A stretch of 64,000 nt of DNA from Dehalococcoidia bacterium (lineage in GTDB: Bacteria > Chloroflexota > Dehalococcoidia > UBA2979): positions 1,920,001 through 1,984,000 of the forward strand of contig OZ244720.1 of NCBI GenBank assembly GCA_965219085.1. Reading direction: 5' to 3'. This document shows positions 1-64,000 of this stretch, piece after piece. Under the pieces are notes generated by a model. The model was not told the origin of the DNA and did not search any database. It was given only the letters and a program-made list of their open reading frames with translations. The position numbers and the translations under genes are program-made. Within the stretch, counting starts at the first letter, position 1. Each line of letters opens with the position of its first letter.

Positions 1-3000
1 GGTGTCGACCACCCAGAGCACGCGGCCGTCGAACCAGAGGCCCTCTGCGTCAGTGTTGTCGGTGTCCAGGGAGAGGTTCTTGGCGTCGTCCCGGGTCCGG
101 TCGGCCAGCTGGTAGGCGTAGATCTTGTCGTCCACGTGGTCTGCAACGAAGAGCGTCGTGCTGTTGGACCACATGCCGCTCGGGCGGTGGTTGTTGATGG
201 TGCCGTCGGTGTTGCTCGGACTCAGCGTGCCGGCGCCGATGTCCAAGGTGGAGGCATGGCTTCCGTCGGAGCGCAGATAGACGAAGATTTTGCTGGTGAG
301 GTGGTCATTGGTGTCGTCCGCCACCCAGAGGTGGGCGCTGTCGCACGACAGGCCATGGGCGCTACCGTTGTCGGCGTCCAGGGCGACGTCCTTGCTGGAG
401 TCCCGGGTCGTATCGGACATCTTGTAGGCGTAGACCTTGTTGTCGCCGCTGTCGGCGACGAACATGGTGGTTCCATCCGAACAGATTCCGCGCGCGTCGT
501 TGTTGCCGGCAGTGTTCAGGTTGTCGAAATCACTGCCGGTATCGCGCAACCCGTCGGAACGATTGTAGGCATAGAGCTTGTCGGCGGCGACGGAGCCGGT
601 GCCGTCGTTGGCGACCCAGAAGGTGTCGTCGTTGCCCCAGATGCCCTTGGCTGCCGAGTTGGAGTTGTGGAAGTCGAAGCCGGTGACGCGTTTCAGTGGA
701 GTGATGGCATTGCCGTACACCGCGATCTCCAACGAATTGCCGCCGGAATCCACGGCCAGGTTGGCAAGGTTTGCGCCCCGATAGAACACGTCCGCGATGC
801 TGAAGCCTGCAAACGCGCCCGCATCCTCGCCGTTGCTCGAGGTTTGCTGCAGCCGGTGCGCGGCGCCGCCGAGATGGCTCCAGACCACCACGTATGAGGT
901 GTTGGCCGCCAGCGTCGTTCCGGCCGGCGCCTCGAAGAAGCTGTGGCCCGGCGCGTATTCGGTGGGACTGAGGAAGTCGAACAGCTTGGCGGCCGGCTTG
1001 CCGTCCGCATCGGCGCTGTACACCGCCACCGACACGGATGTCGCATCGTCAGGCACCTGGGCGACGCCGCCCACGCTGTCGGAGCCTTCGATGTTGACGC
1101 CGATGCCCTGCAGCTCGTAGCCGGCCGCGTTGGGGCTGGTCGTGAAGCCCTGCGTCACCACTGAATTAGCAGTGCCGACGGTCAAGAAGCTGTTGTCGGC
1201 TTGCCCCAGGTTCTGCACCATCGCGTGGAGCGGCTCGCCGAGGACGGCCATGAACGGTATGTCGTGAGGACCAATACTCGCATCTCCAGGTCCGTCGAAG
1301 AGGGTCACGCCCGGTGCCGTCGGCGCGTCGTTGCCAGCGGGGTCGATGCCCCACGTGCGCGTAAGGATGGAGTCTACTCTCGTAAATGAGCCGCGAGCAT
1401 CCTGCCCGAAGAAGTATGATGCGCTTCCTTCCACGGTTGCGCCTTGCGGAGCCGTCCAGCCATTTAGGCCCGCATTGTTACGTATCTTGTGCAGGGTGAA
1501 CCGCTTGGTGCCCAGGGCACCGGAGCTTTCGTTCCACAGGTCCATCGGGTTGCCCATGCCGCCGTATTCTGATGTTGCGTTGTCCGAGAGCCAGGAAAAA
1601 CCGCGGATGAGGTAGCGATCCGCTGCTCCGACAGTGATCCCGACAGTCCATAAGTCGCCAAGCGAGATGATTTCCTGGTCATTGTCGAAGGATTGGGCGT
1701 AGGTCGCAGCCAGGATGCCGCTGTCCCGCCTCGAGCCCTCGAGGAGCAGGCGCAGCACGCTGCTGTCCCCGCCCGCGCTGTTGAAGAGGATGGCTCCCGT
1801 CTCACCGCCCGCATCTTCATTGTCGGACGTCGTCTCCTTGATCGACAGCGAGGAGCCGAAACCCGACAGCACGATGAAGTGATTGACATTTTGGTACGCG
1901 AATGCCCCTGCGGGAGCCGTGAACTTGTTCAGGCCGGCCTGGAAGGAGCTCGGGTTCTCAAAGTCGAACAGCTTGTATGCCCTGGTCTCGCCGTGAGTGA
2001 GCTCAGGATGGCCGGCGATCCACAGGGAGACGGTCAGGCTCGACGGCGCCGCGGCCAGGTCGATCGAGACGCTCGAGATTTCGTAGCCCTGGCCGTGAGT
2101 CCCCAACCTGAAGCCCATGGCGTACTGCCCCGTGATCATCGCCGTGGCCGACGGCGACTGGCCGGTGTTGCCTACCAGCGTCGACGGGGTCTGCGACGGG
2201 CCGGCCGGTTGGGCGAGCGGGCCGAACGGCAGGCTGGTCACCGTCTCCGAGTTGCCGCCCCCGTCCTCGAACGAGACTTGCACCTTGATCAGGTTGCCGA
2301 TATCGGCGTCGACAGGCTGGTAGCTGGGTGAGTCGACGCCGATATTGGTCTCGGTCGAGGTATCGCCGTCGATCCGGATCCACTGGTACGACCAGTCGAC
2401 TCGGATGAGGGGGCCAGGCACCGTGGGGAACCCGTTCCCGTCGGCGATGCCCGAAGTGTCGGCCACCAGGATGCCGGCGCTTTCCGCGGAACGAAGGACT
2501 CTCGGCGCGCCGGTGGCGTCCTGGTTCGTGGGCGTTTCATAGCCCTTGACGGTGATCTGGATAGCCTCGTTGCCCCCGCTCTTCTGCTGCCAGGCGCCGC
2601 TGCTCTTCAAGTCGAACTTGTCCTTGATGCTCCAGCCCGTGAGGCCGGTCGCATCTTCTCCTGCGGCGGTGGTGGAATCGAGCGTGACGCTGCCGCTGTC
2701 CTGCTTGATCACCACCACGTAGTTGGTGTTCGCATCGAGGAGAATGCCCGGGTGCGTGAACTCCAGGCTCCCGGCCGGAAAGGCCTGCGGCGTCGTCAGG
2801 ACCGTGCAGGTGGTGGTCGGAAAGTCGTCCGAGGTGCCATCCGCCTCGCAGACCTCGACGTCGAAGCCGTCGCCCTCGGCGTCCTCGGAGACGACGATCA
2901 CGCTGGTCAGCGTGTAGCCGTTCGTCGCCCCGCCCGTGCCGAACAGCTGCGCATGCTCGTTGCCACTGGTCTCGACTTGGTCATCGTTCCCTTGCGCTGT

Positions 3001-3213
3001 GTTGCTCACGAGAATGCGCGCGGTTTGCGCCTCCGCCGGCGTTGACCAGAGGAGCACGCCGCCCAGCACCAGCGTCAGCGCCAGCAGGGCAAACCTGGCG
3101 GCGCGCCGGAATGGGGCGCGGCGCGGCGGGGCGACGGCGCGTGGCCCGGCGTGGGGCTGCGCTGCCCGCGGGATCCACGGCAGGGCCGCTTTCGCTCGGC
3201 GGAGGGCGATCAC
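1..3213 (-). CDS. Giant secreted/surface protein, partial (3' end runs off the window): signal peptide, repeated 'LVSNTGQ'-type beta-sandwich modules, then beta-propeller repeats
   Basis: Absent from the ORF track because it has no stop in the window. Manual translation gives one open frame: ...RFALLALTLVLGGVLLWSTPAEAQTARILVSNTAQ...KGIWGNDDTFWVAND...RGICSDGTTMFVADSGDNKVYAY...EGLWFDGRVLWVVDT. Start uncertain: GTG 3213, or in-frame GTG 3285 or ATG 3387 upstream of the G14 tract. Confidence 0.9.
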   Translation of the reverse strand, partial: MIALRRAKAALPWIPRAAQPHAGPRAVAPPRRAPFRRAARFALLALTLVLGGVLLWSTPAEAQTARILVSNTAQGNDDQVETSGNEHAQLFGTGGATNGYTLTSVIVVSEDAEGDGFDVEVCEADGTSDDFPTTTCTVLTTPQAFPAGSLEFTHPGILLDANTNYVVVIKQDSGSVTLDSTTAAGEDATGLTGWSIKDKFDLKSSGAWQQKSGGNEAIQITVKGYETPTNQDATGAPRVLRSAESAGILVADTSGIADGNGFPTVPGPLIRVDWSYQWIRIDGDTSTETNIGVDSPSYQPVDADIGNLIKVQVSFEDGGGNSETVTSLPFGPLAQPAGPSQTPSTLVGNTGQSPSATAMITGQYAMGFRLGTHGQGYEISSVSIDLAAAPSSLTVSLWIAGHPELTHGETRAYKLFDFENPSSFQAGLNKFTAPAGAFAYQNVNHFIVLSGFGSSLSIKETTSDNEDAGGETGAILFNSAGGDSSVLRLLLEGSRRDSGILAATYAQSFDNDQEIISLGDLWTVGITVGAADRYLIRGFSWLSDNATSEYGGMGNPMDLWNESSGALGTKRFTLHKIRNNAGLNGWTAPQGATVEGSASYFFGQDARGSFTRVDSILTRTWGIDPAGNDAPTAPGVTLFDGPGDASIGPHDIPFMAVLGEPLHAMVQNLGQADNSFLTVGTANSVVTQGFTTSPNAAGYELQGIGVNIEGSDSVGGVAQVPDDATSVSVAVYSADADGKPAAKLFDFLSPTEYAPGHSFFEAPAGTTLAANTSYVVVWSHLGGAAHRLQQTSSNGEDAGAFAGFSIADVFYRGANLANLAVDSGGNSLEIAVYGNAITPLKRVTGFDFHNSNSAAKGIWGNDDTFWVANDGTGSVAADKLYAYNRSDGLRDTGSDFDNLNTAGNNDARGICSDGTTMFVADSGDNKVYAYKMSDTTRDSSKDVALDADNGSAHGLSCDSAHLWVADDTNDHLTSKIFVYLRSDGSHASTLDIGAGTLSPSNTDGTINNHRPSGMWSNSTTLFVADHVDDKIYAYQLADRTRDDAKNLSLDTDNTDAEGLWFDGRVLWVVDT

Positions 3214-3245
3214 GACGTTACCCCACGGCCTGCCAATAACAAAAT

Positions 3246-3259
3246 GGGGGGGGGGGGGG
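3246..3259. repeat. G14 homopolymer tract (candidate phase-variation switch)
   Basis: aaaat-G14-tacg, located at the 5' end of the gene at 1-3213. Confidence 0.85.
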
Positions 3260-3316
3260 TACGTATGTGCTAGGTTGCCCTGCACGGCAGACGCCAGCGC
3301 GACGGCAGGGGCCGTC

Positions 3317-3521
3317 GTCTCAGGTGCATGGACTGGTCTGTCAAGCGTCACGCAAATGCCTCCCGGCAGCACGGGATCCAATCCCATGGCAACGTACCAT
3401 CTTGTGGTGAACGTTCAGTGGACAATAGGCCCAATACGATGACAGTCCAGTGGTAATTCTCAGGGAAAAGCTACGGAAGTAGCAAAAGACCCATTCGCGT
3501 GAGTTTGCGCTCTTATTGTGA
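3317..3521 (-). promoter_or_regulatory. Conserved upstream element of giant secreted-protein genes, copy 1
   Basis: Aligns by eye with 15228-15431 and partly with 33370-33449. Relatively AT-rich. Contains palindromes TGAACGTTCA (3408-3417) and GCTAC-ggaa-GTAGC. Confidence 0.75.
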
Positions 3522-3631
3522 TTCTAACGTGAGGATCTACTTCATTCTGTCGGGGAAGCCGTTCAGAGTGCCGCCCTACCGGACGCTGCGCGGCGTTTAA
3601 ACGCAAAAGGCCCGCACACATGGACCGGGAC

Positions 3632-3666
3632 GGGGAGGCCACCGCACCAGATGCGGTGGCCTCCCC
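3632..3666 (-). terminator. Strong hairpin, putative terminator downstream of the helicase remnant
   Basis: Perfect 15-bp stem GGGGAGGCCACCGCA-ccaga-TGCGGTGGCCTCCCC. No clear U-tract immediately adjacent. Confidence 0.55.
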
Positions 3667-3680
3667 CTCTTGCTTCCGGC

Positions 3681-4150
3681 CTAGCCTCCCACGCCGGCCG
3701 GCTCCGCCTCCCGCTCCAGCGCCCACTCGAAGAGGGAGATGGACGCGGGCTCGGGCCTGCGACTGCGGCGCTTCGGCTTCACCGGCTCGGGCGCGGCCCA
3801 CTCGGCGTCGACTAGCAGCGCCTCGGCCTCCGCCGCGACCTGCTGCGCCTGGGCGAACACCGACTCGACCGAGTCCGCGTCCTCCTCGCCGGCGACGATC
3901 TTCCTCGCCAGTGCGAGCATGAGGTCGTCGCCGTCGTCGCCGTAGGCGGCGAGGCCATCCTCGGGCAGTTCCCCCTCCACCGCCAGCGACGATTGGAGCT
4001 TCTTCGCCACCAGCTTGAGGGCGTCCGCCTGGAGGGTGTTCCGGTAGGCCATGAACACGACCGCACGGGCTGCGTCTGACCGATGCGCCACGACCTGCGC
4101 GAGGCCTGCCGCGTGGTGTAGACGGAGTAGTCGGTCTCGAACCGAACAGG
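3681..4150 (-). pseudogene. C-terminal remnant of an ICE/plasmid-type SNF2/DEAD-like helicase, frameshifted near 4065
   Basis: FETDYSVYTTRQASRRSWRIGQTQPVR (helicase motif VI-like) continues in another frame as VVFMAYRNTLQADALKLVAKKLQSSLAVEGELPEDGL. The 5' part is missing and abuts the stop of the giant gene. Confidence 0.75.
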
Positions 4151-4166
4151 CGCAGCCAGGGAAGAG

Positions 4167-7100
4167 TCAGTTGGCTTCCGGAGGTCCCTCGCTCTTGGCG
4201 ACCAGTGGCGTGATGGGTGGAATGCCGTCCGGGGACAGTTCGCGGAAGGGCTGATTCGCGAACTCCGGTGCGCCGAGGATGTAGGAGACCCACTCCCCGT
4301 CCGCGAGGGCATAGACGGCCGTGACGCGTCGGCTCTCCGCGCAGGCGACCAGCTCCTCGACGCTGCCTCCCTCGTAGACGACGAGGCTGAAGCCCTCGAC
4401 GGCGGCGCCGCGCAGGCACTCGGGCCACGGCTGCGGCCCAGCGGCGTCAAGGTGATCCCCGAACGGGTCTGGCGAGGGAGGTCCGTTGCCGCCGGCGACC
4501 AGCGGCGTCATGACCGGGAGCCCGTCGGCGAACAGCTCAGTGAACTCGCGGTTGACGAAGTTGGGCGCACCGAGGATGTAGGAGACGTAGACGCCCTCGT
4601 GGAGAACGTAGAGGGCTACGACGTGCCGGCTCTGTGCGCAGGCGGCCAGCTCCTCGACGCTCCCGCCCTCGTAGACGACGAGGCTGAAGCCCTCGGCGAC
4701 TTCGCCGCGCAGGCAGTGGGTCCAGGGCTCGGGGGTCGACTGCTCAGCCTCGCCGAAGGCCACGCGGTAGGTCTTCGTGCGGCTGCCATCGGCCGAGGTC
4801 ACGGTGACGGTGATCTCGCCGAGGCCCGGGAGGGCAATCTGGTGGCCGTCCGCCTTCTCGCCGGCGTCGGGCGGGTCGATCACGACGCCGGCGCCGGACT
4901 GCACCGCCGCGGCCTCGACCGTCGTCTCCGCCACGCCCTCGGCGGCGACCCCCGTGTATTCAGTCTCTCGAGGTGAGAACTCCCCGATCTCGATGTCGCT
5001 CATCGTCAGCGTAGCGAGACGGGCGTCGATCGCGTCGGGCATGTTGTAGCTGTAGACCTTGTCGTCGCTGGCGTCGGCGACGTACATCACGTCGCCGTCG
5101 GACCAGAGGCCGCGCGGGCTGTTGTTGCTGGCCCGGCTCAATATGGTGTTGGGGAACTCCTCGTCGCGGACGCGCTCGAGCTCCTTGTCGCCCTCGTCCT
5201 CCTCGTCCGCGTCCGGCTCCCCGGACAGCACGGGCAGGCGGTAGGCGAAGAGCCGCTTGGCGCCGTGGTCGGAGACCCAGACCGTGACGCCGTCGGACCA
5301 GATGCCGCGCGGGTCGTTGTTGGCTGCGTCGAGGGCGCACTCGGCGAGCAGCTCGCCGCTCTCCAGGTCGTACACGAAGACGCTGTCCTTGCCGCCGTCG
5401 AGCACCCACATCGTCTCGCCGTCGGACCAGATGCCGCGGGCGGCACGGTTGCGCGCCGCGAGTTCGATGTCGCGCTCCGCGAGGCGCTCGCCGCTCTCGA
5501 GGTCGTGGGCGAAGAGCTTGTTCTGGCCGCTGTCGGAGACCCAGAGGATCTTGATCTTGCCATCCGACCAGACGCCGCGGGGCGCGCGGTTGCGCTCGTC
5601 GAGCTCGAACTCACGGTCCTCGACGCGCTCGCCGCTCTTGAGGTCGTAGGCGTAGATGGCGTCGTCGGCGCCCGAGCCGTTCTCGAGGAGCCAGAGGATG
5701 GAGCCATTGGACCAGGAGCCGGTGGGCGAGTCGTGGCTCGAGTCGAGCGACTCGATGTCGCGCTTGACGGTCCACTCGAAGTCGACCTCGCTCGGGGTCG
5801 GGCCTGTGGGGCCGCCACCCCCACCCGGACCGATCGGGCCGATGATGATCGGTGGCCTGCTCGGCCTGGTCGTCACCGTGATGGTCACGTCGATGCTCGC
5901 CGTGGCACCTTCGGTGTCGCGCGCCTCGACCGTGACGGCGTACTCGGACGTCGTAGCGGCGTCGAACGTGACCCCCGTGCCGACCGTGATCTGGCCGTCG
6001 GCGTCGATGACGAACGAAAACACGTCGGGGCCCGAGAGGCTGTACGCGAGCGTGTCGTTCTCGTCGACATCCGTCGCCGTCACGGGCGCGCCGACGTGAT
6101 CGCCGGCCTCCGCGCTCTCCGGCACGCTGCGGGTCGCGGCCTGCGACGCGAACGCGGGCGCGTCGTTCACTGGGTCCACCTCCACGGAGACGGTGGCGAT
6201 GTTCGAGAGTGACGGGCTGCCGGTGTCCCGGGCCCGGTAGGTGAACGTGTCCGCGCCGTGGTAGTCGGCGTTGGGCTCGTAGGTAATCGTGCGGCGATCG
6301 CCCGCACTCGCGGGTTCATTCACGCTCGCGCGTCCGTTGAGCGGCGGGGTGACCACCGTCAGCAGCAACTCGCTCGGGTCCTGCTCGGGGTCGCTGTCGT
6401 TGGCGAGGACGTCGATGGTGATCTCGGTGTCCTCGTCGAAACTGCCGGGGGCATCGGCGACGGCGTCCGGCGGCTCGTTCACGTCCGTGACCGTGATCGT
6501 GACCTCGACGGTGTCGAACGCATTGGAGCTGTCGCTGGCCTTGACGGTGACCGTGTGCGAGGGCGCCGTCTCGTGGTCGAGCGATGCTGCCTCCTTCACC
6601 CGGATCTGGCCACTGGCGCCGTCGATCGTGAACAGATCCGATGCGGGCTCGAGCTCGTACCCCACCGTGTTGCCCGGGTCGGGATCGCTGGCGGTGACGC
6701 GTTCCCCGACCGGGGCATCCGCCCGTGCGTTCTCGGCGATGCTGCGGGTCGGGTTCGCCTCCGTGAACGTCGGCGGGTTGTTGACGACGGGGGCTGCCAG
6801 GACCGAGTTGGTGGACACGGCGACGAGGCTCTTGTTCGGCCCGTGGCCGTCGGTGTATGCGGCGGTCGCGCGCAGGTAGTAGCCGATATCTCCCGCGACG
6901 GGCGTGTAGACGCTCGTCGTGGTGCTGTCGGCGGCCCCGGTGACGGCCGTCCAGGGGCCGCCGCGGCTTGTCGAGCGCTCCCACGTCCACGCCGTCGACC
7001 GCACGCCGTCGGGGTCGCCGAGGGTGGCGGTGTAGTCCGCCTCGGCCTGCGGCCGCGTTGCGGGCAGCGCGAGCATCCCGGGCTCTTCCCTGTTCGTGAC

Positions 7101-10100
7101 GCTGACGGCGACAGCCAATGTCGTGGTGTGGGCACCGGCCGAGACACTCAGCGTCACGTCGTAGACGTTGTTCGGGCCGAAGTCGGTCGCGTCCTCGTAG
7201 TCCGGGGCTGCCTTGAACTCCAGCCTCCCGTTCGGGGACGTGAAGTTGAACTGCTCGCTGTCGCTCCCGGCGAGCGGTTGCCAGGCGATGGTGGCGCTCT
7301 CGGGGTCCGACGCCCGGTACGTCCCGACGAGGAGCGTGCCGCCTTCCTCGACGCCCGGCCTGGCGTCGCCGCTGATCGCGGGCGGCTCGTTGACGGGGTC
7401 GACGGTGACGGTGAGGGCGAGGCTGCCCGTCTTGCCGTCGCTGTCGCGGGCGCTGACCGTGATGCCGTAGACGTTGTTCCCGCCCGAGTCGGCGGGGCGC
7501 TCGTGGTCGGGGACGTTCACGAAGGAGAGCACGCCGGCGGCGGTGAGGGCGAAGTCGAGGCGATCCGTCCCGCCCACCGACCACTCGTACGTGAGGGTCT
7601 GGTCGTTCTCCGGGTCGTTCGCGCTGAAGGTGGCGAGCGTGCCGTCATGGTTCTCGGCCACGGTGAGCGCGTTGTTGTTCACGGTGACGCCGCCCGTCGC
7701 CACGAACGAGATATCCGCGGGCTCGTCGACGTTGGTCACGGTGACGGTCAACGTGACGCTGTCGCTCAGGCCGTAGGGGTCCGTAGCGGTCACAACGACC
7801 TCGTACGAACTCCGCGTCTCGTGGTCGAACTGGACGTTGGCTCGCAGTCCTCCGGCGGCCGGGTTCGCGACGGTGAAAGCGTCCGCGTCACGCCCACCGA
7901 GCGTGTAGGTGAGCTGTTCGCCGTCCGGGTCGGTGGCGGTGACGGTGGCGACGACCGCCGACGTGCTGTTGTTCTCCGCCACCTCCTGGGTGTCCGTGGT
8001 GGCCGCAAACGCCGGCGGCCGGCTGGGGACGACCTTGAGAATGCGGTCCGCGCCTCCGCCGTTCGATGTGGTGAGGTAGAGCGCGCCCCCGCGGCCCAGC
8101 ATGGGGGTCCGGAGGCGCCCGTAGGTACCGTCGAGCTCGGGCACGACCACCTGGCTCACGAACCTCCCGGCCGCGGTGAACTCGAAGATCCGGAGCGACC
8201 GGGTCTTGAGCGTGGCGACCGCGAGCCGGCCGCTCCACTCCTCCCAGTCGGGGCCGTGGAGGAAGATGCCGCCGCTGGTCGCCAGCGTCGGGTCGCCGGA
8301 CGACCATCTGGCCTCGACCGCGTCGGGGAACTTCACGCGGTCGGTCATGGGAACGGACTGGTCGTAGCCGGGTACCGGATCCCATCCGTAGTTGCCGCCC
8401 GAGGTCAGCAGGTTGATCTCGTCGTCCACAGTCGGCCCGTGCTCGACCGACCACATCTGGTTCGTGCCGGGGCGGCGAGCGAGGCCCTGCGGATTGCGGT
8501 GGCCGTGGGTGTAGACGCGCGCCGAGGCGGCGAACGGGTTCCCGGGCGCGCCGACGCCCGTCGACGCATCGACGCGGAGCACCTTCCCGCCCAGCGAGCT
8601 GAGGTCCTGCGGTACCGTCCCGGATGCAGCGTCTCCCGTCGCGATCCAGAGGAACCCGTGCGGGCCGAAGCGCAGCCGGCAACCGTTGTGGATGCTGGCC
8701 GCGGGGATGCCCCCGACGAGGGGATCCGCGACACGCGTGGCCGCGGTGTAGTCCGAGTTCATGGTCCAGGCGATCACCTGCACGACGCGCCCGGTGTGCG
8801 CCTGGCAGGTGTAGAACCGCCGGTTGGAGGCGAATCCGGGATCGACGAGGATCGCCATCAGTCCGGCCTCCCCGCTCACGAACAGGTCGCTGAAGTCCGC
8901 CGTCACGGTCTGGACCGTGCCGCCGGTGAGCCGGGCCTTGAGCGCTCCGCCGCGCTCCGTGAGCAGCATCGTCCCGTCCGGTGCGAAGGCGAGATCCCAG
9001 GGAATGCTGAGGCCGGAGACGAGCGTGACGACGGTGATCCCGGGCGCGGCCTCACGCGCGCCGACCGGTTGGCCCGATTCGACCTCGGCGCTCTTGCCCG
9101 TGCCCTCTCCGTCCGCGTAGGTAGCACGGGCCCGGATGTACATCCCCTCGTCGGCGCTCGTCGGTGTGTAGCTTGCGTCGCTACCGGAAACGCTGGTCCA
9201 GTCGGTCTGGTCCGAGGACCGCTGCCACTGCCAGAACACCGACCGCACGCCCCCGTCCGGGTCGCTGATGGCCGCCCTGAGCACGGTTCCAACCCGGGCC
9301 TGAGCGGGCCCCAGCGACACGGCGCCCGCTTCCTCGACGTTGGTGACCGTGATCGTCACGTCGATGGTGTCGCTCAGCCCGTGGCTGTCCGTGGCGGTCA
9401 CCGCGACGGAGTAGCTGGACGCGGTCTCGTAGTCGAGGGCGGCCCTCGTTCGCAGCTGACCCGTCGAGGCCACGATCGCGAAGGAGCCCGCGTCGGGTCC
9501 GCCCAGCGAGTAGCTCAGCGAGTCGCCGCTGTCGGGATCCGTGGCGACGAGCGGTTCGCCGATGTCCTGACCCGAGGCGGTGTTCTCAGGGATGGTGCGG
9601 GCGCCGGTCTCGGTGTCCGGGAAGGATGGTGAGATCGACTGCAGCGTGAACGCGAGGCTCGCGATCCGCTCGGTCGTGAACCTGCCCGTCCCGCGGATGC
9701 TCGTGATGTGGTCGCGCGGGCTGGTGTCGACGCTGGGGCTGAGCGAGAAGTCGTCGCCCTCCTCGCTGCCGGCATCCCACGGGAAGAGGTCCACCTCGTG
9801 CGAGGGGAGCCAGCGGCCCGAGGCATCGAGCAGTAACAGTCCCGAGACGCCGACGAACCAGTCGTGGCTCGGCGCGATCATCGTCGTGACCGTGACCCGC
9901 GGAAACTCGGTTGTGAACCTGCGGTTGCTCAGGGTGCGGGTGGCAGTGGGACTGATGGAGCCGGTGCTGCCCTCGAGGACGGAGAGAGCAGTGGGCGGGT
10001 CGGCGTTCCGCGCCGTGTTGACTTCGCCGCGGAGGGTCGACGTTCCCCCGATTTCCGCCATCGACTCGACGCCCGGACTGGCCGTGCCCCCGCTCTCGAG

Positions 10101-13100
10101 GAAGGTCACGTCGGCGCTGTGCACCGCGCCGATCAGACGCGAGAAGTGCGCCCCGCCAGGGAGACCGTCGGGCGTGACGTCCCTGTTCCACGTGCCCCGG
10201 AAGCGGATGGTGTAGATGGCCGTCGACGCGAAGGGCGCCACCGAATCGCTCGCCGATGGCGTGAGCGACAGATCCTCCTCGGTCCGTGTCACGGTGATGG
10301 TGTAGGTCTCGGTGGCCATGCCGTCCTGCGCGGTGACTTCAACCTTGATGATGTTTTCGCCCACCGACAGGTCGACCTGGACCGGGCTGGCGGTGCCCAG
10401 GCTGTTGTCGTTGCCGTCGAGGAACTCGACGGCCGCGTTCTCGTTGCTCGTGGTCGCTGCGACCGTCGTCCGGGTCACCGTGTACCCGACTGACGGCGTG
10501 TACGAGGTCGTGCCGCTCATGAACGCGGGGGTCAGCCGCACACCACTCAGCGTCAAGGCGCTGAGCGTGGCGTCGTCGGAGAGCGCCGTCGTCCCCATCC
10601 GCGTGGCCGACCAGGGGCCCTCACCTGCGGCGTTCTCCGCCCGCACCTGCACGTCGTACTGCGTCCCGACCTTGAGTCCCGTGACCGTGGCCGTCAGGTC
10701 GCCGGAGGTCCATGCGCCGGACTCGACGGTCCAGTTCGCCTCCATCGTCTCGTCATCGCTAGTCTTGATGTACCGCAAGTCGTAGGACGAAACCGCCGCG
10801 TCTCCGTCCGTGGCGGGCGCGCTCCATTCGACCGTGAGCCCCGACGCGACGCCGGTCACCGAGTCGATCGCCGGGGCGCCGGGCCGTGTCGTACCGACGC
10901 TGGTGGCGGACCAGGCGCCCTCGCCCGCGCCGTTGACCGCGCGCACCTGCACGTCGTACTGCGTGCCGCTGTCGAGACCCGTGACTTCATGCTCCAGGTC
11001 CGGGCCGCCGGAGCTCCACACCTCCGTCTCGACGGTCCAGTTGGCGTCCATCGTCTCGTCCTCGCCGGTCTTGATGTGGCGCAGGTCGTAGGACGTGATC
11101 TCGTCCCCGCCGTCGCTGGCGGGCTCGCTCCACCCGACGGTGAGCGAGCCGCCTGCCCCGGTGACCGCGTCGATCGTCGGAGCGCCGGGCGTGGTGCGCG
11201 GTGTGGCGGTGCGGACGCCCGACCAGGCGTGTTGGTCGGTCCCCACGACCGCCCGCACCTGCACGTCGTAGGAGACCCCGTTGACGAGGCTGGGCGTCGG
11301 GTTGAGCGTGTATTCGAGCGAGCCGGAGGTCCAGATCGACGTGGTCACCGTCCAGCGGGCGTCTGCCTTGTCCGAGGCGTCGCTGCGGATATGGCGCAGG
11401 TCGTAGGAGGTGACGGTTCCCAGGGTCGTGCTCGTGGGCGCGGTCCACTCGATGGCGATCGAGCGGTCGCCTGGGGTGACCGAGTCGATGGTCGGGGCCT
11501 CGTCCGTCGTGGGTGTGCCGGTGGCGGCGTCCGACCAGACGCCGTCGCCGCCGGCGTTCACCCCGCGCACCTGCACGTCGTATTCGGCGTTCCCGGTCAG
11601 GCCGGTGACGACGTGCGAGAGAGCGCCGGAGCCGTCGGTCCAGACGTCCTGCAGGATGGTCCAGTTGGCGTCCACCGTCTCATCGGCGCTGGTCAGGATG
11701 TAGCGCAGGTCGTAGGCGGTGATGTCGGACGCGCCCGTGTTGGTAGGGGCAGTCCAGGTGACGGTGAGCGCCTCGCTGCCGGCCGCGACCGAGTCGACAG
11801 CGGGGGCGGCGGGGCTTGACCGGTGGCCGTACACCGTGAGGCTCCACGAGTTGAGCCGGGCGGCCGTCCCGCCACCCACGTGGTCCGTGATGCGCAGCTT
11901 CCAGACGCCGGCGGGATCCTCGCCAAGGTGCCTGGCGGAACCGAAGCGCACGGGGCCGTCCAGGTTGCACTGGCCCGGGAGGATGCCAAACAACGACGTG
12001 CACTCCCCGCTGCCAACGAGGTAGTGCGGGGAGAGCACGGAGACCGTGCCCGATGGCGACTCGAGCTCGATCTGCAGGTCCCTGAACGCGGCCCTGAGGG
12101 AGGGACGAATCGAGACGAATTCGGTGAACTGCACGCCGGAGCCCATGGTGATGGAGCTGGTGACGGTGGTGGGCGTGCCCGAGGAGGGGAGGTCGGGGAT
12201 CGCCAGATTGGCGGCGCCCGACTCCCGCGTCTCCTCGATGAACAGCGGAAGGCTGGTCCAGCCGACCGCCAGGTCCATCGCCTCCTTGGCGTCGACCACG
12301 CCGAAGCCGTACTCGTGGTTGAACGCGTAGCGCTGGGTCGCGGAGCCGTACTGGAGGGCGCCCTCCTCCCAGCCGGTGTTCGATGGATCGTTCTTCCGGG
12401 CGGAGCCCGCCAGGATGAGCTTCACGTCGCGCCAGGTCAGGTCGGCGTAGGCGCCCCGCAGGAGCGCGGCCACCCCGGACACGATGGCGGCCGTGGAAGA
12501 GGTCCCGCCGAAGTTGTTCCGGTAGCGGCCGTAGTTGTCGGTGGTGGTGATGGCCGCTGGCAAGTAGCTGGCGCCGGAAGGCGCGCATACCCACAGGTTG
12601 GCGCCCTGTTCGGAGTAGTGCCACCGGACACCCCGATCCGTGACCGCACAGGCGGCCGTAGCGGTGTAGTGGTTCCGGAATCCGCTCAGGTTGGAGTTGG
12701 CGCCGACCACCGCGTCGTTGCCGCCGGACCGCACATACAACACCCCCTTGCCGCCGTAGCCCTCCGTGACCCCTCGCACCACCGCCCTTTCCCAGCCCGA
12801 GGGCGCCGTGGCATACCCGGGACCCTCGGTTACCGACCAGCTGTTGTTGCTGATGGCCGTGGTCTCCATCCCCCGCGTCATCGCGTCCGCCGCATTGGCA
12901 TGGTTGTAGTCGTCGATGAGGTTGTAGACATAGATCTGGGCGCGGGGCGCGACCCCCCGAACGCCGATGCCGTTGTCCCGCGCGGCGATGAGGCCGGCGG
13001 CGCCGGTGCCGTGGGTATTTCCGGGATTGAACACGGCTGCGCCGCCGTAGCCGTAGTTGCGGTCCGCAATCACGTTGGGCGCCAGGTCCGGGTGCCCGGC

Positions 13101-14996
13101 GTCAAAGCCGTCGTCGACCAGGGCCACGGTGGCGCCGGCCCCGAGGTGGCCGGCCGCCCACACCTCCCGGACGTTGATGTCCTCGCCCGGCGTCCCGCCC
13201 AGCTGTCCGGTGTTGTCCAGGTGCCACTGGCACCCGGAGAGGGGGTCGCTCAGGGGGTCGCTCAGGGACGCGGTGAGCGCCGTGCACCCGTCGAAGAATT
13301 CGCCGTAGACGTAGTCCTCCCACATGCGCAGCCCGTAACGCCCCGACGTGGGCCCGGAGCTACCGGGCAAACGCGTGACCTTGAGGTAGTACGTTCCCGC
13401 GTCGAGGCGGTCGCGGAGCGTGAACCCGGCGGGCGCGCTCGCGGTGTACCTGCTCTCGAAGATGTTCGCGTCAACGGTGTTGGCGTCCGCGTCCAGCAAC
13501 TCCCCGGCGATGGCGACGGCGGAGCCCGCGGCGACGAGGAGGACATGGGTCGCTTCGGCGAGCTCGATGCGGAAGTAGTCGACGTCGTCCGCCGGGCTGA
13601 TGGTTCCCGCCTTCGGGAACAGCGGGATGAGCGGCTCCGCCGCCGCGGTGGTGCTTCCCGGCTCGGCACCCCGGTTCACGTGGAGCGCGTACACACCGGT
13701 TTCCGCGGGGAAGCCCCCAACCCGCACGTAGTAGGTCCCCACGTCGAGGGTCACACGCACGAAGAAGCGGTTGCTCCCCAGGGGGAATTCCTCGCTGCCT
13801 GTGACCTCCCTACTCCCGCTCAGCCAGAGGTCGCCCCACGTGCGGGCGGGGCCGGTGCTGTGAACCAGCAGGGTGGTGCGCGCGGTCAGCGTGATGCGGA
13901 ACCAGTCCCGGTCGGTCCTCGCCGGATCGATGATCCCCCAGCCGAAGCCGCCGACTTCGACGTCCTGGGCATCGGACCTCGCCGTGGAGTCGGCGACCGT
14001 CGTTGTTCCCAGGACATAAGCGCCCGTGGCGCCGCCGCTGCCCGTGACCTTGACGTAGTAGGTCCCCGCCTGGAGAGAGCCCCAGAGCAGGAAGTTGTGG
14101 CGCCCGTGCAGCTCGTCCCCCAGGTCGTTCTCGCGGAGCAGGTCCCCGTTCTCGTCCAGCAGCTGCCCCACCGTGTCGAGGTCGCCGCGGGTGTAGATGA
14201 TGATGCCGGTCGCCGCCGTCAGCTCGAGCGTGAAGTAGTCGACGTCGGTCCCGGACTCGATCACCCCGCCCATGCGCGTGGTCAGCGGCAGCGTGGTCGC
14301 CGTCTGGAGCGTGCCGCCGTGCTCGGCGGGCGTCCCCGTCGCGGTCGCCGACCAGGCGCCGCCGGTCGCGGCCACGGCCCGCACCTGCACGTCGTAGCCC
14401 GTGCCGTTGGTGAGCCCGGAGAGCACGCCTTCCAGACTCCCGGAGGTCCAGAACTCCTCCAGTACCGTCCAGTTGCCGTCGGCCTTGTCCGTGGCCGTGC
14501 TCTCGATGTAGCGCACGTCGTAGGCCGTGATCTTCGTGGTGGCGGCGGCGGGACCGCTCCACCCGATCGTGACAGCGCCGTCGCCGGCGATGATGGTGTC
14601 GATGACGGGACCGGGGATCCGGGGCGTGCCCGTGGAGGTGGACGACCACTGGCCGTCGCCGGTGGTAACGGCCCGCATCTGCACGTCGTAGCCGACATCG
14701 TTGTCGAGGTCCTCGAGGGTGTAGGTGAGGTCGCCCGACCCGGATGACCAGACGTCCTCGAGCGCGGTCCAGTTGGCGTCGGCCTTGTCCGCCGCGTCAC
14801 TGCGGATGTGGCGCAGATCGTAGGCGGTGATGCCCGTCACGCCGGTGGGCGCGGTCCACTCGATCGTCAGCGAGCCGTCTCCGGCGGTGACGGAGTCGAT
14901 CGTGGGGGCGGCGATGGGCGTCTGCGCAAGAGTGCGACCCGGGGTCACCATCAGCCAGAGCAGGATGAAGGCCGCGAGCAGTCGAGGCCATCTCAT
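4167..14996 (-). CDS. Giant secreted multi-enzyme protein (~3609 aa): signal peptide, FN3 x2, PPC-like x3, S8 kexin-like protease plus P domain, FN3 x4, cadherin-like sandwich, spondin_N, cadherin, PQQ-dependent sugar (glucose/sorbosone) dehydrogenase, cadherin/Ig repeats, Gly-Pro linker, beta-propeller, duplicated C-terminal domain
   Basis: Signal MRWPRLLAAFILLWLMVTPGRTLAQ (ATG 14996). S8 motifs VALVDDG, THGTGAAGLIAA, SGGND, FGGTSSTAAIVSG. Spondin-like AHFSRLIGAVH...MIAPSHDWFVGV. GSDH-like PWDLAFAPDG, HNGCRLRFGP, GHRNPQGLA. FN3 YDVQVRAV; cadherin LDYE/ATDPD. Confidence 0.93.
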   Translation of the reverse strand: MRWPRLLAAFILLWLMVTPGRTLAQTPIAAPTIDSVTAGDGSLTIEWTAPTGVTGITAYDLRHIRSDAADKADANWTALEDVWSSGSGDLTYTLEDLDNDVGYDVQMRAVTTGDGQWSSTSTGTPRIPGPVIDTIIAGDGAVTIGWSGPAAATTKITAYDVRYIESTATDKADGNWTVLEEFWTSGSLEGVLSGLTNGTGYDVQVRAVAATGGAWSATATGTPAEHGGTLQTATTLPLTTRMGGVIESGTDVDYFTLELTAATGIIIYTRGDLDTVGQLLDENGDLLRENDLGDELHGRHNFLLWGSLQAGTYYVKVTGSGGATGAYVLGTTTVADSTARSDAQDVEVGGFGWGIIDPARTDRDWFRITLTARTTLLVHSTGPARTWGDLWLSGSREVTGSEEFPLGSNRFFVRVTLDVGTYYVRVGGFPAETGVYALHVNRGAEPGSTTAAAEPLIPLFPKAGTISPADDVDYFRIELAEATHVLLVAAGSAVAIAGELLDADANTVDANIFESRYTASAPAGFTLRDRLDAGTYYLKVTRLPGSSGPTSGRYGLRMWEDYVYGEFFDGCTALTASLSDPLSDPLSGCQWHLDNTGQLGGTPGEDINVREVWAAGHLGAGATVALVDDGFDAGHPDLAPNVIADRNYGYGGAAVFNPGNTHGTGAAGLIAARDNGIGVRGVAPRAQIYVYNLIDDYNHANAADAMTRGMETTAISNNSWSVTEGPGYATAPSGWERAVVRGVTEGYGGKGVLYVRSGGNDAVVGANSNLSGFRNHYTATAACAVTDRGVRWHYSEQGANLWVCAPSGASYLPAAITTTDNYGRYRNNFGGTSSTAAIVSGVAALLRGAYADLTWRDVKLILAGSARKNDPSNTGWEEGALQYGSATQRYAFNHEYGFGVVDAKEAMDLAVGWTSLPLFIEETRESGAANLAIPDLPSSGTPTTVTSSITMGSGVQFTEFVSIRPSLRAAFRDLQIELESPSGTVSVLSPHYLVGSGECTSLFGILPGQCNLDGPVRFGSARHLGEDPAGVWKLRITDHVGGGTAARLNSWSLTVYGHRSSPAAPAVDSVAAGSEALTVTWTAPTNTGASDITAYDLRYILTSADETVDANWTILQDVWTDGSGALSHVVTGLTGNAEYDVQVRGVNAGGDGVWSDAATGTPTTDEAPTIDSVTPGDRSIAIEWTAPTSTTLGTVTSYDLRHIRSDASDKADARWTVTTSIWTSGSLEYTLNPTPSLVNGVSYDVQVRAVVGTDQHAWSGVRTATPRTTPGAPTIDAVTGAGGSLTVGWSEPASDGGDEITSYDLRHIKTGEDETMDANWTVETEVWSSGGPDLEHEVTGLDSGTQYDVQVRAVNGAGEGAWSATSVGTTRPGAPAIDSVTGVASGLTVEWSAPATDGDAAVSSYDLRYIKTSDDETMEANWTVESGAWTSGDLTATVTGLKVGTQYDVQVRAENAAGEGPWSATRMGTTALSDDATLSALTLSGVRLTPAFMSGTTSYTPSVGYTVTRTTVAATTSNENAAVEFLDGNDNSLGTASPVQVDLSVGENIIKVEVTAQDGMATETYTITVTRTEEDLSLTPSASDSVAPFASTAIYTIRFRGTWNRDVTPDGLPGGAHFSRLIGAVHSADVTFLESGGTASPGVESMAEIGGTSTLRGEVNTARNADPPTALSVLEGSTGSISPTATRTLSNRRFTTEFPRVTVTTMIAPSHDWFVGVSGLLLLDASGRWLPSHEVDLFPWDAGSEEGDDFSLSPSVDTSPRDHITSIRGTGRFTTERIASLAFTLQSISPSFPDTETGARTIPENTASGQDIGEPLVATDPDSGDSLSYSLGGPDAGSFAIVASTGQLRTRAALDYETASSYSVAVTATDSHGLSDTIDVTITVTNVEEAGAVSLGPAQARVGTVLRAAISDPDGGVRSVFWQWQRSSDQTDWTSVSGSDASYTPTSADEGMYIRARATYADGEGTGKSAEVESGQPVGAREAAPGITVVTLVSGLSIPWDLAFAPDGTMLLTERGGALKARLTGGTVQTVTADFSDLFVSGEAGLMAILVDPGFASNRRFYTCQAHTGRVVQVIAWTMNSDYTAATRVADPLVGGIPAASIHNGCRLRFGPHGFLWIATGDAASGTVPQDLSSLGGKVLRVDASTGVGAPGNPFAASARVYTHGHRNPQGLARRPGTNQMWSVEHGPTVDDEINLLTSGGNYGWDPVPGYDQSVPMTDRVKFPDAVEARWSSGDPTLATSGGIFLHGPDWEEWSGRLAVATLKTRSLRIFEFTAAGRFVSQVVVPELDGTYGRLRTPMLGRGGALYLTTSNGGGADRILKVVPSRPPAFAATTDTQEVAENNSTSAVVATVTATDPDGEQLTYTLGGRDADAFTVANPAAGGLRANVQFDHETRSSYEVVVTATDPYGLSDSVTLTVTVTNVDEPADISFVATGGVTVNNNALTVAENHDGTLATFSANDPENDQTLTYEWSVGGTDRLDFALTAAGVLSFVNVPDHERPADSGGNNVYGITVSARDSDGKTGSLALTVTVDPVNEPPAISGDARPGVEEGGTLLVGTYRASDPESATIAWQPLAGSDSEQFNFTSPNGRLEFKAAPDYEDATDFGPNNVYDVTLSVSAGAHTTTLAVAVSVTNREEPGMLALPATRPQAEADYTATLGDPDGVRSTAWTWERSTSRGGPWTAVTGAADSTTTSVYTPVAGDIGYYLRATAAYTDGHGPNKSLVAVSTNSVLAAPVVNNPPTFTEANPTRSIAENARADAPVGERVTASDPDPGNTVGYELEPASDLFTIDGASGQIRVKEAASLDHETAPSHTVTVKASDSSNAFDTVEVTITVTDVNEPPDAVADAPGSFDEDTEITIDVLANDSDPEQDPSELLLTVVTPPLNGRASVNEPASAGDRRTITYEPNADYHGADTFTYRARDTGSPSLSNIATVSVEVDPVNDAPAFASQAATRSVPESAEAGDHVGAPVTATDVDENDTLAYSLSGPDVFSFVIDADGQITVGTGVTFDAATTSEYAVTVEARDTEGATASIDVTITVTTRPSRPPIIIGPIGPGGGGGPTGPTPSEVDFEWTVKRDIESLDSSHDSPTGSWSNGSILWLLENGSGADDAIYAYDLKSGERVEDREFELDERNRAPRGVWSDGKIKILWVSDSGQNKLFAHDLESGERLAERDIELAARNRAARGIWSDGETMWVLDGGKDSVFVYDLESGELLAECALDAANNDPRGIWSDGVTVWVSDHGAKRLFAYRLPVLSGEPDADEEDEGDKELERVRDEEFPNTILSRASNNSPRGLWSDGDVMYVADASDDKVYSYNMPDAIDARLATLTMSDIEIGEFSPRETEYTGVAAEGVAETTVEAAAVQSGAGVVIDPPDAGEKADGHQIALPGLGEITVTVTSADGSRTKTYRVAFGEAEQSTPEPWTHCLRGEVAEGFSLVVYEGGSVEELAACAQSRHVVALYVLHEGVYVSYILGAPNFVNREFTELFADGLPVMTPLVAGGNGPPSPDPFGDHLDAAGPQPWPECLRGAAVEGFSLVVYEGGSVEELVACAESRRVTAVYALADGEWVSYILGAPEFANQPFRELSPDGIPPITPLVAKSEGPPEAN

Positions 14997-15227
14997 GGAG
15001 AACGGCCCTCCGTTGGCCCCGCTGAAACAGCACCCACCCGGACAACGCACGACCCGGCCGCCACCCCAACCGCAAAGTCGGGGCAGGTGCCGGCCGGCAC
15101 CCGCCCGTTCTCATCGTGCGTCCATCAGTCATGCGTCGAGCAGCCGACCCGCCCCGTCGATCCCTCTCACTCGTCCTACGCTAATCGTCCAGAAACAGCG
15201 ACTGCGGGGGCCGTCGGTCCGTCCGCC

Positions 15228-15431
15228 GTCTCAGGTGCATGGACTGATCTGTCGAGCGCCCCGCAAACGCTTCCCGTAGTAACGGGCCAACTCATTGCAA
15301 CGTACCACTTGCCTGTGGATGTTCAATGGAAAAAAGGTCCACTTTGGTGGCAGCCCGGTGGCAATTCTCGGGAATAAGCTACGGCAGTAGCAAGCAAGAC
15401 CCATTGCGTGAGTTTCGGGCTCTCTTCTGTG
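15228..15431 (-). promoter_or_regulatory. Conserved upstream element, copy 2
   Basis: gtctcaggtgcatggactg...gcaacgtacca...agctacggcagtagcaa...gacccattgcgtgagttt matches copy 1. Confidence 0.75.
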
Positions 15432-16789
15432 AGCTTTAGCCCTGATCCACCGAAGAAGAGCGGGCGAGGGGCTGCGGTTGGGTGCTCCGCTGTAGCTGGG
15501 ACAATGGGTTTTGAGAATTCACGTCACAGCCACAGGGAGCACCCATTCGATGCTACCAACGAGCGACCCCGACCGGATAGACATCGCCTTCGATGACGAC
15601 CGCCTCGTGGACCACGCGGGCCTGCTGCTCCCGGCCACGCTCGCCCAGCATCTCGGTCTGCAAGAGCTCGCCGACAGCTGCGTCGACCTCGGTGACGCGC
15701 CGGGCCGGGCGAACGCCGGCGACAAGCTGCTGACCCTCATCGCCTCGGCGCTCGCGGGCGGCGACTGCATCGACGACGCCGATGCGTTGCGCGCCGGCGG
15801 GACGGCGAGCGTGCTGGGTTGCACGGTCAAGGCGCCGTCCACCCTGGGCACGTTCCTGCGCAGCTTCCGCTGGGGCCACGTCCGCCAGCTCGACCGCGTC
15901 AGCCGCGAGTTGCTCGCTCGCAGCTGGGCGGCCGGGGCGGGACCCGGCGACGCGCCGTTCACGATCGACCTCGACTCGACGATCTGCGAGACCTACGGCT
16001 TGGCGAAGGAGGGCGCCCGGCACCACGGCTACACGGGCGCGCGCGGCTACCACCCGCTGCTCGCGGTGGCGGCCGGGACGGGTGACGTGCTGATGGCGCG
16101 GCTGCGCGAGGGCCGCGCCAACACTGCCCGCGGCGCCGCCCACTTCCTGCGTGAGACGGTGGCGCGGGTCCGCGCTGCCGGAGCGAGCGGGCAGCTCACG
16201 ATGCGCGCCGACAGCGGCTTCTACAACCACGCGGTCGTCGCCGCCTGCCGCGCGCTGGATGTCCGCTTCTCGGTCACGATTCGCCAGCAACCGAACGTAC
16301 GCACGCTGATCGAGGCGATCCCGGAAGCGGACTGGACGCCGATCCCGTACTGGCTGCCGGGCGGCGCCGCTGTCGCCGAGACGTCCTACACCCCGTTCCG
16401 GCACGCGAAGGACGCCAGCGCGGTCCGGCTCATCGTGCGGCGCGTGAGGCCGGCGCCCGGCTCACAGCTGGCGCTCTTCGCGACGTACAGCTACCACGCC
16501 TTCATCACCGACCGCGCGGGGGAGATGATGGAGCTCGAGACCGACCATCGCCGTCACGCCGAGATCGAGAACGCGATCCGCGACCTCAAGTACGGCGTCG
16601 GGCTCAACCATCTCCCCTCGGGCCGCTTCGCCGCGAACGCGGCATGGCTCGCGGTGCAGGTGATCGCGCACAACCTCGCCCGCTGGACGGCGCGGCTGGG
16701 GCTCGGCGAGGGAATCGTGACGACCAGGACGCTCAGGCGGCGCTACTTCGCTCTCGCCGGACGGCTCACCCACTTCTATGAGGGACGGT

Positions 16790-17050
16790 CTTTCCGCAAG
16801 GCCGACGTGGCGGCCTTCTCCGGGTATGGCGCTCCATTCAAGCCGCTCGTGATGTCCGGTCGCGGAGCCTGTGCCAAGCTTCTATCCGCACTCTCGGTGG
16901 GCTACAGCGAGCCCGGTGCATGAAGGCACATCCTGCTTCCAGGGGGCGCTGCTATCTCTGCCGCGTCCTCGATGGGACAAGTGGGTGCTCGCAGTCGCCC
17001 GTGCTCGGCATCACGTGCGTGGCTTCGTTCGCGCTCGGGTCTTCCTTCCT
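16790..17050 (-). ncRNA. Putative bridge/seek RNA of IS1111 copy A (boundaries approximate)
   Basis: Scaffold conserved with 52640-52900. Contains CACCCACT (complement of target flank), GGCAGAG (6/7 match to the other flank) and ATAGAAG (donor end). Confidence 0.75.
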
Positions 17051-17088
17051 GATCTCCGGTCCCCGCCGGCTGAGGCGGCGCCTCCCGG

Positions 17089-18177
17089 CTACGCGGCCTC
17101 GCGGGCCACGGCGTGACGCAGCGGCTCGTAGACCTCCCCGCTCTTCCACAGCGCGAGCAGCAGCACCGCCAACCGCCTCGCGACGGCCACGACCGCGCGC
17201 TTCTTCGCGTTGCCCGCCCCTGTTCCCGCGTAGCGCTCACCCCAGCGACGCAGGTCGCTATCGGGTCCGAAGGGACCGAGGATGTAGTGCGCGGCCTGCA
17301 CCAGCAGCCGCCGCAAGCCCGCGTCGCCGCTCTTGCCGATGCCGAGCTGCGGCGCGCGCTCCCCTGAGTCGCGCTGCCGCGGCACGAGCCCGAGGTAGGC
17401 CCCCACCTCCCGGTTCTGCGGGAAGCGCCCCGGGTTCTCGATCGTCAGCACGAACGTGAGCGCGGTGATCGGCCCCACGCCGGTGACCTGGCGCAGCGCC
17501 GCGGTCTCGGGGTGGGCCTCGCACAACGCCTCGACCTCCCGCCCGGCCGCCGCGGTGCGCACGGTCAGCTCGCCAATCGCCTCCACCAGCGGCAGCAGCG
17601 CCGGGCGCAGCCCGTCGGGGATGTGGTCCGCCGTCTTGCGGTGAAAGGCCGCGGCCGTGCACGACGGCAGCGCGGCGCCGCAGGCCTTGACGGCCCCGCG
17701 CACGTGGTTGATGAGCAGCGTCCTCGATCGCACCAGCGCGTCGCGGGCGCGCACCACGGCGAGGTCGTGCTGACTCTGCTCGCTCCTGTGGCGGATCGGG
17801 GCGAGCAACTCCGGGTCGAAGCGCCCCAGCCGCGCCAGCCACGCGGCGTCGAGCCGGTCGGTCTTGCGCTGGCTGCCGGCGATCAGCGCGACCTGGCGAG
17901 GGTTGGCGACGACCACCTCATGGCCGAGGTCCGCCACGACGCGGCTCAGCCACGGCGAGCGCGGCCCCGCCTCGAGCACGACCCGCGCCGGGGAGAGGCC
18001 GGTCAGCGCTGCGCCCAGCGCCGCAGCCGCGGTGCGGACGCGCCGCTCGCGTATCACCTCCCCGCCGGCGCCGAGGGCGTGGACGTGCGTGTAACGATCG
18101 CCCACGTCGAGGCCGACGGTGATGGCGGGCCCATCCTTGCCTTCAATGCTCCGCGTCGTTGCGATATGCTGCTGCAT
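17089..18177 (-). CDS. IS110-family DEDD recombinase/transposase, intact
   Basis: VGLDVG, VVLEAG, RKTDRLDA, GVGPITA, YLGLVPRQRDSG. RBS AGGAG upstream. Confidence 0.95.
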   Translation of the reverse strand: MQQHIATTRSIEGKDGPAITVGLDVGDRYTHVHALGAGGEVIRERRVRTAAAALGAALTGLSPARVVLEAGPRSPWLSRVVADLGHEVVVANPRQVALIAGSQRKTDRLDAAWLARLGRFDPELLAPIRHRSEQSQHDLAVVRARDALVRSRTLLINHVRGAVKACGAALPSCTAAAFHRKTADHIPDGLRPALLPLVEAIGELTVRTAAAGREVEALCEAHPETAALRQVTGVGPITALTFVLTIENPGRFPQNREVGAYLGLVPRQRDSGERAPQLGIGKSGDAGLRRLLVQAAHYILGPFGPDSDLRRWGERYAGTGAGNAKKRAVVAVARRLAVLLLALWKSGEVYEPLRHAVAREAA

Positions 18178-18606
18178 GGCCGGTCTCCTACCTCGTCAAG
18201 GCTCTTCCGAGCCGCTCTTGGCCCATCGAGGCCGCTGTTTCAGGGGGCGAGTATCCCCCTTGAGGAGGAGGCCGGCCCTCATGCCATCTCGGCCCCAGCG
18301 CTGGACCCTGCACCTCCCCAGGCGCTGGCCCTGGGCCGGGCAGCTGGCAGCCGCGCTCGCGCGACTACGGGCGTTACCGCTCCCGGCCTGACGCCCCCTC
18401 ACAGCGCCGGCCCGGGTCCGAGGCTCGCGCCAGCACGCCCGCGCACGCCTCGCGCTCCCGCGCGCTCGCGCCCTCAGCGCCCCCGAGCCGCGCTGAGCGA
18501 CGGCTCCTCGCTCCGGCACCGCCCGGCGAACGCCGGCGCACCCGCCGAACTCTCCGCCAGCCGGCATCCCGCCCCCTCAAGCTTCGATCGGTGTATCCGG
18601 GTTTAG

Positions 18607-19784
18607 GGATGGTCTGAACAACTCGCCTGAGCGGGTGAGCGGATGCGATCATGGGGTGCGGACCCGGAGAGAGGCGCCCCATGCAGCAGCGTTCGTTCGG
18701 CAGCGTCGAGTACGAGCACAAGAAGGTCAAGACACGGCGGCAGACGTTCCTCGAGCGCATGGACAGGCTCGTCCCCTAGGCTGAGCTGGAGCAGCGCATC
18801 GCGCCCGTCTACCCGAAGCCGGGCCGCGGACGCCGTCCCTACCCGCTGCGCGTGATGCTGCGCATCCACTGCCTGCAGCTCTGGTTCAATCTCAGCGACC
18901 CCGGCATGGAGCAGGAACTCTACGACTCCCGCTCGATGCTCGAGTTCGCCGGTCTCAGCCTCTCCGAGCCGATTCCCGATGAGACGACGATCCTCCATTT
19001 CCGCCACCTACTGGAGCGTCATCAGCTGGGAACGGCGCTGTTCGCGACGATCAACGCGCATCTGGCACGGCAGGGGCTGCAGGTGCGCGAGGGGACGATC
19101 GTCGACTCCACGATCATCAGCGCGCCGTCCTCGACGAAGAACCGGGAACGGGCGCGCGACCCCGAGATGCATCAGACCAGCAAGGGCCGGCAGTGGTTCT
19201 TCGGGATGAAGCTGCACAGCGGCACGGATGCGCGGACGGGGCTGGTCCACAGCCTGCACACGACGGCGGCGAACGTCTCCGACGTGAGCGAGGCGCATCG
19301 CCTGTTGCACGGCGCTGAGAGCGCGGTGTGGGGCGATGCCGGCTACCAGGGAGTGGAGAAGCGCCCGGAGCACGCGGGGTCGGAGCTGAGCTGGCAGGTG
19401 GCGATGCGCCCGGGTCTCAGGCGGCGGCTGGCGCCGGGGGGCGCTGAGGCGCAGGCGGAGCGGCGGAAGGCCTCGCTGCGAGCGAAGGCGGAGCATCCGT
19501 TTCTCTACGTGAAGCGGCACTTCGGATACGCGAAGGTGCGCTACCGGGGTCTTGAGAAGAACCGCCAGCGTCTCGCGCTGCTGCTCGGCTTCGCGAACCT
19601 GTTGCGAGCCGAGCCTCAGCTCGCGTGATCGCGGGAGCGCTGCGTCCGGAATCGCTCGTGCGGGCGATCCCGCAGCGGAATCGGGGCGGGATCGCCCCCT
19701 GAACCGCGGCAACGGCCCCGCAGCGCAGCGCGGTACGCCGATCGACCCGCACCGCGCCCGATACGCCACCTGTTCAGATCATCC
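18607..19784 (+). mobile_element. IS5-family element
   Basis: IRs GGATGGTCTGAACA / TGTTCAGATCATCC, flanked by TTAG and CTAG. Confidence 0.88.
18681..19628 (+). pseudogene. IS5-family transposase with premature stop (TAG at 18777-18779, at a typical Trp position)
   Basis: MQQRSFGSVEY...RLVP*AELEQRIAP...; IVDSTII, RDPEMHQTSKG, WGDAGYQG, RAKAEHPF. Confidence 0.88.
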
Positions 19785-19788
19785 CTAG

Positions 19789-20964
19789 TGTCCTGAGTTG
19801 TTAACGCGATAAACAAGCGGGTATGATGTTGGTACAGCGGGGTGTTGCCCGTGTGGGGCAGACGCTGGAGTGTCATGAGTACCCGACTTGGCCGGCCGAC
19901 GGTGGCGGTTGTACTGAGCGACGATGAGCGTGAGACGCTGGAACGGTGGGCGCGCCGACCGACATCAGCTCAGGCGTTGGCGCTGCGCTGCCGGATCGTG
20001 CTTGCTGTGGCAGAAGGGACCCCGAATACCGAGATCGCCGCGGCGCTTGGTTGCCATCCGGTGACCGCGGGCAAATGGCGCAGACGCTTTGCGCAGCGGC
20101 GGCTCGATGGACTGAGCGATGAGCCGCGCCCCGGTGCACCGCGCACGATCAGCGACGCCCAGATTGAAGCGGTGATCGTCAAGACACTGGAAGAACAACC
20201 GCACAACGCGACGCAGTGGTCGACCAGATCGATGGCCGCCGCGGTGGGGATGTCGCAGACGGCGATCTCCAAGATCTGGCGCGCCTTTGGCCTCAAGCCA
20301 CACCTCGTGGAGCACTTCAAGCTGTCGCCGGACCCGCAGTTCATCGACAAGGTGCGCGACGTGGCTGGACTCTATCTCAACCCACCGGAGGCAGCGGTCG
20401 TCTTGTGTGTTGACGAGAAGACCCAGATCCAGGCACTCGACCGCACCGCCCGATGCTGCCGATGATGCCGAGCGTTCCGCGACGCCAGACCCACGACTAC
20501 GTCCGTCACGGCGCCACCAATCTCTACGCGGCGCTTGACGCCGCCTCGGGCCACGTGATCGCGGACATGACCCCGCGACACCGTGCCCGGGAGTTCAAGC
20601 AGTTCCTCACCCTCATCGACCGCAGCGTGCCCGACGAACTCGCGATGCATGTCGTGTTGGACAACGTCGCCACGCACCGCACCCCGGAGATCCAGCGCTG
20701 GCTGCGGCGTCATCCCCGGTTCACGTTTCATTTCACCCCGGCCTACAGCTCCTGGATGAACCTCGTGGAGCGCTGGTTCGCGGAGCTCACCACCAAATGG
20801 CTCAGGCGCGGCACTCATCACGGCGTCGCTGACCTGATCCGTGCAGTGGAGGCCTGGGTCGCCGACTGGAACGAGCACCCGCGCCCCTTCATCTGGCACA
20901 AGACCGCCGACCAAATCTTCGACAACCTCACCGGATATCTCAATCGCATTCCCAACTCAGGACA
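19789..20964 (+). mobile_element. IS630-family element
   Basis: IRs TGTCCTGAGTT / AACTCAGGACA with CTAG on both sides. Confidence 0.9.
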
Positions 20965-20968
20965 CTAG
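19875..20968 (+). pseudogene. IS630-family transposase with frameshift near 20450
   Basis: HTH; VLCVDEKTQIQALDR, then another frame: HDYVRHG, VVLDN, FTPAYSSWMNLVERWF. Confidence 0.88.
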
Positions 20969-20969
20969 C

Positions 20970-22544
20970 TGAGGCTGTCGCACAAACCCCCGAGCGAGGT
21001 GGCATCACAGTAGGATGAGCATGGCGGCGGGGGGCGGAGTGACTCCGAGGTGCCGCCATGACCCAGCGCTTCCTGCCGTGCGAGCGTGACCAGCAATACC
21101 TGATGCCCGCCAGCCTCCGCGACTGGCTGCCCGAGGACCACCTCACGTGGTTCGTGCTCGATGCGGTCAGCCAGCTCGATCTCACGGCGTTCTACGCGCG
21201 CTACCGCGAGGACGGTTGGGGGCGGAAGGCGTACGAGCCCTCAATGATGGTCGCGCTCCTGCTCTATGCCTACTGCGAGGGCGAGCGCTCGAGCCGCCAG
21301 ATCGAACGGCGCTGCCGCGAGGACATCGCCTTCCGCGTGCTGACCGCGAACCAGCAGCCCGACCACGCCACGATCTGCCGCTTCCGCCAGCAGCACGAGC
21401 AAGCGCTGGCGGGACTGTTCGCCGGGGTGCTCAGGCTGTGCGCCGAGGCGGGTCTGTTGCGGGTCGGCGTGGTCGCGCTCGACGGCACCAAACTCCGCGC
21501 GAACGCCAGCCGTGAGCGCAACCGCACGGATGCGGAGCTTGAGGCCGAGGTGCGGCGCATCCTCGCCGAGGCGGAGCGGGTGGACGCCGAGGAGCACGCG
21601 CGCGGCGACGCGCGGGGCGACGAGTTGCCTGCGGGGTTCAGGGACCGCGGGGAGCGCCTGCAGCGGCTGCGCGAGGCGCGGGAGCGGCTGGCGGCCCGTG
21701 AGCGGGAGCGCCAGGAGGACTACGAGGAACGCCTCAGGAGCCGCGCGCAGAAGGACCGGCGCGGGCGCCGCCCGCAGCCGCCGCAGCCCGGCCCGGGTGC
21801 GAAGGTGAACGTCACTGACCCGGACAGCCGCGTGGTGCGCGACTATCACGGCTACTTCCAGGGCTACAACGTGCAGGCGGTGACGAGTAGCGACCAGATC
21901 ATCGTCGTGGCCGAGGTGACACGTGCGGCGACGGACATGCACGAACTACAGCCGATGATCGAGGCAACGAACCCCACCTGCAGGCCGCACACTGCGGGCC
22001 GCCGCGCGTGCTGCTGGCCGACGCCGGCTACTACTCCGAGGCGAACGTGCGGCAGGCCGAAGGCAGGGGTCCGGAGTTGCTGCTCGCGACCCGCAGCGAC
22101 CGCAACCGGCGCGCCCGCGCAGCGCCGCCGCGCGGGCGCATCCCTGCCGGGCTCTCCGTACGTGAACGGATGGATCGCAAGCTGGCGACGCAGCGTGGCC
22201 GGCGTCTCTACGAGCAGCGGCGCTGGATGATCGAACCCGTCTTCGGCGACATCAAGGAGAACCGCGGCATCCGCCGCTTCATGCGGCGCGGGATCGTCGC
22301 GTGCGCCAGCGAATGGAAGCTGATCGCCGCCACCCACAACCTCAAGAAGCTCTATCGTCGGGCGCGCCCGTCACCCCGGCCAGCGAACAGCAACCCCCGA
22401 CGAGGAGACCGGGCTACCGCCGCCGCTGCCGCGTAGCGCGCCTGCCCCGCCAGACACGACCGCTCCGCGCCAACTGCCAACTGCCAACTGCCGACCGGCT
22501 ACCCTTTTGGCACTCCGCCCACGCGACTCCGTGCGACAGCCTCA
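20970..22544 (+). mobile_element. IS1182-family element
   Basis: IRs TGAGGCTGTCGCAC / GTGCGACAGCCTCA. Inserted at the left end of a MITE. Confidence 0.85.
21058..22436 (+). pseudogene. IS1182-family transposase, frameshift near 21975
   Basis: WLPEDHL, SSRQIE, PDHATICRFR, ALDGTKLRANAS, TDPDSR; then LLADAGYYSE, IEPVFGDIK. Confidence 0.88.
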
Positions 22545-22545
22545 G

Positions 22546-22696
22546 CAGGGTGATGAAAAACCCCTGAAGTCGGGAAACGGAGCGTTTCGCGGCACTGCGG
22601 CGCTCGGAAAAACCCTTGAAAACAAAGGGTTTCTCGGTAGCCGCACGCAGTCGATTCCGGGCCGAGACCGTTCCAGACGACCTTTTCAGCACCCTG
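22546..22696. mobile_element. MITE, copy 1 (IS5-type ends)
   Basis: Ends CAGGGTGATGAAAAA / TTTTCAGCACCCTG plus CTAG. Homologous to 63505-63654. Ends match the IS5 at 50839-54583. Confidence 0.85.
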
Positions 22697-25600
22697 CTAG
22701 TTCCCCGCCGCCCTGTCCCCGCCGGCGTCGCCCATGGGCGGCTGGGTGCTCTTGGCGATTAGTGGCGTGATGGACGTCAGGCCGTCGGCGAACAACTCCC
22801 TGAACTCGCCGTTCACAGAGTCCGGCGCTTCGAGGATGTAGGCGACGAACTCACCGTCGTGCAGGGCGTAGAGGGCCGTGATGTCCGAGCTCTGCGCGCA
22901 GACCACGAGAGTATCGACGCTACCGCCCTCGTAGATGACCAGGCTGAAGCCCTCGACGATGTCGCCGCGCAGGCACTCGGGCCACGGCAGCAGGGCACCG
23001 TCGCCGAGGTTCGGGTCGGTTGAAGGGGGTCCGTTGCTCCCGGCGACGAGCGGCGTGACCGGGAGAACGCCATCGGCGAACAGCTCGACGAAGGGCCGGT
23101 TCACGAACTCCGGCGCTCCGAGGATGTACGAGACGTGGACGCCGCCGTGCAGCGCGTAGAGGGCCGCGACATCGCGGCTCTCCGCGCACCGGGCCAGGTC
23201 CTCGACGCTGCCGCCCTCATAGACGACGAGGCTGAAGCCCTCGGCGATGGCGCCGCGCAGGCAGTGCGTCCAGGGCTCCGGCGTCGCCTCCCGCTCCGGG
23301 TCTCCCAGCACCACGCGGTAGCTGCGCCTGCGGCTGCCGTCCGCCGATGTGACAGTGACCGTGATCTCACCGACGCCCTCCAGCGCCACCTGGTAGCCGT
23401 TCGCTTCGTCCCCGTCGGCGTCGACCGGATCGATCTCGACCACTGCGCGTCGCTGCACCGCGGATGCCTCGACCGCTGTCTCAGTCACGCCCTCGCCCGC
23501 ACTGCCCTCGTAGTCGATCCTGCCGGGGTCGAACTCCCCGAAGTCGACGCCGCTCAGGGTCAGCGATGCGAGGCGGGCGTCGATGGCGTCCGGCATGTTG
23601 TAGCTGTAGACCTTGTCGTCGCTCTCGTCGGCCACGTACATGACGTCGCCGTCGGACCAGATGCCGCGCGGGCTGTTGTTACTAGCCCGGCTCAGCACCG
23701 TGTTGGGGAACTCCTCGTCGCGGTTCCGATCGAGTTCGTCCTCGCCGTCTTCGCCTGCCTTGAGCCGGTAGGCGAAGAGCCGCTTCTCGCCATGGTCGGA
23801 GACCCAGAAGGTGACGCCGTCGAAGAAGAGGCCGTGGGGATCGCCGTTGGCAGAGGCGAGGGCGTACTCGGCGAGCTGCTCGCCGCCTGCGAGGTCGTAG
23901 GCGAAGAGACTGTCCTTCCCCCCATCCAGCACCCACATCGTCTCGCCGTCGGACCAGATGCCGCGGGGGTCGGCGTTGCGGTCGTCGAGTTCGATGTCGC
24001 GTTCGGGGAGGCGCTCGCCGGTCTCGAGGTCGTGGGCGAAGAGGCGCTCCTGGCCGCTGTCGGAGACCCAGAGGACCTGGCGGTCGGACCAGACGCCGCG
24101 GGGAGCGCGGTTGCGCTCGTCGAGCTCGAACTCGCGCTCCTCGATGCGTTCGCCGCTCTGGAGGTCGTAAGCGTAGATGGCGTCGTCGGCGCCATCGCCG
24201 TTCTCGGCGATCCAGAGCACGGCGCCGTCGGACCAGGCGCCGGTGGGCGAGTCGTGGGTCGAGTCGAGCGCCTCGATGTCGCGCTTCACCGTCCACTCGA
24301 AGTCGACGATGCTCGGCGAGGGCCCGGACGGTCCCCCGCCGCCACCACCGCCTCCGCCACCACCGCCTCCACCGCCGCCGCCGGGATCACCGCCGCCGCC
24401 GGTGGTGATCGCCGTGCCGGCCGTGACGGTGATGGTCAGGTCGGTGCTCGCTGCCCCGCCCTTCTGGTCGTCGGCGGTGACTGTGGCCGTGTACGTGGGC
24501 CGCGTGGCGGCGTCCAGCACCGTCCCGGGACGGACCGTGACCTGGCCCGTGTGCTCCTCGATCTCGAAGTCCACAGCAGCGGCGCCGGTCAGCCGGTAGG
24601 CGAGTGTGTCGGCGTCTACGTCCGTGGCGGTGACCGGCGCGCCGACATTAGCCCCGGGCTGTGCGTTCTCGGAGACAGAGCGCTCGGCCGTGGCTGCACG
24701 GAACTCCGGGGGGTCGTTCACCGACCGAATGGTGACCGAGACCGTGCCCTCATCGGAGAACATCCCGTCTGAGACGGTGTAGGTGAAGGCGTCGGCGCCG
24801 TGGTAGTTGGGCTTCGGCGTGTAGCTGATGGTGTCGTCCGTCTCCACCGTCGCCAGGCCGTTGCCGGGCCAGTTGCGCAAGCTGACGGTCAGGTCGTCGT
24901 TCTCGGGGTCGTCGTCGTTGGTGAGGACATCGATGGTCACCGCCTCGTCCTCGTCGGTAGCGCCCGTGTCGTCGACCGCCTCCGGGGCCTCGTTCACGTC
25001 GGTGACGGTGATGTCGACGACGATGCTGTCGGTGACGTTGGATGAGTCGGTGGCGGTGACGGTCACGGAGTATGCGACTCCCGATTCGAAATCCAGCAGG
25101 GTGCCCTCACGCACCCGGATCTGGCCGCTGCCGCCGTCGACGGTGAAGGAGTCCACGTCGCCGGCAGTGAGGGCGTAGGTCAGCGCGCCGGCGTCGGTGG
25201 CGGTGACCGGTTCGCCGACTGCGGCTCCCGGGGCCGAGTTCTCGTCGACGGAGCGCGTCGTGCTCGCGCCGGGGAACTGTGGGGGGCTGTTCGTCTGCGG
25301 CGGCTCCTGCGTCCGGTGGTCCGAGTCTTCCCGCACGCTCTTGCCGTCGCCCTCCCCGTCGCCGTACGAGGCGGTAGCCCGCAGGTAGTGGTTGAGGTCG
25401 GCCTCGACCGGCGCGTAGGAGCGAGTCCCGGCCCCGCCGATGGCCGACCAGGTGCTTCGGTTCTGCGAGCGCTCCCACGTCCATGAGCGGCCGGTGATGC
25501 CTCCGTCCGGATCCGTCAGGCTCGCCGTGAGGACGGCTCCTACCTGCGGCTGCTCTGAGGACAGGCGGAGCGTTCCCGGTTCTTCCTCGTTCGTGACGGT

Positions 25601-28540
25601 GACCGTCACCGCATGCGCGACCGTGTTCGCGCCGTCCGAGGCGCGCACCGTCACCGAGTACTCATTGTTCCCGCCCGCGTCCGTGGGGGACTCGAAATTC
25701 GGGGTCACGACGAGGCTGAGCACTCCGTTGCTGAATGTGAAGTCGTCGCGGTCCGTTCCCGCGAGCGTCTCCCAGATGACCGTGCCACCCTCGGGGTCCG
25801 TGGCGGTGTAGGTGGCGACCGTCTTTGTGTCGTTCTCGGCATAGGGAACGCTTGCGGGCCCGCTGATGACCGGGGGCTCGTTCACGTTCGTGACGGTGAC
25901 GGTCACGTCCAGCGCGCCCGTCAAGCCACCGTCGGAGGCGCGCAGCGTGACCTCGTACCGGTTGTCCCGGTTGGCGTCGGCCCGCGCGTCGAAGTCGGGC
26001 ACTGCCGTGAAGCTCAAGTCGCCGGCATCGGTTAACTCGAAGTGGCTGCGGTCGGGGCCGGAGAGGGTGCTCCAACTCGTCGTGGCTTCTTCCGGGTCCG
26101 TGGCACGGTAGCGCCCCACGTAGTCGGTGCTGTTCTCCTCGATGGTGACGTGGGCCTCGCCCGTCACCTCCGGGGCTTCGGGGACATCGGTGATGGTGAT
26201 AGTCACGTCGAGAGTGCCCGTCAGGCTGCCGTCGGAGGCGCGTAGCGTGATCTGGTACACGTTCTGACCTTCGTGGTCGGGCGCTGCCTTGAACGTGAGC
26301 ACGCCGCTCGCGCTGAGTTCGAAGGCGCCGCTGTCGGGTCCCGCGAGCGGCAGCCAGGTTACCGGGCCGCCCTCGGGGTCGGTGGCGCTGTAGTTGCCGA
26401 TATCATGCGTGCCACCCTCCTCGTAGTTCACGCTGGAGGGGCCGACGACGACCGGCGCCTCGTTTGGCGGAGTCTCATTCTTCACGGCTCTGTCCGTGAG
26501 CGCCGGTGCCTTGTGCCCGGTGCTCCTCTTGGCGTGCCGAATCGCATTCGTGCCGGGCGTGTAACTCACCGTCACCGCCTGACCCTCCATCACCGCCGAA
26601 GCCAGCGCGAGGGTCACTGAGTCTTCGTTGATCGCGACCGTGGAAACATCCCGCCCGGAGTCATCAACCTTCACCCGAAAGGAATCAGCCGGGGGCAGTA
26701 ACGCTTGGTCCAGACTCCCGACATACGAAAGCGTCAGGTCGGTGCCGTTCACTGTTGCATCCAGGAGGGTGGGCCGCCATCGCGGACGTGGCTCGGAAGC
26801 AGTCGCGGTGACCGACGACCACCGAATCTCCTGCCCTTTCTCTGGCATTGAGTCCAGAGCCGCCTGCAACGTTGTCCGGGCGGCGCTCGACTCCTCGTCG
26901 TCACCAGGCAGCGGTCGTAGTTCATGACGGTCTGCAGACACGTCAAAGAGCTCTCCCGGGCTGTAGAGCTTGTAGCGCTTGTCGCGCGCGTAGGACGACT
27001 CCGGGTGCGCAAAGGGCGAGTCGAATTCACTCACGTACGGCTGTGGGAAGTAGTAGGTGTATATCCAGTCGCGGGGCTGGCCGGGATTGCCTTGCAGCCT
27101 TTCCCAGAAGCTCACGCCGTCGAGCTCGTCACGGTTGGGGATTGTGAGGCCTGCCGCATCGGCCAGGGTCGGCAGGAAGTCGGTGAAGTCGATCAGGTCG
27201 TCGATGACCTGGCCACCCGCCGCCCCTGGAACCAACACGATCAGGGGTACGTGCGTCCCTCCGTCGGTTGGCATGCCCTTGTCCCCATGGATCGTCTCGC
27301 CATCGAGATGCGAAACTTTGGACGCCGGAGTCCCATTGTCGGAAGTGAACAGGAATACGGTGTTGTCGAGCAGCCCCAGGGCCTCAAGCTTGTCGTAGAC
27401 GCGCCCGACGTTGTAGTCGAGGTAGGCAACCATGTCCTCGAAGACGCACTGTGCGTCGTCGGCGTCGGCGCATTGCGCGATCGGGGGGAGGGAGTCAAAC
27501 GGATCGTGGGGAAGGAGCATCGAGTAGTAGGCGAAGAACGGCCTATTCCGGTTTGACTCGATAAAGTCCTGAAGGAAGCCCACCACTTCGTCTGGTCCGT
27601 AGTCGCTGCGGGCGTAATCGATGACCTGCCCGTCGCATTCGAATTTGGGCCTCCAGTAGCGCCTACTTGGGTTGTCCGAGTACCACAAACAGTACGTGTC
27701 GAATCCGGACTCGTCCGCCGCTACGCCGCTCAGGAAGTTGGTCCTCCCCTGCAGTTGCCACTTTCCGGCGATGGCGGTCGCGTATCCGGCGTCGCCAAAC
27801 AAGTCGGCGATCGTGTATTCGCCAGGGAGCAGCGTCCTCCTATCCACGTAGTTCCGGACATTGCTCATGCCCGTCATCAGGGCTACCCGGCTCGGGGTGG
27901 TGCCCGGCTTGGAGTAGGCGTGGGTGAAACGCACGCCGGCGGCGGCGATTCCGTCGAGCCGCGGCGTCCTGTACTGCGTGCTTCCATAGGCGCCGAATAG
28001 CTCGTATCCGCCCTCGTCCGCCACGATGAGAACAACGTTTGGGTCGTGGACGTCCGCTACGGTCACGGTGACTTCGATCGTGGCGCTGGCCCCGGCCGAA
28101 TCGGTGGCCCTCACGACCACGGTGTGCTCCGGCTTGCTCTCATGGTCCAGGGTGGTGTCGTTGGCCACCTGGAGTTGCCCGTCAGCGTTAATGCTGAAGG
28201 AGCCGCTGTCCGGCCCCTCAAGCGAGTAGGTGAGGGAAGTGTCCTCGACGTCCGTGGCTACGACCGGCTCGCCCACGACTGTACCAGCAGCTGAGTTCTC
28301 GGCGACTGAGCGGGTCGTCGCCATGGCGGTGAACGTCGGTGCCTGGTTCACCGGGGGCGTCTGGGCGTGAGCGGTTCGGGATACGGCGAGTAGGGCCGTG
28401 ACTAAGGCCAAAGCGTAGAGCCACGAGAGATTGGATGTGCGGGAGGGGCGCCTAGGCATGCGCCCGCCGGCGGGCGTGCCGTCCCCTGAGGCCACTGCGG
28501 CCATGAGATGAGCGCGTGGGGTGGTCCGCTTCGCCCGCAC
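22697..28540 (-). CDS. Giant secreted protein (1947 aa): signal peptide, cadherin, arylsulfatase-fold domain, SwmB-like repeat, cadherin/Ig repeats, poly-Gly linker, same beta-propeller and duplicated C-terminal domain as 4167-14996
   Basis: WLYALALVTALLAVSRTAHAQ; PNVVLIVADEGGY, YSKPGTTPSRVALMTG, AGKWQL, LPHDPF, FTSDNG, HVPLIV. C-terminal CLRG..EGFSLVVYEGGSV repeats. Exact start uncertain. Confidence 0.92.
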   Translation of the reverse strand: MRAKRTTPRAHLMAAVASGDGTPAGGRMPRRPSRTSNLSWLYALALVTALLAVSRTAHAQTPPVNQAPTFTAMATTRSVAENSAAGTVVGEPVVATDVEDTSLTYSLEGPDSGSFSINADGQLQVANDTTLDHESKPEHTVVVRATDSAGASATIEVTVTVADVHDPNVVLIVADEGGYELFGAYGSTQYRTPRLDGIAAAGVRFTHAYSKPGTTPSRVALMTGMSNVRNYVDRRTLLPGEYTIADLFGDAGYATAIAGKWQLQGRTNFLSGVAADESGFDTYCLWYSDNPSRRYWRPKFECDGQVIDYARSDYGPDEVVGFLQDFIESNRNRPFFAYYSMLLPHDPFDSLPPIAQCADADDAQCVFEDMVAYLDYNVGRVYDKLEALGLLDNTVFLFTSDNGTPASKVSHLDGETIHGDKGMPTDGGTHVPLIVLVPGAAGGQVIDDLIDFTDFLPTLADAAGLTIPNRDELDGVSFWERLQGNPGQPRDWIYTYYFPQPYVSEFDSPFAHPESSYARDKRYKLYSPGELFDVSADRHELRPLPGDDEESSAARTTLQAALDSMPEKGQEIRWSSVTATASEPRPRWRPTLLDATVNGTDLTLSYVGSLDQALLPPADSFRVKVDDSGRDVSTVAINEDSVTLALASAVMEGQAVTVSYTPGTNAIRHAKRSTGHKAPALTDRAVKNETPPNEAPVVVGPSSVNYEEGGTHDIGNYSATDPEGGPVTWLPLAGPDSGAFELSASGVLTFKAAPDHEGQNVYQITLRASDGSLTGTLDVTITITDVPEAPEVTGEAHVTIEENSTDYVGRYRATDPEEATTSWSTLSGPDRSHFELTDAGDLSFTAVPDFDARADANRDNRYEVTLRASDGGLTGALDVTVTVTNVNEPPVISGPASVPYAENDTKTVATYTATDPEGGTVIWETLAGTDRDDFTFSNGVLSLVVTPNFESPTDAGGNNEYSVTVRASDGANTVAHAVTVTVTNEEEPGTLRLSSEQPQVGAVLTASLTDPDGGITGRSWTWERSQNRSTWSAIGGAGTRSYAPVEADLNHYLRATASYGDGEGDGKSVREDSDHRTQEPPQTNSPPQFPGASTTRSVDENSAPGAAVGEPVTATDAGALTYALTAGDVDSFTVDGGSGQIRVREGTLLDFESGVAYSVTVTATDSSNVTDSIVVDITVTDVNEAPEAVDDTGATDEDEAVTIDVLTNDDDPENDDLTVSLRNWPGNGLATVETDDTISYTPKPNYHGADAFTYTVSDGMFSDEGTVSVTIRSVNDPPEFRAATAERSVSENAQPGANVGAPVTATDVDADTLAYRLTGAAAVDFEIEEHTGQVTVRPGTVLDAATRPTYTATVTADDQKGGAASTDLTITVTAGTAITTGGGGDPGGGGGGGGGGGGGGGGGPSGPSPSIVDFEWTVKRDIEALDSTHDSPTGAWSDGAVLWIAENGDGADDAIYAYDLQSGERIEEREFELDERNRAPRGVWSDRQVLWVSDSGQERLFAHDLETGERLPERDIELDDRNADPRGIWSDGETMWVLDGGKDSLFAYDLAGGEQLAEYALASANGDPHGLFFDGVTFWVSDHGEKRLFAYRLKAGEDGEDELDRNRDEEFPNTVLSRASNNSPRGIWSDGDVMYVADESDDKVYSYNMPDAIDARLASLTLSGVDFGEFDPGRIDYEGSAGEGVTETAVEASAVQRRAVVEIDPVDADGDEANGYQVALEGVGEITVTVTSADGSRRRSYRVVLGDPEREATPEPWTHCLRGAIAEGFSLVVYEGGSVEDLARCAESRDVAALYALHGGVHVSYILGAPEFVNRPFVELFADGVLPVTPLVAGSNGPPSTDPNLGDGALLPWPECLRGDIVEGFSLVIYEGGSVDTLVVCAQSSDITALYALHDGEFVAYILEAPDSVNGEFRELFADGLTSITPLIAKSTQPPMGDAGGDRAAGN

Positions 28541-28712
28541 TGCGGCAGGAGAGTTCCCGAAGGGTGGGCCTAGGGTTGGGCATGACCGTGGTCCTCGCGG
28601 TGTTCTTGGGTAGGCGCGGGTTGCACGGTGGGCAGACCGCCGAACAGGCGAGACTGCCGCGCGTTGTTGCTGGTGCTGTCATTGGCCGACAAGAGCGTCG
28701 CTTGCAGCCGGA

Positions 28713-29010
28713 CTAACTCTTCGGGACGCCGAAGTGCTCTCCCACCTCCCAGGAGTGGACGAGTCCCTCGGCTTGGGCCTCTTCGGTGTCGATGAGCAAC
28801 GCATGGGCGAAGTCCTTTGCCACTCGTTCGTAACGCTCGGTGAGATCCGTGTGGGTTCGCAGCCGGAGTGTGTTTGCCTGGGTGGAGGAGCCCGTGGGCG
28901 ATGCCGTGGGCGATCACCCGCCGCTGCCACTCGGGATCCACCCGCTCGGCTACGAGCACAACACCAACTGCTTGAGCACCTTGGGCGGCCACGGACGCAC
29001 CTCGAGCTGG
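28713..29010 (-). pseudogene. ImmA/IrrE-family (M78) metallopeptidase remnant
   Basis: VVLVAERVDPEWQRRVIAHGIAHGLLH (degenerate HExxH), then a shifted frame YERVAKDFAHALLID...VGEHFGVP. Confidence 0.6.
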
Positions 29011-29019
29011 ACCTGTACA

Positions 29020-31994
29020 CCACGTCGCTGCGGATGTAGCGCAGGTCGTAGCCGGTGATTGCCGATGCGCCAGCGTCACCGGGGGCGGACCACGCGACGG
29101 TGAGCGAGGTTGCGGCTGTTCCCACGGAGGTGATCGCCGGATGGCCGGGCGCGTACCCGTGCCCGTATACCGTGATCCTCCACTTCTTGAGCGTTCCCGA
29201 GGCTCCCCCCGCCAGTTGTTGATGCGCAACGTCCACTGCCCGGCGGGATCCTCGCCGAGGTGGCGGGCGGAGCCGAAACGGAACGGCTCTCGCAGGGGTC
29301 GGTACACGTAACCGAGTCGCGTTGGACGGGTCGTGAGGTGCGACACAGCCCCCGAGGGCGAAATCAGTTCGAACTCCAGGGTTCGGAAGCTGGTGTGGTC
29401 GATCGCGATGTCGACCGCGACGAACTCGACGAACCCCACGTGGCCGCCCTCGATGGACACCTGCGTGCTCGCCCGGGAGCTGATGGTGGTGGGGAGCGCC
29501 AGGTCGGCATCGTCGGACGTCACCATCACCGAACGCCAGGCCGGAGCGGTGGTCCAGCCGTCGGCCAGATCGACCGCAGCGCCGGCATCGACGGTGCCGA
29601 AGCCGTACCAGTGGTTGAACTGGTAGTAGTCCGTCGTCGAGCCGTACTGCAGCGCCCCTTGCTCCCAGCCCGAATCCGCTGCGCTGTCTTGCGCGCGGAG
29701 GCGGCGAGGATCAGCTTCACGTCCCGCCAGCTGAGATCGGGGTTGGCGGCGCGCATCAGCGCCACCACCCCGGACACGATCGGCGCGGAGGCGGACGTGC
29801 CGGTGAACGAACCCGTGTACCACCCCCTGTGGGTCGTCGCGATGCCCAGCGCGCCGTCGCCGCCGGGAGCGCAGACCCAGAGATTGGCGCCCCGCTCCGA
29901 GTACCAGGTGCGGACATCGCCGAGGGTGATGGCGCAGACGGCGACGACTCCATAGTGGTTCACGTATCCGTCGAGGTTCCCGTTGTCGTGCAGGCCCCCG
30001 TTGCCATTGGCCCAGACGTAGACGATTCCCTTCCCGCCGAAGCCCTGCGTGATGCCCGTCTCGATCGCCTGCTCCCAGATTCCAGAAACGGGGGAGGGAT
30101 GCCCGTTGTCGCCGGAGCCCCAGCTGTTATTGGACACAGCGGTGTCTGCCAGGTCACGAGTCATGGCGGGGGCTGCATAGAACTGGATGCCCGAGTGGTG
30201 CAGGATCGCGTTGTACCCGTAGATGCTGGCCCGGGGCGCGACTCCCCGCATGCCCTGGTCGTCGTCGCGGGCCGCGATCAGGCCGGCCACATTCGTCCCG
30301 TGCGTGGATTGGCCCGGGCGGAAGATGTCGTTGATTTGGTTCGTGTCGTGGTAGTCGTGGTTGCGATCGTGGCGCACGTTGGGGCTCAGGTCGGGGTGCC
30401 CGTGATTCATGCCCGTATCGACCACCGCCACGTTCACACCCGCACCCATCGTGGTCCCCCACGCCTCCAGCACGTTGCTGTCCTGGCCCGCCCCTCCGGG
30501 CCGCAGCGCGCCCGTGTTGTGCAGGTGCCACTGGCAACCGGCCAGGGGGTCGCTCATGGGCGATGTCACGGCGCTGCACTCCTCGTGGAACGCCTGCCGG
30601 TGGGTTTCAACCCCGGCCTGAAGGAAATACGCGCCGCCGGAGCCGGGCGCCCCGTCTTCGCTGATCCGGATGCTGTAGGTACCGGCGCTGAGAAAGGCCA
30701 GGCGAGAGACGGCCGTAAACCCACCCTCTAAGGAGGAGTAGGCGTACACCTCGTTCCCCTGATCATCGAGGATGTCCCCCGTGATTGACACCGAGGAGTC
30801 CGCGTACGCCCGCATCAGGAGCCACGTGTCCCCCTCCACCGTCAGGCGGAAGTAGTTCTGGCTGGTGCCGGCATCCACCCGTCCCGCCACAACCGACAGG
30901 AGACCGAGGGGCCGTGCCGTGGCGGCGCTGCCGCCCCTGTCGGGGACCTCCTCGAAGAAGAGCGTGTACGCCCCTGTTGCAGAGGAGGAGTACGCCCGCA
31001 CCTTGACGTAGTAGGTGCCCGCCGCCAGCTCGCGCCTGATCAGGAAGCTCTTCGTCAGTCCATGGATTTCGTTGTCGTCGCTCTCGTCGCCGATTTGATT
31101 GCCGTCCGAGTCCAGCAACGCACCGACCGTGTCCAGCCTGTCAGAGGAGGGGGCCGTGATCCAGACATCGGTGGTGCTGGCGAGCTCGAACGTGAAGTAG
31201 TTGACATCTCCCCCGTTTGCGATCCGCCCCGGCGCCGGCTCGCCCGACGCGACGGTTGTGGCGCTCTCCTGGGTCCCCCCGGGGGCCGGCGCTGGGCGAA
31301 TCTCGAGCGTGTACGGCCCACTCGCCTCCTCAAAGCCATCCACGCCGATGTAATACGTTCCGTGTTCAAGCTGCTGGCGGATGGCGAAGTTCAACCGGCC
31401 GGAGGGGTATCCGCCGTCGTCCCTGAACCTCGTCACGTTCGGGCCCACGAGTTCCCCGCGGGTGTCGAAGTCGCTCACGGTGTAGATCCAGAGATCGACC
31501 TGCTCGGAGAGGACAAGCTGGAAAACATCCCAGTCGTCCGTGCCGTCGATGCGCGCTTCGATGGAGGAGTCCAGCGCGACGACCGTTGCGGCCGACGCCC
31601 TGTCGCCGTGATCCGTCGTCGTTTGAGCGAAGGTGTCCGACCAGGGGCCTGCACCGATGGCGTTGACCGCACGCACCTGCACGTCGTACCCCGTGCTGTC
31701 CCGCAGGCCGCTGACCGTGTGCTGGAGTGAGGTCAGGCTGCTCACACCGGTCTCGACCTCCCAGTTCGCGTCCGCCGTGTCGGCCGCATCACTCAGGATG
31801 TAGCGAAGGTCATAGGAGGTGAGCGCCTCCCCGCCCGTGTCGGAGGGCGCGGTCCAGGCGACCGTGAGGGTGGAAGCGCCGGCGGTCACCGAGCTGATTG
31901 CCGGGGCCGCCGGTGCGGTCTGGCCCCGCACCCGTTCCGCCGCCACACCGAGTGCGAGCAGGGTGCAGACCGCGAGCAGGGCTGCTCGCTTCAC
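29020..31994 (-). pseudogene. Second secreted FN3-PPC-S8 kexin-like protease-P domain-FN3 gene; frameshifts near 29690 and 29200, 3' end truncated
   Basis: MKRAALLAVCTLLALGVAAERVRGQ; VAVVDTG, THGTNVAGLIAA, WANGNG, FTGTSASAPIVSG. P-domain FRFGSARHLGEDPAGQWTL lies in the next frame. Confidence 0.88.
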
Positions 31995-32908
31995 CGCAGG
32001 GAGACCTCCCTTTGCCAGTTGGGGCTGGCAAGCAGGACCCCGTCCTCCCCCGCCAGCGCGTTCGCGAGGTTGAGCGAGGGGAAGCCCGGGTCCGTCTCGA
32101 CGAAGAAGGCGTTGGTCGTGAAGTTCTGCTCCTCGATGCGGCTGCTGTCGATGCCCTGTTTGGAGAAGAAGGCGTCGATGCTGTCCCCGCTCCAGGAGGG
32201 CTCGAACACCACCACCACGCCGCCGGGCAGCGTCATCAACTCGCCGCTGGACTCGGAGACGAAGACCGGCAGCGTCTTGCCCTGCGCGTCCCGGGAGCCG
32301 CTGCGAACGACTGTGCCGTCGGAATCCACGACAAGGTCCGTCTGCAGCAGCACGCGCCTGGTGCGGTCACCGTCCTGCCAGGTGTAGACCGCTCCCTCGG
32401 CCTGGGCCGAGGGCCTGGGGGAAAACGGCGGCTCTTCGGTGCCCCTGGGGCCTTGCGGTGACTCGTCGTCACCCGTGCCCTTGGGCCCCGGCGGCGGCGG
32501 GTCGGGATCCGTATCTTTCCAGTCTCCACTCGCTGAATCGTCCTCCACCGCCCCTCTGGCGCCCGGGGCGAGCGAGCTCGCAGCCGCCGCAGCCCCCGCG
32601 TTCGGGGTCGGGGAAGGGGACACTGCGGTTGGCTCGGAAGTCGGGACCGCTGTGGGCTCGGGATTCGAGACCGCCGTGGGCCCGGGAGCAGCGGGCCGCC
32701 GCGGAGCCGGCGTGGGGCTGACCACCGGCGCAGCGGGGGTCCCGCCACGCCCTGCGCCGGTGGTTGGAGCGGCCGCTTCAGGCGACGTGATGGGCAGTGG
32801 GTCCGCGGGAACGGGCGGGGACGAATCGCACCCGGCAAGGGCCACGGCGCCGACCGTCAGCCCCGCGAGCGCCGCCAGGAGAACCAGGTGGCTCTTCGTC
32901 CAAGCCAC
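31991..32908 (-). CDS. Lipoprotein with Pro/Ala/Thr-rich stalk and C-terminal subtilase-propeptide-like domain
   Basis: Lipobox LAGC after a hydrophobic stretch. C-terminus LMTLPGGVVVVF...SLNLANALAGEDGVLLASPNWQREVSLR. Stop overlaps the protease GTG start (GTGA). Confidence 0.8.
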   Translation of the reverse strand: MAWTKSHLVLLAALAGLTVGAVALAGCDSSPPVPADPLPITSPEAAAPTTGAGRGGTPAAPVVSPTPAPRRPAAPGPTAVSNPEPTAVPTSEPTAVSPSPTPNAGAAAAASSLAPGARGAVEDDSASGDWKDTDPDPPPPGPKGTGDDESPQGPRGTEEPPFSPRPSAQAEGAVYTWQDGDRTRRVLLQTDLVVDSDGTVVRSGSRDAQGKTLPVFVSESSGELMTLPGGVVVVFEPSWSGDSIDAFFSKQGIDSSRIEEQNFTTNAFFVETDPGFPSLNLANALAGEDGVLLASPNWQREVSLR

Positions 32909-33369
32909 TACCGGCTCTCACGGGGTCGGCAACGGTATGGAACCTGATGCCGATCTTGCTCACGTGTGTAGCCGGCGGGGTCGGCGACGGTGGTGAATCC
33001 CGGGGCACGTTTGCCAGTAGTGGCGTCCAGGACATCCTGACTGCGTTCGGTGGACTGCCCCATGTTCTTTACCGGGGACTGAACCACAACCATGTTGGCG
33101 TCATAGTCGCTATACATGTTCCATCCCCCCGTCCCTAAGAAGCGGCCGCTATTTCCCGCCTAACTAACCAGTCCTCCGCGCTGCCGCTGTGCTCGTCGTT
33201 GCTGCTTGTCGGAGCCAATTCGCTAGCGTTGCGATCGGCGGTCACTCTGCCGATGACAACGAAGCAGGTGGTGCTCGCTGCAAGCGTCGTTCCGCCCGCC
33301 GTCCCAAGTGCATGGATTGATCTGTCGAGTACCACATAGATACCTCCCATAGCGCGGGGTGGATTTAAG

Positions 33370-33449
33370 GCAGCGTATCACTTATCTATGAATATTCAGT
33401 GTCAAATAGGCCAATGCCGGTGGTAGTCTGGTGGCGATTCTCAGGAAGA
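33370..33449 (-). promoter_or_regulatory. Conserved upstream element, partial copy 3
   Basis: gcagcgtatcactt...TGAATATTCAgtg...aatagg...tggtggcgattctcaggaa aligns with the central part of copies 1 and 2. Confidence 0.65.
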
Positions 33450-33599
33450 ACGTCTAGTCGGGCCTGATTGCAACCTGCTCGCAAGGATTCGCTCAGCCAT
33501 CCGTTTCGGCGCGCCGACCCGGTGAAAGGTCGTCGCCGTGCCTTGCGAGAGGGTCACGCCCACGAGCAGCGTCGCTCATGCCCGGCGAGCGGCGACGCG

Positions 33600-33740
33600 A
33601 TGCGACGTACGCCCTCATTGCCAACCCTGTCGTCAGCGGGAGCCGGTCAACTGACGCAGTCCGATGTCACGAACCTGACCGGGATCCTCGACCACGAGAT
33701 CGCCCGGAACACAATGAGGAGCTACCGGAGCCAGTGGAGC
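33600..33740 (+). pseudogene. N-terminal fragment of a tyrosine recombinase
   Basis: LDHEIARNTMRSYRSQW resembles the 'NT.RAY...W' start of integrase core-binding domains. The rest is absent. Confidence 0.45.
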
Positions 33741-33750
33741 CGCCCGCGGT

Positions 33751-33995
33751 TCACCGCTCGGCGCGCACTCGCCTGCGGTGTTCCGCCCGCACGAACTTGA
33801 TGAAGTTGTGGATCGACTCGATGTCCTGCGGCGGAAGGCCGGCCACCGCGTCGCGAAATGAGACCTCGGCTGCCTTGAGCAGTTCCGACTCGACGACAGA
33901 CTGCCCGAGTAAGTGCTCAGCGCTCGTCTCGCAGTGGAAGGCCAGATCGACAAGGCGCTCGTGCTGGGGCTTCATGCGCCCCGCCTCCTCCTCCT
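33751..33995 (-). pseudogene. C-terminal half of an XRE/ImmR-like HTH repressor
   Basis: EAGRMKPQHERLVDLAFHCETSAEHLLG...DIESIHNFIKFVRAE. Confidence 0.6.
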
Positions 33996-34170
33996 CCGCC
34001 TGCGAGCAGGCCGGGAACGTTGCGTCGATGTTGCAGATGTGGTCGAAGTTCGCTGTCACCGACTTGTCGCGGCTCATGTACACACGCGTCGAACTCGACG
34101 ACGAGCTCGAGTCGCCCGACCAGCCAGTGAACACCCAGTTGTCGGTGGTCGCCGTTGCGCTGATGCTCGC
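33996..34170 (-). pseudogene. Fragment of a surface protein (InlB B-repeat-like), fused in frame to the XRE remnant
   Basis: ISATATTDNWVFTGWSGD...VYMSRDKSVTANF. Confidence 0.55.
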
Positions 34171-34171
34171 A

Positions 34172-34647
34172 TCGGCGCGGAGCGGCCCGAGCGGGCCAGC
34201 CGAGCGCGCCCCCGGCGCGAGGCGCAGCCGGCGACAGGCCCGCGTGACGCCCCTTCCCCGTCGCCCACGGCAGCCCGCGGCGCCGACCCCCGGCCACCTT
34301 GTGCACGCGCGCACCAGGTCGGGCGCAGTGGCGTGTGGCCCCTCGGCGCGGAGCGGCCCGAGTGGGTCCAGCCGAGCGCGCCCCCGGCGCGAGGCCCGCG
34401 TCACCGCCCGTCCCCGTCGCCCACGGCAGCCCGTGGCGCCGAGCCCCCGGCCACCTCGTGCACGTGTGCACCAGGTCGGACGCAGCGGCGTGTGGCCCCT
34501 CGGCGCGGAGCGGCCCGAGCGGGTCCAGCCGAGCGCGCCCCCGGCGCGAGGCCCGCGTCACCGCCCGTCCCCGTCGCCCACGGCAACTCGTGGCGCCGAC
34601 CCTCGGGCCACCTCGTGCACGCGTGCACCAGGTCGCGCGCAGCGGCA
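34172..34647. repeat. Three tandem imperfect ~157-bp GC-rich repeats
   Basis: Units start tcggcgcggagcggcccgag at about 34172, 34343 and 34500. Each contains gtgcacgygygcac. Confidence 0.88.
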
Positions 34648-34757
34648 CGGATTCGGTCGCGGTTACGGGAGCAGCGGGCTACGCGGTGGAAGCGATCCCG
34701 TGACGTGGCCCGGGGCCAGGAGAGCAGGGCGAGCCGGGGTGGAGCGTGAAGGAGCAA

Positions 34758-36126
34758 GGGTCACGTCCCTGCAAGTGGTGTAACAGTGCACCATCCTGAT
34801 CATTTGCTAGCTGGCGGTCTGCAGTAGCACCTCCTCGCCTGAGGCGACCTCGGCCACGGCCGCCGGCAGCGGCTGCAGCATCGTCATGTAGCGCCGCCCC
34901 TCCGCCCACTCGTCGTGCTGCTCGGCGAGCACGGCGCCGACCAGCCGCACGACGGCGGCACGGTTGGGGAAGATGCCGACCACGTTGGTGCGCCGCCGGA
35001 TCTCCTTGTTGAGGCGTTCCAGCGGGTTGTTCGACCAGACCTGCCGCCAGTGGACGACCGGGAAGGCCGTAAACGCCAGGATCTCCGGCCCGGCGTCGGC
35101 GAGCAGCGCCGCGGCCTCGGGGAAGCGCTCGGCGAGCTGCTCCACCACGCGGGCGTGTTGGGCCTGCACCTCGGCCGCCGAGGACTGCTCGTAGATCGTC
35201 CGCACCGTCGTCGCCACCAGCTTCTCGGCGCTCTTCGGCACCCGGGTCAGCAGGTTGCGCATGAAGTGCGTGCGGCAGCGCTGCCAGGAGGCGCCGGCGA
35301 AGACCGTCGCGATCGCCTCCCTGAGGCCCTGGTGCGCGTCCGAGGTGACGAGCTCGACGCCGGACAGGCCGCGCGCCACGAGCCCGCGCAGGAAGCTCAG
35401 CCAGAACGCCCCGTCCTCGGAGGTGCCGACGTCGATGCCCAGCAGCTCGCGCTTGCCGGAGGCGTTGACGGCGGTGGCGACGACCACGGCCACCTGCACG
35501 ACGCGGCCCTCCTCGCGCACGAGCTGGGTGAGCGCGTCGAGCCAGAGGTAGCGGTAGGGGCCCGAGTCGAGGGGCCGCTCGAGGAAGCTCGAGACGACCT
35601 CGTCGAGTTCAGCGCAGATGCGCGAGACCTGGCTCTTGGAGATGCCGTCGCAGCCGAGCGAGCGCACGAGGTCGTCGACGCGACGGGTCGAGACGCCCTC
35701 GACGTAGGCCTGCGTGACCACGGAGACCAGGGCGCGCTCCGAGCGCCGCCGCGGCTCGATCAGCGAGGGGAAGTAGCTGCCCTCGCGCAGCTTCGGGATG
35801 CCCAGTTCGATCGTGCCCACACGCGTGTCCCAGCGCCGCGGCCGGTAGCCGTTGCGCCGGGTCAGGCGCGTCTCGCTGCGCTCGCCGTGGGCGGCGCCGA
35901 TCTGCTCGGAGACCTCGGCGTCCATCACCGCCTGGGCGAGCACCGCGACCGCCTCGCGCAGAAAGTCGAGGTCCGCTCCGTCCGCCTGCTTGCGCAGCAG
36001 TTCCAACAAGTCCACGCTCTCCTTGACCACAGTCGTCCTCCTCCACGTGACTCTTCTTCTTGTGAAGGATGGCGCTGTGGTCTCCTACGTCTACCTCCTG
36101 TGACACCACTTCCTGGGACGCTACTC
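34758..36126 (-). mobile_element. IS256-family element
   Basis: IRs GGGTCACGTCCCTGCAAGTGGTGTAACAG / rc GAGTAGCGTCCCAGGAAGTGGTGTCACAG. No flanking direct repeat seen. Confidence 0.88.
34807..36030 (-). CDS. IS256-family (Mutator) transposase, intact
   Basis: RNGYRPR, GVSTRRV, YLWLDA, TSDAHQGL, WQRCRTHF, NPLERLNKEIRRR. Confidence 0.95.
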   Translation of the reverse strand: MVKESVDLLELLRKQADGADLDFLREAVAVLAQAVMDAEVSEQIGAAHGERSETRLTRRNGYRPRRWDTRVGTIELGIPKLREGSYFPSLIEPRRRSERALVSVVTQAYVEGVSTRRVDDLVRSLGCDGISKSQVSRICAELDEVVSSFLERPLDSGPYRYLWLDALTQLVREEGRVVQVAVVVATAVNASGKRELLGIDVGTSEDGAFWLSFLRGLVARGLSGVELVTSDAHQGLREAIATVFAGASWQRCRTHFMRNLLTRVPKSAEKLVATTVRTIYEQSSAAEVQAQHARVVEQLAERFPEAAALLADAGPEILAFTAFPVVHWRQVWSNNPLERLNKEIRRRTNVVGIFPNRAAVVRLVGAVLAEQHDEWAEGRRYMTMLQPLPAAVAEVASGEEVLLQTAS

Positions 36127-36665
36127 CCGGCCGATCGGAGGTTGGCGGCGACGAGGACCCGTTCGCGCGCTTCGAGAGCGGGTTGTGATGCCGTGTGACA
36201 CCGGGTGGTTGCGCCGCCCCGCAGGATGTGGTTGTCGTGACATCAGGGACGTGCTGCATCGCCAGAAAACGAGCGCCTCGTTTACAGGGTGCGCGCTGGC
36301 CGCCAGAAAAGATGTACGGGAGTCCGGCCGCGCTCTGGAGGAGCAGTCGGAGTCTACGAGTGGCAGTTGCGCTTCGGCGAGCCTCGAAATGATCGGCTCT
36401 GTGGCCGGGGCCGGTCGCAGAACGAGAGGGCCGCGCCCGCGACGAGCCCGCGTGTGTCACAGGCGCGGTCACCCCGGGTGGGATCGTCGGAGCGCGAACC
36501 AAGCCCTCGGAGGCGGCTGATGATGGTTTTCGCGCTCGCCGACACCCCGGCCTGGCTTCGCGCCGCCATTGACGCTCTTCGCGGCCGCAGGGTGGTGGAT
36601 GCCCCGCAGTCGCGGTCTACGACCAGCCAGCGGGGCAGCGCCGACGGTTCGAGGTGGCCACTCCG

Positions 36666-37040
36666 ATGATCGAGGGTACCGTCAACGCGGGACTCGAGCC
36701 CGTGATCAGGCTGCGGCTCCTCGGTCCGTCCGGCCAGACTCGAGAAGTGGACGCTATCGTCGCCACGGGCTACGAGGGATTCCTGACCCTGCCGCCTGGC
36801 ATCGTGGCGGAACTTGGGTTGGAGTCCTCTGGTCATGCTCAGGTGGTCCTTCCCGACGGCAGGGAGATGACGTTTGAGAGCTACGCCGTCACCGTGCTGT
36901 GGGACGGTCGGCCGCTGGACATCGGCGCCGAGATCTCACCAATCGGGCCAGCGGTGGGCCGGTCGATGCTCGCTGGCCACCACGTGCTCATCGAGGCCGA
37001 GCGAGGAGGCGGGCGGGTCGTCATCGAAGCCATGGCGTAG
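36666..37040 (+). CDS. Clan AA (retropepsin-like) aspartic protease homologue, catalytic Asp replaced by Ala
   Basis: MIEGTVNAGLEPVIRLRL...EVDAIVATGYEGFLTLP...PAVGRSML. The usual DTG motif reads ATG here. Confidence 0.8.
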   Translation: MIEGTVNAGLEPVIRLRLLGPSGQTREVDAIVATGYEGFLTLPPGIVAELGLESSGHAQVVLPDGREMTFESYAVTVLWDGRPLDIGAEISPIGPAVGRSMLAGHHVLIEAERGGGRVVIEAMA

Positions 37041-37815
37041 CGCGAACGCGTGCCGCGCGACATCGCCGGAACGCTTTTGTACTGAAGGGTCCCGGTGGGA
37101 TCGCGAGCCACGTCTGTGAACGGGGGCAACCTCTGGGGCTCCACCTCCGCCGGCGGGCGGCCGCGATCAGTTCTTGGCCGCTTGACGAGTCGCCGGTGGG
37201 ACCCGACGCCGATAGCGAGACCCGCCACGCGGCGGGTCTCGCTATCGGGTTAGCCACGTGCACCCAGCGTCGGCACCGCTGTGCTGCTAGCTTGAGGTGG
37301 CACGCATCGTGCGCCCAGAACGTCGAGCTACGATCCCGAACGGCTATGAGATCACGAACCGTGTCCGATCCGTTCGTCGATTCCGCTTCGCGGAGCGACC
37401 GCGGCCCTTTGGCCGCGCGCAAGCGATGGTGAAGCGAAGGCGAGGCTCGTGACCGCGGACACCGACGTCTCTCTCCTCATCCACAGGCCGTTGGGCGTCG
37501 CCACGCCGGACAGTCGACTGTCGGCGCTCAGTGTTGCCTGGGAGAGCCGGGCCGGGGTGGAACCTCAGACGTGGGGAACCACCCGGCCAGGCCTTCGGAC
37601 TACTGTCGTTGTTCCCTGTCGCTGTGGATTCGCGAGCAGGGCAAGATCCCGTCCTGATCCTCGCTCCGAGCCGACTTGGCCGGAATTGTTCGGCGCTGCG
37701 CGAGGCAGAGACGCCTCGTGGGCGGCCCGGCGCGCGATCGTCCGCTGGCGTGGGAATGACAACCCGTTCTGGCCCCACCTTGATCCTCTGAACTGGCCCC
37801 ACCCCCGGGATGTGA

Positions 37816-38597
37816 TCAGCTGGTCGGTGCACCTCCCTTCGAGGCGGTGGTGACCCGCAGGCGATAGGACTCGCTGCCGGTCTCGATGATGTGGGCGCGG
37901 AACGTGAGCCGGTCGACGACCGCGGCGGCGAGGCGGGGGTCGGCGAAGGTCTGCCCCCACTCCGAGAACGGGGCGTTGGAGGCGACCGCCACGGATGCCC
38001 GCTCCTCACGCTCGGTGAGGACCTGGAAGAGCAGTTCGGCTCCGCGCGGGTCGAGGTGGACGTAGCCGAACTCGTCGAGGCAGAGCAGGTCGAGCCGGCC
38101 GTAGCGGGCGACCACGCGTGAGAGCGTGCGCTCGTCGGCGGCTTCGGCCAGTTCGTTCACGAGCGCGGCCGCCGTCGTGTAGCGCACCCGCAGCCCGCGC
38201 TGGCAGGCGGCCATGCCGAGCCCGATCAGCAGGTGCGACTTGCCGGTGCCGCTGTCTCCGAGCAGCACGACGGGCTGGCCCGAGGCGATCCACTCGCCGC
38301 GCTCCAGCGTGGCGAGCATGGTCGGGTCGACCGTGGGGGCCGCCGCCAGGTCGAAGTCGGCGAGGTGCTTGAGCCGGGGAAACGGGCCTCGTGGATGCGG
38401 TGTTCACGGCGGCGCGCATCGCGGTCGTCGAGTTCGGATTGGAGCACCTCGGCGAGGTAGGCGAGATGGGTGAGCCGGTCGCGCAGCGCGGCCTCGGCGA
38501 GCGCGGCGGCCTGCTGGCGCACGGTGGGGAGGTGCAGCGCGCGGCTGGTCGCCTCGACCTGAAGCGCCGCCGCCTGCTCGGTCACGGGCGTGCTCAT
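37816..38597 (-). pseudogene. istB: IstB ATPase, frameshift near 38377
   Basis: GDSGTGKSH, LLCLDEFGY, AAVVDRL. N-terminal part lies in another frame (one base short in a C-run). Confidence 0.9.
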
Positions 38598-40123
38598 CGC
38601 GTGCTCGCGGCGCGCAGCGCGTCGTAGCCGGCCAGGCTCGGCGCCGGGCGGTCGAAGCGCCGCAGCGCCGGCCGCTCCACGACGGCGGTCTCGCGGCGGC
38701 CGTCGGCGACGCGGCGCGCCTCGATGGCCACCAGCGCCGGGTCCACCGCGCCCAGCCGCTCCACCGCATCGAGCGCTGCGTGCACCGAGGCGAAGGGCAG
38801 GTGGCGATGCAAGAGCAGCACCTCGATGAGCGCCCGCGTCCCGGCGCCGTCACCGAGCTTGCGGCGGGCGCGCTGCCAGAAGCGTTGGTGCGCGGTGGTG
38901 AAGCTCCCCGAGGCGCGCGCCTGCTCGAGCGCCACCGCGCCGGGCAGCGCGCCGGGCTTGCGGGACAGCACCTCGAGGAAGTGGTCGAGCACGAGGATCT
39001 CGGCCCCCTTGTGGGCGCTGCGCTCGTGGCGGGCGACCACACGGCCCCCGAGGAGGGCGGTCACGGTCCCGCCGCCCAGGCGGACGTCCACCGTGCGGCC
39101 CGCGAACGCCGCGGGCACCGAGTAGCGCGAGCCACGCACGGAGATGCGCGCCTTGCGGTCGGCCTTCGCCTGCAGCGCGACCGTGGGGTCGAAGGGTTCG
39201 GCGGGGAGGGGCCGCAGCGAGGGCCGCTCGGCCTCCGCCATCCGGCCGACGGTGGCGAGCCGGCCGGCGATGTGGCGGGCGTCGTCTGAGCGGTCGGCCG
39301 CCTCCAGCAACGCGTTCAGCTCGGCCAGGCTCTCGACGCGCGGGACCGGCACGAGGTGGCGCCGGCGGAAGCGCCCGACCTCGCCCTCCACGCCGCCCTT
39401 TTCGTGCGCGCCCGCGATGCCGGGCTCGCAGAAGAACGCGTCGAAGCCGTAGTGCGAGCGCAACGCGACGAAGCGGTCGGTCTCGATACGGTCGCGCCCC
39501 AGGAGCACGCGCGTCACGGCCGAGCTCAAATTGTCGTAGCGAATGCGCCGCGGCACCCCGCCGAGGCGATCGAGGGCGAGCGTGTGGCCCTCGAGGAACG
39601 CCTCCTGGCCCTCGCCCGGGAAGCACACGTGGACCGCCCGCCCCGAGTGCGAGAGCCGCAGCACGAACATCGACAGCTCGGTCTGCACGCCGTCCAGCCA
39701 GACGCTGACTCCGCCGAAGTCGACCTCCGCCTCCTCGCCCGGCGGGTGCAACTGGGGGATCGTCACGACTGAGCGACCGGACTCCAGCTCGCGGCGCACG
39801 CGGCCGGCGTAGGCGCGCACCGTCGCCTCGGCCACCGTCGCGCCGTACTCATCGACGAGGCGCTCCCAGACCCGCCGCGCCGTGTGCCGCTGCTTGCGCG
39901 GCGCGCTCAGGTCGGCAGTCAGCCACTCCCGGATGATCTCCACGTACGGACCGAGCTTCGGCGCCGCTCGAGACGCCTGCTTGCGTTGCGGCGGCAGCGC
40001 CGACTGCAGCGCCTGCCGTACCGTGCGCCGGTGCACGTGGTGGCGGCGCGCCAGCTCGCGTATGGGCAGCCCCTCCTCTCGCCATGCCCGTCGGATATCC
40101 TCGAACAACTCCACCCTCGACAC
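38594..40123 (-). CDS. istA: IstA transposase
   Basis: EAEVDFG, IRYDNL, HEKGGVEGEVG. Overlaps istB start. Confidence 0.95.
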   Translation of the reverse strand: MSRVELFEDIRRAWREEGLPIRELARRHHVHRRTVRQALQSALPPQRKQASRAAPKLGPYVEIIREWLTADLSAPRKQRHTARRVWERLVDEYGATVAEATVRAYAGRVRRELESGRSVVTIPQLHPPGEEAEVDFGGVSVWLDGVQTELSMFVLRLSHSGRAVHVCFPGEGQEAFLEGHTLALDRLGGVPRRIRYDNLSSAVTRVLLGRDRIETDRFVALRSHYGFDAFFCEPGIAGAHEKGGVEGEVGRFRRRHLVPVPRVESLAELNALLEAADRSDDARHIAGRLATVGRMAEAERPSLRPLPAEPFDPTVALQAKADRKARISVRGSRYSVPAAFAGRTVDVRLGGGTVTALLGGRVVARHERSAHKGAEILVLDHFLEVLSRKPGALPGAVALEQARASGSFTTAHQRFWQRARRKLGDGAGTRALIEVLLLHRHLPFASVHAALDAVERLGAVDPALVAIEARRVADGRRETAVVERPALRRFDRPAPSLAGYDALRAASTR

Positions 40124-41163
40124 ACTCCTCTTCTTTCGCTCGGGGAGGTCTCAGTTGCCCGAGCGTAGCTGCTGGATGGGTCGGGGGTGGGGCCAGTTCA
40201 GAGGATCAAAACGGCTCCAGATGGGGCCAAATCAGAGTAGCGTTCCCACTGGCGTACAGGCCGGCTGAGCGACCGCCCGAGTGCAGTCTGTGTGCGACCC
40301 AGCGTCTCCCCGGAAACCCTTGCAGGAAAAGGGTTTCCGCGCTGGGAGTCACGCGAGGCTCCGCCACGCGACGGCGTAGGCACCCCACTCCGGGCGCACC
40401 AGGACCGGAACCCTGTAGAGGTATGGAGTTGCCTGGGATGGAGCCTCCTCGATCTCCCCGTCCACTCCGCGCGAGCACCGTAGCGCGAAGCGCGATGGAA
40501 CAGCTTCGCTCACGACCATCACATAGACACGAACACCGATTCGGAAAGAGAAGACGGCGAGAAACGGGCAGGCGGTGATCTCGCACGAGGACACTGTCAT
40601 GCCCATGTTCACGCGGTGGGAGCAAGCTCTTCTTCCCGGCCCGCGTAGCCAGGGCTGACAACGCCCTTGCGCAATCGTTCCGGCCCATCTCACTCACGTG
40701 GCAACGTGATCCGGGGACCGCGGCCTCGGGTCGGATCGAGCCCCGATAAGTTCGGCTATTCGGCGCTCCGCCGCCCTCACAGCCGGTACTTGCAGCAAGT
40801 CGTCCAGCAACCCGGCTGCTACCAGGGCCGCGTGAGTGAGCGCCGACGCCGTTTGGGTGTGCCCGGGTGGGGCGGGTCGGTCGGGCTCAGTTCCGCCGCG
40901 ACGGCACGAGACGCAAGGGATCGGCGATGGCCGTCTCGCCCTCTGGGCTCGCGAGGCCAGTTCGAATGCCGTGGAGGCCTCGATGAGTCACGGCGCCTCG
41001 AACGCCCGACTGCGCTCGCCCCGTCACCGAGGACACGCGGGTCGATGACGGCCGAGAGCACGGCACCGTGTTTCTGGCCGCAGGCGCGGAAAACGCGCCG
41101 TGCCTGAGGCTGCGCGAAGCGCGCCACTGTCATCGTATAGTCAGCAGAAGGACGGAACGGACG

Positions 41164-41490
41164 ATGACGACCGCGACAGCCTATGGACCGATCGTGACCA
41201 GGATGGTCGAGCTCATTGCGGACGAGTTCGAACCCGAGCGGATTGTGTTGTTCGGATCCCGCGCACGCGGGGACGCGCGGCCCGACAGCGACGTCGACCT
41301 GCTGGTCGTCATGCCCGATGGAACCGATCAGACGCGCGCGACCACTGCGATGCACGCCCTGCTCCACACCATGCCGCTCCCGAAGGACATCGTCGTCTCC
41401 ACTCCGTCCGTGATCGCGCACCGCGGGCACATCAGGGGCAACGTCCTGTACGAAGGGTTGCGCGAAGGCGTTGTGCTTCATGAGCGGTGA
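41164..41490 (+). CDS. Minimal nucleotidyltransferase (MNT antitoxin)
   Basis: IVLFGSRARGDARPDSDVDLLVV. Confidence 0.9.
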   Translation: MTTATAYGPIVTRMVELIADEFEPERIVLFGSRARGDARPDSDVDLLVVMPDGTDQTRATTAMHALLHTMPLPKDIVVSTPSVIAHRGHIRGNVLYEGLREGVVLHER

Positions 41491-41893
41491 GGACCGCTCG
41501 GCGGAAGCTCTCCGCTGGCTGGAGTTCGCGCGTCGAGACCTCCGAATTGTAGCTGCGCTGCGCGCCGATCCGACGCTCTTCACCGCGGCATGCGTGCATG
41601 CACAGCAGGGCGCGGAGAAGTCGCTGAAGGCCGTGCTCGTGCTCCACGACTTGCCGGTGCCGTTCACGCACGACCTCGCGTACCTGCGCCGCCTAGTTGG
41701 AGACCACCTCCCGCCCGGACCCTCGCAGGATGACCTGGACCGCCTCAACCGCTGGGGCGCTGCGGCCCGCTACCCCGGGGACGCCACGGATGCGACGTCC
41801 GACGACATCGCGATCGCCGAGCGCGCCGCAGCCGCCGTCTTCGACCACGTCGCTACGGAGCTCGCGCGCGGCGGCTTGGTGTCAGACGGCTAA
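41480..41893 (+). CDS. HEPN domain protein (partner of MNT)
   Basis: WLEFARRDL, HAQQGAEKSLKAVL, FTHDL, ARYPG. Overlaps the MNT gene. Confidence 0.88.
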   Translation: MSGEDRSAEALRWLEFARRDLRIVAALRADPTLFTAACVHAQQGAEKSLKAVLVLHDLPVPFTHDLAYLRRLVGDHLPPGPSQDDLDRLNRWGAAARYPGDATDATSDDIAIAERAAAAVFDHVATELARGGLVSDG

Positions 41894-42205
41894 CGCCTCT
41901 TATCACCGAGTCGAGGCAACAGGTGCCGACCCCCTGAGTGAGAGCCCAGGCGGTCGGGGTGTCTGACGAGCGCGCCGCCGCCGGGAGCTGGGTCGCCGAT
42001 CCTGCGGCTGTGGAGTGAGGAGCGCGCCGCCGCTCCGCCCTTACTGGTACTTGTGGAGCGAGGTCGTCGCCGGCGGCCTCTCGTGTGCCGTCGACAAAGG
42101 CGACTGCCCTGTCACAGTCGCCGCAGTGGGGCGACCCCTATGGCCCGGCGTATGATCGCGGTCTCATGCGACGGTCGGCCTCCCTCGTCCGACAGGAACA
42201 CGCCC

Positions 42206-44660
42206 GTGGATGTCCATGCGACCCCGAGCCCGAGTTGCCCCACCCGCACCCTCGACGATGCACCCGCCGACAAGGACGATCTCGGATCGCACGAGCCCAT
42301 CGCCGCCGCCATTCACGAGTTGGTGATGGGCGAACCAGGTGGCCGCACGATCGGACTCGAGGGTCGCTGGGGCTCTGGGAAGTCCACGGTCGTCCGGCTG
42401 CTCGACGAGCGCATGCGTGGCCCCGACGCGCACGTTGTCGTCTTCGATGTTTGGGCGCACGAGGGCGATCCCTTGCGCCGCTCCTTTCTCGAGACGCTCA
42501 TCGACAGCCTGTGCGAGAAGCGGTGGATCGACTGCGAGGCGTGGCGCGCACGGCGCGAGAGCCTTGCCGTGCGGCGTCGCGTCGAGCACACGCGGCCAAG
42601 GATCACGAGGCCGGGCGTGGTCGCCAGCGCGGCGACGGCCCTCGTAGCGATCCTCGTGCCCACGGGTGTCGCGCTGCTCAGCGCCGGGCTGGCGGTGGGC
42701 GCATCCGGCATCTGGATCCCGGGTGCAGCGATCCTGTCGGTGCTCGTGCTCGCTGCGATTTTTCTCGCGGGACTGCTCCTGCTGCGCTGGCCGGACGCCA
42801 CCGGCGAATCCTGGCTCGTGCCGTTCTCGGTGCGGTCGGTTACCGAGTCCGACCGCGAGACGATCGAGACGCCGAACCCAACGTCGGTCGAATTCGAGCA
42901 GGTGTTTCGGGAGTTCATGGGCGACGCGCTCGGCGGCTGCCCCGAGAGGCGGCTCGCCCTCGTCGTCGACAACCTCGACCGCGTGGCGCCGGAGGATGCG
43001 CGCTCGGTCTGGGCGACGCTGCAGACGTTCCTGCACCACCCGCACGACCCGCGCGCGAGCTGGCTGCGCTCGCTCTGGGTCGTGCTGCCGTTTGATCGCG
43101 TCGGCATCAACCGCCTCTGGGACGGCTCGGGTGAGGCCGCAGACTCCTTCCTCGACAAGAGCATCCAGGTGCATTTCGAGGTGCCGTTGCCGCTGCTCAC
43201 CGACTGGCGCGAGTACCTCGCGTCGCTCCTGCACGACGCGCTCCCGGAGCACACCGCGCACGGCTACACGGTCTACCGCCTCTTCCAGTCCCGGCCGTCG
43301 CTCGGGAGAGGGCACCAAGTCCTCGCGAGTTGAAACTTTACGTCAACCGCATCGGCGCGCTACACCGGCGCTGGCAGCATGAGCTGTCGTTCGGGAGCCT
43401 CGCGTACTACGCAAGCCTCGGCAAGGTAGCTGATGACGTGGCTCAGGACTTGCGTAGGGATGGGTTCCCCACGCCTGACGTGACTCCGCTGCTCGACGCC
43501 CGCATCGAGGGGCATCTCGCCGCCCTCGCCTTCAACACTGCTCCAGAACGTGCGCTGCAGCTGCTGCACGGGCCCCGGATCGATAATGCTCTGATGCGTG
43601 AAGAGGCGGACGGGCTTCTCGATCTCGCCAGTCGGCCGGGATTCTGGGAGGCGCTCATGGGGTCGGCGTTCGCACGGGTGCCCTCGTCGGCGCCGCCCTC
43701 GCTGCTGCTCGCCGCCAGCCGCCTCGCGGAGATCCCGGAAAAGATCCGTCCCGCTGCCGAGTGGGGCGAGGTCACGGAGTTACTCGCCCGGGCCGGGCGC
43801 GAGGCAGACGGGTGGCCCACGCTGACTCCCGTGTCGGCCTCGCGCCTCTCGGACCTCCTCTCCCTCGTCGGCCAGCCCGCTGCGGAGGAGATCGCGGCGA
43901 GGGCCACAGCTGCGCCGCTCGCGGCGGGCAACGGTGCGGAATGGGCCGCGGGAGCGCACGCGCTCTTGAGCCGGTTCGAGTGGCTGACCGTGCGGGCATC
44001 TGGCGACCCGGAGGCGATCTGCGATGCCCTCGCCGCCTTCTCTCGGATCGCGGGCTGGGATCAATTCGTCGCGAGGCTCGCCGTAGAGCCGGACGACCGC
44101 GCCGCGCTCGACGCGACGCTCGTCGGACGGGTCGCTCAGGCGCCGGGGGAGGCCTTGCCCGCTCTCGATGTGCTCCGTCGTGCGGATACTAGCATCAAGT
44201 TGAAACCGTTTGCGCTGGTTGCTGCGAACTGGCTGCGTGACTCGCGGGGGAGGCCGCCCGAAACAAGCACGGGCGAGGCCAGGGGCCTGCTTGGAATCCT
44301 GCGCGCGGCTGTCGGTGGCTCACCGGAGGAGCGCAGGGACCTGGTCGGCAGGGGAGTGGCGTTCGAGTGCGCCAGCATCGCGAGTGCTCAGGGAGACGCC
44401 GCGGGCGCTCGGGGACTGGCTCTACGAGGTGCTGCGGTGGTCGACGCCAGAGGAGCGTGCGGCGTTCGCCCAGACGAATGAAGCGCGGCATGGGATGGAG
44501 CTACTCGCTGGCATGCTGGCGTAGCCATCGAGCGAGCTCGTCGGCCCGCTCGTGCAAGCGATCAGGCGCCTTCCCAACTTCGACTTCATCTCCGTGATCC
44601 GCGAACAGACCGGGGGCAAGCGCCTGGCGGCCGCCCTCACCGACGAACTCGAGATGACCT
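42206..44660 (+). pseudogene. KAP-family P-loop NTPase with two TM helices and a long helical C-terminus; frameshifts near 43290 and 44400
   Basis: Walker A GRWGSGKS, FDVWAHEGD, Walker B VVDNLDR, FLDKSIQVHF. PSPRELKLYVN lies in the next frame. Confidence 0.8.
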
Positions 44661-44661
44661 C

Positions 44662-45177
44662 CTAGAGCAGGTTGCTGTCAGCTTTGCGAAGGGTAGCGAT
44701 CAACTCCTCGAGGCGGTCGAATCGCTGATCCATCGTCGCGAACACCCCTGCGATCGCGGCTGCTTGAGCGGATGCCGCGTCACCATATGCCTTGATGAAC
44801 TCATCCCTGTCGAAGGTGGCCGCCGCAGCAATCGTCGGATTCCGCTCGCGCGTCGTGCCGCACAGATCGAGCACGTGAGCGACCCCGTACCAGTCATGTA
44901 CCTCGTAGGCCTCGAAGCGGTCAGCCATACGCCAGTACGACGTGAACCGCTTCAGGGCCTCGAACAACTCGGGCCGAGCCAGTGGCCCCTCGGGCTTGAT
45001 GTGCAAGGGGTAGTCGGCGTACTTCGTCGAGTCTGGCGCATACAGCACGGCGGTGTTCTGCCGCAGGCGCTGAGGGTAGAGGTACGCGTAGCTGTTGTCC
45101 TTCGGATCGCTGCCGTAGCATCCGGGCGTGCCTCGCAGAGCCGCGTACACTGTCTGATGTGTCCACCGCTCGCTCAC
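44662..45177 (-). CDS. Hypothetical protein
   Basis: Protein-like composition (Tyr/Asp/Lys-rich, C-terminal coiled coil). No motif recognised. Start GTG 45177 assumed. Confidence 0.6.
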   Translation of the reverse strand: MSERWTHQTVYAALRGTPGCYGSDPKDNSYAYLYPQRLRQNTAVLYAPDSTKYADYPLHIKPEGPLARPELFEALKRFTSYWRMADRFEAYEVHDWYGVAHVLDLCGTTRERNPTIAAAATFDRDEFIKAYGDAASAQAAAIAGVFATMDQRFDRLEELIATLRKADSNLL

Positions 45178-45428
45178 GATGCGTCCCCTGGAGATACGAG
45201 CCGTCCTTCCGTCGCGGGGCACACGCAGGCCACAGAGCCTCGTCTACGTCGGTGGATGACCGACCCCCTTTGCCTCGCGATCATGGCTTCGTTCGCAGCC
45301 TCGCTTGCCGAACATCGTACCAGCAGGAACAGGCACCGCTCCATGAACCGGCTCGTCGCTGGTGCGCAACTTGGGCGGCCCCTGGCGCTTCCCGAGGGGG
45401 TCCCCGGCGTCGCATGGCGGGTCCCCGT

Positions 45429-47822
45429 TCACTCCACGCTCAGGCTTCTCGCCTCTTCCGCATACAGTTCGGCTCCGTGCTCACCAAACAGCACGGCCGC
45501 GCGATGAGCTATCGCTCTGGCGGCACGGCCCTTTCGTTCTGCATGCGCCAGGCGAGCCAGACCGAGCAGGCAGCGCCCCTCCTCGACCGGGAGACCCTCG
45601 CGGCCGGCCCAGTCGCGGCCCGCGACGTAGTGGCGCTCCGCCTCAGCCGGCATGCCGAGCCGCTCGGCGAGTGCGCCGCGGATGACGTCCGAGCCTCGTC
45701 CGCCGAAGCGCGCCCAGGGTCTGGCCTCCAGCTCCTCATACAGTTCCCGGCAGGCCACCTCGGTACCGAGCGATGCCACGGCGGTGTCGATCTCGGAGAG
45801 CGTTGAGGATCCGAAGTCGCCGCCGCGACGGAGCCCGGGCTGTGCATCGAACGCGCGATACCACTCGATGATCTCCTGCCTCGCCTCGTGGAGGCGGCCC
45901 GCGTTGCAAAGGACGCGAGCACGTGCCCCGTGGATGTAGGCGAGGTAGGCGGGGATGGTTCCGGCCGACTCGGGATCAGGCATCAGCCTCACGGCGCGAT
46001 CGAACTCCGCACGGAGCTCGGCGCGCGTCATCTCGTGCGGGTGACTCACCACGTCCGGTCTGGATCCGAGCTCGTCGATGATAGCGTCGAGACGCTCCCA
46101 ATCGCAGCGGGCGAAGACGATGTTCCCCACGCGAGATAGCAGCCTTGGGGTGTAGAACGCGAGCCGGTGCGTTCGTGCGAACTCGTAGCCGGTGAGAAAG
46201 GTCCGCTCTGCGAGGGAGATCTCCCCGCCCCACATCTCCACGGACCCTGCTTCCAGCAGCATGCGTGACGCGGTTACGATCCGACCGACGGCCGCAAGCG
46301 CGGTGTGCGCGCGCCTCCTGCGTGCGCCGATCTCGACCACCTCGCCGGCCTGGTAGAGATCCCAGCTCATGTGTGTGGCAGCCAGGAGTGCAAGCACGTT
46401 GTCGACGCCGTGTTCGTCCGCGAGCCACAGCGCCTCCGCGGCTCGCGTCCTGCCACGTTCCCCGTGTTCCCACTCCGAGAACCAGGCGAGGAGGCGCGCG
46501 CGGAGCACGGGATCGCCGTCGCCGAGTGCGGTCAGGGCCTGCTCGGCCACCGCGCTGGTTCGCTGGTAGGGGGCGTTCATCTCTGTGAGCTCGAGGGCGC
46601 CGCGAGCCATCTGGACGCCGGAGCCTCGCTCGGCACCGAGGTCGAAAGCGCGACGGAGCTCGCGCCAGGCGGGGCGCCAGTCGGCGGCGTTGCGCAGGCA
46701 GACACCCCGAGCGAGCCGGAGCTCGAACTCATCGAGGATCTGCGGCCGGGACTCCGCCTCCCAGGCGATCAGGCATGCGCCGTAGTGCGAGGCCGGCTCT
46801 TTCCACAGCGAGCGGGCCTCGGCGCGACGAGCCAGCCTGAGCTCGGTTTCGACGCGCTCCGCATTGCCCTGCCCCGAGATCGTTCCCGCGCGCGGCGGCC
46901 GCGGCTCGGTCGACCGACTCTCGCCGCGCTGGCCCAGATCGAGATCGAGTACGAGTCGCGTGAAGGCGTGGGCGCGAGGCTCGGAGGCGCGACTCGGGGG
47001 GCGTGCAGCGATCAGTGGAAGCTCCGCCACCTGGACGCCGCGCGCGTACTCCATCTTCCGCCCTCCGTCGCTCTCGGCGACGGCGGGCGGCAGCACACTC
47101 CAGCCAAAGCCAAGCGATACGAGTTGCCGCAGCACCTCCGGGTTGTTGCTTTCGATCGAGACGCGCGGGCTGATGCCGAGTCGGGCGAGACCCTCGTCGA
47201 TGATCCGCCTCGTCCGCGACCCGGCCGGGTAGAGGATCCATTCTGCCTCGTCGAGCTCCTGCCACGGGCCTGGAGGCGCGTAGATGTGCAGGGGGTCGCG
47301 GCGTATCTCGGTCGGCGCTAGCTCCTCCTCCACCGGTCCGATCACGAAGGCGAGATCGAGCTCGAAGGCGCGGAGCCGGCGCAGCAGCACCGAGCTGCTC
47401 TCGACCGCCAGCGTCAGTTGCACGCCGGGGTGAGCGCGCCGGTAGGCGCGTACGGCCTCGGGTAGCACGTGGAGGGCCGCGGCGTCGACGGCGCCCACGA
47501 CCAGGCGGCCGCGCGTGCCGCTGAGTCCGCCGCGCAGGCGCTCGTCGAGGTCGGCGGCTTCGGCGAGCACACGCTCGGCAAAACGCAGCACCTCGCGCCC
47601 GTCCTGGCTGAGCGCGCGCCCGCGGCCCGCACCGTCGAAGAGGGTCACGCCGAGCCGGCGCTCGAGCTGACGGAGGGAGTGCGAGAGCGCGGACTGGGTC
47701 ATCTCGAGCTGCTCTGCTGCGCGTGTGAGGCTGCCGTGCCGGTCCACCTCCCGGAGGTAGAGCAGCTGTTGCAGGTCGAGGGAGGACGGGCGTGGCCGCG
47801 ACGACTCCTCTGGGTGCGTCAC
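45429..47822 (-). CDS. LysR-family regulator fused to a long TPR-like helical domain
   Basis: LDLQQLLYL...GSLTRAAEQLEMTQSALSHSLRQLERRLGVTLF, full LysR substrate-binding domain, then ~480 aa Ala/Arg/Glu helical repeats. Confidence 0.85.
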   Translation of the reverse strand: MTHPEESSRPRPSSLDLQQLLYLREVDRHGSLTRAAEQLEMTQSALSHSLRQLERRLGVTLFDGAGRGRALSQDGREVLRFAERVLAEAADLDERLRGGLSGTRGRLVVGAVDAAALHVLPEAVRAYRRAHPGVQLTLAVESSSVLLRRLRAFELDLAFVIGPVEEELAPTEIRRDPLHIYAPPGPWQELDEAEWILYPAGSRTRRIIDEGLARLGISPRVSIESNNPEVLRQLVSLGFGWSVLPPAVAESDGGRKMEYARGVQVAELPLIAARPPSRASEPRAHAFTRLVLDLDLGQRGESRSTEPRPPRAGTISGQGNAERVETELRLARRAEARSLWKEPASHYGACLIAWEAESRPQILDEFELRLARGVCLRNAADWRPAWRELRRAFDLGAERGSGVQMARGALELTEMNAPYQRTSAVAEQALTALGDGDPVLRARLLAWFSEWEHGERGRTRAAEALWLADEHGVDNVLALLAATHMSWDLYQAGEVVEIGARRRRAHTALAAVGRIVTASRMLLEAGSVEMWGGEISLAERTFLTGYEFARTHRLAFYTPRLLSRVGNIVFARCDWERLDAIIDELGSRPDVVSHPHEMTRAELRAEFDRAVRLMPDPESAGTIPAYLAYIHGARARVLCNAGRLHEARQEIIEWYRAFDAQPGLRRGGDFGSSTLSEIDTAVASLGTEVACRELYEELEARPWARFGGRGSDVIRGALAERLGMPAEAERHYVAGRDWAGREGLPVEEGRCLLGLARLAHAERKGRAARAIAHRAAVLFGEHGAELYAEEARSLSVE

Positions 47823-47834
47823 CGGGTCTCGTGT

Positions 47835-47849
47835 ATGAGCGTCTCTCAT
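47835..47849. promoter_or_regulatory. Putative LysR binding site (T-N11-A)
   Basis: ATGAG-cgtct-CTCAT between the divergent LysR and ABC genes. Confidence 0.6.
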
Positions 47850-47928
47850 GGCCAGCATGAGGATTATTAGATTGTGTATCGCTCCAACGTCACTCTAGGG
47901 TGATTGCCAGGCCGGTGACCAGCGTTGG

Positions 47929-48753
47929 GTGGATATCGTGTCCGTGTTGGCCCGAGGAGTGGCGCCACCGACCAGGCACGCTCGCGTCTTCCTGATCGCA
48001 CTGGTCTCACAGTCGCTCGTGATGCAGAGTCGCTCGGCGTTCGTCTCCACGTTCTTCAACCGCGTCCCGCGCTTCGCGGTGCTCGCGTGGATTGCCGCGC
48101 AGAGTGACGACTCGACCGTCGTGGCAACCGTCTCGGTCGGCATCGTGCTGCTCGTGATCTGGACTGCGGCGGTCTTCCGTGTCGGTTTCGCGCTGCGCAC
48201 CGAAGCCGTGCTCGGCACGCTCGACCTGAACATGCTGTCGCGCTCGCCGCTGGCCCTGATCACCCTCGGGAAGGCCGCGGCCGTCACGCTCTCGTTCGTT
48301 CCGAACGCCGTCGTCGCGTTGCTCGTCGTGCTGGCTGTGACCGGGGAACCGGTCGCCGTCGCGATGCTCCCCGCGTTCGTCGTGGCGATGACGCTCGCGC
48401 TCGCGGCGCTGCTCTCCGTCGCGTTCATCTTCGTGCCGACGACGTTCATGGTCGGGAGCCGTGCGGGCTCGTTCAATGCGATCACGCCGTTCGGCGCGGT
48501 GCTGTCGGGGTTTGTCTATCCGCTCGACGTGCTGCCCGGCTGGCTCGAGCTCGCAGCGCGTGCGCTCCCGACTTCCTGGGCGATGGAGACGGTGCGCTGG
48601 GCGATCTTCGGCGGCCACTCCGCTGCCGACTTCGCAACTCACTGGGCGGTTGCCGCGGCGCTGACGGCGCTCTACGTCGCAGCAGCGGTGTGGCTCTTTG
48701 GTGTCGCCGAGACCCGGATCCGCCGCACGGGCAGCGTCGAGGGGGGTTTCTAG
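47929..48753 (+). CDS. ABC-2 type exporter permease
   Basis: Six hydrophobic segments; LSGFVYPLDVLPGWL...LPTSWA. Confidence 0.88.
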   Translation: MDIVSVLARGVAPPTRHARVFLIALVSQSLVMQSRSAFVSTFFNRVPRFAVLAWIAAQSDDSTVVATVSVGIVLLVIWTAAVFRVGFALRTEAVLGTLDLNMLSRSPLALITLGKAAAVTLSFVPNAVVALLVVLAVTGEPVAVAMLPAFVVAMTLALAALLSVAFIFVPTTFMVGSRAGSFNAITPFGAVLSGFVYPLDVLPGWLELAARALPTSWAMETVRWAIFGGHSAADFATHWAVAAALTALYVAAAVWLFGVAETRIRRTGSVEGGF

Positions 48754-48755
48754 AG

Positions 48756-49536
48756 ATGCGCTCCCTCGCCCTGCAATCGCGCTTTGCCTATGTGGCGCTT
48801 CTACTGGCTCCACCCGTGGGGCTACGTCTCGAACGTCTTTATCGCGCCGCTCTTCCAACTCCTCGTCTTCGCGCTCGTCGCTACGTATGCGACCGGCGAG
48901 GCATCGGCGCAGCGATTCATGGTCGGGATGGTTGCGTACGCCGTGGCCGTGATCGTGCCCTCGGGCATCGTCCAATCGTTTGCCTACGACCGAGAGCTCG
49001 GCACGCTCTCCTTCCTCTTCGCCACCCGTGTCTCGCGACTGGGCGCCCTCGTCAGTCGTGGCACGCTGCACTTCCCGAACGGGGTCATCAGCGGCCTGGC
49101 GACGATTGCGCTGGCGGCGCTGTTCGTCGACCTCGATGTCTCGCGGCTCGAGTGGGGAGCGGCCATCGTTGCGCTGGTGGTGATGTCGCTCGCGTGCACG
49201 ACCTTGTCCCTGCTGGTGGGGTGCTGGGCGGCCATGATGCAAGACTGGTTCATCCCCAACGCCACGGCGCAGGCGCTGCTGGTGGCGTTCACGGGCATCC
49301 TCGTGCCGACAGGCGATCTGCCGCCCATCGCATCGGAGGTCGGGACCCTGCTGCCGCTCACCCACGGGGTCGAGGCGCTGCGGCAGGCGTTCGCCGGCGC
49401 CTCCGTCGCGGACGGCGCGGGCCAACTCGCGCGCGAAGGTCTCGTCGCGCTGGGCTACGGCATTGCCGGCTACGTTGCGTTTCGCCTCATGGAGCGGCAC
49501 GCGCGACGCTCCGGCGCCTTCGAACTGGGAATCTAA
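48756..49536 (+). pseudogene. ABC-2 type exporter permease, frameshift near 48797
   Basis: ATG 48756 gives MRSLALQSRFAYVA, then shifts to FYWLHP...DRELGTL...LPLTHGVEALR. Confidence 0.75.
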
Positions 49537-49537
49537 C

Positions 49538-50524
49538 GTGAGCAGCACCGCGATGCCCGAGACCGCGATCGAATGCTGGGACCTCGGGCGCCGTTACGAG
49601 TCGCGCGGGCTGCTCGGGCGGCGCAGCGAGACGGTCGCGCTCGACGGGCTCACGCTCGAGATCCCGCGCGGCGTGGTCTTCCGGCTCCTCGGACCCAACG
49701 GCGCCGGCAAGACAACCACGGTGCGTATCCTCTCGACGCTGCTGCTGCCCAGTTCGGGCTCCGCGCGCGTCCTGGGCCACGACGTGGAGCGCGAGGCGGG
49801 CGAGGTGCGGAAGCACATCGGGCTCGCCCTCGGTGGGGAGCGCGGCCTCTACGGCCGTCTCTCCGGCCGCGACAACCTGCGCTACTTCGGTGCGCTCCAG
49901 CACCTGGCCCGTCGTGACGCCGGGCGTCGCATCGAAGAAGTGTTGGCACTGGTGGGGCTGACGGAGGCGGGCGGCACGCTCGTCGAACGCTACTCGCGCG
50001 GGATGCGACAGCGGCTGCAGATCGGCCGCGCACTGCTTGCCGAGCCCGAGGTGATCTTCCTCGACGAGCCGACGATCGGGCTGGACCCGCAGGGCGCGCA
50101 CGAATTCCGCACACTCGTACTGGAGCTCGCCGCGGCGGGGGCGACCGTGCTGCTCACCTCGCACTACATGCTGGAGGTCGACCAGCTCTGCGACACGATC
50201 TGCGTGATCAGCGACGGTCGCGAGGTGGCGCGCGGCAGCCCCGCGGCGATCAAGCGCCGCTTCGGCCGCTCGTCGGTGATCGACGTGCTCCTCGGTGAGC
50301 TGCGGGACGGGCTGGCCGAGGAGCTGGAGCGGCTTCCGGCCGTGCAGCGCGCCGAGGTCACGAGTGATGGCGGCACCCACCGCGCGACGGTCCACCACGC
50401 CCCGGAGACGAACGTCGGCGCCGAGGTGACGCGCATCATCGGCTCAGCGCACGTGCTGCACATGACCACGCGCGAGCCCACGCTCGAGGAGGCGTACCTC
50501 GAACTCATCAGCCGCGAGAGTTGA
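49538..50524 (+). CDS. ABC exporter ATP-binding subunit (DrrA-like)
   Basis: GPNGAGKTT, YSRGMRQR, IFLDEPT, TSH, EPTLEEAY. Confidence 0.93.
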   Translation: MSSTAMPETAIECWDLGRRYESRGLLGRRSETVALDGLTLEIPRGVVFRLLGPNGAGKTTTVRILSTLLLPSSGSARVLGHDVEREAGEVRKHIGLALGGERGLYGRLSGRDNLRYFGALQHLARRDAGRRIEEVLALVGLTEAGGTLVERYSRGMRQRLQIGRALLAEPEVIFLDEPTIGLDPQGAHEFRTLVLELAAAGATVLLTSHYMLEVDQLCDTICVISDGREVARGSPAAIKRRFGRSSVIDVLLGELRDGLAEELERLPAVQRAEVTSDGGTHRATVHHAPETNVGAEVTRIIGSAHVLHMTTREPTLEEAYLELISRES

Positions 50525-51495
50525 GCAGGGTGGCGCTGTCCCGGGACTCCGCTCCGGACAGGCTCGCTCAGCACGATGACCGTCGTCGCGCTCCCGGTGC
50601 TCGCGCCCACTCGCGGTCGGTCGCCGCCAGGCGGCCGCGTGCCGAGCCGCCGAACCACGTCTCGGCGCTAGATTCCCAGTTCGACTAGACTGTAGACAGG
50701 CGGGTCCTGAAGCTGGTCAACATCGTTGACGAGCACACGCGCGAGGCGCTGGCGATGGTGGCCGTGCAGGCGCATCGGCGCCGACGCCACCGCCTCAACG
50801 CTCGAGCGGATCGTGGCCTGGCGCGGGACGGCGCCTAGCAGGGTGCTGAAAAAGGCGCGGCCATCTGGCAGGATGGGGCTGGCGGCGGGGGCATAGCCTG
50901 GGAGGCAGCCCCGTGCGAGGTGACGCCGAGCGCCAGACCAACATGTTGCTGGCGGTGACGCCGGACTCGTTTGTCCCGGCCGAGCACCCGATCCGCCGCA
51001 TCAAGCCGATCGTCGACGCAGCGCTGGCCCGGCTCTCGCCGCTGTTCGACACGATGTACGCCAGGGGCGGCCGGCCCTCGATCCCGCCCGAGCACCTGCT
51101 CAAGGCGAGCCTGCTGATCGCGCTCTACTCGATCCGCAGCGAGCGCCAGTTCTGCGAGCGGCTGCGCTACGACCTGCTGTTCAAGTGGTTCTTGGACCTC
51201 AACATCTCAGACGAACCGTTCGATGCCTCGAGCTTCTCGAAGAACCGCGAGCGCCTGCTCGCAGCGGACGCCGCGCATGCCTTCTTCGCCGAGGTGGTGG
51301 CCGAGGCAAAGCGCCGCCGGCTGCTCTCCGCCGAGCACTGCACGGTGGACGGGACGCTGCTCGAGGCCTGGGCCTCACTCAAGAGATGGCATGAGGGCCG
51401 GTCTCTTCCTCAAGGGGGATACTCGCCCCCGAAACAGCGGCCTCGATGGGCCAGAACGGCTCTTTGCGGAGCTTTGACGAGGTAGGAGACCGGCC

Positions 51496-52584
51496 GTGCA
51501 GCAGGATACCGCAACGACGTGGAGCATTGAGGGCAAGGAAGGGTCAGGGGTCACCATCGGCCTCGACGTGGGCGACCGCTACACCCACGTCCACGCCCTC
51601 GGCGCCGGCGGGGAGGTGGTACGTGAGAGGCGCGTCCGCACCACGACGGCAGCGCTGGGCATGGTGCTGACCGGCCTCCCCCCATCGCGGGTCGTGATCG
51701 AGGCGGGGCCGCGCTCGCCGTGGCTGAGCCGCCTCATGGCGGACCTCGGCCACGAGGTGGTCGTCGCCAACCCGCGCCAGGTCGCGCTGATCGCCCGCAG
51801 CCAGCGCAAGACCGACCGGCTCGACGCCGAGTGGCTGGCGCGGCTGGGGCGCTTCGACCCCCAGTTGCTCGCCCCGATCCGCCACCGCAGCGAGGCGAGC
51901 CAGCACGACCTCGCCGTGGTGCGCGCCCGCGACGCGCTGGTGCGCTCGCGGACGCTGCTCATCAACCACGTGCGCGGGGCCGTCAAGGCCTGCGGAGCCG
52001 CGTTGCCGTCGTGCACGGCCGAGGCGTTCCACCGCAAGACGGCGGACCACATCCCCGACGGGCTGCGCCCGGCGCTGCTGCCGCTGGTGGAGGCGATCGG
52101 CGAGCTGACCGCGCGCATCGCGGCGGCCGGCCGCGAGATCGAGGCGTTGTGCGAGGCTCACTCCGAGACCGCGGCGCTGCGCCAGGTCACGGGCGTCGGG
52201 CCGATCACCGCGCTCACGTTCGTGCTGACGATCGAGGATCCTGGGCGCTTCCCGAAGAACCGCGAGGTCGGCGCCTACCTCGGGCTCGTGCCGAGGCAGC
52301 GCGACTCGGGCGAGCGCACGCCGCAACTCGGCATCGGCAAGAGCGGCGATCCGCACCTGCGGCGGCTGCTGGTGCAGGCCGCGCACTACATCCTCGGCCC
52401 CTTCGGGCCCGACACCGACCTCCGCCGCTGGGGTGAGCGCTACACCGCTACGGGGGCCGGTAACGCGAAGAAGCGCGCCGTCGTGGGCGTCGCGAGGCGG
52501 CTGGCGGTGCTGCTGCTCGCGCTGTGGAAGACCGGCGAGGTCTACGAGCCGTTGCGCGACGCCGCGGCGCAGGAGGCCGCGTAG
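51496..52584 (+). CDS. IS110-family DEDD recombinase/transposase, intact, close paralogue of 17089-18177
   Basis: Same length (362 aa) and motifs as copy A. Confidence 0.95.
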   Translation: MQQDTATTWSIEGKEGSGVTIGLDVGDRYTHVHALGAGGEVVRERRVRTTTAALGMVLTGLPPSRVVIEAGPRSPWLSRLMADLGHEVVVANPRQVALIARSQRKTDRLDAEWLARLGRFDPQLLAPIRHRSEASQHDLAVVRARDALVRSRTLLINHVRGAVKACGAALPSCTAEAFHRKTADHIPDGLRPALLPLVEAIGELTARIAAAGREIEALCEAHSETAALRQVTGVGPITALTFVLTIEDPGRFPKNREVGAYLGLVPRQRDSGERTPQLGIGKSGDPHLRRLLVQAAHYILGPFGPDTDLRRWGERYTATGAGNAKKRAVVGVARRLAVLLLALWKTGEVYEPLRDAAAQEAA

Positions 52585-52639
52585 CAAGGCGCGGCGCCGA
52601 AGCAACCGACCAGGAGAGCGAGACTGAGACGGACCTGGG

Positions 52640-52900
52640 AGGAGGCCCAGCAAACCAACCACTGCACGTGATGCCGGGCAACGGGCGACTGCGAGGCGGT
52701 AGCGGTCCAACAAGGACGTTCAAGAGTTGGCAGCGCCCCCTGGAAGCAGGATGTGCCTTCATGCACCGGGCCCGATACGTGGCCCATCAAAGAGTGCGGA
52801 TAGAAGCTCGGCACAGGCTCCGTCAGGGGACATCACGAGCGGATCGGCCCCGATGTCGAGGAGCGCCACGCCCCGAGGAGGAAGCCGCCACGTCGGCCTT
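52640..52900 (+). ncRNA. Putative bridge/seek RNA of IS1111 copy B (boundaries approximate)
   Basis: GGCGGTAGC (52695-52703) and TCAAGAG (52720-52726) match this copy's target flanks. ATAGAAG (52800-52806) matches the donor end. Confidence 0.78.
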
Positions 52901-52908
52901 GCAGAAAG

Positions 52909-53819
52909 GTCGGGTAAGGGGCTGGCGCGGTACGAGCCGTAGGCAGTGGCGCTTATCCCGCCGGTTTCCCGCCGGTGCTCACTTCCACGTGCCGTAGCCA
53001 ACGCCCGTTTCCAGCCCCTCCCCTTCGAACCGTGCATGCGGTTCTCCCGCACACGGCTCACCGACGTCCTTCACCGGATGGCATTCGGCCCCGCCCGCCA
53101 CGCACGCTCCACAACGTCCCTGCGGTGGACTTTGTCGTAGAGCGCGTGAAAACGTCGCTCGGCTCGGCCTTGGCCGCCCGGTAGAGCGTGTGCTGTAGTT
53201 CTCGGACCTTTTGCTCGGCGGTTCTAGCCACGACGGGCACTCGCCAATCCTTCCCCAAGCTACACGCGCAGACGAAGTAGCGGCCCTTCCCTCACCGGCG
53301 GTTCTGTTGTCCGCTCGGCTCAATCGGTACTATGGCCGCCTCCGACTCCCTCCCGGCCGGCTACCCACTTCCCGGTTCGTCACCGGTTATAGGGCACCTC
53401 GCTCCGGCACCAATCCGCAGGCGCCGGACCGGGGAGGGCCTCCCCAGTTCCCGCCGTCACCTTCCACACGTTCCGCGCCCTCTACGCCGGGAGGTTCTTC
53501 GGGGTTGCGCCTCCAGGCTCTTCACCCCTTCCATGGCCTTCGCCCTGACGGCCGGGGCTCGGCTCCTCCTTGTTCCCACCATGCGGTGGGTATGTTCACG
53601 ACGCGGCAGACTTCGCTTCATGCTGCGGACCGCGTGGTCGCTCCCCCTCAAGGGCTTTCGACATCGGGCTCCGGCCCGGCCCGTTTCCAGACCCGACCGC
53701 CGATCTGCTACCGGGCCCCCTGGCAGTTACCCGGACCGGACTTTCACCGGTAGGCGACGACGAGCATGTCTCCGGACTGATCAGATCATTCTGCACCGTC
53801 CTTCGACTTCAGGGCGCAC
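52909..53819 (-). ncRNA. Group II intron (911 nt) with almost completely deleted RT/maturase ORF
   Basis: 5' GTGCG; domain V GAGCCGTGTGCGGGAGAACCGCATGCACGGTTC; 3' CTTACCCGAC. ORF stub KVRELQHTLYRAAKA. Boundaries confirmed by comparison with intron-less copy A (GAAAG|ACCGTCCC). Confidence 0.92.
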
Positions 53820-54999
53820 ACCGTCCCTCATAGAAGCTACCGCCCGCGCGACGAGCAGGAGCCACCCCCGGGCGGACGCAACCCGGATGTCGACTTCCGC
53901 GGGCGGCGGCGCAGCCGCGATACGCATAGCTCCGGCACCGACCCGCAGGCGCGGCTGTACACAAAGGGAGCGGGGCAGACGGCGAAACTCAGCTACATGG
54001 GCCATCTGCTGACCGAGAACCGTCACGGTCTGGTGCTGGACGTGGAGTTGACCGAGGCGAACGGGTACGCCGAGCGCGAGGCGGCGGTCACGATGCTGGA
54101 GCGCAGCGTGAGCGGCTGCGGGACGCTGGGCGCCGACCGCGGCTACGACACGCGCGACTTCGTGGCGGAACTGCGCGCGCGCGGCGTGACGCCGCACGTG
54201 GCGCAAAACGACCGCGGCCGCCGCAGCGCCGTGGACGGGCGCACCACGCGGCATCGCGGCTACAGGCAGAGTCAGAAGCGACGCAAGATCGTGGAGCAGG
54301 TCTTCGGCTGGATGAAGACCGTGGGCGGCGGGCGCAAGCTGCGTTTCGTGGGCCGCGAGCGCAACCGCGGCTGGCTGGAGCTCACCGCCGCCGCCTACAA
54401 CCTCGTGCGCATGGCCAGGCTCGAACTCGCCCCTGCGTAGGCGCAGTGCGCCCTCCGGCCGGTCCGGGAGCCCTCAGAGGCCCCCGGGGGCAGGTCAGGA
54501 GGCCACCATCACGAACCCGGAGGCGGCCTCAAGCCGCCTCTCGCCACTCCGAGACCCCGGAAGGGCGCTTCTTCAGCACCCTGCTAGGTACATCCGTTGC
54601 GACAACGGGCCAGAGCTCGCGGCGAACCCGCTACGCGACCTGGTGCCGGTTCTCCAGCACTGGCAGCAACTACACCGAGCCCGGTGCGCCGTGGGAGAAC
54701 CCGTATGTCGAATCGTTCAACGGCCCGCTGCGCGACGAGTTCCTGGCTGTCAAGCACTTCGACAGCCTGCTCGATGCGCAGGTACTGATCGAGGGCTGGC
54801 GGATCGAGTACGGCACGAGTCGCCCGCATCGTAGCCTGGGCTGGCTCACCCCGGCGGCCTACGTCGAGCGCTGGGAGGCTCCGCAACATGCTCGACTCTC
54901 ATAAGTGGTGGTCTCGCGAGGAGGGTCCGGTCATCGGCATGCGAAGAGGTGGATCGGGGCCACAAGGAAGTCGTGTGGAACTCGCCGTCGGACCCGAAC

Positions 55000-56406
55000 T
55001 TACCGAGTGGAACGTTCGAGGTTCGGCGTGAGATCCACCGCTGTAGCCGTGAGCGCCGAGTACTCGCACCCATCACTACAGGGAGTGGTTCTCTGCACCT
55101 CCATGGTGCCAGGATAGCCATCGTAGGTCTGCGGGCCGATGCCGCCGATGCGAGGAGAGCCCGTCACGAGCCCGACAAGTTGGAGCACCTCGTGGGCGGC
55201 GACGCTCATGCTGAATGGGAAGACGTTCCGGCCCGAGAGCGCGGCCTTCTCCTCGTCGCTGAGTCCTTCGATGTAGTCAGGGTCGTCGAGTTTCCCTTCA
55301 CGATCGAGGGCGACATCGCTGCGTCGCAATTGGCCGAGGCAGACCATGCAAGCGCGGCCCGGACCGACAGTGTGGATCCGCCAGGCGACGTGCTGCGGGA
55401 TCCCATCGGACTTCACCCGTGCCATGATCCCGCCATCGATGATGGGGATGAGGTGGCTGTAGGCGAGAGCGTTGAGCAGGTGCCGCGGCCACGGCCGGTC
55501 GACGCAGGAGATGAGGACGTCGCAGTCGAGTGCGGCCGCCAGTCCTGCTGGCGAAAGCAAGCTCTGTGGGAACGGGCGCAGCTCGAGTTCGGTGGCGGTC
55601 GAACTCAGAACGGCGTTGCGCGCCGCCAATTGGACCTTGAGGAGACCCGCTTCGACATCGGCCCCTGTGGCACCGACCGTTCGATCGAGGTTCCGAAGTT
55701 CGAGCTTGTCGAAATCGATGTACGTCAGGCGCCGCACACCCATGCGGGCCAGCGCCTCGGCGACGAGGCTCCCCACGCTTCCGAGCCCGACGATGCCGAC
55801 GCGCGTGCGTACGAGTTGCTGCTGTGCAACCTCGCCCCACACGCTCACCGTCGCGACTTGACTGGCGGTCACGGTCGCACGGGCCTCATCAGGGTGGTAC
55901 GAGGTGGAGAGTTCTGAGCCCACTACGCGGACCGACCGGGCCCCCCGGCGCTCGAAAGTGCGTGGCGCCCGGCGGATCCAGAACCGGCCGCTCCATGCCC
56001 CATCCAGCGCCCGTGTGAGCCCGACGAGCGGCAAGCCCGTGCGGCCGAACACGGCACCTGCAATCCGGTCGCGCTCGGCTACCACATCGTCGTGGCTCAT
56101 CCCCTGCCAGCCGGCGTGAGGGTGCCCGTGCAGGAAGGCGACACCGCAGCCCTCGGGGATGTCGGACAGCACTCGCCGCAGGTACTGAGAATGGAACGAC
56201 ACGTTGCCGTGGAGGACTCGGTCCCCAGCTTCGGGGAAGACCAGTTCTGTAATGACGGCCGTGTGGCGGTGCTGCCCGACACTCGGCTTCCAGTATGCGA
56301 AGGCCAGGTCTTCCTGGCGCGCATCCTCGTGGAGGTGCCCCCTGAGCACCTGGTCGTGGTCGGCCGTCATCGCCACCGAGAGATCGAGCGCGGTGGCGTC
56401 GATCAT
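55000..56406 (-). CDS. JAB/JAMM-like domain fused to ThiF/E1-like adenylyltransferase
   Basis: RQEDLAF...FLHGHP...MSHDD (JAB); GIVGLGSVGS, DFDKLELRNLDR, SCVDRPWPR, CMVC, DYIEGL (E1). ATG overlaps the upstream stop. Confidence 0.9.
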   Translation of the reverse strand: MIDATALDLSVAMTADHDQVLRGHLHEDARQEDLAFAYWKPSVGQHRHTAVITELVFPEAGDRVLHGNVSFHSQYLRRVLSDIPEGCGVAFLHGHPHAGWQGMSHDDVVAERDRIAGAVFGRTGLPLVGLTRALDGAWSGRFWIRRAPRTFERRGARSVRVVGSELSTSYHPDEARATVTASQVATVSVWGEVAQQQLVRTRVGIVGLGSVGSLVAEALARMGVRRLTYIDFDKLELRNLDRTVGATGADVEAGLLKVQLAARNAVLSSTATELELRPFPQSLLSPAGLAAALDCDVLISCVDRPWPRHLLNALAYSHLIPIIDGGIMARVKSDGIPQHVAWRIHTVGPGRACMVCLGQLRRSDVALDREGKLDDPDYIEGLSDEEKAALSGRNVFPFSMSVAAHEVLQLVGLVTGSPRIGGIGPQTYDGYPGTMEVQRTTPCSDGCEYSALTATAVDLTPNLERSTR

Positions 56407-56777
56407 GCCACTGGCCACCGGTCGTCGCAGAGGACAGTGAGAATGTGTGCCCAGAGGCCGCGCGGCGTCGGGCGGTGGTCGTAGCGCCGGCTCCAGTACA
56501 GTCAGTCGGGGCCGATCCCGCTCTCCATGGTCTTCAGCGGCTCGCTCCCGTCCATGGGGACTAGGTGAGGGCGGGTGTGGATGGCCGGCGGCACCACGTA
56601 GGGGGCCGCGTCGACACGCTGGATGGCGACATCGCAGCGCCGACCGCGCAAGGCACCGCTCGGCAGTTCGAAGTCGCGAACCACCGAGTAGTTGTTCCCG
56701 TCGTCGCCGCTGAGAACCTCAGCGGTGAGACCGAGGCCCCGGACGTATTCCTCGAAGTCGTCGGCGGTCATCGTCAC
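56403..56777 (-). pseudogene. Prokaryotic E2/UBC-like protein with in-frame TGA at 56502-56504
   Basis: YVVPPAIHTRPHL...GIGPD*LYWSRRYDH...LWAHILTVL. Read-through ends at TGA 56403-56405, overlapping the E1 ATG. Confidence 0.72.
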
Positions 56778-57058
56778 GAGACGGGTGTCGCGCCCTTGAA
56801 CGTGGCCGTGAACTCCTCGCCGGACTCGACGGGGACGGGCTTGTCTGCGGACTCGAAGTGGTGCTGATCGGAGTCGCGGGTGAGTTCGTACTCCTCGACG
56901 GGGGTGAAGCCGGCGCTCGCGAGGATCTCACCCACCGTCAGGGTGAACGGCTCGCGATCGGGGGGCTTCTGGTAGGCGTGCGTGACCTCCTCGCCGTTCA
57001 CGAAGTACTTGATGACTTCCTCCCCGGCACCCGGCCGGGCCACAACTTCCTGCGTCAC
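56774..57058 (-). CDS. Ubiquitin-like (multiubiquitin-type beta-grasp) protein
   Basis: RBS AGGAG then GTG; IKYFVNGEE...LTVGEILASAGF...YELTR...VESGEEFTATFKGATPVS. Operonic with E2 and E1. Confidence 0.75.
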   Translation of the reverse strand: MTQEVVARPGAGEEVIKYFVNGEEVTHAYQKPPDREPFTLTVGEILASAGFTPVEEYELTRDSDQHHFESADKPVPVESGEEFTATFKGATPVS

Positions 57059-57146
57059 GGGTATGCTCCTCGTGAACTGCTCTACCGCGCGCCAGAGATG
57101 TAGCGTGCTGCCGTAGGTGACAAGCGTTGATCGAACCTGATACTTT

Positions 57147-57163
57147 GTCAACTGTGGGTTGAC
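57147..57163. promoter_or_regulatory. Palindromic operator overlapping back-to-back -35 hexamers
   Basis: GTCAAC-tgtgg-GTTGAC. TTGACA on the minus strand (57146-57151) and TTGACC on the plus strand (57159-57164). Confidence 0.6.
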
Positions 57164-57217
57164 CACGAGGCGTCAGGCCTCGCAGTTGGCAAGAGGGCAA
57201 CATCGGGAGGTGCCGCG

Positions 57218-58375
57218 ATGCTGGGCGAACGGCTACGCCAGGCAAGACTGGCGGCAGGGCTATCGCTGGAGGGCCTCGCCGAACGGCTGGAGCGACCGCT
57301 TACCAAGCAGGCGCTGTCGAAGTACGAACGCGGCCTGTCGCAGCCGCCCCCGAGCCGAATCGCAGACCTCGCAGCGGCGCTCAACGTGCGGACATCGTCG
57401 CTGCTCGCGGAAGCTGATGTCGAGATCAAGTGGGTCGCCTACCGGAAGCTCCAGCGGCTGAGCAAGTCCCGACAAACGCAGGTCACGGCCGTCGCGACGC
57501 AACGACTCGAGAGCGAGGTCAGGCTCCGAGAGCTGTTCCATCTCGCCGACCGCCACGACCTGCCGGGCCCGATTGAGGTCCGCCACATCCACGACTGCGA
57601 CGCCGCGGCAGCGCACTTACGGATGCTCTGGAACCTCGGGGACCGCCCCGTCGATAGCCTTATCGAACAGATCGAGGAGCACGGGTGTGCGGTCGTGACC
57701 TGGCCGGAGGAGTGGGGCTTCGACGGGCTCTCGGGGTGGGCGAACCAGACGCCTGTGCTCGTGCTCAACGAGGCAGCGCCACCGGATCGCTTCCGCTTCA
57801 ACGCGGCGCATGAGATAGGCCATCTCGTCATGAAGAGCACAGGCGATGCGAAGATCGATGAGGCGTTCGCACACCGCTTCGCAGCTTCCTTTCTCGTGCC
57901 GGCCGAGGCGGCTCGCCGTGAACTTGGTCAGCGGCGCCGGGGACTCGACATGGACGAACTGGGCCTCCTCAAGCAGCGGTGGGGCCTGAGCATGCAGGCT
58001 TGGATTCGCCGCGCGCACGACCTCGAGATCATCAGCGCTCAGCTGTACCGTCGACTGAACATGCGGTTCCGTCGGGAGGGATGGCACCGCAAGGAACCGG
58101 TCGAGTACGCGGGAACTGAGTCGCCAACACTGCTTAGGCGACTCGTGCTGCGCGCGCTGACCGAGCGGATGATCACATCCGAGGAGGCAGATCGCTTCTA
58201 CCCGGGCTCCTCAAGGGATGCCCCGCAGGGGCCGTCCGGTCGTTCCTCGCTGCGAGACCTCGCCAAGCGGCCGATTGAGGAACGCCACCAAGCGATTCGC
58301 GCAGCTCGGATCACAGTCGACGCCGATGAGACCGAGGCGTGGGACGAGACTGTGGGCGACGGTCTCGAGGAGTGA
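57218..58375 (+). CDS. XRE HTH plus ImmA/IrrE (M78) metallopeptidase with C-terminal MazE-like antitoxin tail
   Basis: LGERLRQARLAAGLSLEGLA...SKYERG; RFNAAHEIGH, EAFAHRFAASFL; tail ETEAWDETVGDGLEE. Confidence 0.9.
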   Translation: MLGERLRQARLAAGLSLEGLAERLERPLTKQALSKYERGLSQPPPSRIADLAAALNVRTSSLLAEADVEIKWVAYRKLQRLSKSRQTQVTAVATQRLESEVRLRELFHLADRHDLPGPIEVRHIHDCDAAAAHLRMLWNLGDRPVDSLIEQIEEHGCAVVTWPEEWGFDGLSGWANQTPVLVLNEAAPPDRFRFNAAHEIGHLVMKSTGDAKIDEAFAHRFAASFLVPAEAARRELGQRRRGLDMDELGLLKQRWGLSMQAWIRRAHDLEIISAQLYRRLNMRFRREGWHRKEPVEYAGTESPTLLRRLVLRALTERMITSEEADRFYPGSSRDAPQGPSGRSSLRDLAKRPIEERHQAIRAARITVDADETEAWDETVGDGLEE

Positions 58376-58746
58376 GCGGATCGGAGTCGGCAACCGTGCC
58401 GCCGACGCGCGGCGAGGTCTGGCTGGTCCGCCTGCCGCGTGCGGTGGGTGCTGAGCTTCAACGGGTGCGTCCAGCGGTGATCGTGAACTCCCCTGCGTTT
58501 GATGCGGTGCCGGTCCGCATCGTCGTGCCGCTCACGACGTGGCTCGCCGAGTTCACCGGGAGCAGCAACAAACTCCTGATCGAGGCGAGCGAACGAAGTG
58601 GCTTGGACGCGGACTCTGCAGCCGACTTCCTGCAGGTCCGCAGCGTGTCGGTGGAGCGACTCGTGCAACGGCTTGGGGGGCTGGATGCGGATCTCGTCGA
58701 GGAGATCGTCGCCGGCATCGCGATCGCCCTCGACTACCAGCCGTGA
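58372..58746 (+). CDS. mazF: PemK/MazF-family endoribonuclease toxin
   Basis: RGEVWLV...GAELQRVRPAVIV...VVPLTT...SGLDADSAADFLQVRSVSVERL. GTG overlaps the upstream TGA. Confidence 0.9.
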   Translation: MSGSESATVPPTRGEVWLVRLPRAVGAELQRVRPAVIVNSPAFDAVPVRIVVPLTTWLAEFTGSSNKLLIEASERSGLDADSAADFLQVRSVSVERLVQRLGGLDADLVEEIVAGIAIALDYQP

Positions 58747-58822
58747 ACAGGCCAGCAAGGTCAGACGTCAGCTCACCGTTCCCACCGCAGAACACCGTCT
58801 GGCCCAGGCTCACCTCAGGCTC

Positions 58823-59800
58823 TTACGTCGCGGCAGTTGCGCCGTCACGACCAGCGGCACACGCTCGATTTGGTCGGTTCTGAACAGTGATACCCATGTT
58901 CGTGCAATGGTGAGAAAAATCCTCACCAAATCTACCTATTTCGTGCGGGATCATGCCCTCAAGCGCGCCTGACGCTCCGTCGTCGGTTTTCTCGATCGTG
59001 ACGGAGATCTGCATCGCCTCGGCGACATTCTTGAGCCGACCCGCCTCGATTTCCTCCTCGACGCGCTCCCGGAGCGCCTCGCACGTGGCGGCGAACTCGT
59101 CGGGGTTCGCGGGAGTGCGGGGCGCCGAACCAGAGCCGTTCAGTCGAGCGATGGTTACCTCGGCCGGCGAGCGGCGGGTGCGAATGACCTCGAGTTCCTT
59201 CTGCAGGTACGCCTCATCGATCTCGCCCATCTGGAAGAGCTTGAGCACCCGCTGTCGCTGATTGTCGAGCGACGCGAGGAGTTGCTGAGCCGCGGTCAGG
59301 TCGTCATCGCGCGCGTCGTCTGACGACGCATGCTCAAGCTCTGCCAGCACGACCTCCGGCGATGCAAGAACCGTTGTGAGCTCGCGCGCCACCGCGCGCT
59401 CGGGGTCACCCGCGCGGACGTAGCGCGTCGGACAGCGGTCGTGACGCGGACCGGCGTAGGCCCGGCGGCAGAGGTAGTAGCGGTACTTGCCCATCGATGT
59501 CTGGCCAACCATCGCCCCGTTGCAGCGGGCGCAGCGCATGAAGCTGCCAAGCGGGTAGTCGTTCTTGCGCTGCGCCTGGCGTCGCCGCTCGGGGTCCAGG
59601 AGCCGCGTCTGCGCCGCGTTGAACAGCTCCTCGGAGATGACCGCCGGCGTCGCGTCGGGTACCTCGATCCACTCGGACTCGTCCCTCAGTTCGACGATAC
59701 GGCGGCGCTTCCCCGCTGACGGGGTCTCGCCGGTGCCGGGTCTTCGTGCGCTTGAAGATGGTGCGCCGGGCGTCCCCCGGGTTGCGCAGCATGTTCAGCA
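58823..59800 (-). pseudogene. C-terminal remnant of a large serine recombinase (recombinase tail, Zn ribbon, coiled coil)
   Basis: VLNMLRNP...; WIEVPDATPAVISEELF; YPLGSFMRCARCNGAM...YRYYLC. Catalytic N-terminus missing. Confidence 0.8.
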
Positions 59801-59987
59801 CGGATGCGTCGAGGCGGGCGAGCGCGGCCTCGACCGTGGCGACATCCGCGGCGACGTCGCCCGAGAGCCCGAACTCGCGGCCCGCGAGCGGGTCCGGCAG
59901 GTATGCGTCGTAGTTGCAGGGCTGCCGGTCGCGGTAGGTTTGCCCGGTCGGGCTCCCGCGCCACTGGCGGCGGTCGTAACCGGCCAT
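59801..59987 (-). pseudogene. N-terminal fragment of a Fic-family protein, deletion-joined to the recombinase remnant
   Basis: RDRQPCNYDAYLPDPLAG...DVAADVATVEAALARLDA. Confidence 0.6.
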
Positions 59988-60183
59988 CTTCACCCTCCCC
60001 TGCGGCGTAACCTCCTACATGTGACGATGTTGTTGGCGGTTCGGGTAGTGCGGGCGACCTCCGCCGGGTACCCGCAGTGCGAGGTCGAGCGCCCGCCAGG
60101 CGCGGTGCGGGAGTTGGACTGCTCGCCCCTGAGGGATGACGCGGCGTATTGGCAACATCTGCCAAACCTGCGAGCGCAGCAAC

Positions 60184-60423
60184 ATGAGCACGATGACCGT
60201 ATCGCTCCCCGAGGCCCTCAAGTCCTTCGTGGACCAGCAGGTCAGCGCCCGCGGCTACAGCTCGTCAAGCGAGTACGTCCGCGAGTTGATCCGCAAGGAC
60301 CAGGATCGCCAGCGCCTGCGCGGTCTGCTCCTCGAAGGCGCGTCGTCGTCGCCGGCGGTCACCGCCGGTGCGGACTACTTCGGACGGCTTCGCGATCGCG
60401 TCCGTGAAGCCCGACAGCGGTGA
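60184..60423 (+). CDS. parD: ParD-family RHH antitoxin
   Basis: MSTMTVSLPEALKSFVDQQV...GYSSSSEYVRELIRKDQDRQRLRGLLLEG. Confidence 0.88.
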   Translation: MSTMTVSLPEALKSFVDQQVSARGYSSSSEYVRELIRKDQDRQRLRGLLLEGASSSPAVTAGADYFGRLRDRVREARQR

Positions 60424-60563
60424 GCGAGAACCAATCGTCCTTCGCGAGCGGGCGGGGCGGGATGTCGACGAGGCCGTCAATAACTGTCTGGCCGAGGCGC
60501 CAGCGGCGGTTGCGGTGGCCTTCATCGACGCCTCAGAACGAGAGCTCCAGATACAACCTGGCG
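60420..60563 (+). pseudogene. parE: RelE/ParE toxin remnant, frameshifted and truncated by IS256
   Basis: PIVLRERAGRDVDEAV...AVAFIDA directly after parD. Confidence 0.65.
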
Positions 60564-61989
60564 GGAGATATCGTCAAGAGTTGTGGATCGCTGATCGGAG
60601 AGATCAGGCGGCGTACCTCCCGTGAGTTGCTTCGTTGCTCCCGTCCGGGCTGACCGGTCGCTCGTGTAGCACCCCGCCGGCGAAGACGCCGCCGGCCCGG
60701 ACGACGGCGACGAGCTGGGGTGCGTTCACCCGCCGCCAGCGCTGTTGCGCCGCGTCGAGCAGCTTGTAGGCCATCGCCAGCCCCGCTGACCGCGAGCCCG
60801 CGCCCTTCGTGACACGCTGGCGCAGCCGCACCGTGGCGAAGGTGGACTCGATCGGGTTCGTCGTGCGCAGGTGCACGTGGTGCTCGGCGGGGAAGTCGCG
60901 GAACGCCAGCAGCCGTTCGAGGTCGTCTGTGACCTTCGCCGTCGCCTTCGGCCACTGCGCGAACTGCTCGCCGAAGGCGCGCGCCGCAGCGAGCGCCTCG
61001 GCGCGCGTCGCCGCGCCAGACACCGCGTGCAGCTTCCGCTTCGCCTCCCCCTGCACGCGTTCGGGCAGCGCCGCCAGTACGTTCTGGGTCTTGTGCACCC
61101 AGCAGCGCTGCTCGCGCGTGCGGGGGAAGACCTCCCTGAGCGCCGCCCAGAAGCCGAGCGCCCCCTCCGCCGATGGCCAGCTCGGGGTCGCGCATGCCGC
61201 GCTCGCGCAGCTCCCGCAGCAGGTCGAGCCAGGACTGCGTGTCCTCGCGGTAGCCGTCCTGCACGGCCACGAGTTCCGTGCGGCCGTCGGGCCGTACGCC
61301 CACCAGCACCAGGCAGCAGAGCCGGTCCTCCTCGAGGCGCACGTTGAAGTGCACGCCGTCCGACCAGAGGTAGACGTAGTCGACCGCGGCGAGGCTGCAC
61401 CGCCGCCAGCACTCGTGCTCCGCCTGCCACGCCTCGCTGAGCCTGCTCACGGTCGAGGCGGAGAGGCCCGCCTCCGAGCCGAAGCAGGCCGACAGCGCCG
61501 GCACGAAGTCGCCCGTCGAGAGCCCGCGCAGGTAGAGCAGCGGCAGCACCTCGGTCACCTTCGGCGAGCGCCGCATGTAGGGCGGCAGGAGCGCCGAGAT
61601 GTAGCGCTCCCCGTCGCGGCGGTCATCGATGCGCGGCGCCTGCACGGCGATGCGGCCCGCGGCGGTCGTGATCTCTCTCGCGCGGGCGTGGCCGTTGCCC
61701 ACGACGAGCCGCCGCCCTTCCTCATCGACGGCGGCGGCGTAACGCTCGAGGTAGGCCTGGCGCTCGGCCTCCAGCGCCACCGCGAGCATCTCCAGGGCGG
61801 CCAGGCGGCAGAGCTCGTCCAGGCCGACCTGCGGCCCGGGTCTCCCTTCGCGCTCGCCTCCCTCATGCACTACCCTCAACATCCGGCGTACTCCTCCCGG
61901 CCGGCTTCCTCCGGCCACCTGCTACTGGACTCAGGGAGGGTACGCCTCCTCTCGCTCCTGGCTCATCCACAACTTTCGGGTATACCTCC
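60564..61989 (-). mobile_element. IS256-family element (second type)
   Basis: IRs GGAGATATCGTCAAGAGTTGTGGAT / rc GGAGGTATACCCGAAAGTTGTGGAT. No direct repeat seen. Confidence 0.85.
60604..61882 (-). pseudogene. IS256-family transposase, frameshift near 61165
   Basis: LYLRGLSTGDF, YLWSDG, GYRED; then QRCWVHK, LRTTNPIESTFATVRLR. Confidence 0.88.
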
Positions 61990-62087
61990 TGACATGCGGC
62001 TGATGGTGGTGCGTGTGTCAACGAACTTGCAATCCGGGACACTAGATGACCGTCGGCGGCCGGTACTTCCCGAAGAGGCCTCGCTCC

Positions 62088-63386
62088 CTACTCGCAGACC
62101 CCCGCGATGGCATCCTCGAGGATCGCCGCTGCCTCGTCGATCTGGTCCTCGGTCGTGCTCGCCGGCGGCACGAAGCGCAGGACCGAACCCTCCCGTCTGA
62201 GGCTGAAGATCAGACCATCCTCCAGGCAACGCTCTGCAATGGCTCGCCCCTCTGAGGTCGCCGGCTCCTTCGTCCCGCGATCGCGGACAAGCTCCACCCC
62301 CAGCAGCAACCCCCGTCCGCGCACATCGCCGATCATCTCGAAGCGCTCCGCCAGCGCCCGCAGCTTTGACTTCAGGCGGCCGCCAAGCCGCCTCGCGACG
62401 TTTGTCAGGCCGTCCCCTTCCAACACATCCAGGGTCGCCCGTCCGGCCGCGCAGGCAAGCGGATCGTTCGAGTGCGAGTGGGTGACGATGAACTCGTCCG
62501 CGACGACGCGCTCCTCGATCTCCGCCGACGTGCTGACCGACGAAAGGCAGACGCCGCCGCCGAAGTGCTTTGCCAGCGTGAGGATGTCCGGTACGACCCC
62601 TTCCTGCTCAAACGCGAAGGTGTCGCCCGTCTTGCCCAGACCCGTCTGTTCCTCGTCGAGGATCAGCAGCATGTCGCGCTCGCGGCAACGCGCCTTGAGC
62701 TCGGGCAGCCAGCCCCGTGGCGGCTCGATGACCCCGCCGGCGGAGAAGATCGGCTCGGTCAGCACGGCCGCCGGCCGTGACGTGGTCTGGGCGTCGATTA
62801 ACTCGAACGACGCGTCCAGGCAGGCGAGGCCGCATGAATCGGGCTCGAGACCGATCGGACAGCGGTAGCAGTACGGCGCAAGCATCGCCATCAGGCCCGG
62901 CTGCGGAGGGCCGTATCCCCGATGCCACCCGGCGAAGGTGAGCGCGCGCGTCGTGTCCGACATCCCGTGGAAGGACACATGCGGACTGGCCACTTCGAAC
63001 CCGCCCGTGTACTTCCGCGCGATAGCGATCGCCGCCTCGTTGGCTTCCGCTCCCGACTGCAGGAACAGGCTCTTGCGCAGGGAATCCGGGAGTAGCCGCG
63101 CCAGCCGTTCGGCCAGCCGTATCTCCTGGTCGTTGTAGTAGCTGCTGTGCGCGTGGATCAGCCGGCTGCACGCCTCGGTCACGGCGTCGACGATCGCGGG
63201 ATGGTTGTGCCCCAGCCAGGCGCACATCTGCCCGGAGTTGAAGTCCAGGTAGCGCTTGCCGTTGACATCCTCGACCTCGGAGCCTGATCCGCGTACGAAG
63301 ATCGGCCCCGAACCCGAGGCGTCCATCCGCCCGCCGAAGCTGAACCGCCGTGCGGCCTCAAGGAGGCTCTGCTCTGAGTCGTTCAT
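62088..63386 (-). CDS. Class III PLP aminotransferase (2,2-dialkylglycine decarboxylase-like)
   Basis: YLDFNSGQMCAWLGH, SGAEANEAA, SFHGMS, EPIFSAGG, LILDEEQTGLGKTG, TLAKHFGGG, RGRGLLLG. RBS GGAGG. Confidence 0.92.
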   Translation of the reverse strand: MNDSEQSLLEAARRFSFGGRMDASGSGPIFVRGSGSEVEDVNGKRYLDFNSGQMCAWLGHNHPAIVDAVTEACSRLIHAHSSYYNDQEIRLAERLARLLPDSLRKSLFLQSGAEANEAAIAIARKYTGGFEVASPHVSFHGMSDTTRALTFAGWHRGYGPPQPGLMAMLAPYCYRCPIGLEPDSCGLACLDASFELIDAQTTSRPAAVLTEPIFSAGGVIEPPRGWLPELKARCRERDMLLILDEEQTGLGKTGDTFAFEQEGVVPDILTLAKHFGGGVCLSSVSTSAEIEERVVADEFIVTHSHSNDPLACAAGRATLDVLEGDGLTNVARRLGGRLKSKLRALAERFEMIGDVRGRGLLLGVELVRDRGTKEPATSEGRAIAERCLEDGLIFSLRREGSVLRFVPPASTTEDQIDEAAAILEDAIAGVCE

Positions 63387-63504
63387 GTCCGCCCTCCTCC
63401 TGGTGTGGGGTACGACCGGGTGGTCGCTGCGCGACACCGGTCGTCGTTCGGTTCCGCCGTCATGCCTGACCCCCTTCGCTATCGCGCTGGGGCCAGCGTA
63501 CTAG

Positions 63505-63654
63505 CAGGGTGCTAAAAACCCCCGAAGGCGCGGAAACGGAGCGCTTGGAGCGCTGCGGAGCTACAAGAACCCCTTGAGAACAAAGGGTTTCGCGTGAGCC
63601 GCAATCAGCCGATTCAGGGCCGAGACCGCTCGGGAAGACTTTTTCAGCAGCCTG
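63505..63654. mobile_element. MITE, copy 2
   Basis: CTAG|CAGGGTGCTAAAAA ... TTTTTCAGCAGCCTG|CTAG; homologous to 22546-22696. Confidence 0.87.
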
Positions 63655-63709
63655 CTAGAAGGCGCTAGAGGTCTCGACCGCCTCGCCGCCGGCAGGGTTC
63701 ACCCGCCTG

Positions 63710-63902
63710 ACTCCCCGACGTCGCGCTTCCGTCGCTCAAGGTGGTCGAACCGGACATCGATCCCGACGATCCGTGGTCCGACGACGTGCTCGATCGCGAG
63801 GAGATCGCGGACCGCCTGACTAGCATCTCGTGAGGGCAGGAAGCGCCGTTCGTCATCAGCGTGGATGGCCGCTGGGGCACAGGGAAGACGTTCCTGCAGT
63901 GG
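63710..63902 (+). pseudogene. N-terminal fragment of a second KAP-family NTPase
   Basis: EPDIDPDDPWSDDVLDREEIADRLT, frameshift, PFVISVDGRWGTGKTFL, then abrupt end. Confidence 0.65.
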
Positions 63903-64000
63903 TGAGAAAGCCCCCTGGCGGGCGGAGTTCGTGGCGAGGGGGATGCCCCTACTTCTTCAGGGGAAGGCTCACAGTCACGGTTACGCCCTGCCCAGGCCCG

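Follow-up and report, generated by a model that had tools for sequence, protein, structure and literature searches.

The closest described systems come from two studies of the IS110 family published in 2024. Siddiquee et al. 2024 (PMC11187229) demonstrated seekRNAs experimentally for the IS1111-family elements ISEc11, ISKpn4, ISPa11 and ISPst6; in that description the match to the top strand lies 5′ of the match to the bottom strand, the promoter forms on the circle, the C-terminal motif GL-P----S(t)G marks the IS1111 group, and transposase length is quoted as 330-350 aa. Durrant et al. 2024 (PMC11208160) report that 93% of IS1111 elements have a bridge RNA predicted in their right end, assign the group inverted repeats that are subterminal, ~7-17 bp long and accompanied by short terminal extensions, and describe IS621 (PDB 8wt6), with a target-binding and a donor-binding loop in one RNA. 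The premise of the original prediction, that IS110/IS1111 elements use bridge or seek RNAs, is in line with both reports as described. Here we analyze an element, copy A, at 16775-18289 on the minus strand of a 64,000-nucleotide stretch of a Dehalococcoidia genome (hereafter the window, whose numbering is used throughout), and we consider it very likely that this IS1111-type member of the IS110 family, which is probably still mobile, chooses its site via an RNA that its 314-nt right end encodes. The anatomy of the element, its complementarity to the flanks, the covariation of its guides with flanks and ends, and the covariation of the RNA helices are direct observations.

Copy A is an IS1111-type IS110-family element, with its placement in the IS1111 group following published group features. 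Its 1515 bp, with the AG core assigned to the left end, are bounded by comparison with 11 long copies in the genome and with empty IS1380 sites, and, because the core is common to both ends, 16773-18287 is an equally valid choice; the span first proposed, 16767-18294, does contain the element but also takes in its flanks. The transposase gene (17089-18177, minus strand) encodes 362 aa, slightly longer than the length quoted for the group, with a DEDD (RuvC-like) N-domain and a Transposase_20 C-domain (Pfam PF01548, E=1.3e-18; PF02371, E=6.9e-19), scores 231.9 bits against NCBIfam NF033542 'IS110 family RNA-guided transposase' (cut-off 140), and carries the motif GLVPRQRDSG at residues 263-272. 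Non-coding sequence amounts to 314 nt downstream of the gene (16775-17088) vs. 112 nt upstream (18178-18289). The 11-bp inverted repeats are subterminal: the right one (16778-16788, minus strand) reads CCGTCCCTCAT and the left one (18272-18282, minus strand) ATGAGGGCCGG in IS orientation, 10 of 11 positions agree (ATGAGGGCCGG vs. ATGAGGGACGG), and the setback is 7 nt at the left end, core included, and 3 nt at the right. The element thus displays the hallmarks of the IS110 family (both protein domains, AG core, absence of target duplication, orientation-specific site, and a predicted RNA with loop strands complementary to target and donor) together with those of the IS1111 group (subterminal repeats, long downstream non-coding region, GL-P----S(t)G motif, guide order). 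Its nearest IS relatives are found in Dehalococcoidia genome bins, and a megablast search against plasmids returned no matches.

As compared by published description (PMC11187229), copy A shares with ISEc11, ISKpn4, ISPa11 and ISPst6 the DEDD transposase, the GL-P----SG signature, the subterminal repeats, the long downstream non-coding region, the guide order with the top-strand match first, the orientation-specific and duplication-free insertion, the expected circle-only promoter and natural retargeting between relatives. It differs in its targets, which are REP, attC and transposon ends for the described elements and coding sequences of other insertion sequences here; in the closeness of the retargeted relatives, 72% identity for ISEc11/ISXne4 vs. 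88-92% inside one genome; and in its host, an uncultured lineage. With IS621, as described, it shares a predicted RNA that combines target- and donor-binding loops, each loop reading both strands around a 2-nt core, and a DEDD domain accompanied by a serine-bearing C-domain. Unlike copy A, IS621 is described as having its RNA encoded ahead of the gene, within the left end, with the guide order reversed, inverted repeats of 2-3 bp and a core usually written CT, and its transposase can be aligned to the copy A protein in the C-terminal domain only (residues 227-356, E=1.4e-8, vs. E=3.7e-10 for the ISCro4 transposase in the same comparison of this domain with PDB entries). Copy A is an ordinary member of the seekRNA/bridge RNA class described in 2024. 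Its relatives may already figure in the predicted-RNA and target lists of the two reports, and, with the mechanism in print since then, it opens no new question.

The element interrupts an IS1380-family transposase gene on the plus strand, as the original prediction had stated: the 5′ part (15511-16774) scores 312 bits against NF033539 (cut-off 180) and matches Pfam DDE_Tnp_1_4 (E=5e-49), and the 3′ remainder (18290-18391), whose frame reads RPQRWTLHLPRRWPW..., is alignable to intact copies. The last 8 nt of the 5′ part (16767-16774), CACCCACT on the plus strand, comprise the right target half and core, and the first 5 nt of the remainder (18290-18294), CGGCC, are the left target half; read in IS orientation, these flanks give the proposed target GGCCG-AG-TGGGTG. 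Empty copies of IS1380 at other genomic positions have the sequence CACCCA-CT-CGGC.. with one CT only, the occupied site has one CT on each side of copy A, and the AG core is identical at every junction examined; because empty sites hold a single CT, copy A inserted without target duplication. One extra C lies just downstream of copy A in the host gene relative to intact copies. We considered a CT duplication that would keep the IS1380 frame intact and rejected it, as only one CT is present at the empty sites and the host gene carries a separate 1-nt indel.

Two segments of the right end correspond to this site. The right-target guide CACCCACU (16980-16987, minus strand) complements the top strand of core and right flank, AG-TGGGTG, at 8 of 8 positions (16767-16774), and the left-target guide with core, GGCAG-AG (16956-16962, minus strand), repeats the top-strand sequence on the left side of the insertion point, agreeing at 6 of 7 positions with the GGCCG-AG flank of copy A and at 7 of 7 with those of L002 and L004, which are identical copies. 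All four motifs originally named, CACCCACT at 16980-16987, GGCAGAG at 16956-16962, TGCCTTC at 16922-16928 and ATAGAAG at 16879-16885, are found where proposed on the minus strand, and both the perfect right-hand complement and the 6/7 left-hand match were correctly called. When the 314-nt right end is shuffled, a perfect 8-mer arises in 124 of 20000 trials and a 6/7 left match in 16246 of 20000, so that the latter alone is not beyond chance; it carries weight because of its fixed loop position and its covariation in other copies. The guide order, with CACCCACU, a complement of the top strand, 5′ of GGCAGAG, which equals it, is that of the IS1111 seekRNAs.

Both guides are placed in a predicted seekRNA/bridge RNA module of ~140 nt with two internal loops (16865-17004, minus strand; genome 1936865-1937004), recognized by covariance model R1 at 123 bits and judged on an alignment of 47 relatives (A1; 47 of 53 distinct RNA modules, with L041, L057, L074, L075, L080 and L081 excluded as near-duplicates or truncated). 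The target-loop outer helix, formed by GGGCGACUGC (16991-17000, minus strand) and GCAGCGCCC (16944-16952, minus strand), is 98.1% paired, with changes on both sides at 4 of 9 pairs. Within it, the inner hairpin GUCC-CAUCGA-GGAC (16965-16978, minus strand) corresponds to the short stem foreseen between the two target motifs, and its pairs 28/67 and 29/66 show both-side changes in 22 and 21 of the 47 sequences, respectively. The donor loop surrounds an inner GCAC/GUGC helix (helix 4, 98.9% paired) around the hairpin GGGCU...AGCCC (helix 5, 85.2% paired, both-side changes at 5 of 5 pairs; together 16888-16917, minus strand). Overall, four of five helices covary, and 86.4% of alignment cells are paired, a level that none of 500 shuffles attained; shuffling gives 76.5% and sliding the partners 33-48%. 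Gaps in this alignment hid the inner hairpin of the target loop from RNAalifold; this helix was then specified by hand and its pairs counted. For the complete right end and for a 166-nt core, minimum-free-energy folding gave no advantage over shuffles (z = -0.38 and -0.59); as single-sequence folds are uninformative in this G+C-rich region, structure was judged by covariation instead. The proposed check by folding and covariance model thus returned a covarying two-loop module from the alignment, whereas folding of single sequences lent nothing beyond shuffled controls. A donor-loop outer helix, GUGCC/GGCAC, was dropped from the model at 60.4% pairing. The deeply conserved scaffold, GACUGCG ... 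GCAGC; AUGCAC ... GUGCG-AU(A/G)GAAG, occurs in genome bins that range from Chloroflexota to Acidobacteriota and Gemmatimonadota and is without an Rfam family, and a scan of 16000-19000 against Rfam 15 at E up to 1 gave zero matches.

The second loop had been proposed to match the circle junction ATAGA-AG-ATGGCA, and the two halves of that claim fare differently. The left-donor guide AUAGAAG (16879-16885, minus strand) is the same as the right end's last 5 nt plus AG core, and its AU(A/G)GAAG form agrees with the right end CAT(A/G)GA-AG in 40 of 40 elements (17 A, 23 G), both states occurring in related clades (e.g., L045 vs. L049). The candidate right-donor guide UGCCUUC (core 6-mer GCCUUC; 16922-16928, minus strand) complements the left-end top strand G-ATGGC with one mismatch: TGCCTTC fits the complement of AGATGGCA at 6 of 7 positions only, its internal mismatch is constant, and it partly overlaps the weak outer helix. 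Over 40 elements, an average of 4.55 of the 6 bases of GCCUUC match the left-end extension's complement, and in 30 of the 40 the variable first base is the fitting one (shuffle mean 12.7), which gives this guide weaker support than the others. These counts cover 40 of the 47 alignment rows (4 were excluded for want of a found right end and 3 for an inverted-repeat score <10), and relatedness among elements inflates both the 40/40 and the 30/40 figure. An alternative right-donor guide, UCAUGC, which pairs with GCATGA in the left inverted repeat, was rejected because helix 4 is formed by the nearly invariant AUGCAC.

It is in this loop that the best-surviving alternative applies, namely that the target loop alone guides, as a 'short seekRNA', while the protein recognizes the ends via the subterminal repeats and the ATAGAAG and TGCCTTC matches are incidental or serve another purpose. 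ISEc11 offers a described precedent, an 82-nt short seekRNA with target matches only that is enough for transposition and more efficient than the long form (PMC11187229); the 60.4% pairing of the outer donor helix and the imperfect, helix-overlapping TGCCTTC also fit it, as does the strong conservation of the ends across relatives, because of which covariation has little power there. The sole common right-end polymorphism, CATAGA/CATGGA, is nevertheless mirrored in every one of the RNAs counted, the variable base of the left extension is matched well above the shuffled expectation, and donor-complementary loops are among the features reported for IS1111 bridge RNAs (PMC11208160). We therefore regard guidance by the target loop alone as unlikely and prefer a module in which both loops read DNA.

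On that two-loop reading, RNA synthesis, processing, protein binding and chemistry would proceed by analogy with published relatives. Copy A would leave as a circle whose joint, CATAGA-AG-ATGGCA, builds a promoter, with TTGCGG of the right end as the -35-like and GAAGAT over the joint as the -10-like hexamer; the transcript would read through the transposase gene, enter the right end and yield the ~140-nt RNA with its two internal loops. The 5′ strand of the target loop, CACCCACU, would pair with the top strand over core and right half-site, and the 3′ strand, GGCAG-AG, with the bottom strand over left half-site and core, while in the donor loop GCCUUC and AUAGAAG would pair likewise with the circle's left and right ends. 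The DEDD/serine recombinase would then swap strands at the common AG core, leaving the element in a single orientation and with zero duplication in GGCAG-AG-TGGGTG of an IS1380-family transposase gene.

The putative -35-like hexamer TTGCGG lies at 16794-16799 (minus strand), 17 nt before GAAGAT, a hexamer formed only across the right end-core-left end joint. Among 42 distinct right ends from relatives, 37 have a TTG(A/C)(C/G) hexamer 23-26 nt from the right end, in most cases TTGAC. A scan of linear copy A found neither a sigma-70-like promoter nor an intrinsic terminator, and a promoterless linear form is what is expected, because the promoter in this family forms on the circle. Metatranscriptome contigs cover parts of the stretch in 4 runs from 2 studies: in one run, contigs are identical to 16786-16889 and 16960-17061, with strand and ends unreadable and DNA carry-over possible, and a metatranscriptome contig that joins 16774 to 18294, across the copy A span, agrees with the boundaries set for the element. 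None of the contigs spans the RNA module, and the uncovered parts are uninformative.

These observations bear on the possibility that copy A is a stranded relic whose guide matches record a past insertion and whose RNA output and movement have been lost. The 1-nt indel in the host IS1380 gene adjoining the site, the left guide's mismatch to its own site, the lack of a promoter-like site in the linear form and the missing full-length RNA contig would all fit such a history. It is opposed by the intact 362-aa frame and by the identity of copy A to its sister copies (99.9% to L002, and 100% to L004 over its retained part), which together point to recent copying, and the promoterless linear form is expected of the family as described (PMC11187229). 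A relic is thus very unlikely, and the reading of copy A as a probably still mobile, RNA-guided element is retained.

The 11 long copies in the genome fall into four guide classes, whose sites lie in IS1380, IS5 and IS3 genes and at a spot beside another IS110-family gene, and in each class both guide segments change along with the flanks. Copy A, L002 and L004 carry CACCCACU/GGCAGAG at GGC(A/C)G-AG-TGGGTG; L007-L011 carry GGCGGUAGC/UCAAGAG at TCAAG-AG-CTACCGCC; L005 carries CCGAGCUGCU/CCACCAG at CCACC-AG-CAGCTCGT; and L006 carries CAGGCUGCU/CGCAUAG at CGCAT-AG-CAGCCTG. For L005 and L006 the right flanks were predicted from the guide and then read, and they match. Transposases are 88-92% identical among the classes, with intact reading frames in all of them, and between-class differences affect 8-14 of 16 positions in the guide columns and 9-18 of ~127 in the rest of the RNA module. 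Copies with the same guides at unrelated targets had been named as evidence against guiding, and formally L003 is one, with copy A guides yet an IS5-type target; of the 44 differences between the two, however, 42 fall within the first 245 nt, a distribution by which L003 is a recombinant mosaic, and its misfit is therefore no argument against guiding.

A wider test covered 60 distinct right junctions from this genome and 80 related loci in several phyla. The longest guide-flank complementary run has a median of 8 nt vs. a mean of 3.3 for mismatched pairs, runs of at least 8 nt occur in 35 of 60 true pairs vs. 10 of 3480 mismatched pairings, and at 48 left junctions 4.77 of 7 positions are identical vs. 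1.88 of 7 in mismatched pairings. These counts use regex-defined ends and exclude L063, L094 and L098, in which the scaffold was unrecognized, as well as loci without a recognized end; the low score of L057 is a regex artefact, a spurious second end having been picked. Guide and site misfit in L041, L053 and L065 of other genomes, and L041 is a mosaic. Together, the two-loop module and the change of guides with site over four classes and relatives in several phyla support the central claim of the original prediction, that the right-end RNA carries guides to the element's own site. That protein or DNA structure picks the site, the right end-flank complementarity being coincidental or a captured flank, is scarcely credible: although one of copy A's two matches is not significant alone and some copies sit at sites mismatching their guides, four classes with nearly alike proteins occupy four unrelated sites, their differences fall exactly in the two loop strands, the signal holds over the 60 junctions and several phyla, and the two matches are reversed in order and on opposite strands, an order that flank capture would not yield.

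More tentatively, and with more doubt than belief, the co-resident copies may represent an IS1111-type radiation within one genome, whose guide cassettes have been retargeted to IS1380, IS5 and IS3 coding sequences or to an IS110-family edge, so that the elements act as hyperparasites using mobile elements as multi-copy safe harbours and disabling them, with lineages that recombine and RNAs that could act in trans. Lineages with identical donor ends do recombine, as in the mosaics L003 and L041, and such exchange would reassort guide cassettes and transposase modules; if so, this reassortment and trans-acting RNAs would provide a natural means, in addition to point mutation, by which elements are retargeted and copies become stranded. 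The value of the locus lies in a clean natural experiment, with four guide sets, closely similar transposases and identical donor ends in one genome. Empty target sites for the IS1380-type guide number 0 perfect and 9 with one mismatch, and there are 6 perfect sites for the IS5-type guide, 10 perfect for the IS3-type and 0 perfect for the L005 class; occupied and empty targets together give a guide-by-target matrix for specificity, for mismatch tolerance (as in the 6/7 left guide of copy A) and for RNA trans-action. Targeting of one insertion sequence by another also bears on the persistence of RNA-guided elements in small, IS-rich genomes.

Modular circles of ISPpu9 (PMC12288879) and 'expanded IS110 loci' (bioRxiv 10.64898/2026.08.14.744561) have been described, the latter report including arrays of tandem right-end pieces with left-donor-only matches, and they resemble units adjoining the transposase module in L002, L005 and L006. 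As described, those reports rest on circle sequencing, whereas here genomic end products alone are visible. At the internal breakpoints in the right-end pieces that follow L002, L005 and L006, comparison with target and donor half-sites gave no consistent match. Such tandem non-coding repeat units follow L002, L005 and L006 in this genome and L044 and L080 elsewhere, and each closes with an authentic right end.

Copy A (window 16775-18289, minus strand, 1515 bp) contains a single long reading frame, a transposase gene at 17089-18177 (minus strand, 362 aa), whose product carries both IS110-family transposase Pfam domains (PF01548 and PF02371), scores 231.9 bits against the NCBIfam model 'IS110 family RNA-guided transposase' (cut-off 140) and aligns to solved transposases within its C-terminal domain only (IS621, E=1.4e-8; ISCro4, E=3.7e-10). 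Its GLVPRQRDSG stretch agrees with the GL-P----S(t)G signature of IS1111-type transposases (PMC11187229), its non-coding DNA comprises 314 nt downstream of the gene vs. 112 nt upstream, and its termini, AG-ATGGC-ATGAGGGCCGG on the left and CCGTCCCTCAT-AGA on the right in IS orientation, yield 11-bp subterminal inverted repeats agreeing at 10 of 11 positions. All tested features agree with the 2024 descriptions of the IS1111 group (PMC11187229; PMC11208160), and copy A is a further case of that system.

As originally predicted, the interrupted host gene encodes an IS1380-family transposase (NF033539, 312 bits). Empty copies of this gene read CACCCA-CT-CGGC.. with a single CT, whereas the occupied one has a CT on either side of the element; insertion therefore entails no duplication and the 2-nt core (AG in IS orientation) is shared. 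A metatranscriptome contig bridging 16774 to 18294 represents the empty site in a related community. The host gene of copy A also has one additional C shortly downstream, which shifts its frame. The neighbourhood is a nest of insertion sequences, with transposase-like reading frames adjoining copy A at 18852-19628 and 19842-20968 (both plus strand).

The original prediction held that the right end, with its two-loop RNA module, carries guides for the element's own insertion site, and all four motifs it named occur at the positions it gave. CACCCACT is fully complementary to AG-TGGGTG, a perfect 8-mer fit reached in 124/20000 shuffled right ends. GGCAGAG agrees with the left flank GGCCG-AG at 6/7 positions, which alone lies within chance (16246/20000 shuffles); it is a perfect match to the left flank GGCAG-AG of L002 and L004, two other copies identical to copy A. 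The decisive evidence for guiding is the covariation of guides and flanks within the genome, a single 3.3 Mb contig in which the element has 22 matches, including 11 long copies. Aligned, their right ends consist of a conserved scaffold and two short hypervariable segments that define four guide classes, both segments fitting the flanks in every class. Written as the strand facing the right flank over that facing the left flank and core, the guides are CACCCACU/GGCAGAG in copy A, L002 and L004 (flanks GGC(A/C)G-AG-TGGGTG), GGCGGUAGC/UCAAGAG in L007-L011 (TCAAG-AG-CTACCGCC), CCGAGCUGCU/CCACCAG in L005 (CCACC-AG-CAGCTCGT) and CAGGCUGCU/CGCAUAG in L006 (CGCAT-AG-CAGCCTG). L005 and L006 have additional right-end pieces 3' of the element, and their true right flanks were predicted from the guide and then located past these pieces. 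Classes differ at 8-14 of 16 guide columns vs. 9-18 of the other ~127 module columns, and their transposases are 88-92% identical with every reading frame intact. The finding in copy A is real and its RNA-guide interpretation correct.

Three classes target genes of the IS1380, IS5 and IS3 families; the fourth site lies ~40 nt before another IS110-family gene next to an IS256 remnant. Empty cognate sites in the genome number 0 perfect and 9 with one mismatch for the IS1380-type guides, 6 and 3 for the IS5-type, 0 and 2 for the L005 class, and 10 and 1 for the IS3-type.

The observation originally named as counting against guiding, identical guides at unrelated targets, formally occurs in L003 (genome 340394-341911), which carries the guides of copy A yet is located in an IS5-type site. 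Of the 44 differences that separate L003 from copy A, however, 42 fall within the first 245 nt, a part of L003 that derives from another lineage (near L006 over the first 100 nt); over the remaining ~1270 nt the two copies agree to the final base except for the other 2 differences. This confinement identifies L003 as a recombinant whose right part, guides included, was replaced after insertion, so that its guides no longer fit its site. In another genome L041 has the same mosaic pattern: compared with locus L034, stretches without differences alternate with stretches that have 11-12 per 100 nt. Two further guide-site misfits, L053 and L065, stand as exceptions. Since excision is reported to require flanks matching the guide (PMC11187229), misfit copies are predicted to be stranded unless the RNA of another class helps in trans. 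Separately, L004 (genome 1333208-1334571) is cut off within the donor loop after ...CAGGATGTGC and joined to IS1380 sequence in opposite orientation, a joint that suggests rearrangement between elements.

Scanning one genome for each species yielded 80 related loci, the closest in Dehalococcoidia/Tepidiformaceae bins (69-98% protein identity) and remoter ones in Acidobacteriota, Gemmatimonadota, Chloroflexia and other bins (about 50-59%). Nearly all have the same scaffold 3' of the gene: a first loop of GACUGCG, variable strand, hairpin, variable strand ending in AG, 3 nt and GCAGC, followed by AUGCAC, hairpin and GUGCG-AU(A/G)GAAG. The 5' loop strand was compared with core plus flank at 60 distinct right junctions: the longest stretch of complementarity has a median of 8, and runs of at least 8 occur at 35/60 own junctions vs. 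10/3480 guides paired with another element's flank. At 48 left junctions, identity over the 7 nt preceding the core averages 4.77 positions vs. 1.88 in mismatched pairs, only about 5 of the 7 being truly variable.

With 47 distinct modules aligned, RNAalifold recovered the first-loop outer helix and the second-loop inner helices; the written-out structure is paired in 86.4% of cells vs. 76.5% in shuffles (0/500 reaching the observed values), falling to 33-48% with slid partners. Helices 1, 2, 4 and 5 are 82-99% paired with numerous double changes; a proposed second-loop outer helix was dropped at only 60%. A covariance model derived from this alignment, a check named in the original prediction, finds 11 full and 2 partial modules in the genome, all inside element copies or their tandem pieces, and Rfam holds no family matching the module.

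The second loop was originally assigned to the circle junction. Its ATAGAAG corresponds exactly to the last right-end bases plus core; relatives ending in CATGGA-AG carry AUGGAAG instead, and AU(A/G)GAAG agrees with the right end in 40/40 elements (17 A, 23 G), a figure that kinship inflates. The claimed TGCCTTC fits less well: its GCCUUC, the 6-mer before AUGCAC, is complementary to left-end G-ATGGC with one internal mismatch, matches 4.55/6 positions across 40 elements and has a variable base fitting in 30/40 vs. 12.7 in shuffles, likewise overstated by relatedness. A less likely alternative, raised by the published short-seekRNA result for ISEc11 (PMC11187229), is that the second loop is not a donor guide.

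Promoter-like and terminator-like sites were sought in linear copy A and none were found. A -35-like TTGCGG lies 17 nt before GAAGAT, which forms only when right end, core and left end join, and a TTGAC-type hexamer stands at equal distance in 37/42 distinct right ends of relatives; by analogy, the pair may constitute the circle-junction promoter published for IS1111 elements (PMC11187229). RNA-library contigs from one run are identical to 16786-16889 and 16960-17061, which cannot prove transcription.

Natural retargeting of IS1111 elements (PMC11187229) and tandem right-end units (bioRxiv 10.64898/2026.08.14.744561) are already published; distinctive here are the four-way natural retargeting series and the recombinant misfits within one genome. 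Tandem partial right-end units follow L002 (genome 1261334-1261392), L005 (893320-893395) and L006 (2850004-2850738; four units, one with a complete second module), and also occur at L044 and L080, the latter, in an Acidobacteriaceae bin, with its six right ends spaced at 155 nt; five of these belong to tandem partial units that come after the element's own right end. Each unit starts at an internal AG and ends in the authentic CATAGA-AG; neither guide consistently fits the internal breakpoints, and the 2026 preprint describes arrays of such units with left-donor-only matches.

A second copy in the window, L010 (51384-53834, plus strand, IS5-type guides), contains an ORF-less group II intron of 911 nt on the opposite strand (52909-53819, minus), which interrupts the right end of L010 between AAAG and ACCG (Rfam Intron_gpII, 44.8 bits; group-II-D1D4-4, 95.1 bits). 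The same intron is carried by L011 (genome 1857513-1859966), a copy identical to L010 that lies in another IS5 copy and has other flanks; the 2.45-kb composite therefore seems to have travelled whole. Directly upstream of the IS cluster around copy A, a very large reading frame (window 4167-15050, minus strand, 3627 aa) contains recurring stretches that resemble fibronectin and cadherin, together with a subtilisin-like segment.

Follow-up and report, generated by a model that had tools for sequence, protein, structure and literature searches.

Organization of the locus

Copy B, one of two IS1111-type elements in the 64,000-nucleotide stretch of Dehalococcoidia DNA analysed here (the window), splits an IS5-like transposase gene whose reading frame (...ASLK|SYRP...) resumes across the insertion [Table 1]. 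The point of insertion is TCAAG-AG-CTACCGCC, within the IS5-like target site TCAAGAGCTACCGCC. Whereas the first-pass annotation had treated the interval as one plain IS copy, the 2451 bp resolve into a 1540-bp IS1111-type element and a 911-nt nested group II intron that it had missed. A DNA contig from run X5 joins 51383 to 53835, skipping 2451 positions with 2 ambiguous bases at the join, its shorter side being just 21 letters long.

Table 1. Features of copies B and A, in window coordinates
Feature	Position	Strand	Basis or remark
Host IS5-like transposase gene, 5' part, DUF772 domain, split by the insertion	50913..51385	+	Pfam PF05598, E 2.7e-22
Left target half TCAAGAG, final 7 bases of 5' host part	51379-51385	+	Core AG at 51384-51385
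Complete inserted segment, 2451 bp with one AG core copy counted	51386..53836	+	Unoccupied sites, intron-less copies
Left end: 5-nt terminal extension ATGGC and subterminal inverted repeat ATGAGGGCCGGTCT (51391-51404)	51386..51404	+	Comparison of copies
Recombinase gene, 362 aa, GTG start	51496..52584	+	Pfam, NCBIfam, PDB homology
Predicted bridge/seek RNA	52664..52840	+	Approximate limits, set by the outermost helix when the sequence is folded singly
Predicted target-binding loop module	52683..52738	+	Covariation helices 1 and 2
Predicted 5' target guide GGCGGUAGC	52695..52703	+	Complement of top-strand core G and right flank CTACCGCC; class-specific
Predicted 3' target guide UCAAGAG	52720..52726	+	Identical to left flank and core AG
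Predicted donor-binding loop module	52753..52806	+	Covariation helices 3 and 4
ORF-less group II intron, 911 nt, 5' GUGCG ... AC 3'	52909..53819	-	Rfam; absent in intron-less copies
Right end, terminal 17 nt ACCGTCCCTCATAGAAG: subterminal repeat 53820-53831, then extension to core AG	53820..53836	+	
Host IS5-like transposase gene, 3' part	53837..54440	+	Pfam DDE_Tnp_1 on 53997-54437
Right target half CTACCGCC, initial 8 bases of 3' host part	starts 53837	+	Frame read
Copy A, 1515 bp, intron-free, in IS1380-like transposase gene	16773..18287	-	PF13701 on host gene
Copy A predicted 5' guide CACCCACUU	16987-16979	-	
Copy A predicted 3' guide CGGCAGAG	16963-16956	-	
Copy A recombinase gene	18177-17089	-	

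The left end of copy B is common to 10 of the 11 copies found in the genome, own7 being the variant. A 14-bp inverted repeat lies 5 nt from either end of the element, as in the IS1111 group, whose subterminal repeats are given as 7-17 bp (PMC11208160); compared by eye, the left repeat ATGAGGGCCGGTCT and the right repeat AGACCGTCCCTCAT match at 13 of 14 positions in the intron-less copies. Twelve of the 14 right-hand positions stay beside the end in copy B, the intron separating the remainder. The non-coding ends measure 110 bp on the left and, leaving out the intron, about 340 bp on the right. AG stands at both junctions of occupied sites and only once in unoccupied ones, the pattern of insertion at a shared core dinucleotide; the genome holds 8 IS5-like, 6 IS1380-like and 10 exact IS3-like empty sites with a single AG, and AGAG and AAG variants of the empty-site search string were found 0 times in it.

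Recombinase

The recombinase unites an N-terminal DEDD RuvC-like domain (PF01548 DEDD_Tnp_IS110, residues 21-164, E 2.8e-19) and a C-terminal Tnp domain (PF02371 Transposase_20, residues 227-297, E 4.6e-20) in one protein, the architecture of the IS110 family. It scores 240 bits with the NCBIfam equivalog NF033542, 'IS110 family RNA-guided transposase' (cut-off 140), and a PDB search finds its C-terminal part homologous to the ISCro4 and IS621 recombinases, both of known structure (E about 1e-6). The segment GLVPRQRDSG at residues 263-272 fits GL-P----S(t)G, described as the IS1111 motif (PMC11187229). D24, E69, D107, D110, S271 and G272 are invariant in the 5 copies compared; S271 aligns with the SG of ISCro4 (phmmer), the putative N-terminal catalytic residues being assigned by motif only, and the catalytic residues of IS621 are D11, E60, D102, D105 and S241. 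The copy A gene has ATG at the place equivalent to the start codon. The first-pass annotation had called the two recombinases nearly the same, which holds for their length (both 362 aa) and is generous for their sequence (89% identity). It had also proposed a compact 362-aa tool, a size that is no distinction since the IS621 chain has 328 residues and a preprint describes an active element of 201 aa.

Predicted bridge RNA and its guides

A conserved structured RNA is predicted in the non-coding region 3' of the recombinase gene, where IS1111-group elements carry their guide RNA. Across 22 aligned RNAs, 20 pairs are conserved, 98.6% of cells are paired and 7 pairs have changed on both sides; the covariation score of 0.224 compares with 0.064 in shuffles and is reached by 0 of 500 of them, and slid controls are 30-47% paired. 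The folding energy of the single sequence is no better than that of shuffles (z -0.95; 36 of 200 fold equally well), and no sigma-70-like promoter was found in 51300-53900.

The stem of the predicted target module pairs GGGCGaCUGC (52683-52692) with GCAGCGCCC (52730-52738) and is closed by a hairpin at 52705-52717, one pair of which changes from UA to GC or CG in 9 of the 22 sequences. The two putative target guides occupy opposite strands of the internal loop; being identical to the left flank, the 3' guide would pair with the bottom strand. The donor module would consist of a 5' donor guide GUGCCUUC (52753-52760), a stem of GCAC (52763-52766) with GUGC (52794-52797), a hairpin at 52768-52785 with 5 of 5 pairs changed on both sides, and a 3' donor guide GGAUAGAAG (52798-52806) whose AUAGAAG is identical to the right end of the element. 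This second loop thus matches the element's own ends, the 5' donor guide agreeing with the left end at only 6 of 8 positions (by eye). The 3' donor guide follows the right end: RNAs with ATAGAAG belong to elements whose right end is ..ATAGAAG and RNAs with ATGGAAG to elements with ..ATGGAAG, an A/G difference that is tracked in all 19 copies listed.

The strings on which the first-pass annotation had built its case recur as it described them: GCTACCGCC at 53836-53844 reappears as its reverse complement GGCGGTAGC at 52695-52703, the TCAAGAG of 51379-51385 reappears unchanged at 52720-52726, and of the two guides the complement one comes first (5'). The shared scaffold was likewise recovered, with both of its strings present a single time in copy B (52683-52695 and 52730-52750, plus strand) and a single time in copy A (16988-17000 and 16932-16952, minus strand), and 0 of 100 shuffles reached 2 matches to the 21-mer; A and B also agree fully in donor-loop strings and element termini, in line with the claim of unchanged donor guides. 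The proposed AG core was borne out by the single AG of unoccupied sites and by the AG at the terminus of the 3' guide, invariant in 22 of 22 aligned RNAs. When junction-anchored 9-mers and 7-mers were drawn at random from the window, 0.015% of 20000 trials yielded pairs with both members matched inside the 324-nt non-coding region. A second 9-mer complement, between 52642-52650 and the left flank at 51367-51375, was treated as a coincidence because the other B copies differ in the flank there.

Guide classes and their targets

The 11 copies in the genome fall into 4 guide classes, each fitting a site in another IS family (IS5-like, IS1380-like, IS3-like (rve) and IS110-like genes). Copy A matches its right flank AAGTGGGTG at 9 of 9 guide positions, counting the A supplied by the right end, and its left flank GGGCCGAG at only 6 of 8. 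In a set of 12 guide classes drawn from this genome and from related metagenome-assembled genomes, where repeats can be misassembled, the guides of an element scored at least 14/17 against its own flanks in 14 of 23 distinct combinations and below that in 9, against 2 of 253 cross-class pairings; four offsets were allowed because the register of the 5' guide shifts by up to 3 nt between classes, and the same rule was applied in the cross-class control. Among distant relatives (50-55% protein identity), every one of the 18 copies available with both flanks reaches 14/17 or more. Tracking extends to single bases: a guide ..CCCACUU accompanies target AGTGGGTG here, and ..CCCGCUU accompanies AGCGGGTG in L049. 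The right end of own1 adjoins non-IS5 DNA, which it matches at 6 of 9 positions. The variable segments are thus predicted to act as two target guides that match both target strands and covary with the target, as had been proposed from the two copies in the window; the matches persist across the larger set of copies, though not in all of them.

The nested group II intron

The intron interrupts the right end of copy B between ...GCAGAAAG and ACCGTCCC..., antisense to the recombinase gene, with the RNA gene on one side of it and the final 17 nt of that end on the other; the recombinase gene, RNA gene and end sequences are left intact. Rfam families for both halves of a group II intron were detected on the minus strand: RF02003 (domains D1-D4) at 53618-53753 with 95.1 bits (cut-off 49), and RF00029 (domains D5-D6) at 52909-53061 with 44.8 bits (cut-off 40), so that domains I-IV and V-VI are represented. 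B copies own0, own3 and own4 are without the intron, the difference being precisely 911 nt; own1 carries a second, identical one, and the same exact site is occupied in two IS copies and in relative L025. Inspection of the ORF translations revealed no reverse-transcriptase-like ORF inside the 911 nt; lacking an intron-encoded reverse transcriptase/maturase, the element is therefore an ORF-less derivative and not a complete mobile intron. The sole RVT_1/GIIM locus of the genome is located elsewhere and could serve as its helper in trans. Judged by its domains, the nested element is a self-splicing group II intron and a passenger in copy B.

Proposed mechanism and alternative explanations

We put at roughly 0.9 the probability that 51386-53836 is an RNA-guided insertion sequence of the IS110 family, IS1111 group, with guides written for an IS5-like site. 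This reading draws on sequence evidence of several kinds, namely the protein family, the covarying RNA structure, the matches of guides to flanks and to ends, the empty sites with a single AG and the class-specific targets. The DEDD/serine recombinase would work with a downstream bridge (seek) RNA, about 175 nt long and containing two internal loops. In the first loop, the 5' segment would pair to the right of the crossover with the target top strand and the 3' segment to the left of it with the bottom strand, and both would extend into the AG core; two equivalent segments of the second loop would read the left and right ends of the element. Strand exchange by the recombinase at the AG core would then place the insertion at TCAAG-AG-CTACCGCC with nothing duplicated beyond the shared AG. 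The guides of copy B would aim at a conserved site in the IS5-like transposase gene and those of copy A at a site in the IS1380-like transposase gene. Production of the RNA and its binding by the recombinase are presumed, and the strand-exchange chemistry is modelled on IS621 and ISEc11.

It is most improbable that the strings matching the flanks are merely target DNA captured by recombination or tandem insertion, the protein alone picking the target. Right-end segments are repeated in tandem in own5, own9 and own10, with junctions at the core, and target-adjacent DNA can therefore be duplicated inside such loci. Captured DNA, however, would not account for the constant position of the variable strings on either strand of an internal loop whose closing helices covary across phyla, for one string being a complement and the other an identity, or for the turnover of the strings along with the target in at least 12 classes, against recombinases that remain 86-100% identical; an equivalent design has, moreover, been demonstrated experimentally for ISEc11 (PMC11187229). 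Rather more weight, yet still clearly the lesser part, goes to copy B being a dead or non-autonomous relic, its guide match recording a past insertion and the intron-bearing element being immobile by itself. The intron detaches the two innermost nucleotides of the subterminal repeat from the right end and shifts the upstream part 911 bp from the terminus, and 8 matching IS5-like sites are still unoccupied. Against this stand an uninterrupted recombinase frame, the same in own0, own1 and own2, an intact RNA gene and last 17 nt of the right end, and two intron-bearing copies, identical over 2451 bp, in different IS5 copies. That pair shares 2 SNPs absent from the three intron-less B copies, which fits movement after the arrival of the intron, the alternatives being independent intron homing or gene conversion.

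Within the RNA-guided reading, the copies that sit in targets matching a sibling's guides suggest either guiding in trans or recombination, and the chance that own7, L043 and L088 were placed by the guide RNA of a sibling, and not by later exchange between copies, falls just short of even. The flanks of own7 fit B-class guides at 15/17 positions and its own guides at 8/17. In a relative, L043 and L088 occupy the target of L092, another element of that genome with 75% identity, and match at 15/17 with L092 guides and at 7-8/17 with their own; their 100% identity to L040/L042 over the length of the element means that they are no mosaics. The right-end donor guide is common to these elements. Own7, in contrast, is a mosaic, its first ~200 bp resembling own9 (97% and 92% in the first two windows of the comparison) and the rest being 100% class A, so that gene conversion of an already-placed element can explain it.

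Implications

A broader and tentative proposal, which we favour somewhat less than its negation, is that these copies form one young IS1111-type lineage (recombinases 86-100% identical) of hyperparasites in which only the guide loops diversify, colonising conserved coding sites of IS5, IS1380, IS3 and IS110 elements with base-by-base tracking of the target. Since ends and proteins would be interchangeable, siblings would share guide RNAs in trans and land in targets that they do not themselves encode, and the lineage would have parasites of its own, namely group II introns (at both ends) and, among relatives, a further IS110-family element placed exactly in the donor guide.

The mechanism being known, the value of the copies lies in the data set that they provide: this genome and a few close relatives contain at least 12 naturally occurring guide classes whose protein and scaffold hardly vary, along with both occupied and empty targets. 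It delimits the predicted programmable positions of an IS1111-type bridge RNA to roughly 9 nt and 7-8 nt around the AG core. It also offers candidate natural cases of tolerated cargo (the intron between RNA gene and end), tandem right-end units and sibling-guide insertions, which bear on the practice of bridge recombinases (off-target and half-match events, RNA supplied in trans, cargo limits) and on the natural origin of new specificities. For annotation, it would explain why several IS families are interrupted at identical codons in this genome.

Comparison with known systems

IS1111-group elements usually target REP, attC or transposon ends, whereas the targets here are coding sequences of other IS transposases, and four guide classes stand side by side in one genome. 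The copies otherwise resemble the IS1111 seekRNA elements ISEc11, ISPa11, ISKpn4 and ISXne4 (Siddiquee et al. 2024, PMC11187229) in their DEDD recombinase with the GL-P----SG motif, subterminal inverted repeats, long non-coding region 3' of the gene, guide order, matches overlapping at the insertion point and re-direction among close relatives; at 362 aa, the recombinase is longer than the 330-350 aa given there for the family. With IS621 and the IS110 group (Durrant et al. 2024, PMC11208160; Hiraizumi et al. 2024, PMC11208158) they would share a two-loop bridge RNA with target and donor loops, each reading both strands around a shared core dinucleotide, and a composite active site of RuvC-like DEDD residues and a serine. 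They differ from IS621 in an RNA encoded in the right and not the left end, in a core of AG (recombinase strand) instead of CT, in long subterminal repeats and in a reversed guide order (PMC11187229).

The nested element resembles ORF-less derivatives of bacterial group II introns in its Rfam D1-D4 and D5-D6 matches, its 5' GUGCG and its precise site, and is without an intron-encoded protein. Two recent studies of the IS110 group, on expanded loci and half-match recombination (bioRxiv 10.64898/2026.08.14.744561 and 10.64898/2026.08.31.748434), offer parallels in cargo lying between the recombinase/RNA module and the end (an intron here), in tandem non-coding right-end units with core junctions (own5, own9, own10) and in insertions that match the guides in part (own1). 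Neither 'IS1111' nor 'group II intron' appears as a term in the main text of 10.64898/2026.08.14.744561. The finding is not of a new kind: the match to the top strand 5' of that to the bottom strand in IS1111 seekRNAs, and natural re-direction between ISEc11 and ISXne4, are already described in PMC11187229. Mechanism, guide order and natural retargeting are thus published (Siddiquee 2024; Durrant 2024), and the copies reported here add members to a known kind.

Copy B occupies a guide-matched site in an IS5-like transposase gene

Copy B, an IS1111-type element, splits an IS5-like transposase gene in two, with the DUF772 part upstream and the DDE_Tnp_1 part downstream (Pfam) and the frame reading ...ASLK|SYRP... 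across the insertion. The source genome is a single contig of 3.3 Mb with eight empty IS5-like sites, each with a single AG (GCTCAAG-AG-CTACCGCC), and the insert therefore comprises 2451 bp, counting one AG (see table). A DNA contig from a public run links 51383 to 53835; two bases are ambiguous, and the shorter side of the joint has just 21 letters. The first-pass annotation had treated the interval as one IS copy; the IS1111-type element is indeed present, but an unrecognised group II intron lies inside it, and subtracting its 911 nt leaves an IS proper of 1540 bp. The window is rich in further transposase genes, among them an IS3-like C-terminus adjoining the IS5-like gene and the IS1380-like gene that hosts copy A, the related element.

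Direct reading bore out both target guides proposed for copy B, the 5' guide being the reverse complement of the right flank and the 3' guide identical to the left flank; in random trials, matches anchored at the junctions in this way turned up about 0.015% of the time. The scaffold strings shared by the two elements occur once in copy B (+), once in copy A (-) and nowhere else in the window, and the donor guides, said to be unchanged, are identical between copies A and B, as are the element ends. The proposed AG core likewise stands, given the single AG of the empty sites and a 3' guide ending in AG in 22 of 22 aligned RNAs, and so does the placing of the complement guide 5' of the identity guide, an order already published for IS1111 in passages of PMC11187229. 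The recombinases, described as nearly the same, are both 362 aa long yet 89% identical. A second 9-mer complement at 52642 was considered as a guide and dropped as peculiar to the flank of one IS5 copy.

Features of copy B and of related elements (positions are those of the window unless the source genome, G000, or a related locus is named)
Feature	Position	Strand	Details
Copy B insert	51386-53836	+
5' target guide	52695-52703		GGCGGTAGC; reverse complement of GCTACCGCC at 53836-53844
3' target guide	52720-52726		TCAAGAG; identical to 51379-51385
RNA module 1	stem 52683-52692 with 52730-52738; closing hairpin 52705-52717	+	22-element alignment
RNA module 2	flanked by GUGCCUUC 52753-52760 and GGAUAGAAG 52798-52806	+	GCAC/GUGC stem around covarying hairpin; alignment
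Group II intron in copy B right end	52909-53819	-	911 nt; Rfam RF02003 + RF00029
IS3-like C-terminus	54446-54904
IS1380-like gene, host of copy A	15511-16772
Class B, five copies			guides GGCGGUAGC / UCAAGAG; IS5-like site
Class A: own5, own6 (copy A), own8			guides CACCCACUU / CGGCAGAG; target ..GGC(A/C)G-AG-TGGGTGAGCC, IS1380-like gene (PF13701)
own9			guides ACAGGCUGCUU / CCGCAUAG; target CCGCAT-AG-CAGCCTGG, IS3-like rve gene
own10			guides GCCGAGCUGCU / UCCACCAG; target CCACC-AG-CAGCTCG, fragment homologous to another IS110-family gene
own7 (eleventh copy)	G000:C1 340397-341913 (L008)		class A guides; IS5-like variant site
own1 right end	G000:C1 1859966 onward (L002)		adjoins non-IS5 DNA (TGACCGCT...); match 6/9
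Tandem right-end repeats of own9, including a second complete guide RNA gene	G000:C1 2849990-2850740 (L010)
Further tandem right-end loci	G000:C1 1261320-1261394 and 893306-893397
RVT_1/GIIM locus	G000 3113454-3114434		one TGA within GIIM match
Third intron copy	G000 ~3165840		86% identical over 476 nt
Mutator-family (IS256-like) transposase gene	G000 ~3166316		interrupts third intron copy
Second IS110-family element in donor guide	L034 4799-6081	- (ORF)	likewise L025, L049, probably L038

Covariation supports a two-module guide RNA

Alignment of the region 3' of the recombinase gene from 22 elements yields a conserved two-module structure. The elements come from the source genome, from Dehalococcoidia MAGs (recombinase identity 86-90%, in one case 75%), and from remote members in Acidobacteriota, Holophagales, Kofleriaceae and other MAGs with recombinases 44-69% identical. 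The 20 conserved pairs are 98.6% paired, with both-sided changes in seven of them, and the covariation score reaches 0.224 against 0.064 in shuffles, none of 500 of which attained it; slid-alignment controls pair at just 30-47%. We argue the structure from covariation because the single-sequence folding energy of the region is no better than that of shuffles (z -0.95). Both target guides occupy opposite strands of the internal loop of module 1, between stem and closing hairpin. Rfam gave no family match to the guide RNA region; at its permissive threshold, the sole hit in 52560-52920 was a Twister-sister match on the opposite strand, at chance level (E 7.7). A simple promoter scan of 51300-53900 found none, and assembled contigs from two RNA libraries (X17, X19) leave 52594-52835 uncovered and are uninformative on transcription.

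On the donor side, the 3' donor guide AUAGAAG corresponds to the right end ..CATAGAAG in the source lineage and 10 Holophagales/Acidobacteriota copies, and AUGGAAG to ..CATGGAAG in nine Kofleriaceae copies. The 5' donor guide, compared by eye and with mismatches, is complementary to the core G and the start of the left end, UGCCUUC facing G-ATGGCA in the source lineage and CCCAUC facing G-ATGGG in the Holophagales set and L092 (an element 75% identical to L043 and L088, which reside in the same MAG), with a compensatory change at left-end position 5.

Guides and targets change together

The source genome holds 11 copies in four guide classes, that is, sets of elements with the same pair of target guides (see table), and 10 exact sites of the own9 type stand unoccupied in it. 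An AGAG target for copy A, which the frame of its IS1380-like host gene had first suggested, was rejected because the empty sites carry a single AG. With close relatives included, the guide classes number 12 and the distinct guide/flank combinations 23. These were scored by one rule throughout, over eight positions of the 3' guide and nine of the 5' guide with four registers allowed; the count leaves aside own8 (right end deleted), seven loci with an intron-invaded left end (L026, L028-L032, L034) and 13 loci without detected end motifs. A score of at least 14/17 was reached by 14/23 own pairings as against 2/253 cross-class pairings. Among three sets of distant relatives, all 18 copies with both flanks scored at least 14/17; L069 lacked a left flank, and the pattern used detected no scaffold in L093. 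Tracking extends to a single base, guide ..CCCACUU facing AGTGGGTG in the source genome and ..CCCGCUU facing AGCGGGTG in a relative (L049). The covariation that the first-pass annotation had proposed computing over all genomic copies is seen across the 12 classes, with nine own pairings below 14/17; its observation is confirmed and the core of its interpretation supported.

In the RNA alignment the 5' target guide ends in ..CUU in most classes, class B excepted, an ending that resembles the handshake guides of IS621. Judged from the sequences, its final U would pair with the right-end A that comes just before the core (..GAAG) rather than with a base of the empty target.

Some exceptions may reflect guiding in trans

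The nine own pairings that fall under 14/17 include own7, which scores 8/17 with its own class A guides and 15/17 with those of class B. This copy is a mosaic, own9-like over its first ~200 bp and 100% class A over the remainder, and its placement can be explained by guiding in trans or, alternatively, by gene conversion. Two relatives, L043 and L088, are identical to their siblings L040/L042 over the entire element and occupy the target of L092, whose guides fit their flanks at 15/17 as against 7-8/17 for their own. The comparison favours trans guiding, since these sibling-identical copies fit the guides of another element. At its right end own1 adjoins non-IS5 DNA, and the right half of that IS5 gene was not found as an orphan anywhere in the genome, which suggests either a deletion next to the element or recombination on a half match. 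Guide matches are weak or absent at L020, at L021-L024 and L046, at L033 and at L048.

Introns and other passengers at the element ends

The intron nested in copy B has a 5' GUGCG start and no reverse-transcriptase ORF; it lies 17 nt from the IS terminus, 3' of the RNA gene, and runs antisense to both this gene and the recombinase gene. Three further copies of the IS lack precisely those 911 bases. Copy B and own1, which both bear the intron, show no difference across 2451 bp; they are located in different IS5 copies and share two SNPs missing from the three intron-less class B copies. The simplest reading of these sequences is one intron invasion, after which the composite element would have moved; independent intron homing or gene conversion are alternative origins of the pair. 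A relative (L025) bears the same intron at the same position. The sole RVT_1/GIIM locus in the genome might serve as a trans helper of the nested intron; a third intron copy, also without intron protein, is interrupted by a Mutator-family transposase gene. Assembled X17 contigs span the intron (52907-53819) with different flanking letters, which shows related introns in other contexts and not transcription at copy B. The seven relatives with an invaded left end carry the same foreign sequence immediately 5' of the left-end motif, in L034 a group II intron of a different class (RF02005, minus strand). With introns at the right end of copy B and the left end of relatives, both ends are therefore intron homing sites.

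Right-end segments are repeated in tandem, twice each in own5 and own10 and five times in own9, whose repeats contain a second complete guide RNA gene. Each tandem junction connects the ..AAG of the terminus with an internal site after an AG; in own10 this site resembles the left end. In some relatives the 3' donor guide is itself interrupted, at GGATAG^AAG, by another IS110-family element (~1.28 kb, 362-aa ORF), a parasite of a parasite that splits the donor loop.

Family assignment and relation to known systems

The recombinase carries DEDD_Tnp_IS110 and Transposase_20 domains (Pfam) and scores 240 bits against the NCBIfam equivalog 'IS110 family RNA-guided transposase' (cut-off 140); its C-terminal domain shares homology with the recombinases of ISCro4 and IS621, whose structures are solved. 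Its GLVPRQRDSG agrees with the IS1111 motif GL-P----S(t)G, the ends bear a 14-bp subterminal inverted repeat (13/14 matching) 5 nt inside each terminus, and a long non-coding region sits 3' of the gene; such a motif, subterminal repeats and a downstream non-coding region distinguish IS1111 from the IS110 group in the portions of PMC11187229 and PMC11208160 concerned with this division. In a plasmid collection the only matches were short ones, to IS110-family genes at 75-78% identity. Compactness, suggested as a merit of the candidate tool, is no distinction, the 362-aa recombinase being larger than IS621, for which a CT core and residues D11, E60, D102, D105 and S241 are described.

The value of these elements lies in a rich natural series of guide classes, IS-in-IS targeting and hints of trans guiding. 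Parts of two preprints (bioRxiv 10.64898/2026.08.14.744561; 10.64898/2026.08.31.748434) report cargo, half-matches and tandemly repeated non-coding units for IS110 loci, and right-end bridge RNAs were predicted for 93% of IS1111 elements according to a section of PMC11208160. The design is that of IS1111 seekRNAs and bridge RNAs. In seekRNAs the top-strand match lies 5' of the bottom-strand match, with overlap at the insertion point, and natural re-direction (ISEc11 vs ISXne4) as well as experimental reprogramming are reported too (PMC11187229, sections 9 and 10). Mechanism and natural retargeting being already published, the elements described here are additional members of this design and not a new mechanism.

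What the first reader, a model, noticed from the sequence alone, without database searches (positions are those of the whole stretch)
55000..58746. Ubiquitin-like conjugation operon wired to an XRE-metallopeptidase with a fused MazE tail and a coupled MazF toxin
Seen: a translationally coupled minus-strand operon (Ubl, E2-like, JAB-E1 fusion) is divergent from an XRE-HTH/HExxH peptidase gene. That gene overlaps mazF (GTGA), and one palindrome covers both putative -35 boxes. Established: Ubl/E1/E2/JAB operons (Bil, Bub types) are linked to antiphage defence and often lie beside HTH plus metallopeptidase regulators of the CapH/CapP or ImmR/ImmA type. Inference: one protein may act as repressor, damage-sensing protease and antitoxin. 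A single proteolytic event could then derepress the conjugation operon and free an mRNA interferase. I do not recognise this combination as described.
Basis: partly seen in the sequence, partly recalled or inferred. Interest (0 to 1): 0.85.

Follow-up and report, generated by a model that had tools for sequence, protein, structure and literature searches.

The report
Bub-like ubiquitin operon beside RmrA-MazF module
A bacterial ubiquitin-like tagging operon, broken here by one stop codon, sits head-to-head with a widespread toxin-antitoxin pair whose antitoxin is also a repressor and a protease, so a single sensor may control both a tagging arm and an RNA-cutting arm.

Summary
The minus strand carries a coupled Ubl (94 aa, start 57058), an E2 and a JAB-E1 fusion. 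The plus strand carries an XRE-HTH/M78 gene overlapping mazF. The two share a 159-bp control region with a conserved palindrome.

The operon is a relative of Type I Bub (6E) systems:
- Its best solved matches are Citrobacter BubCD and BubB.
- The E2 has an invariant Ser and no conserved Cys; the E1 has an invariant crossover-loop Tyr.
- It differs in having unfused Ubl and E2 genes and no DUF6527/BubE.
- Here the E2 is a real nonsense allele, TGA at an invariant Trp. Near-identical sequences in other runs carry TGG.

The regulator is RmrA-like (RosmerTA antitoxin, 4.7e-53). RmrA+MazF is an autonomous pair found in many phyla: 61 of 80 loci examined. A roughly 60-aa C-terminal tail occurs only in MazF-linked copies and is predicted to bind a MazF dimer. 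It shows no detectable MazE homology.

In the window's clade this pair sits opposite three different Bub-type operons, in the slot that sister operons give to CapH/CapP. Shared control is therefore plausible but untested.

Each component class is already published. The combination is a new variant.

The parts
55000..56406 (-). bubCD-like gene: an N-terminal JAB/JAMM peptidase fused to an E1 adenylation domain (468 aa from the ATG at 56406)
   Evidence: ThiF 2.6e-28. The best solved relative is Citrobacter BubCD, 1.1e-14. Residues invariant in 19 of 19 relatives: JAMM E32/H93/H95/S104/D107, the Gly-rich loop, and Y378 in the LDDPxY crossover loop. The Zn cysteines C353/C356/C447 are also invariant, and C443 is kept in 18 of 19.
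56403..56777 (-). bubB-like E2 gene, here a pseudogene with an in-frame TGA at 56502-56504
   Evidence: Translation shows the stop. The stop replaces a Trp kept in all 18 homologues, 4 residues before the family's invariant Ser94. A family profile hits Citrobacter BubB at 2.1e-5, aligning that Ser with the WSRH motif of BubB. The AF2 model has pLDDT 89.2, and its top Foldseek hit is 9eae_C BubB, prob 0.99, TM 0.57. At 56502 the T allele is exact in contigs of runs X1 and X4, and the C allele (TGG) is in X6 and X8.
56774..57058 (-). bubA-like ubiquitin-like protein: a single beta-grasp domain of 94 aa with the conserved C-terminus G-x-T-P-x-S
   Evidence: The start is set by the RBS and by homologues. 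Alignment A3 has 17 sequences. The AF2 model has pLDDT 79.0. Foldseek hits are all beta-grasp or Ubl folds, including multi-ubiquitin 9d5b and 9cd2 and BubA 9ea8_B, with E>=1.8e-3. The family profile gives weak hits to multi-ubiquitin/BilA, E 0.007.
57059..57217 (.). shared divergent control region
   Evidence: A comparable spacing of about 154-157 bp in L022 and L024, which I derived by hand from the ORF coordinates and the contig ranges. Alignment A1. One promoter-like site on the + strand at 57117-57144.
57147..57163 (.). palindrome GTCAAC-N5-GTTGAC, the probable RmrA operator
   Evidence: It is the only exact copy in the window, where 0.05 are expected by chance. An exact copy lies roughly 50-70 nt upstream of rmrA in L001/L022, L002/L024, L020, L023 and L025. 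None is present in the Ubl operons without rmrA, L003-L018. It is also present where the window-type Ubl operon is absent (L020, L025).
57218..58375 (+). rmrA-like gene. XRE HTH at residues 1-67, M78/ImmA Zn-peptidase at residues 154-266 (HEIGH at 57809-57823), a helical linker to about residue 324, and a MazF-binding tail at residues 325-385 (58190-58372)
   Evidence: HTH_3 1.2e-11 and Peptidase_M78 6.5e-15. PADLOC RmrA 4.7e-53, capP 1.5e-12, capH 4.3e-9. NCBIfam spr1629 repressor/antitoxin 2.3e-28, which is below its cut-off. H198, E199 and H202 are invariant in 43 of 43 sequences.
58372..58746 (+). mazF/pemK toxin gene. The GTG at 58372 overlaps the rmrA stop; other possible starts are 58339 and 58396
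   Evidence: PemK_toxin 1.4e-19. The alignment of 43 sequences has invariant R13, W17, E28 and P53, with R33 and T55 nearly invariant.

Best explanation
Two modules are joined head to head on a horizontally acquired islet that is riddled with insertion sequences.

(1) Minus strand. This is a three-gene, BubE-less relative of Type I Bub (6E.1) ubiquitin-like conjugation systems.
- It encodes a single-domain Ubl, a cysteine-less E2 with an invariant serine, and a JAB-E1 fusion with an invariant crossover-loop tyrosine.
- By analogy with Citrobacter Bub, the E1 would adenylate the Ubl C-terminus and pass it on through Tyr and Ser oxyesters.
- In this genome the arm is dead, because the E2 carries TGA in place of an invariant Trp just before the catalytic Ser.

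(2) Plus strand. This is a RosmerTA-like type II toxin-antitoxin pair.
- RmrA (XRE HTH + M78 Zn-peptidase) carries a roughly 60-residue C-terminal tail that wraps a MazF dimer and holds the endoribonuclease inactive.
- The HTH most likely binds the GTCAAC-N5-GTTGAC palindrome and autorepresses.

(3) Inferred link. In this clade RmrA occupies the slot that CapH+CapP fill in sister operons, so it probably also represses the divergent Ubl operon. A trigger such as DNA damage, ssDNA or a phage cue would activate the peptidase domain and destroy RmrA. That one event would derepress the operon and free MazF.

Shown by computation: gene identities, the broken E2, the tail-MazF co-occurrence, and the recurrent adjacency.
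Inferred: DNA binding, co-repression, the trigger and the cleavage.
For: Bub kinship:
- The best solved hit for the E1 is BubCD, 1.1e-14.
- The E2 family profile hits BubB at 2.1e-5, with the invariant Ser aligned to the WSRH motif of BubB. BubB is also the top fold hit.
- Cys46 of the E2 is not conserved, while S94 is invariant in 19 of 19.
- Y378 of the E1 is invariant in 19 of 19.
- Bub chemistry and architecture are taken from PMC11601596, sections 5-7 and legends.

Broken E2:
- All 18 homologues have Trp at the stop position.
- Exact 734-nt contigs in X1 and X4 carry the T allele. All covering contigs in X6 (40.6 of 40.6) and X8 (17.4 of 17.4) carry C.

TA module:
- PADLOC RmrA 4.7e-53.
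- A MazF frame sits at the rmrA stop in 61 of the 80 loci examined; those 80 are the best of 266 relatives found.
- The tail beyond residue 324 is 52-75 aa in 61 of 61 MazF-linked copies. It is 15-32 aa in 17 of the 19 others.
- In the complex model of a MazF dimer with RmrA 318-385, ipSAE is 0.79 in three runs, best of 3 controls 0.02, partner pLDDT >=63, and >=74% of contacts are shared between runs. That mark was reached by 58 of 80 solved complexes and 2 of 110 mismatched pairs. W375 contacts MazF P53 and Q88.

Link between the modules:
- In the clade with RmrA >=62% identical, 8 of 11 loci have an E1-type operon opposite rmrA, of three kinds. The window type is in L022, L023, L024, L026, L029 and L030. 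A canonical Type II Bub (Multi_ubiq + ThiF + DUF6527) is in L020. A Prok-E2_E + JAB-ThiF operon is in L028.
- In the E1 tree, the six RmrA-MazF-linked operons share a starred 8-row clade with L004, which has XRE + capP-like genes in the same slot, and with L003.
- Four Poribacteria loci place rmrA-mazF next to an E1-like (Cap2-like) ORF. In L048, the one whose neighbours were scanned, these genes form a Type II CBASS operon just upstream.
- XRE/M78 genes flank 10 of 18 relatives of the operon.
Against: - RmrA+MazF is mainly autonomous. 63 of the 69 more distant loci have no E1-like ORF within about 5 kb.
- The palindrome travels with rmrA, not with the Ubl operon. It is present in L020 and L025 and absent from L003-L018.
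- Adjacency inside defence or mobile islands can arise without shared regulation. The close loci are kin, so they are not independent counts.
- No promoter for the minus-strand operon passed the consensus scan.
- The complex score may partly reflect memory of solved MazE-MazF structures, and it used my own alignments.
- The family lacks BubE, lacks the BubAB fusion, and lacks the His at +2 of the E2 Ser. The oxyester chemistry is therefore an extrapolation.
- The Ubl ends in Ser, not Gly.
- In this genome the E2 is broken, so any coupling currently has no Ubl output.
Confidence: 0.6

Rival explanations
1. Neighbours only. RmrA-MazF is a self-contained toxin-antitoxin, defence or addiction module that autoregulates at its own palindrome. 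The Bub-like operon has its own promoter and its own unknown control. The adjacency reflects shared carriage on a mobile islet and recombination at a hot spot.
For: - A MazF frame follows rmrA in 61 of 80 loci across many phyla, and 63 of the 69 distant loci have no E1-type neighbour.
- The palindrome follows rmrA even where the window-type operon is gone.
- The region is packed with IS and intron remnants.
- The operon was found in only 1 of 40 related genomes.
Against: - Three different Bub-type cargos sit opposite the same rmrA-mazF lineage, in the same head-to-head geometry of about 155-160 bp.
- The slot is the one used by CapH+CapP-type pairs in sister operons.
- CapH+CapP regulation of adjacent operons is established for CBASS and proposed for Bub (PMC11601596, PMC13373217; passages).
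Confidence: 0.3
2. The TGA in the E2 is not a defect. It would be a sequencing error, or a recoded codon (Trp or Sec), and the operon would be functional here.
For: The stop falls exactly on a codon that is Trp in all homologues, and TGA differs from TGG by one base.
Against: - Exact contigs from two studies reproduce the T (X1, X4), while variant contigs carry C.
- TGA ends the Ubl, E2 and rmrA genes in the same locus, so it is read as a stop here.
- No SECIS search was made.
Confidence: 0.04
3. The M78 domain of RmrA is the toxin or effector (the older 'COG2856 toxin / Xre antitoxin' reading), and MazF is an unrelated second toxin with an unannotated antitoxin.
For: Makarova et al. 2009 listed COG2856 as a predicted toxin paired with Xre (PMC2701414, passages).
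Against: - RmrA-type proteins were validated as antitoxins (PMC10440598, passages).
- The tail-MazF co-occurrence and the predicted interface point to RmrA as the MazF antitoxin.
- There is no other small ORF between rmrA and mazF; the genes overlap.
Confidence: 0.05

Closest known systems
Type I Bub (6E.1/DUF6527) operons, e.g. Citrobacter BubAB-BubCD-BubE (Ye, Gong, Chambers, Corbett; PMC11601596)
   Same: - A JAB-E1 fusion, which is the best solved match.
- An E2 of the Prok-E2_E/BubB kind, without a conserved Cys and with an invariant Ser aligned to BubB's WSRH motif.
- An invariant Tyr in the E1 crossover loop.
- A beta-grasp Ubl of the multi-ubiquitin kind.
- Frequent HTH + M78 regulators nearby.
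   Different: - The Ubl and E2 are separate, coupled genes rather than a fusion.
- The Ubl has one beta-grasp domain and ends in G-x-T-P-x-S.
- The His two residues after the E2 Ser is not conserved; Arg, Pro or Asn take its place.
- No DUF6527/BubE was found in the own genome or in 5 related genomes.
- The Pfam Prok-E2_E score is below the cut-off.
RosmerTA (RmrT/RmrA) and the older Xre-COG2856 fusion + toxin class (Millman et al. 2022 preprint; Ernits et al. 2023, PMC10440598; Makarova et al. 2009, PMC2701414)
   Same: - The antitoxin has an XRE HTH plus an ImmA/M78 Zn-peptidase; the PADLOC RmrA match is 4.7e-53.
- It forms a two-gene operon with a toxin.
- It is spread over many phyla and mobile elements.
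   Different: - The toxin here is a MazF/PemK endoribonuclease, which matched no PADLOC model.
- The passages I read name PIN, RelE and membrane toxins as partners, not MazF.
- A dedicated tail of about 60 aa marks the MazF-linked copies.
MazEF type II toxin-antitoxin
   Same: - A PemK/MazF toxin.
- The antitoxin gene lies upstream and overlaps the toxin gene.
- An acidic, Trp-bearing C-terminal tail is predicted to lie across a MazF dimer.
   Different: - There is no AbrB/SpoVT or RHH DNA-binding domain, and the tail shows no detectable MazE homology.
- DNA binding is by an XRE HTH, and the antitoxin carries its own metallopeptidase.
CapH+CapP (and CapK+CapS/VapKSC) 'controllers of adjacent pathways' (Lau et al. 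2022 as cited in PMC13373217; PMC11601596)
   Same: - HTH repressor and M78 peptidase chemistry; PADLOC capP 1.5e-12 and capH 4.3e-9.
- Placement at the promoter side of Bub and CBASS operons.
- There is a precedent (VapKSC) for a Cap-type sensor reused to control a toxin.
   Different: - The HTH and peptidase are fused in one protein that also carries an antitoxin tail, and a toxin gene follows it.
- In VapKSC the regulator role and the TA role lie in separate operons. Here both could reside in one protein.

Membership tests
Type I Bub (6E.1) | JAB/JAMM peptidase fused to the E1 (BubCD) | tested here: met
   ThiF domain at residues 186-336. The JAMM residues are invariant. The best PDB hit is BubCD.
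Type I Bub (6E.1) | Ubl fused to the E2 (BubAB pre-protein) | tested here: not met
   The two are separate ORFs with a stop between them, both in the window and in all homologues where both were found.
Type I Bub (6E.1) | DUF6527 serine protease BubE in the operon | tested here: not met
   PF20137 was not found in the own genome (92.7% complete) or in 5 genomes holding relatives. It is present in L020's different operon.
Type I Bub (6E.1) | E2 without a catalytic Cys and with an invariant Ser (plus His and Asp) | tested here: inconclusive
   The Ser is invariant and aligns with BubB's WSRH motif, and the Cys is not conserved. The His at +2 is not conserved. The Asp was not assessed.
Type I Bub (6E.1) | E1 crossover loop with an invariant Tyr and no catalytic Cys | tested here: met
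   Y378 is invariant in 19 of 19. The conserved cysteines there form a CxxC...CxxxC pattern typical of a structural Zn site. That reading of the cysteines comes from general knowledge of ThiF/MoeB, not from a test.
Type I Bub (6E.1) | Ubl exposing a C-terminal Gly after JAB cleavage | tested here: inconclusive
   A Gly lies 6 residues from the end in 15 of 17 sequences, and 14 of 17 end in Ser. The mature end is unknown.
RosmerTA | RmrA antitoxin: XRE HTH + Zn-peptidase | tested here: met
   14 PADLOC RmrA models matched, the best at 4.7e-53 over residues 4-323. HExxH is invariant.
RosmerTA | An adjacent toxin neutralised by RmrA | tested here: inconclusive
   A MazF gene overlaps the rmrA stop. 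Co-occurrence and the complex model support binding. No PADLOC model matches this toxin. Toxicity and neutralisation were not tested.
RosmerTA | Protection against phage | not testable with these tools
   Needs plaque assays.
MazEF | MazF/PemK toxin | tested here: met
   PF02452, 1.4e-19.
MazEF | MazE antitoxin with an AbrB/SpoVT-type (or RHH) DNA-binding domain | tested here: not met
   The only domains found are XRE HTH and M78. The region 58100-58375 gives no Pfam family at E<=10.
CapH+CapP | Separate HTH repressor and M78 peptidase genes | tested here: not met
   Here they are fused in one 385-aa protein. Split pairs are present in L004, L007, L009 and L018.
CapH+CapP | Encoded at the promoter side of a defence operon, which it represses until DNA damage | tested here: inconclusive
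   The position is met, with a divergent 159-bp shared region. Repression and the trigger were not tested.

The most novel reading that the evidence does not exclude
One polypeptide (RmrA with a MazF-binding tail) acts at once as operator-bound repressor of a Bub-type ubiquitin-like conjugation operon, as a signal-activated self-destroying metallopeptidase, and as the MazF antitoxin. A single proteolytic event would then fire two effector arms: Ubl conjugation and mRNA cleavage. On this reading the cassette is a portable 'Cap + toxin' controller that has been swapped between at least three Bub-type operons and Type II CBASS.
Probability: 0.35. Interest if true: 0.75.

Novelty: new variant of a known kind. 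Interest (0 to 1): 0.55.

Why it matters
Bub operons have a worked-out chemistry, but their biological role and trigger have not been demonstrated (PMC11601596 discussion). Three things here make the regulation question testable.

- A Bub-like family exists that has no BubE and whose Ubl ends in Ser.
- Within one lineage, the regulator slot is filled alternately by CapH/CapP or by an RmrA-MazF cassette.
- That gives natural swap experiments for asking what signal turns these systems on.

The finding also defines a large, apparently undescribed subfamily of MazF toxin-antitoxin pairs. Their antitoxin is an XRE-metallopeptidase, which suggests protease-gated rather than Lon/Clp-gated release of MazF. 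If the dual-output model holds, it would be a compact example of one sensor coupling a targeted response to an abortive one.

Tried and rejected
- Pfam, NCBIfam and PADLOC gave nothing for the Ubl, or for the truncated 91-aa E2. The single-sequence PDB search for the E2 gave only a chance hit. Profiles were needed.
- 'MazE tail': no family matched residues 295-385, so MazE homology is rejected.
- Selenocysteine or recoding of the TGA was considered and rejected on the read evidence and on local stop usage.
- BubE was sought and not found.
- Expression: no RNA holder was listed. This says nothing either way.
- L014's XRE + Pkinase neighbour was considered as CapK/CapS and rejected, because CapK is a GHKL kinase with STAS domains and L014's protein is a Pkinase.
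- Literature searches for the combination found no paper describing an ImmA/M78-type antitoxin paired with MazF, and none describing such a pair beside a Bub operon.
- I did not scan L010, L012, L005 or most of L003 for regulators. Only the best 80 of 266 RmrA relatives were examined.

Full report
**What is there**

The region 55000-58746 holds five genes in two divergent units.

On the minus strand:
- A 468-aa JAB-E1 fusion, 55000-56406.
- An E2-like gene, 56403-56777, interrupted by TGA at 56502-56504.
- A Ubl gene ending at 56774.

The E2 stop overlaps the E1 start as ATGA. The Ubl stop overlaps a GTG as GTGA, with an ATG two codons further on.

Homologues and a GAGGAG box place the Ubl start at GTG 57058, giving 94 aa, rather than at the first in-frame start at 57166. 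The shared intergenic region is therefore 159 bp.

On the plus strand:
- A 385-aa protein, 57218-58375, has an XRE HTH, a Peptidase_M78 domain and HEIGH.
- A PemK/MazF gene follows it. Its GTG at 58372 overlaps the upstream TGA.

**Setting**

The flanks are mobile-element debris:
- An IS110 transposase, split DDE/DUF772 pieces and an rve_3 fragment.
- A group II intron remnant at 52909-53061 and 53618-53753.
- A truncated serine-recombinase fragment, a ParD-like gene and a Mutator-type transposase.

The own genome is one 3.3-Mb contig. The E1 was found in only 1 of 40 related genomes searched, at 45% identity, and that one was among the 18 congeners. The locus is accessory. Its closest relatives are in Dehalococcoidia/Chloroflexota MAGs, with the E1 at 85% identity.

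**The Ubl operon is Bub-like**

The best solved relative of the E1 is Citrobacter BubCD, 1.1e-14, ahead of MoeB.

In an alignment of 19 E1s, the following are invariant:
- The JAMM residues E32, H93, H95, S104 and D107.
- The nucleotide-binding glycines.
- Tyr378 in an LDDPxY segment of the crossover loop.

The conserved cysteines there form a CxxC...CxxxC set.

The E2 read through its stop scores 21.8 bits on Pfam Prok-E2_E, below the cut-off of 25. A profile of 19 family members hits Citrobacter BubB at 2.1e-5 and aligns the family's invariant Ser94 with the Ser of BubB's WSRH motif. That motif holds the catalytic S333/H335 described in PMC11601596 (passages and legends). Cys46 is not conserved.

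The E2 model (pLDDT 89.2) has BubB as its top Foldseek hit, prob 0.99 and TM 0.57, followed by eukaryotic E2/UEV folds. All of these are at E>=0.04.

The Ubl model (pLDDT 79.0) matches only beta-grasp and Ubl structures, including multi-ubiquitin proteins and BubA, at E>=1.8e-3.

[quoted passage not shown] This family departs from that in four ways:
- The Ubl and E2 are separate genes.
- The His at +2 of the E2 Ser is replaced.
- The Ubl has one domain and a conserved G-x-T-P-x-S end.
- DUF6527 was not found in the own genome or in five genomes with relatives.

I therefore file it as a relative of Type I Bub and not as a member.

**The E2 is broken, and the break is real**

All 18 homologues have Trp where the window has TGA, four residues before the invariant Ser.

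Contigs of public runs laid on the locus show the following:
- The T allele lies in exact 734-nt contigs of X1 and X4, with a minor C allele alongside (3.8 of 11.5 and 6.33 of 12.3).
- Only C, giving TGG, is seen in X6 (40.6 of 40.6) and X8 (17.4 of 17.4).

The best holders may be the window's own source, so they are not independent. The C allele in other studies does show that an intact form circulates. In this genome the conjugation arm should be inactive.

**The regulator and MazF form a widespread module**

The 385-aa protein matches 14 PADLOC RmrA models, the best at 4.7e-53. It also matches capP (1.5e-12) and capH (4.3e-9).

RosmerTA antitoxins are HTH + ImmA-protease proteins paired with diverse toxins (PMC10440598 and Millman preprint, passages). 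Xre-COG2856 fusions next to PIN or RelE toxins were noted in 2009 (PMC2701414, passages).

I examined 80 relatives, the best of 266 found:
- 61 have a MazF frame at the rmrA stop. A few are damaged: L021, L054, L087 and L090.
- All 61 extend 52-75 residues beyond position 324.
- Of the 19 without MazF, 17 extend only 15-32 residues. One exception, L036, stops at a contig end. The other, L070, is unexplained.

The tail has no Pfam match. It does keep a basic helix followed by an acidic, Trp-bearing end.

A model of a MazF dimer with RmrA 318-385 scored 0.79 in three runs, against 0.02 for the best of three controls. Partner pLDDT was >=63 and >=74% of contacts were shared. That mark was reached by 58 of 80 solved complexes and 2 of 110 mismatched pairs. 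The tail touched both protomers, and W375 lay against MazF P53 and Q88. The model supports binding but does not show it, and solved MazE-MazF complexes may contribute to the score from memory.

HExxH is invariant in 43 of 43 sequences.

**The palindrome**

GTCAAC-N5-GTTGAC at 57147-57163 is the only exact copy in the window, where 0.05 are expected by chance.

Among all loci held, the exact form occurs only upstream of rmrA in close relatives. These include L020 and L025, which lack the window-type operon. It never occurs in Ubl operons without rmrA.

It is therefore RmrA's element, most simply its operator. Whether it covers -35 boxes is open. The one promoter-like site found, at 57117-57144 on the + strand, would put it at the rmrA transcription start.

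**Are the two modules linked?**

Evidence for a link:
- Among the 11 loci with RmrA >=62% identical, 8 have an E1-type operon opposite rmrA, of three different kinds.
  - The window type is in L022, L023, L024, L029 and L030, and in L026 with a split E1.
  - A canonical Type II Bub (Multi_ubiq, ThiF, DUF6527) is in L020.
  - A Prok-E2_E (3.3e-18) plus JAB-ThiF operon is in L028.
- L027 keeps only a Ubl-like N-terminus on a 781-aa protein. L021 and L025 have none.
- In the E1 tree, the six RmrA-MazF-linked operons fall in one starred 8-row clade. That clade also holds L004, which has an XRE gene and a capP-like M78 gene in the same slot, and L003, which has nothing there.
- Across 18 relatives of the operon, 10 have XRE/M78 genes close by. 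L001 and L002 have RmrA-MazF. L004, L007, L009 and L018 have split pairs. L015 and L016 have M78 genes. L013 and L017 have fused RmrA-type genes.
- Four Poribacteria loci (RmrA about 38% identical) have an E1-like (Cap2-like) ORF beside rmrA-mazF. In L048, the one scanned, rmrA-mazF sits directly after a Type II CBASS operon of SAVED, SMODS, Cap2 and Cap3.
- The literature reports CapH+CapP next to 31% of 544 Bub operons. It also reports a Cap-type sensor reused in a separate toxin-antitoxin operon, VapKSC (PMC13373217, passages).

Evidence against a link:
- 63 of the 69 more distant RmrA loci have no E1-like neighbour.
- The close loci are kin.
- Islands shuffle.

**Verdict**

- The gene identities and the broken E2 are well supported.
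- RmrA as the MazF antitoxin through its tail is well supported computationally.
- Co-repression of the Ubl operon and a single-cleavage dual output are plausible inferences. I put them at about 0.5 and 0.35 respectively.
- The component classes are all published. I did not find the combination, or the BubE-less family, in the searches I ran. Supplements were not visible to me.
- It is a new variant of known kinds.

Noticed in passing
window 56774-56800 (Ubl C-terminus); alignment A3: The Ubl family ends in a conserved G-x-T-P-x-S. Ser is the last residue in 14 of 17 sequences. Two members (L008, L015) carry 4-5 extra residues after that Ser. The mature C-terminal residue may therefore be Ser rather than the usual Gly, or a 5-residue propeptide may be trimmed.
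   Followed up: partly
window 52909-53061 and 53618-53753 (-): A group II intron remnant (Rfam RF00029 and RF02003). Only an N-terminal scrap of its reverse transcriptase is left (53058-53258, no Pfam hit). It lies between an IS110 transposase and a DDE transposase fragment. DUF772 (50913-51485) and DDE_Tnp_1 (53997-54440) look like two halves of one transposase split by later insertions.
   Followed up: partly
L020:2943-4875 (-): A rmrA-mazF pair 87% and 83% identical to the window's faces a canonical Type II Bub operon (Multi_ubiq, a 377-aa ThiF protein, DUF6527) instead of the window-type operon. The cargo has been swapped beside a conserved regulator.
   Followed up: partly
L048:14-6528 (also L054, L064, L066): In Poribacteria MAGs, rmrA-mazF follows directly after a Type II CBASS operon (SAVED effector, SMODS cyclase, Cap2, Cap3).
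   Followed up: partly
L013:3340-4881 and L014:3331-4755: Two Bacteroidota operons with nearly identical E1s have different neighbours. One has a fused RmrA-type gene plus an unknown 146-aa protein. The other has an XRE gene plus a Pkinase-domain protein.
   Followed up: partly
L027:2570-4915 (-): A 781-aa protein opposite rmrA-mazF starts with a Ubl-like segment (53% identical to the window's Ubl). It continues into a region with only a weak Cadherin-like hit. No E1 or E2 was found.
   Followed up: no
L004:11849-13339 (-): A second RmrA-type gene (PADLOC 4e-50), followed by a 166-aa protein matching PADLOC candidate PDC-S70, lies 5 kb downstream of a CapH/CapP-flanked Bub-like operon.
   Followed up: no
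window 60136-60423 (+) and 58823-59539 (-): A ParD/RHH-like antitoxin gene with no obvious toxin partner called, and a serine-recombinase fragment (Zn_ribbon_recom only), lie just beyond mazF.
   Followed up: no
window 42053-43333 (+): A KAP-family P-loop NTPase followed by a 383-aa protein with no Pfam match. It may be another defence-type pair in the same island.
   Followed up: no
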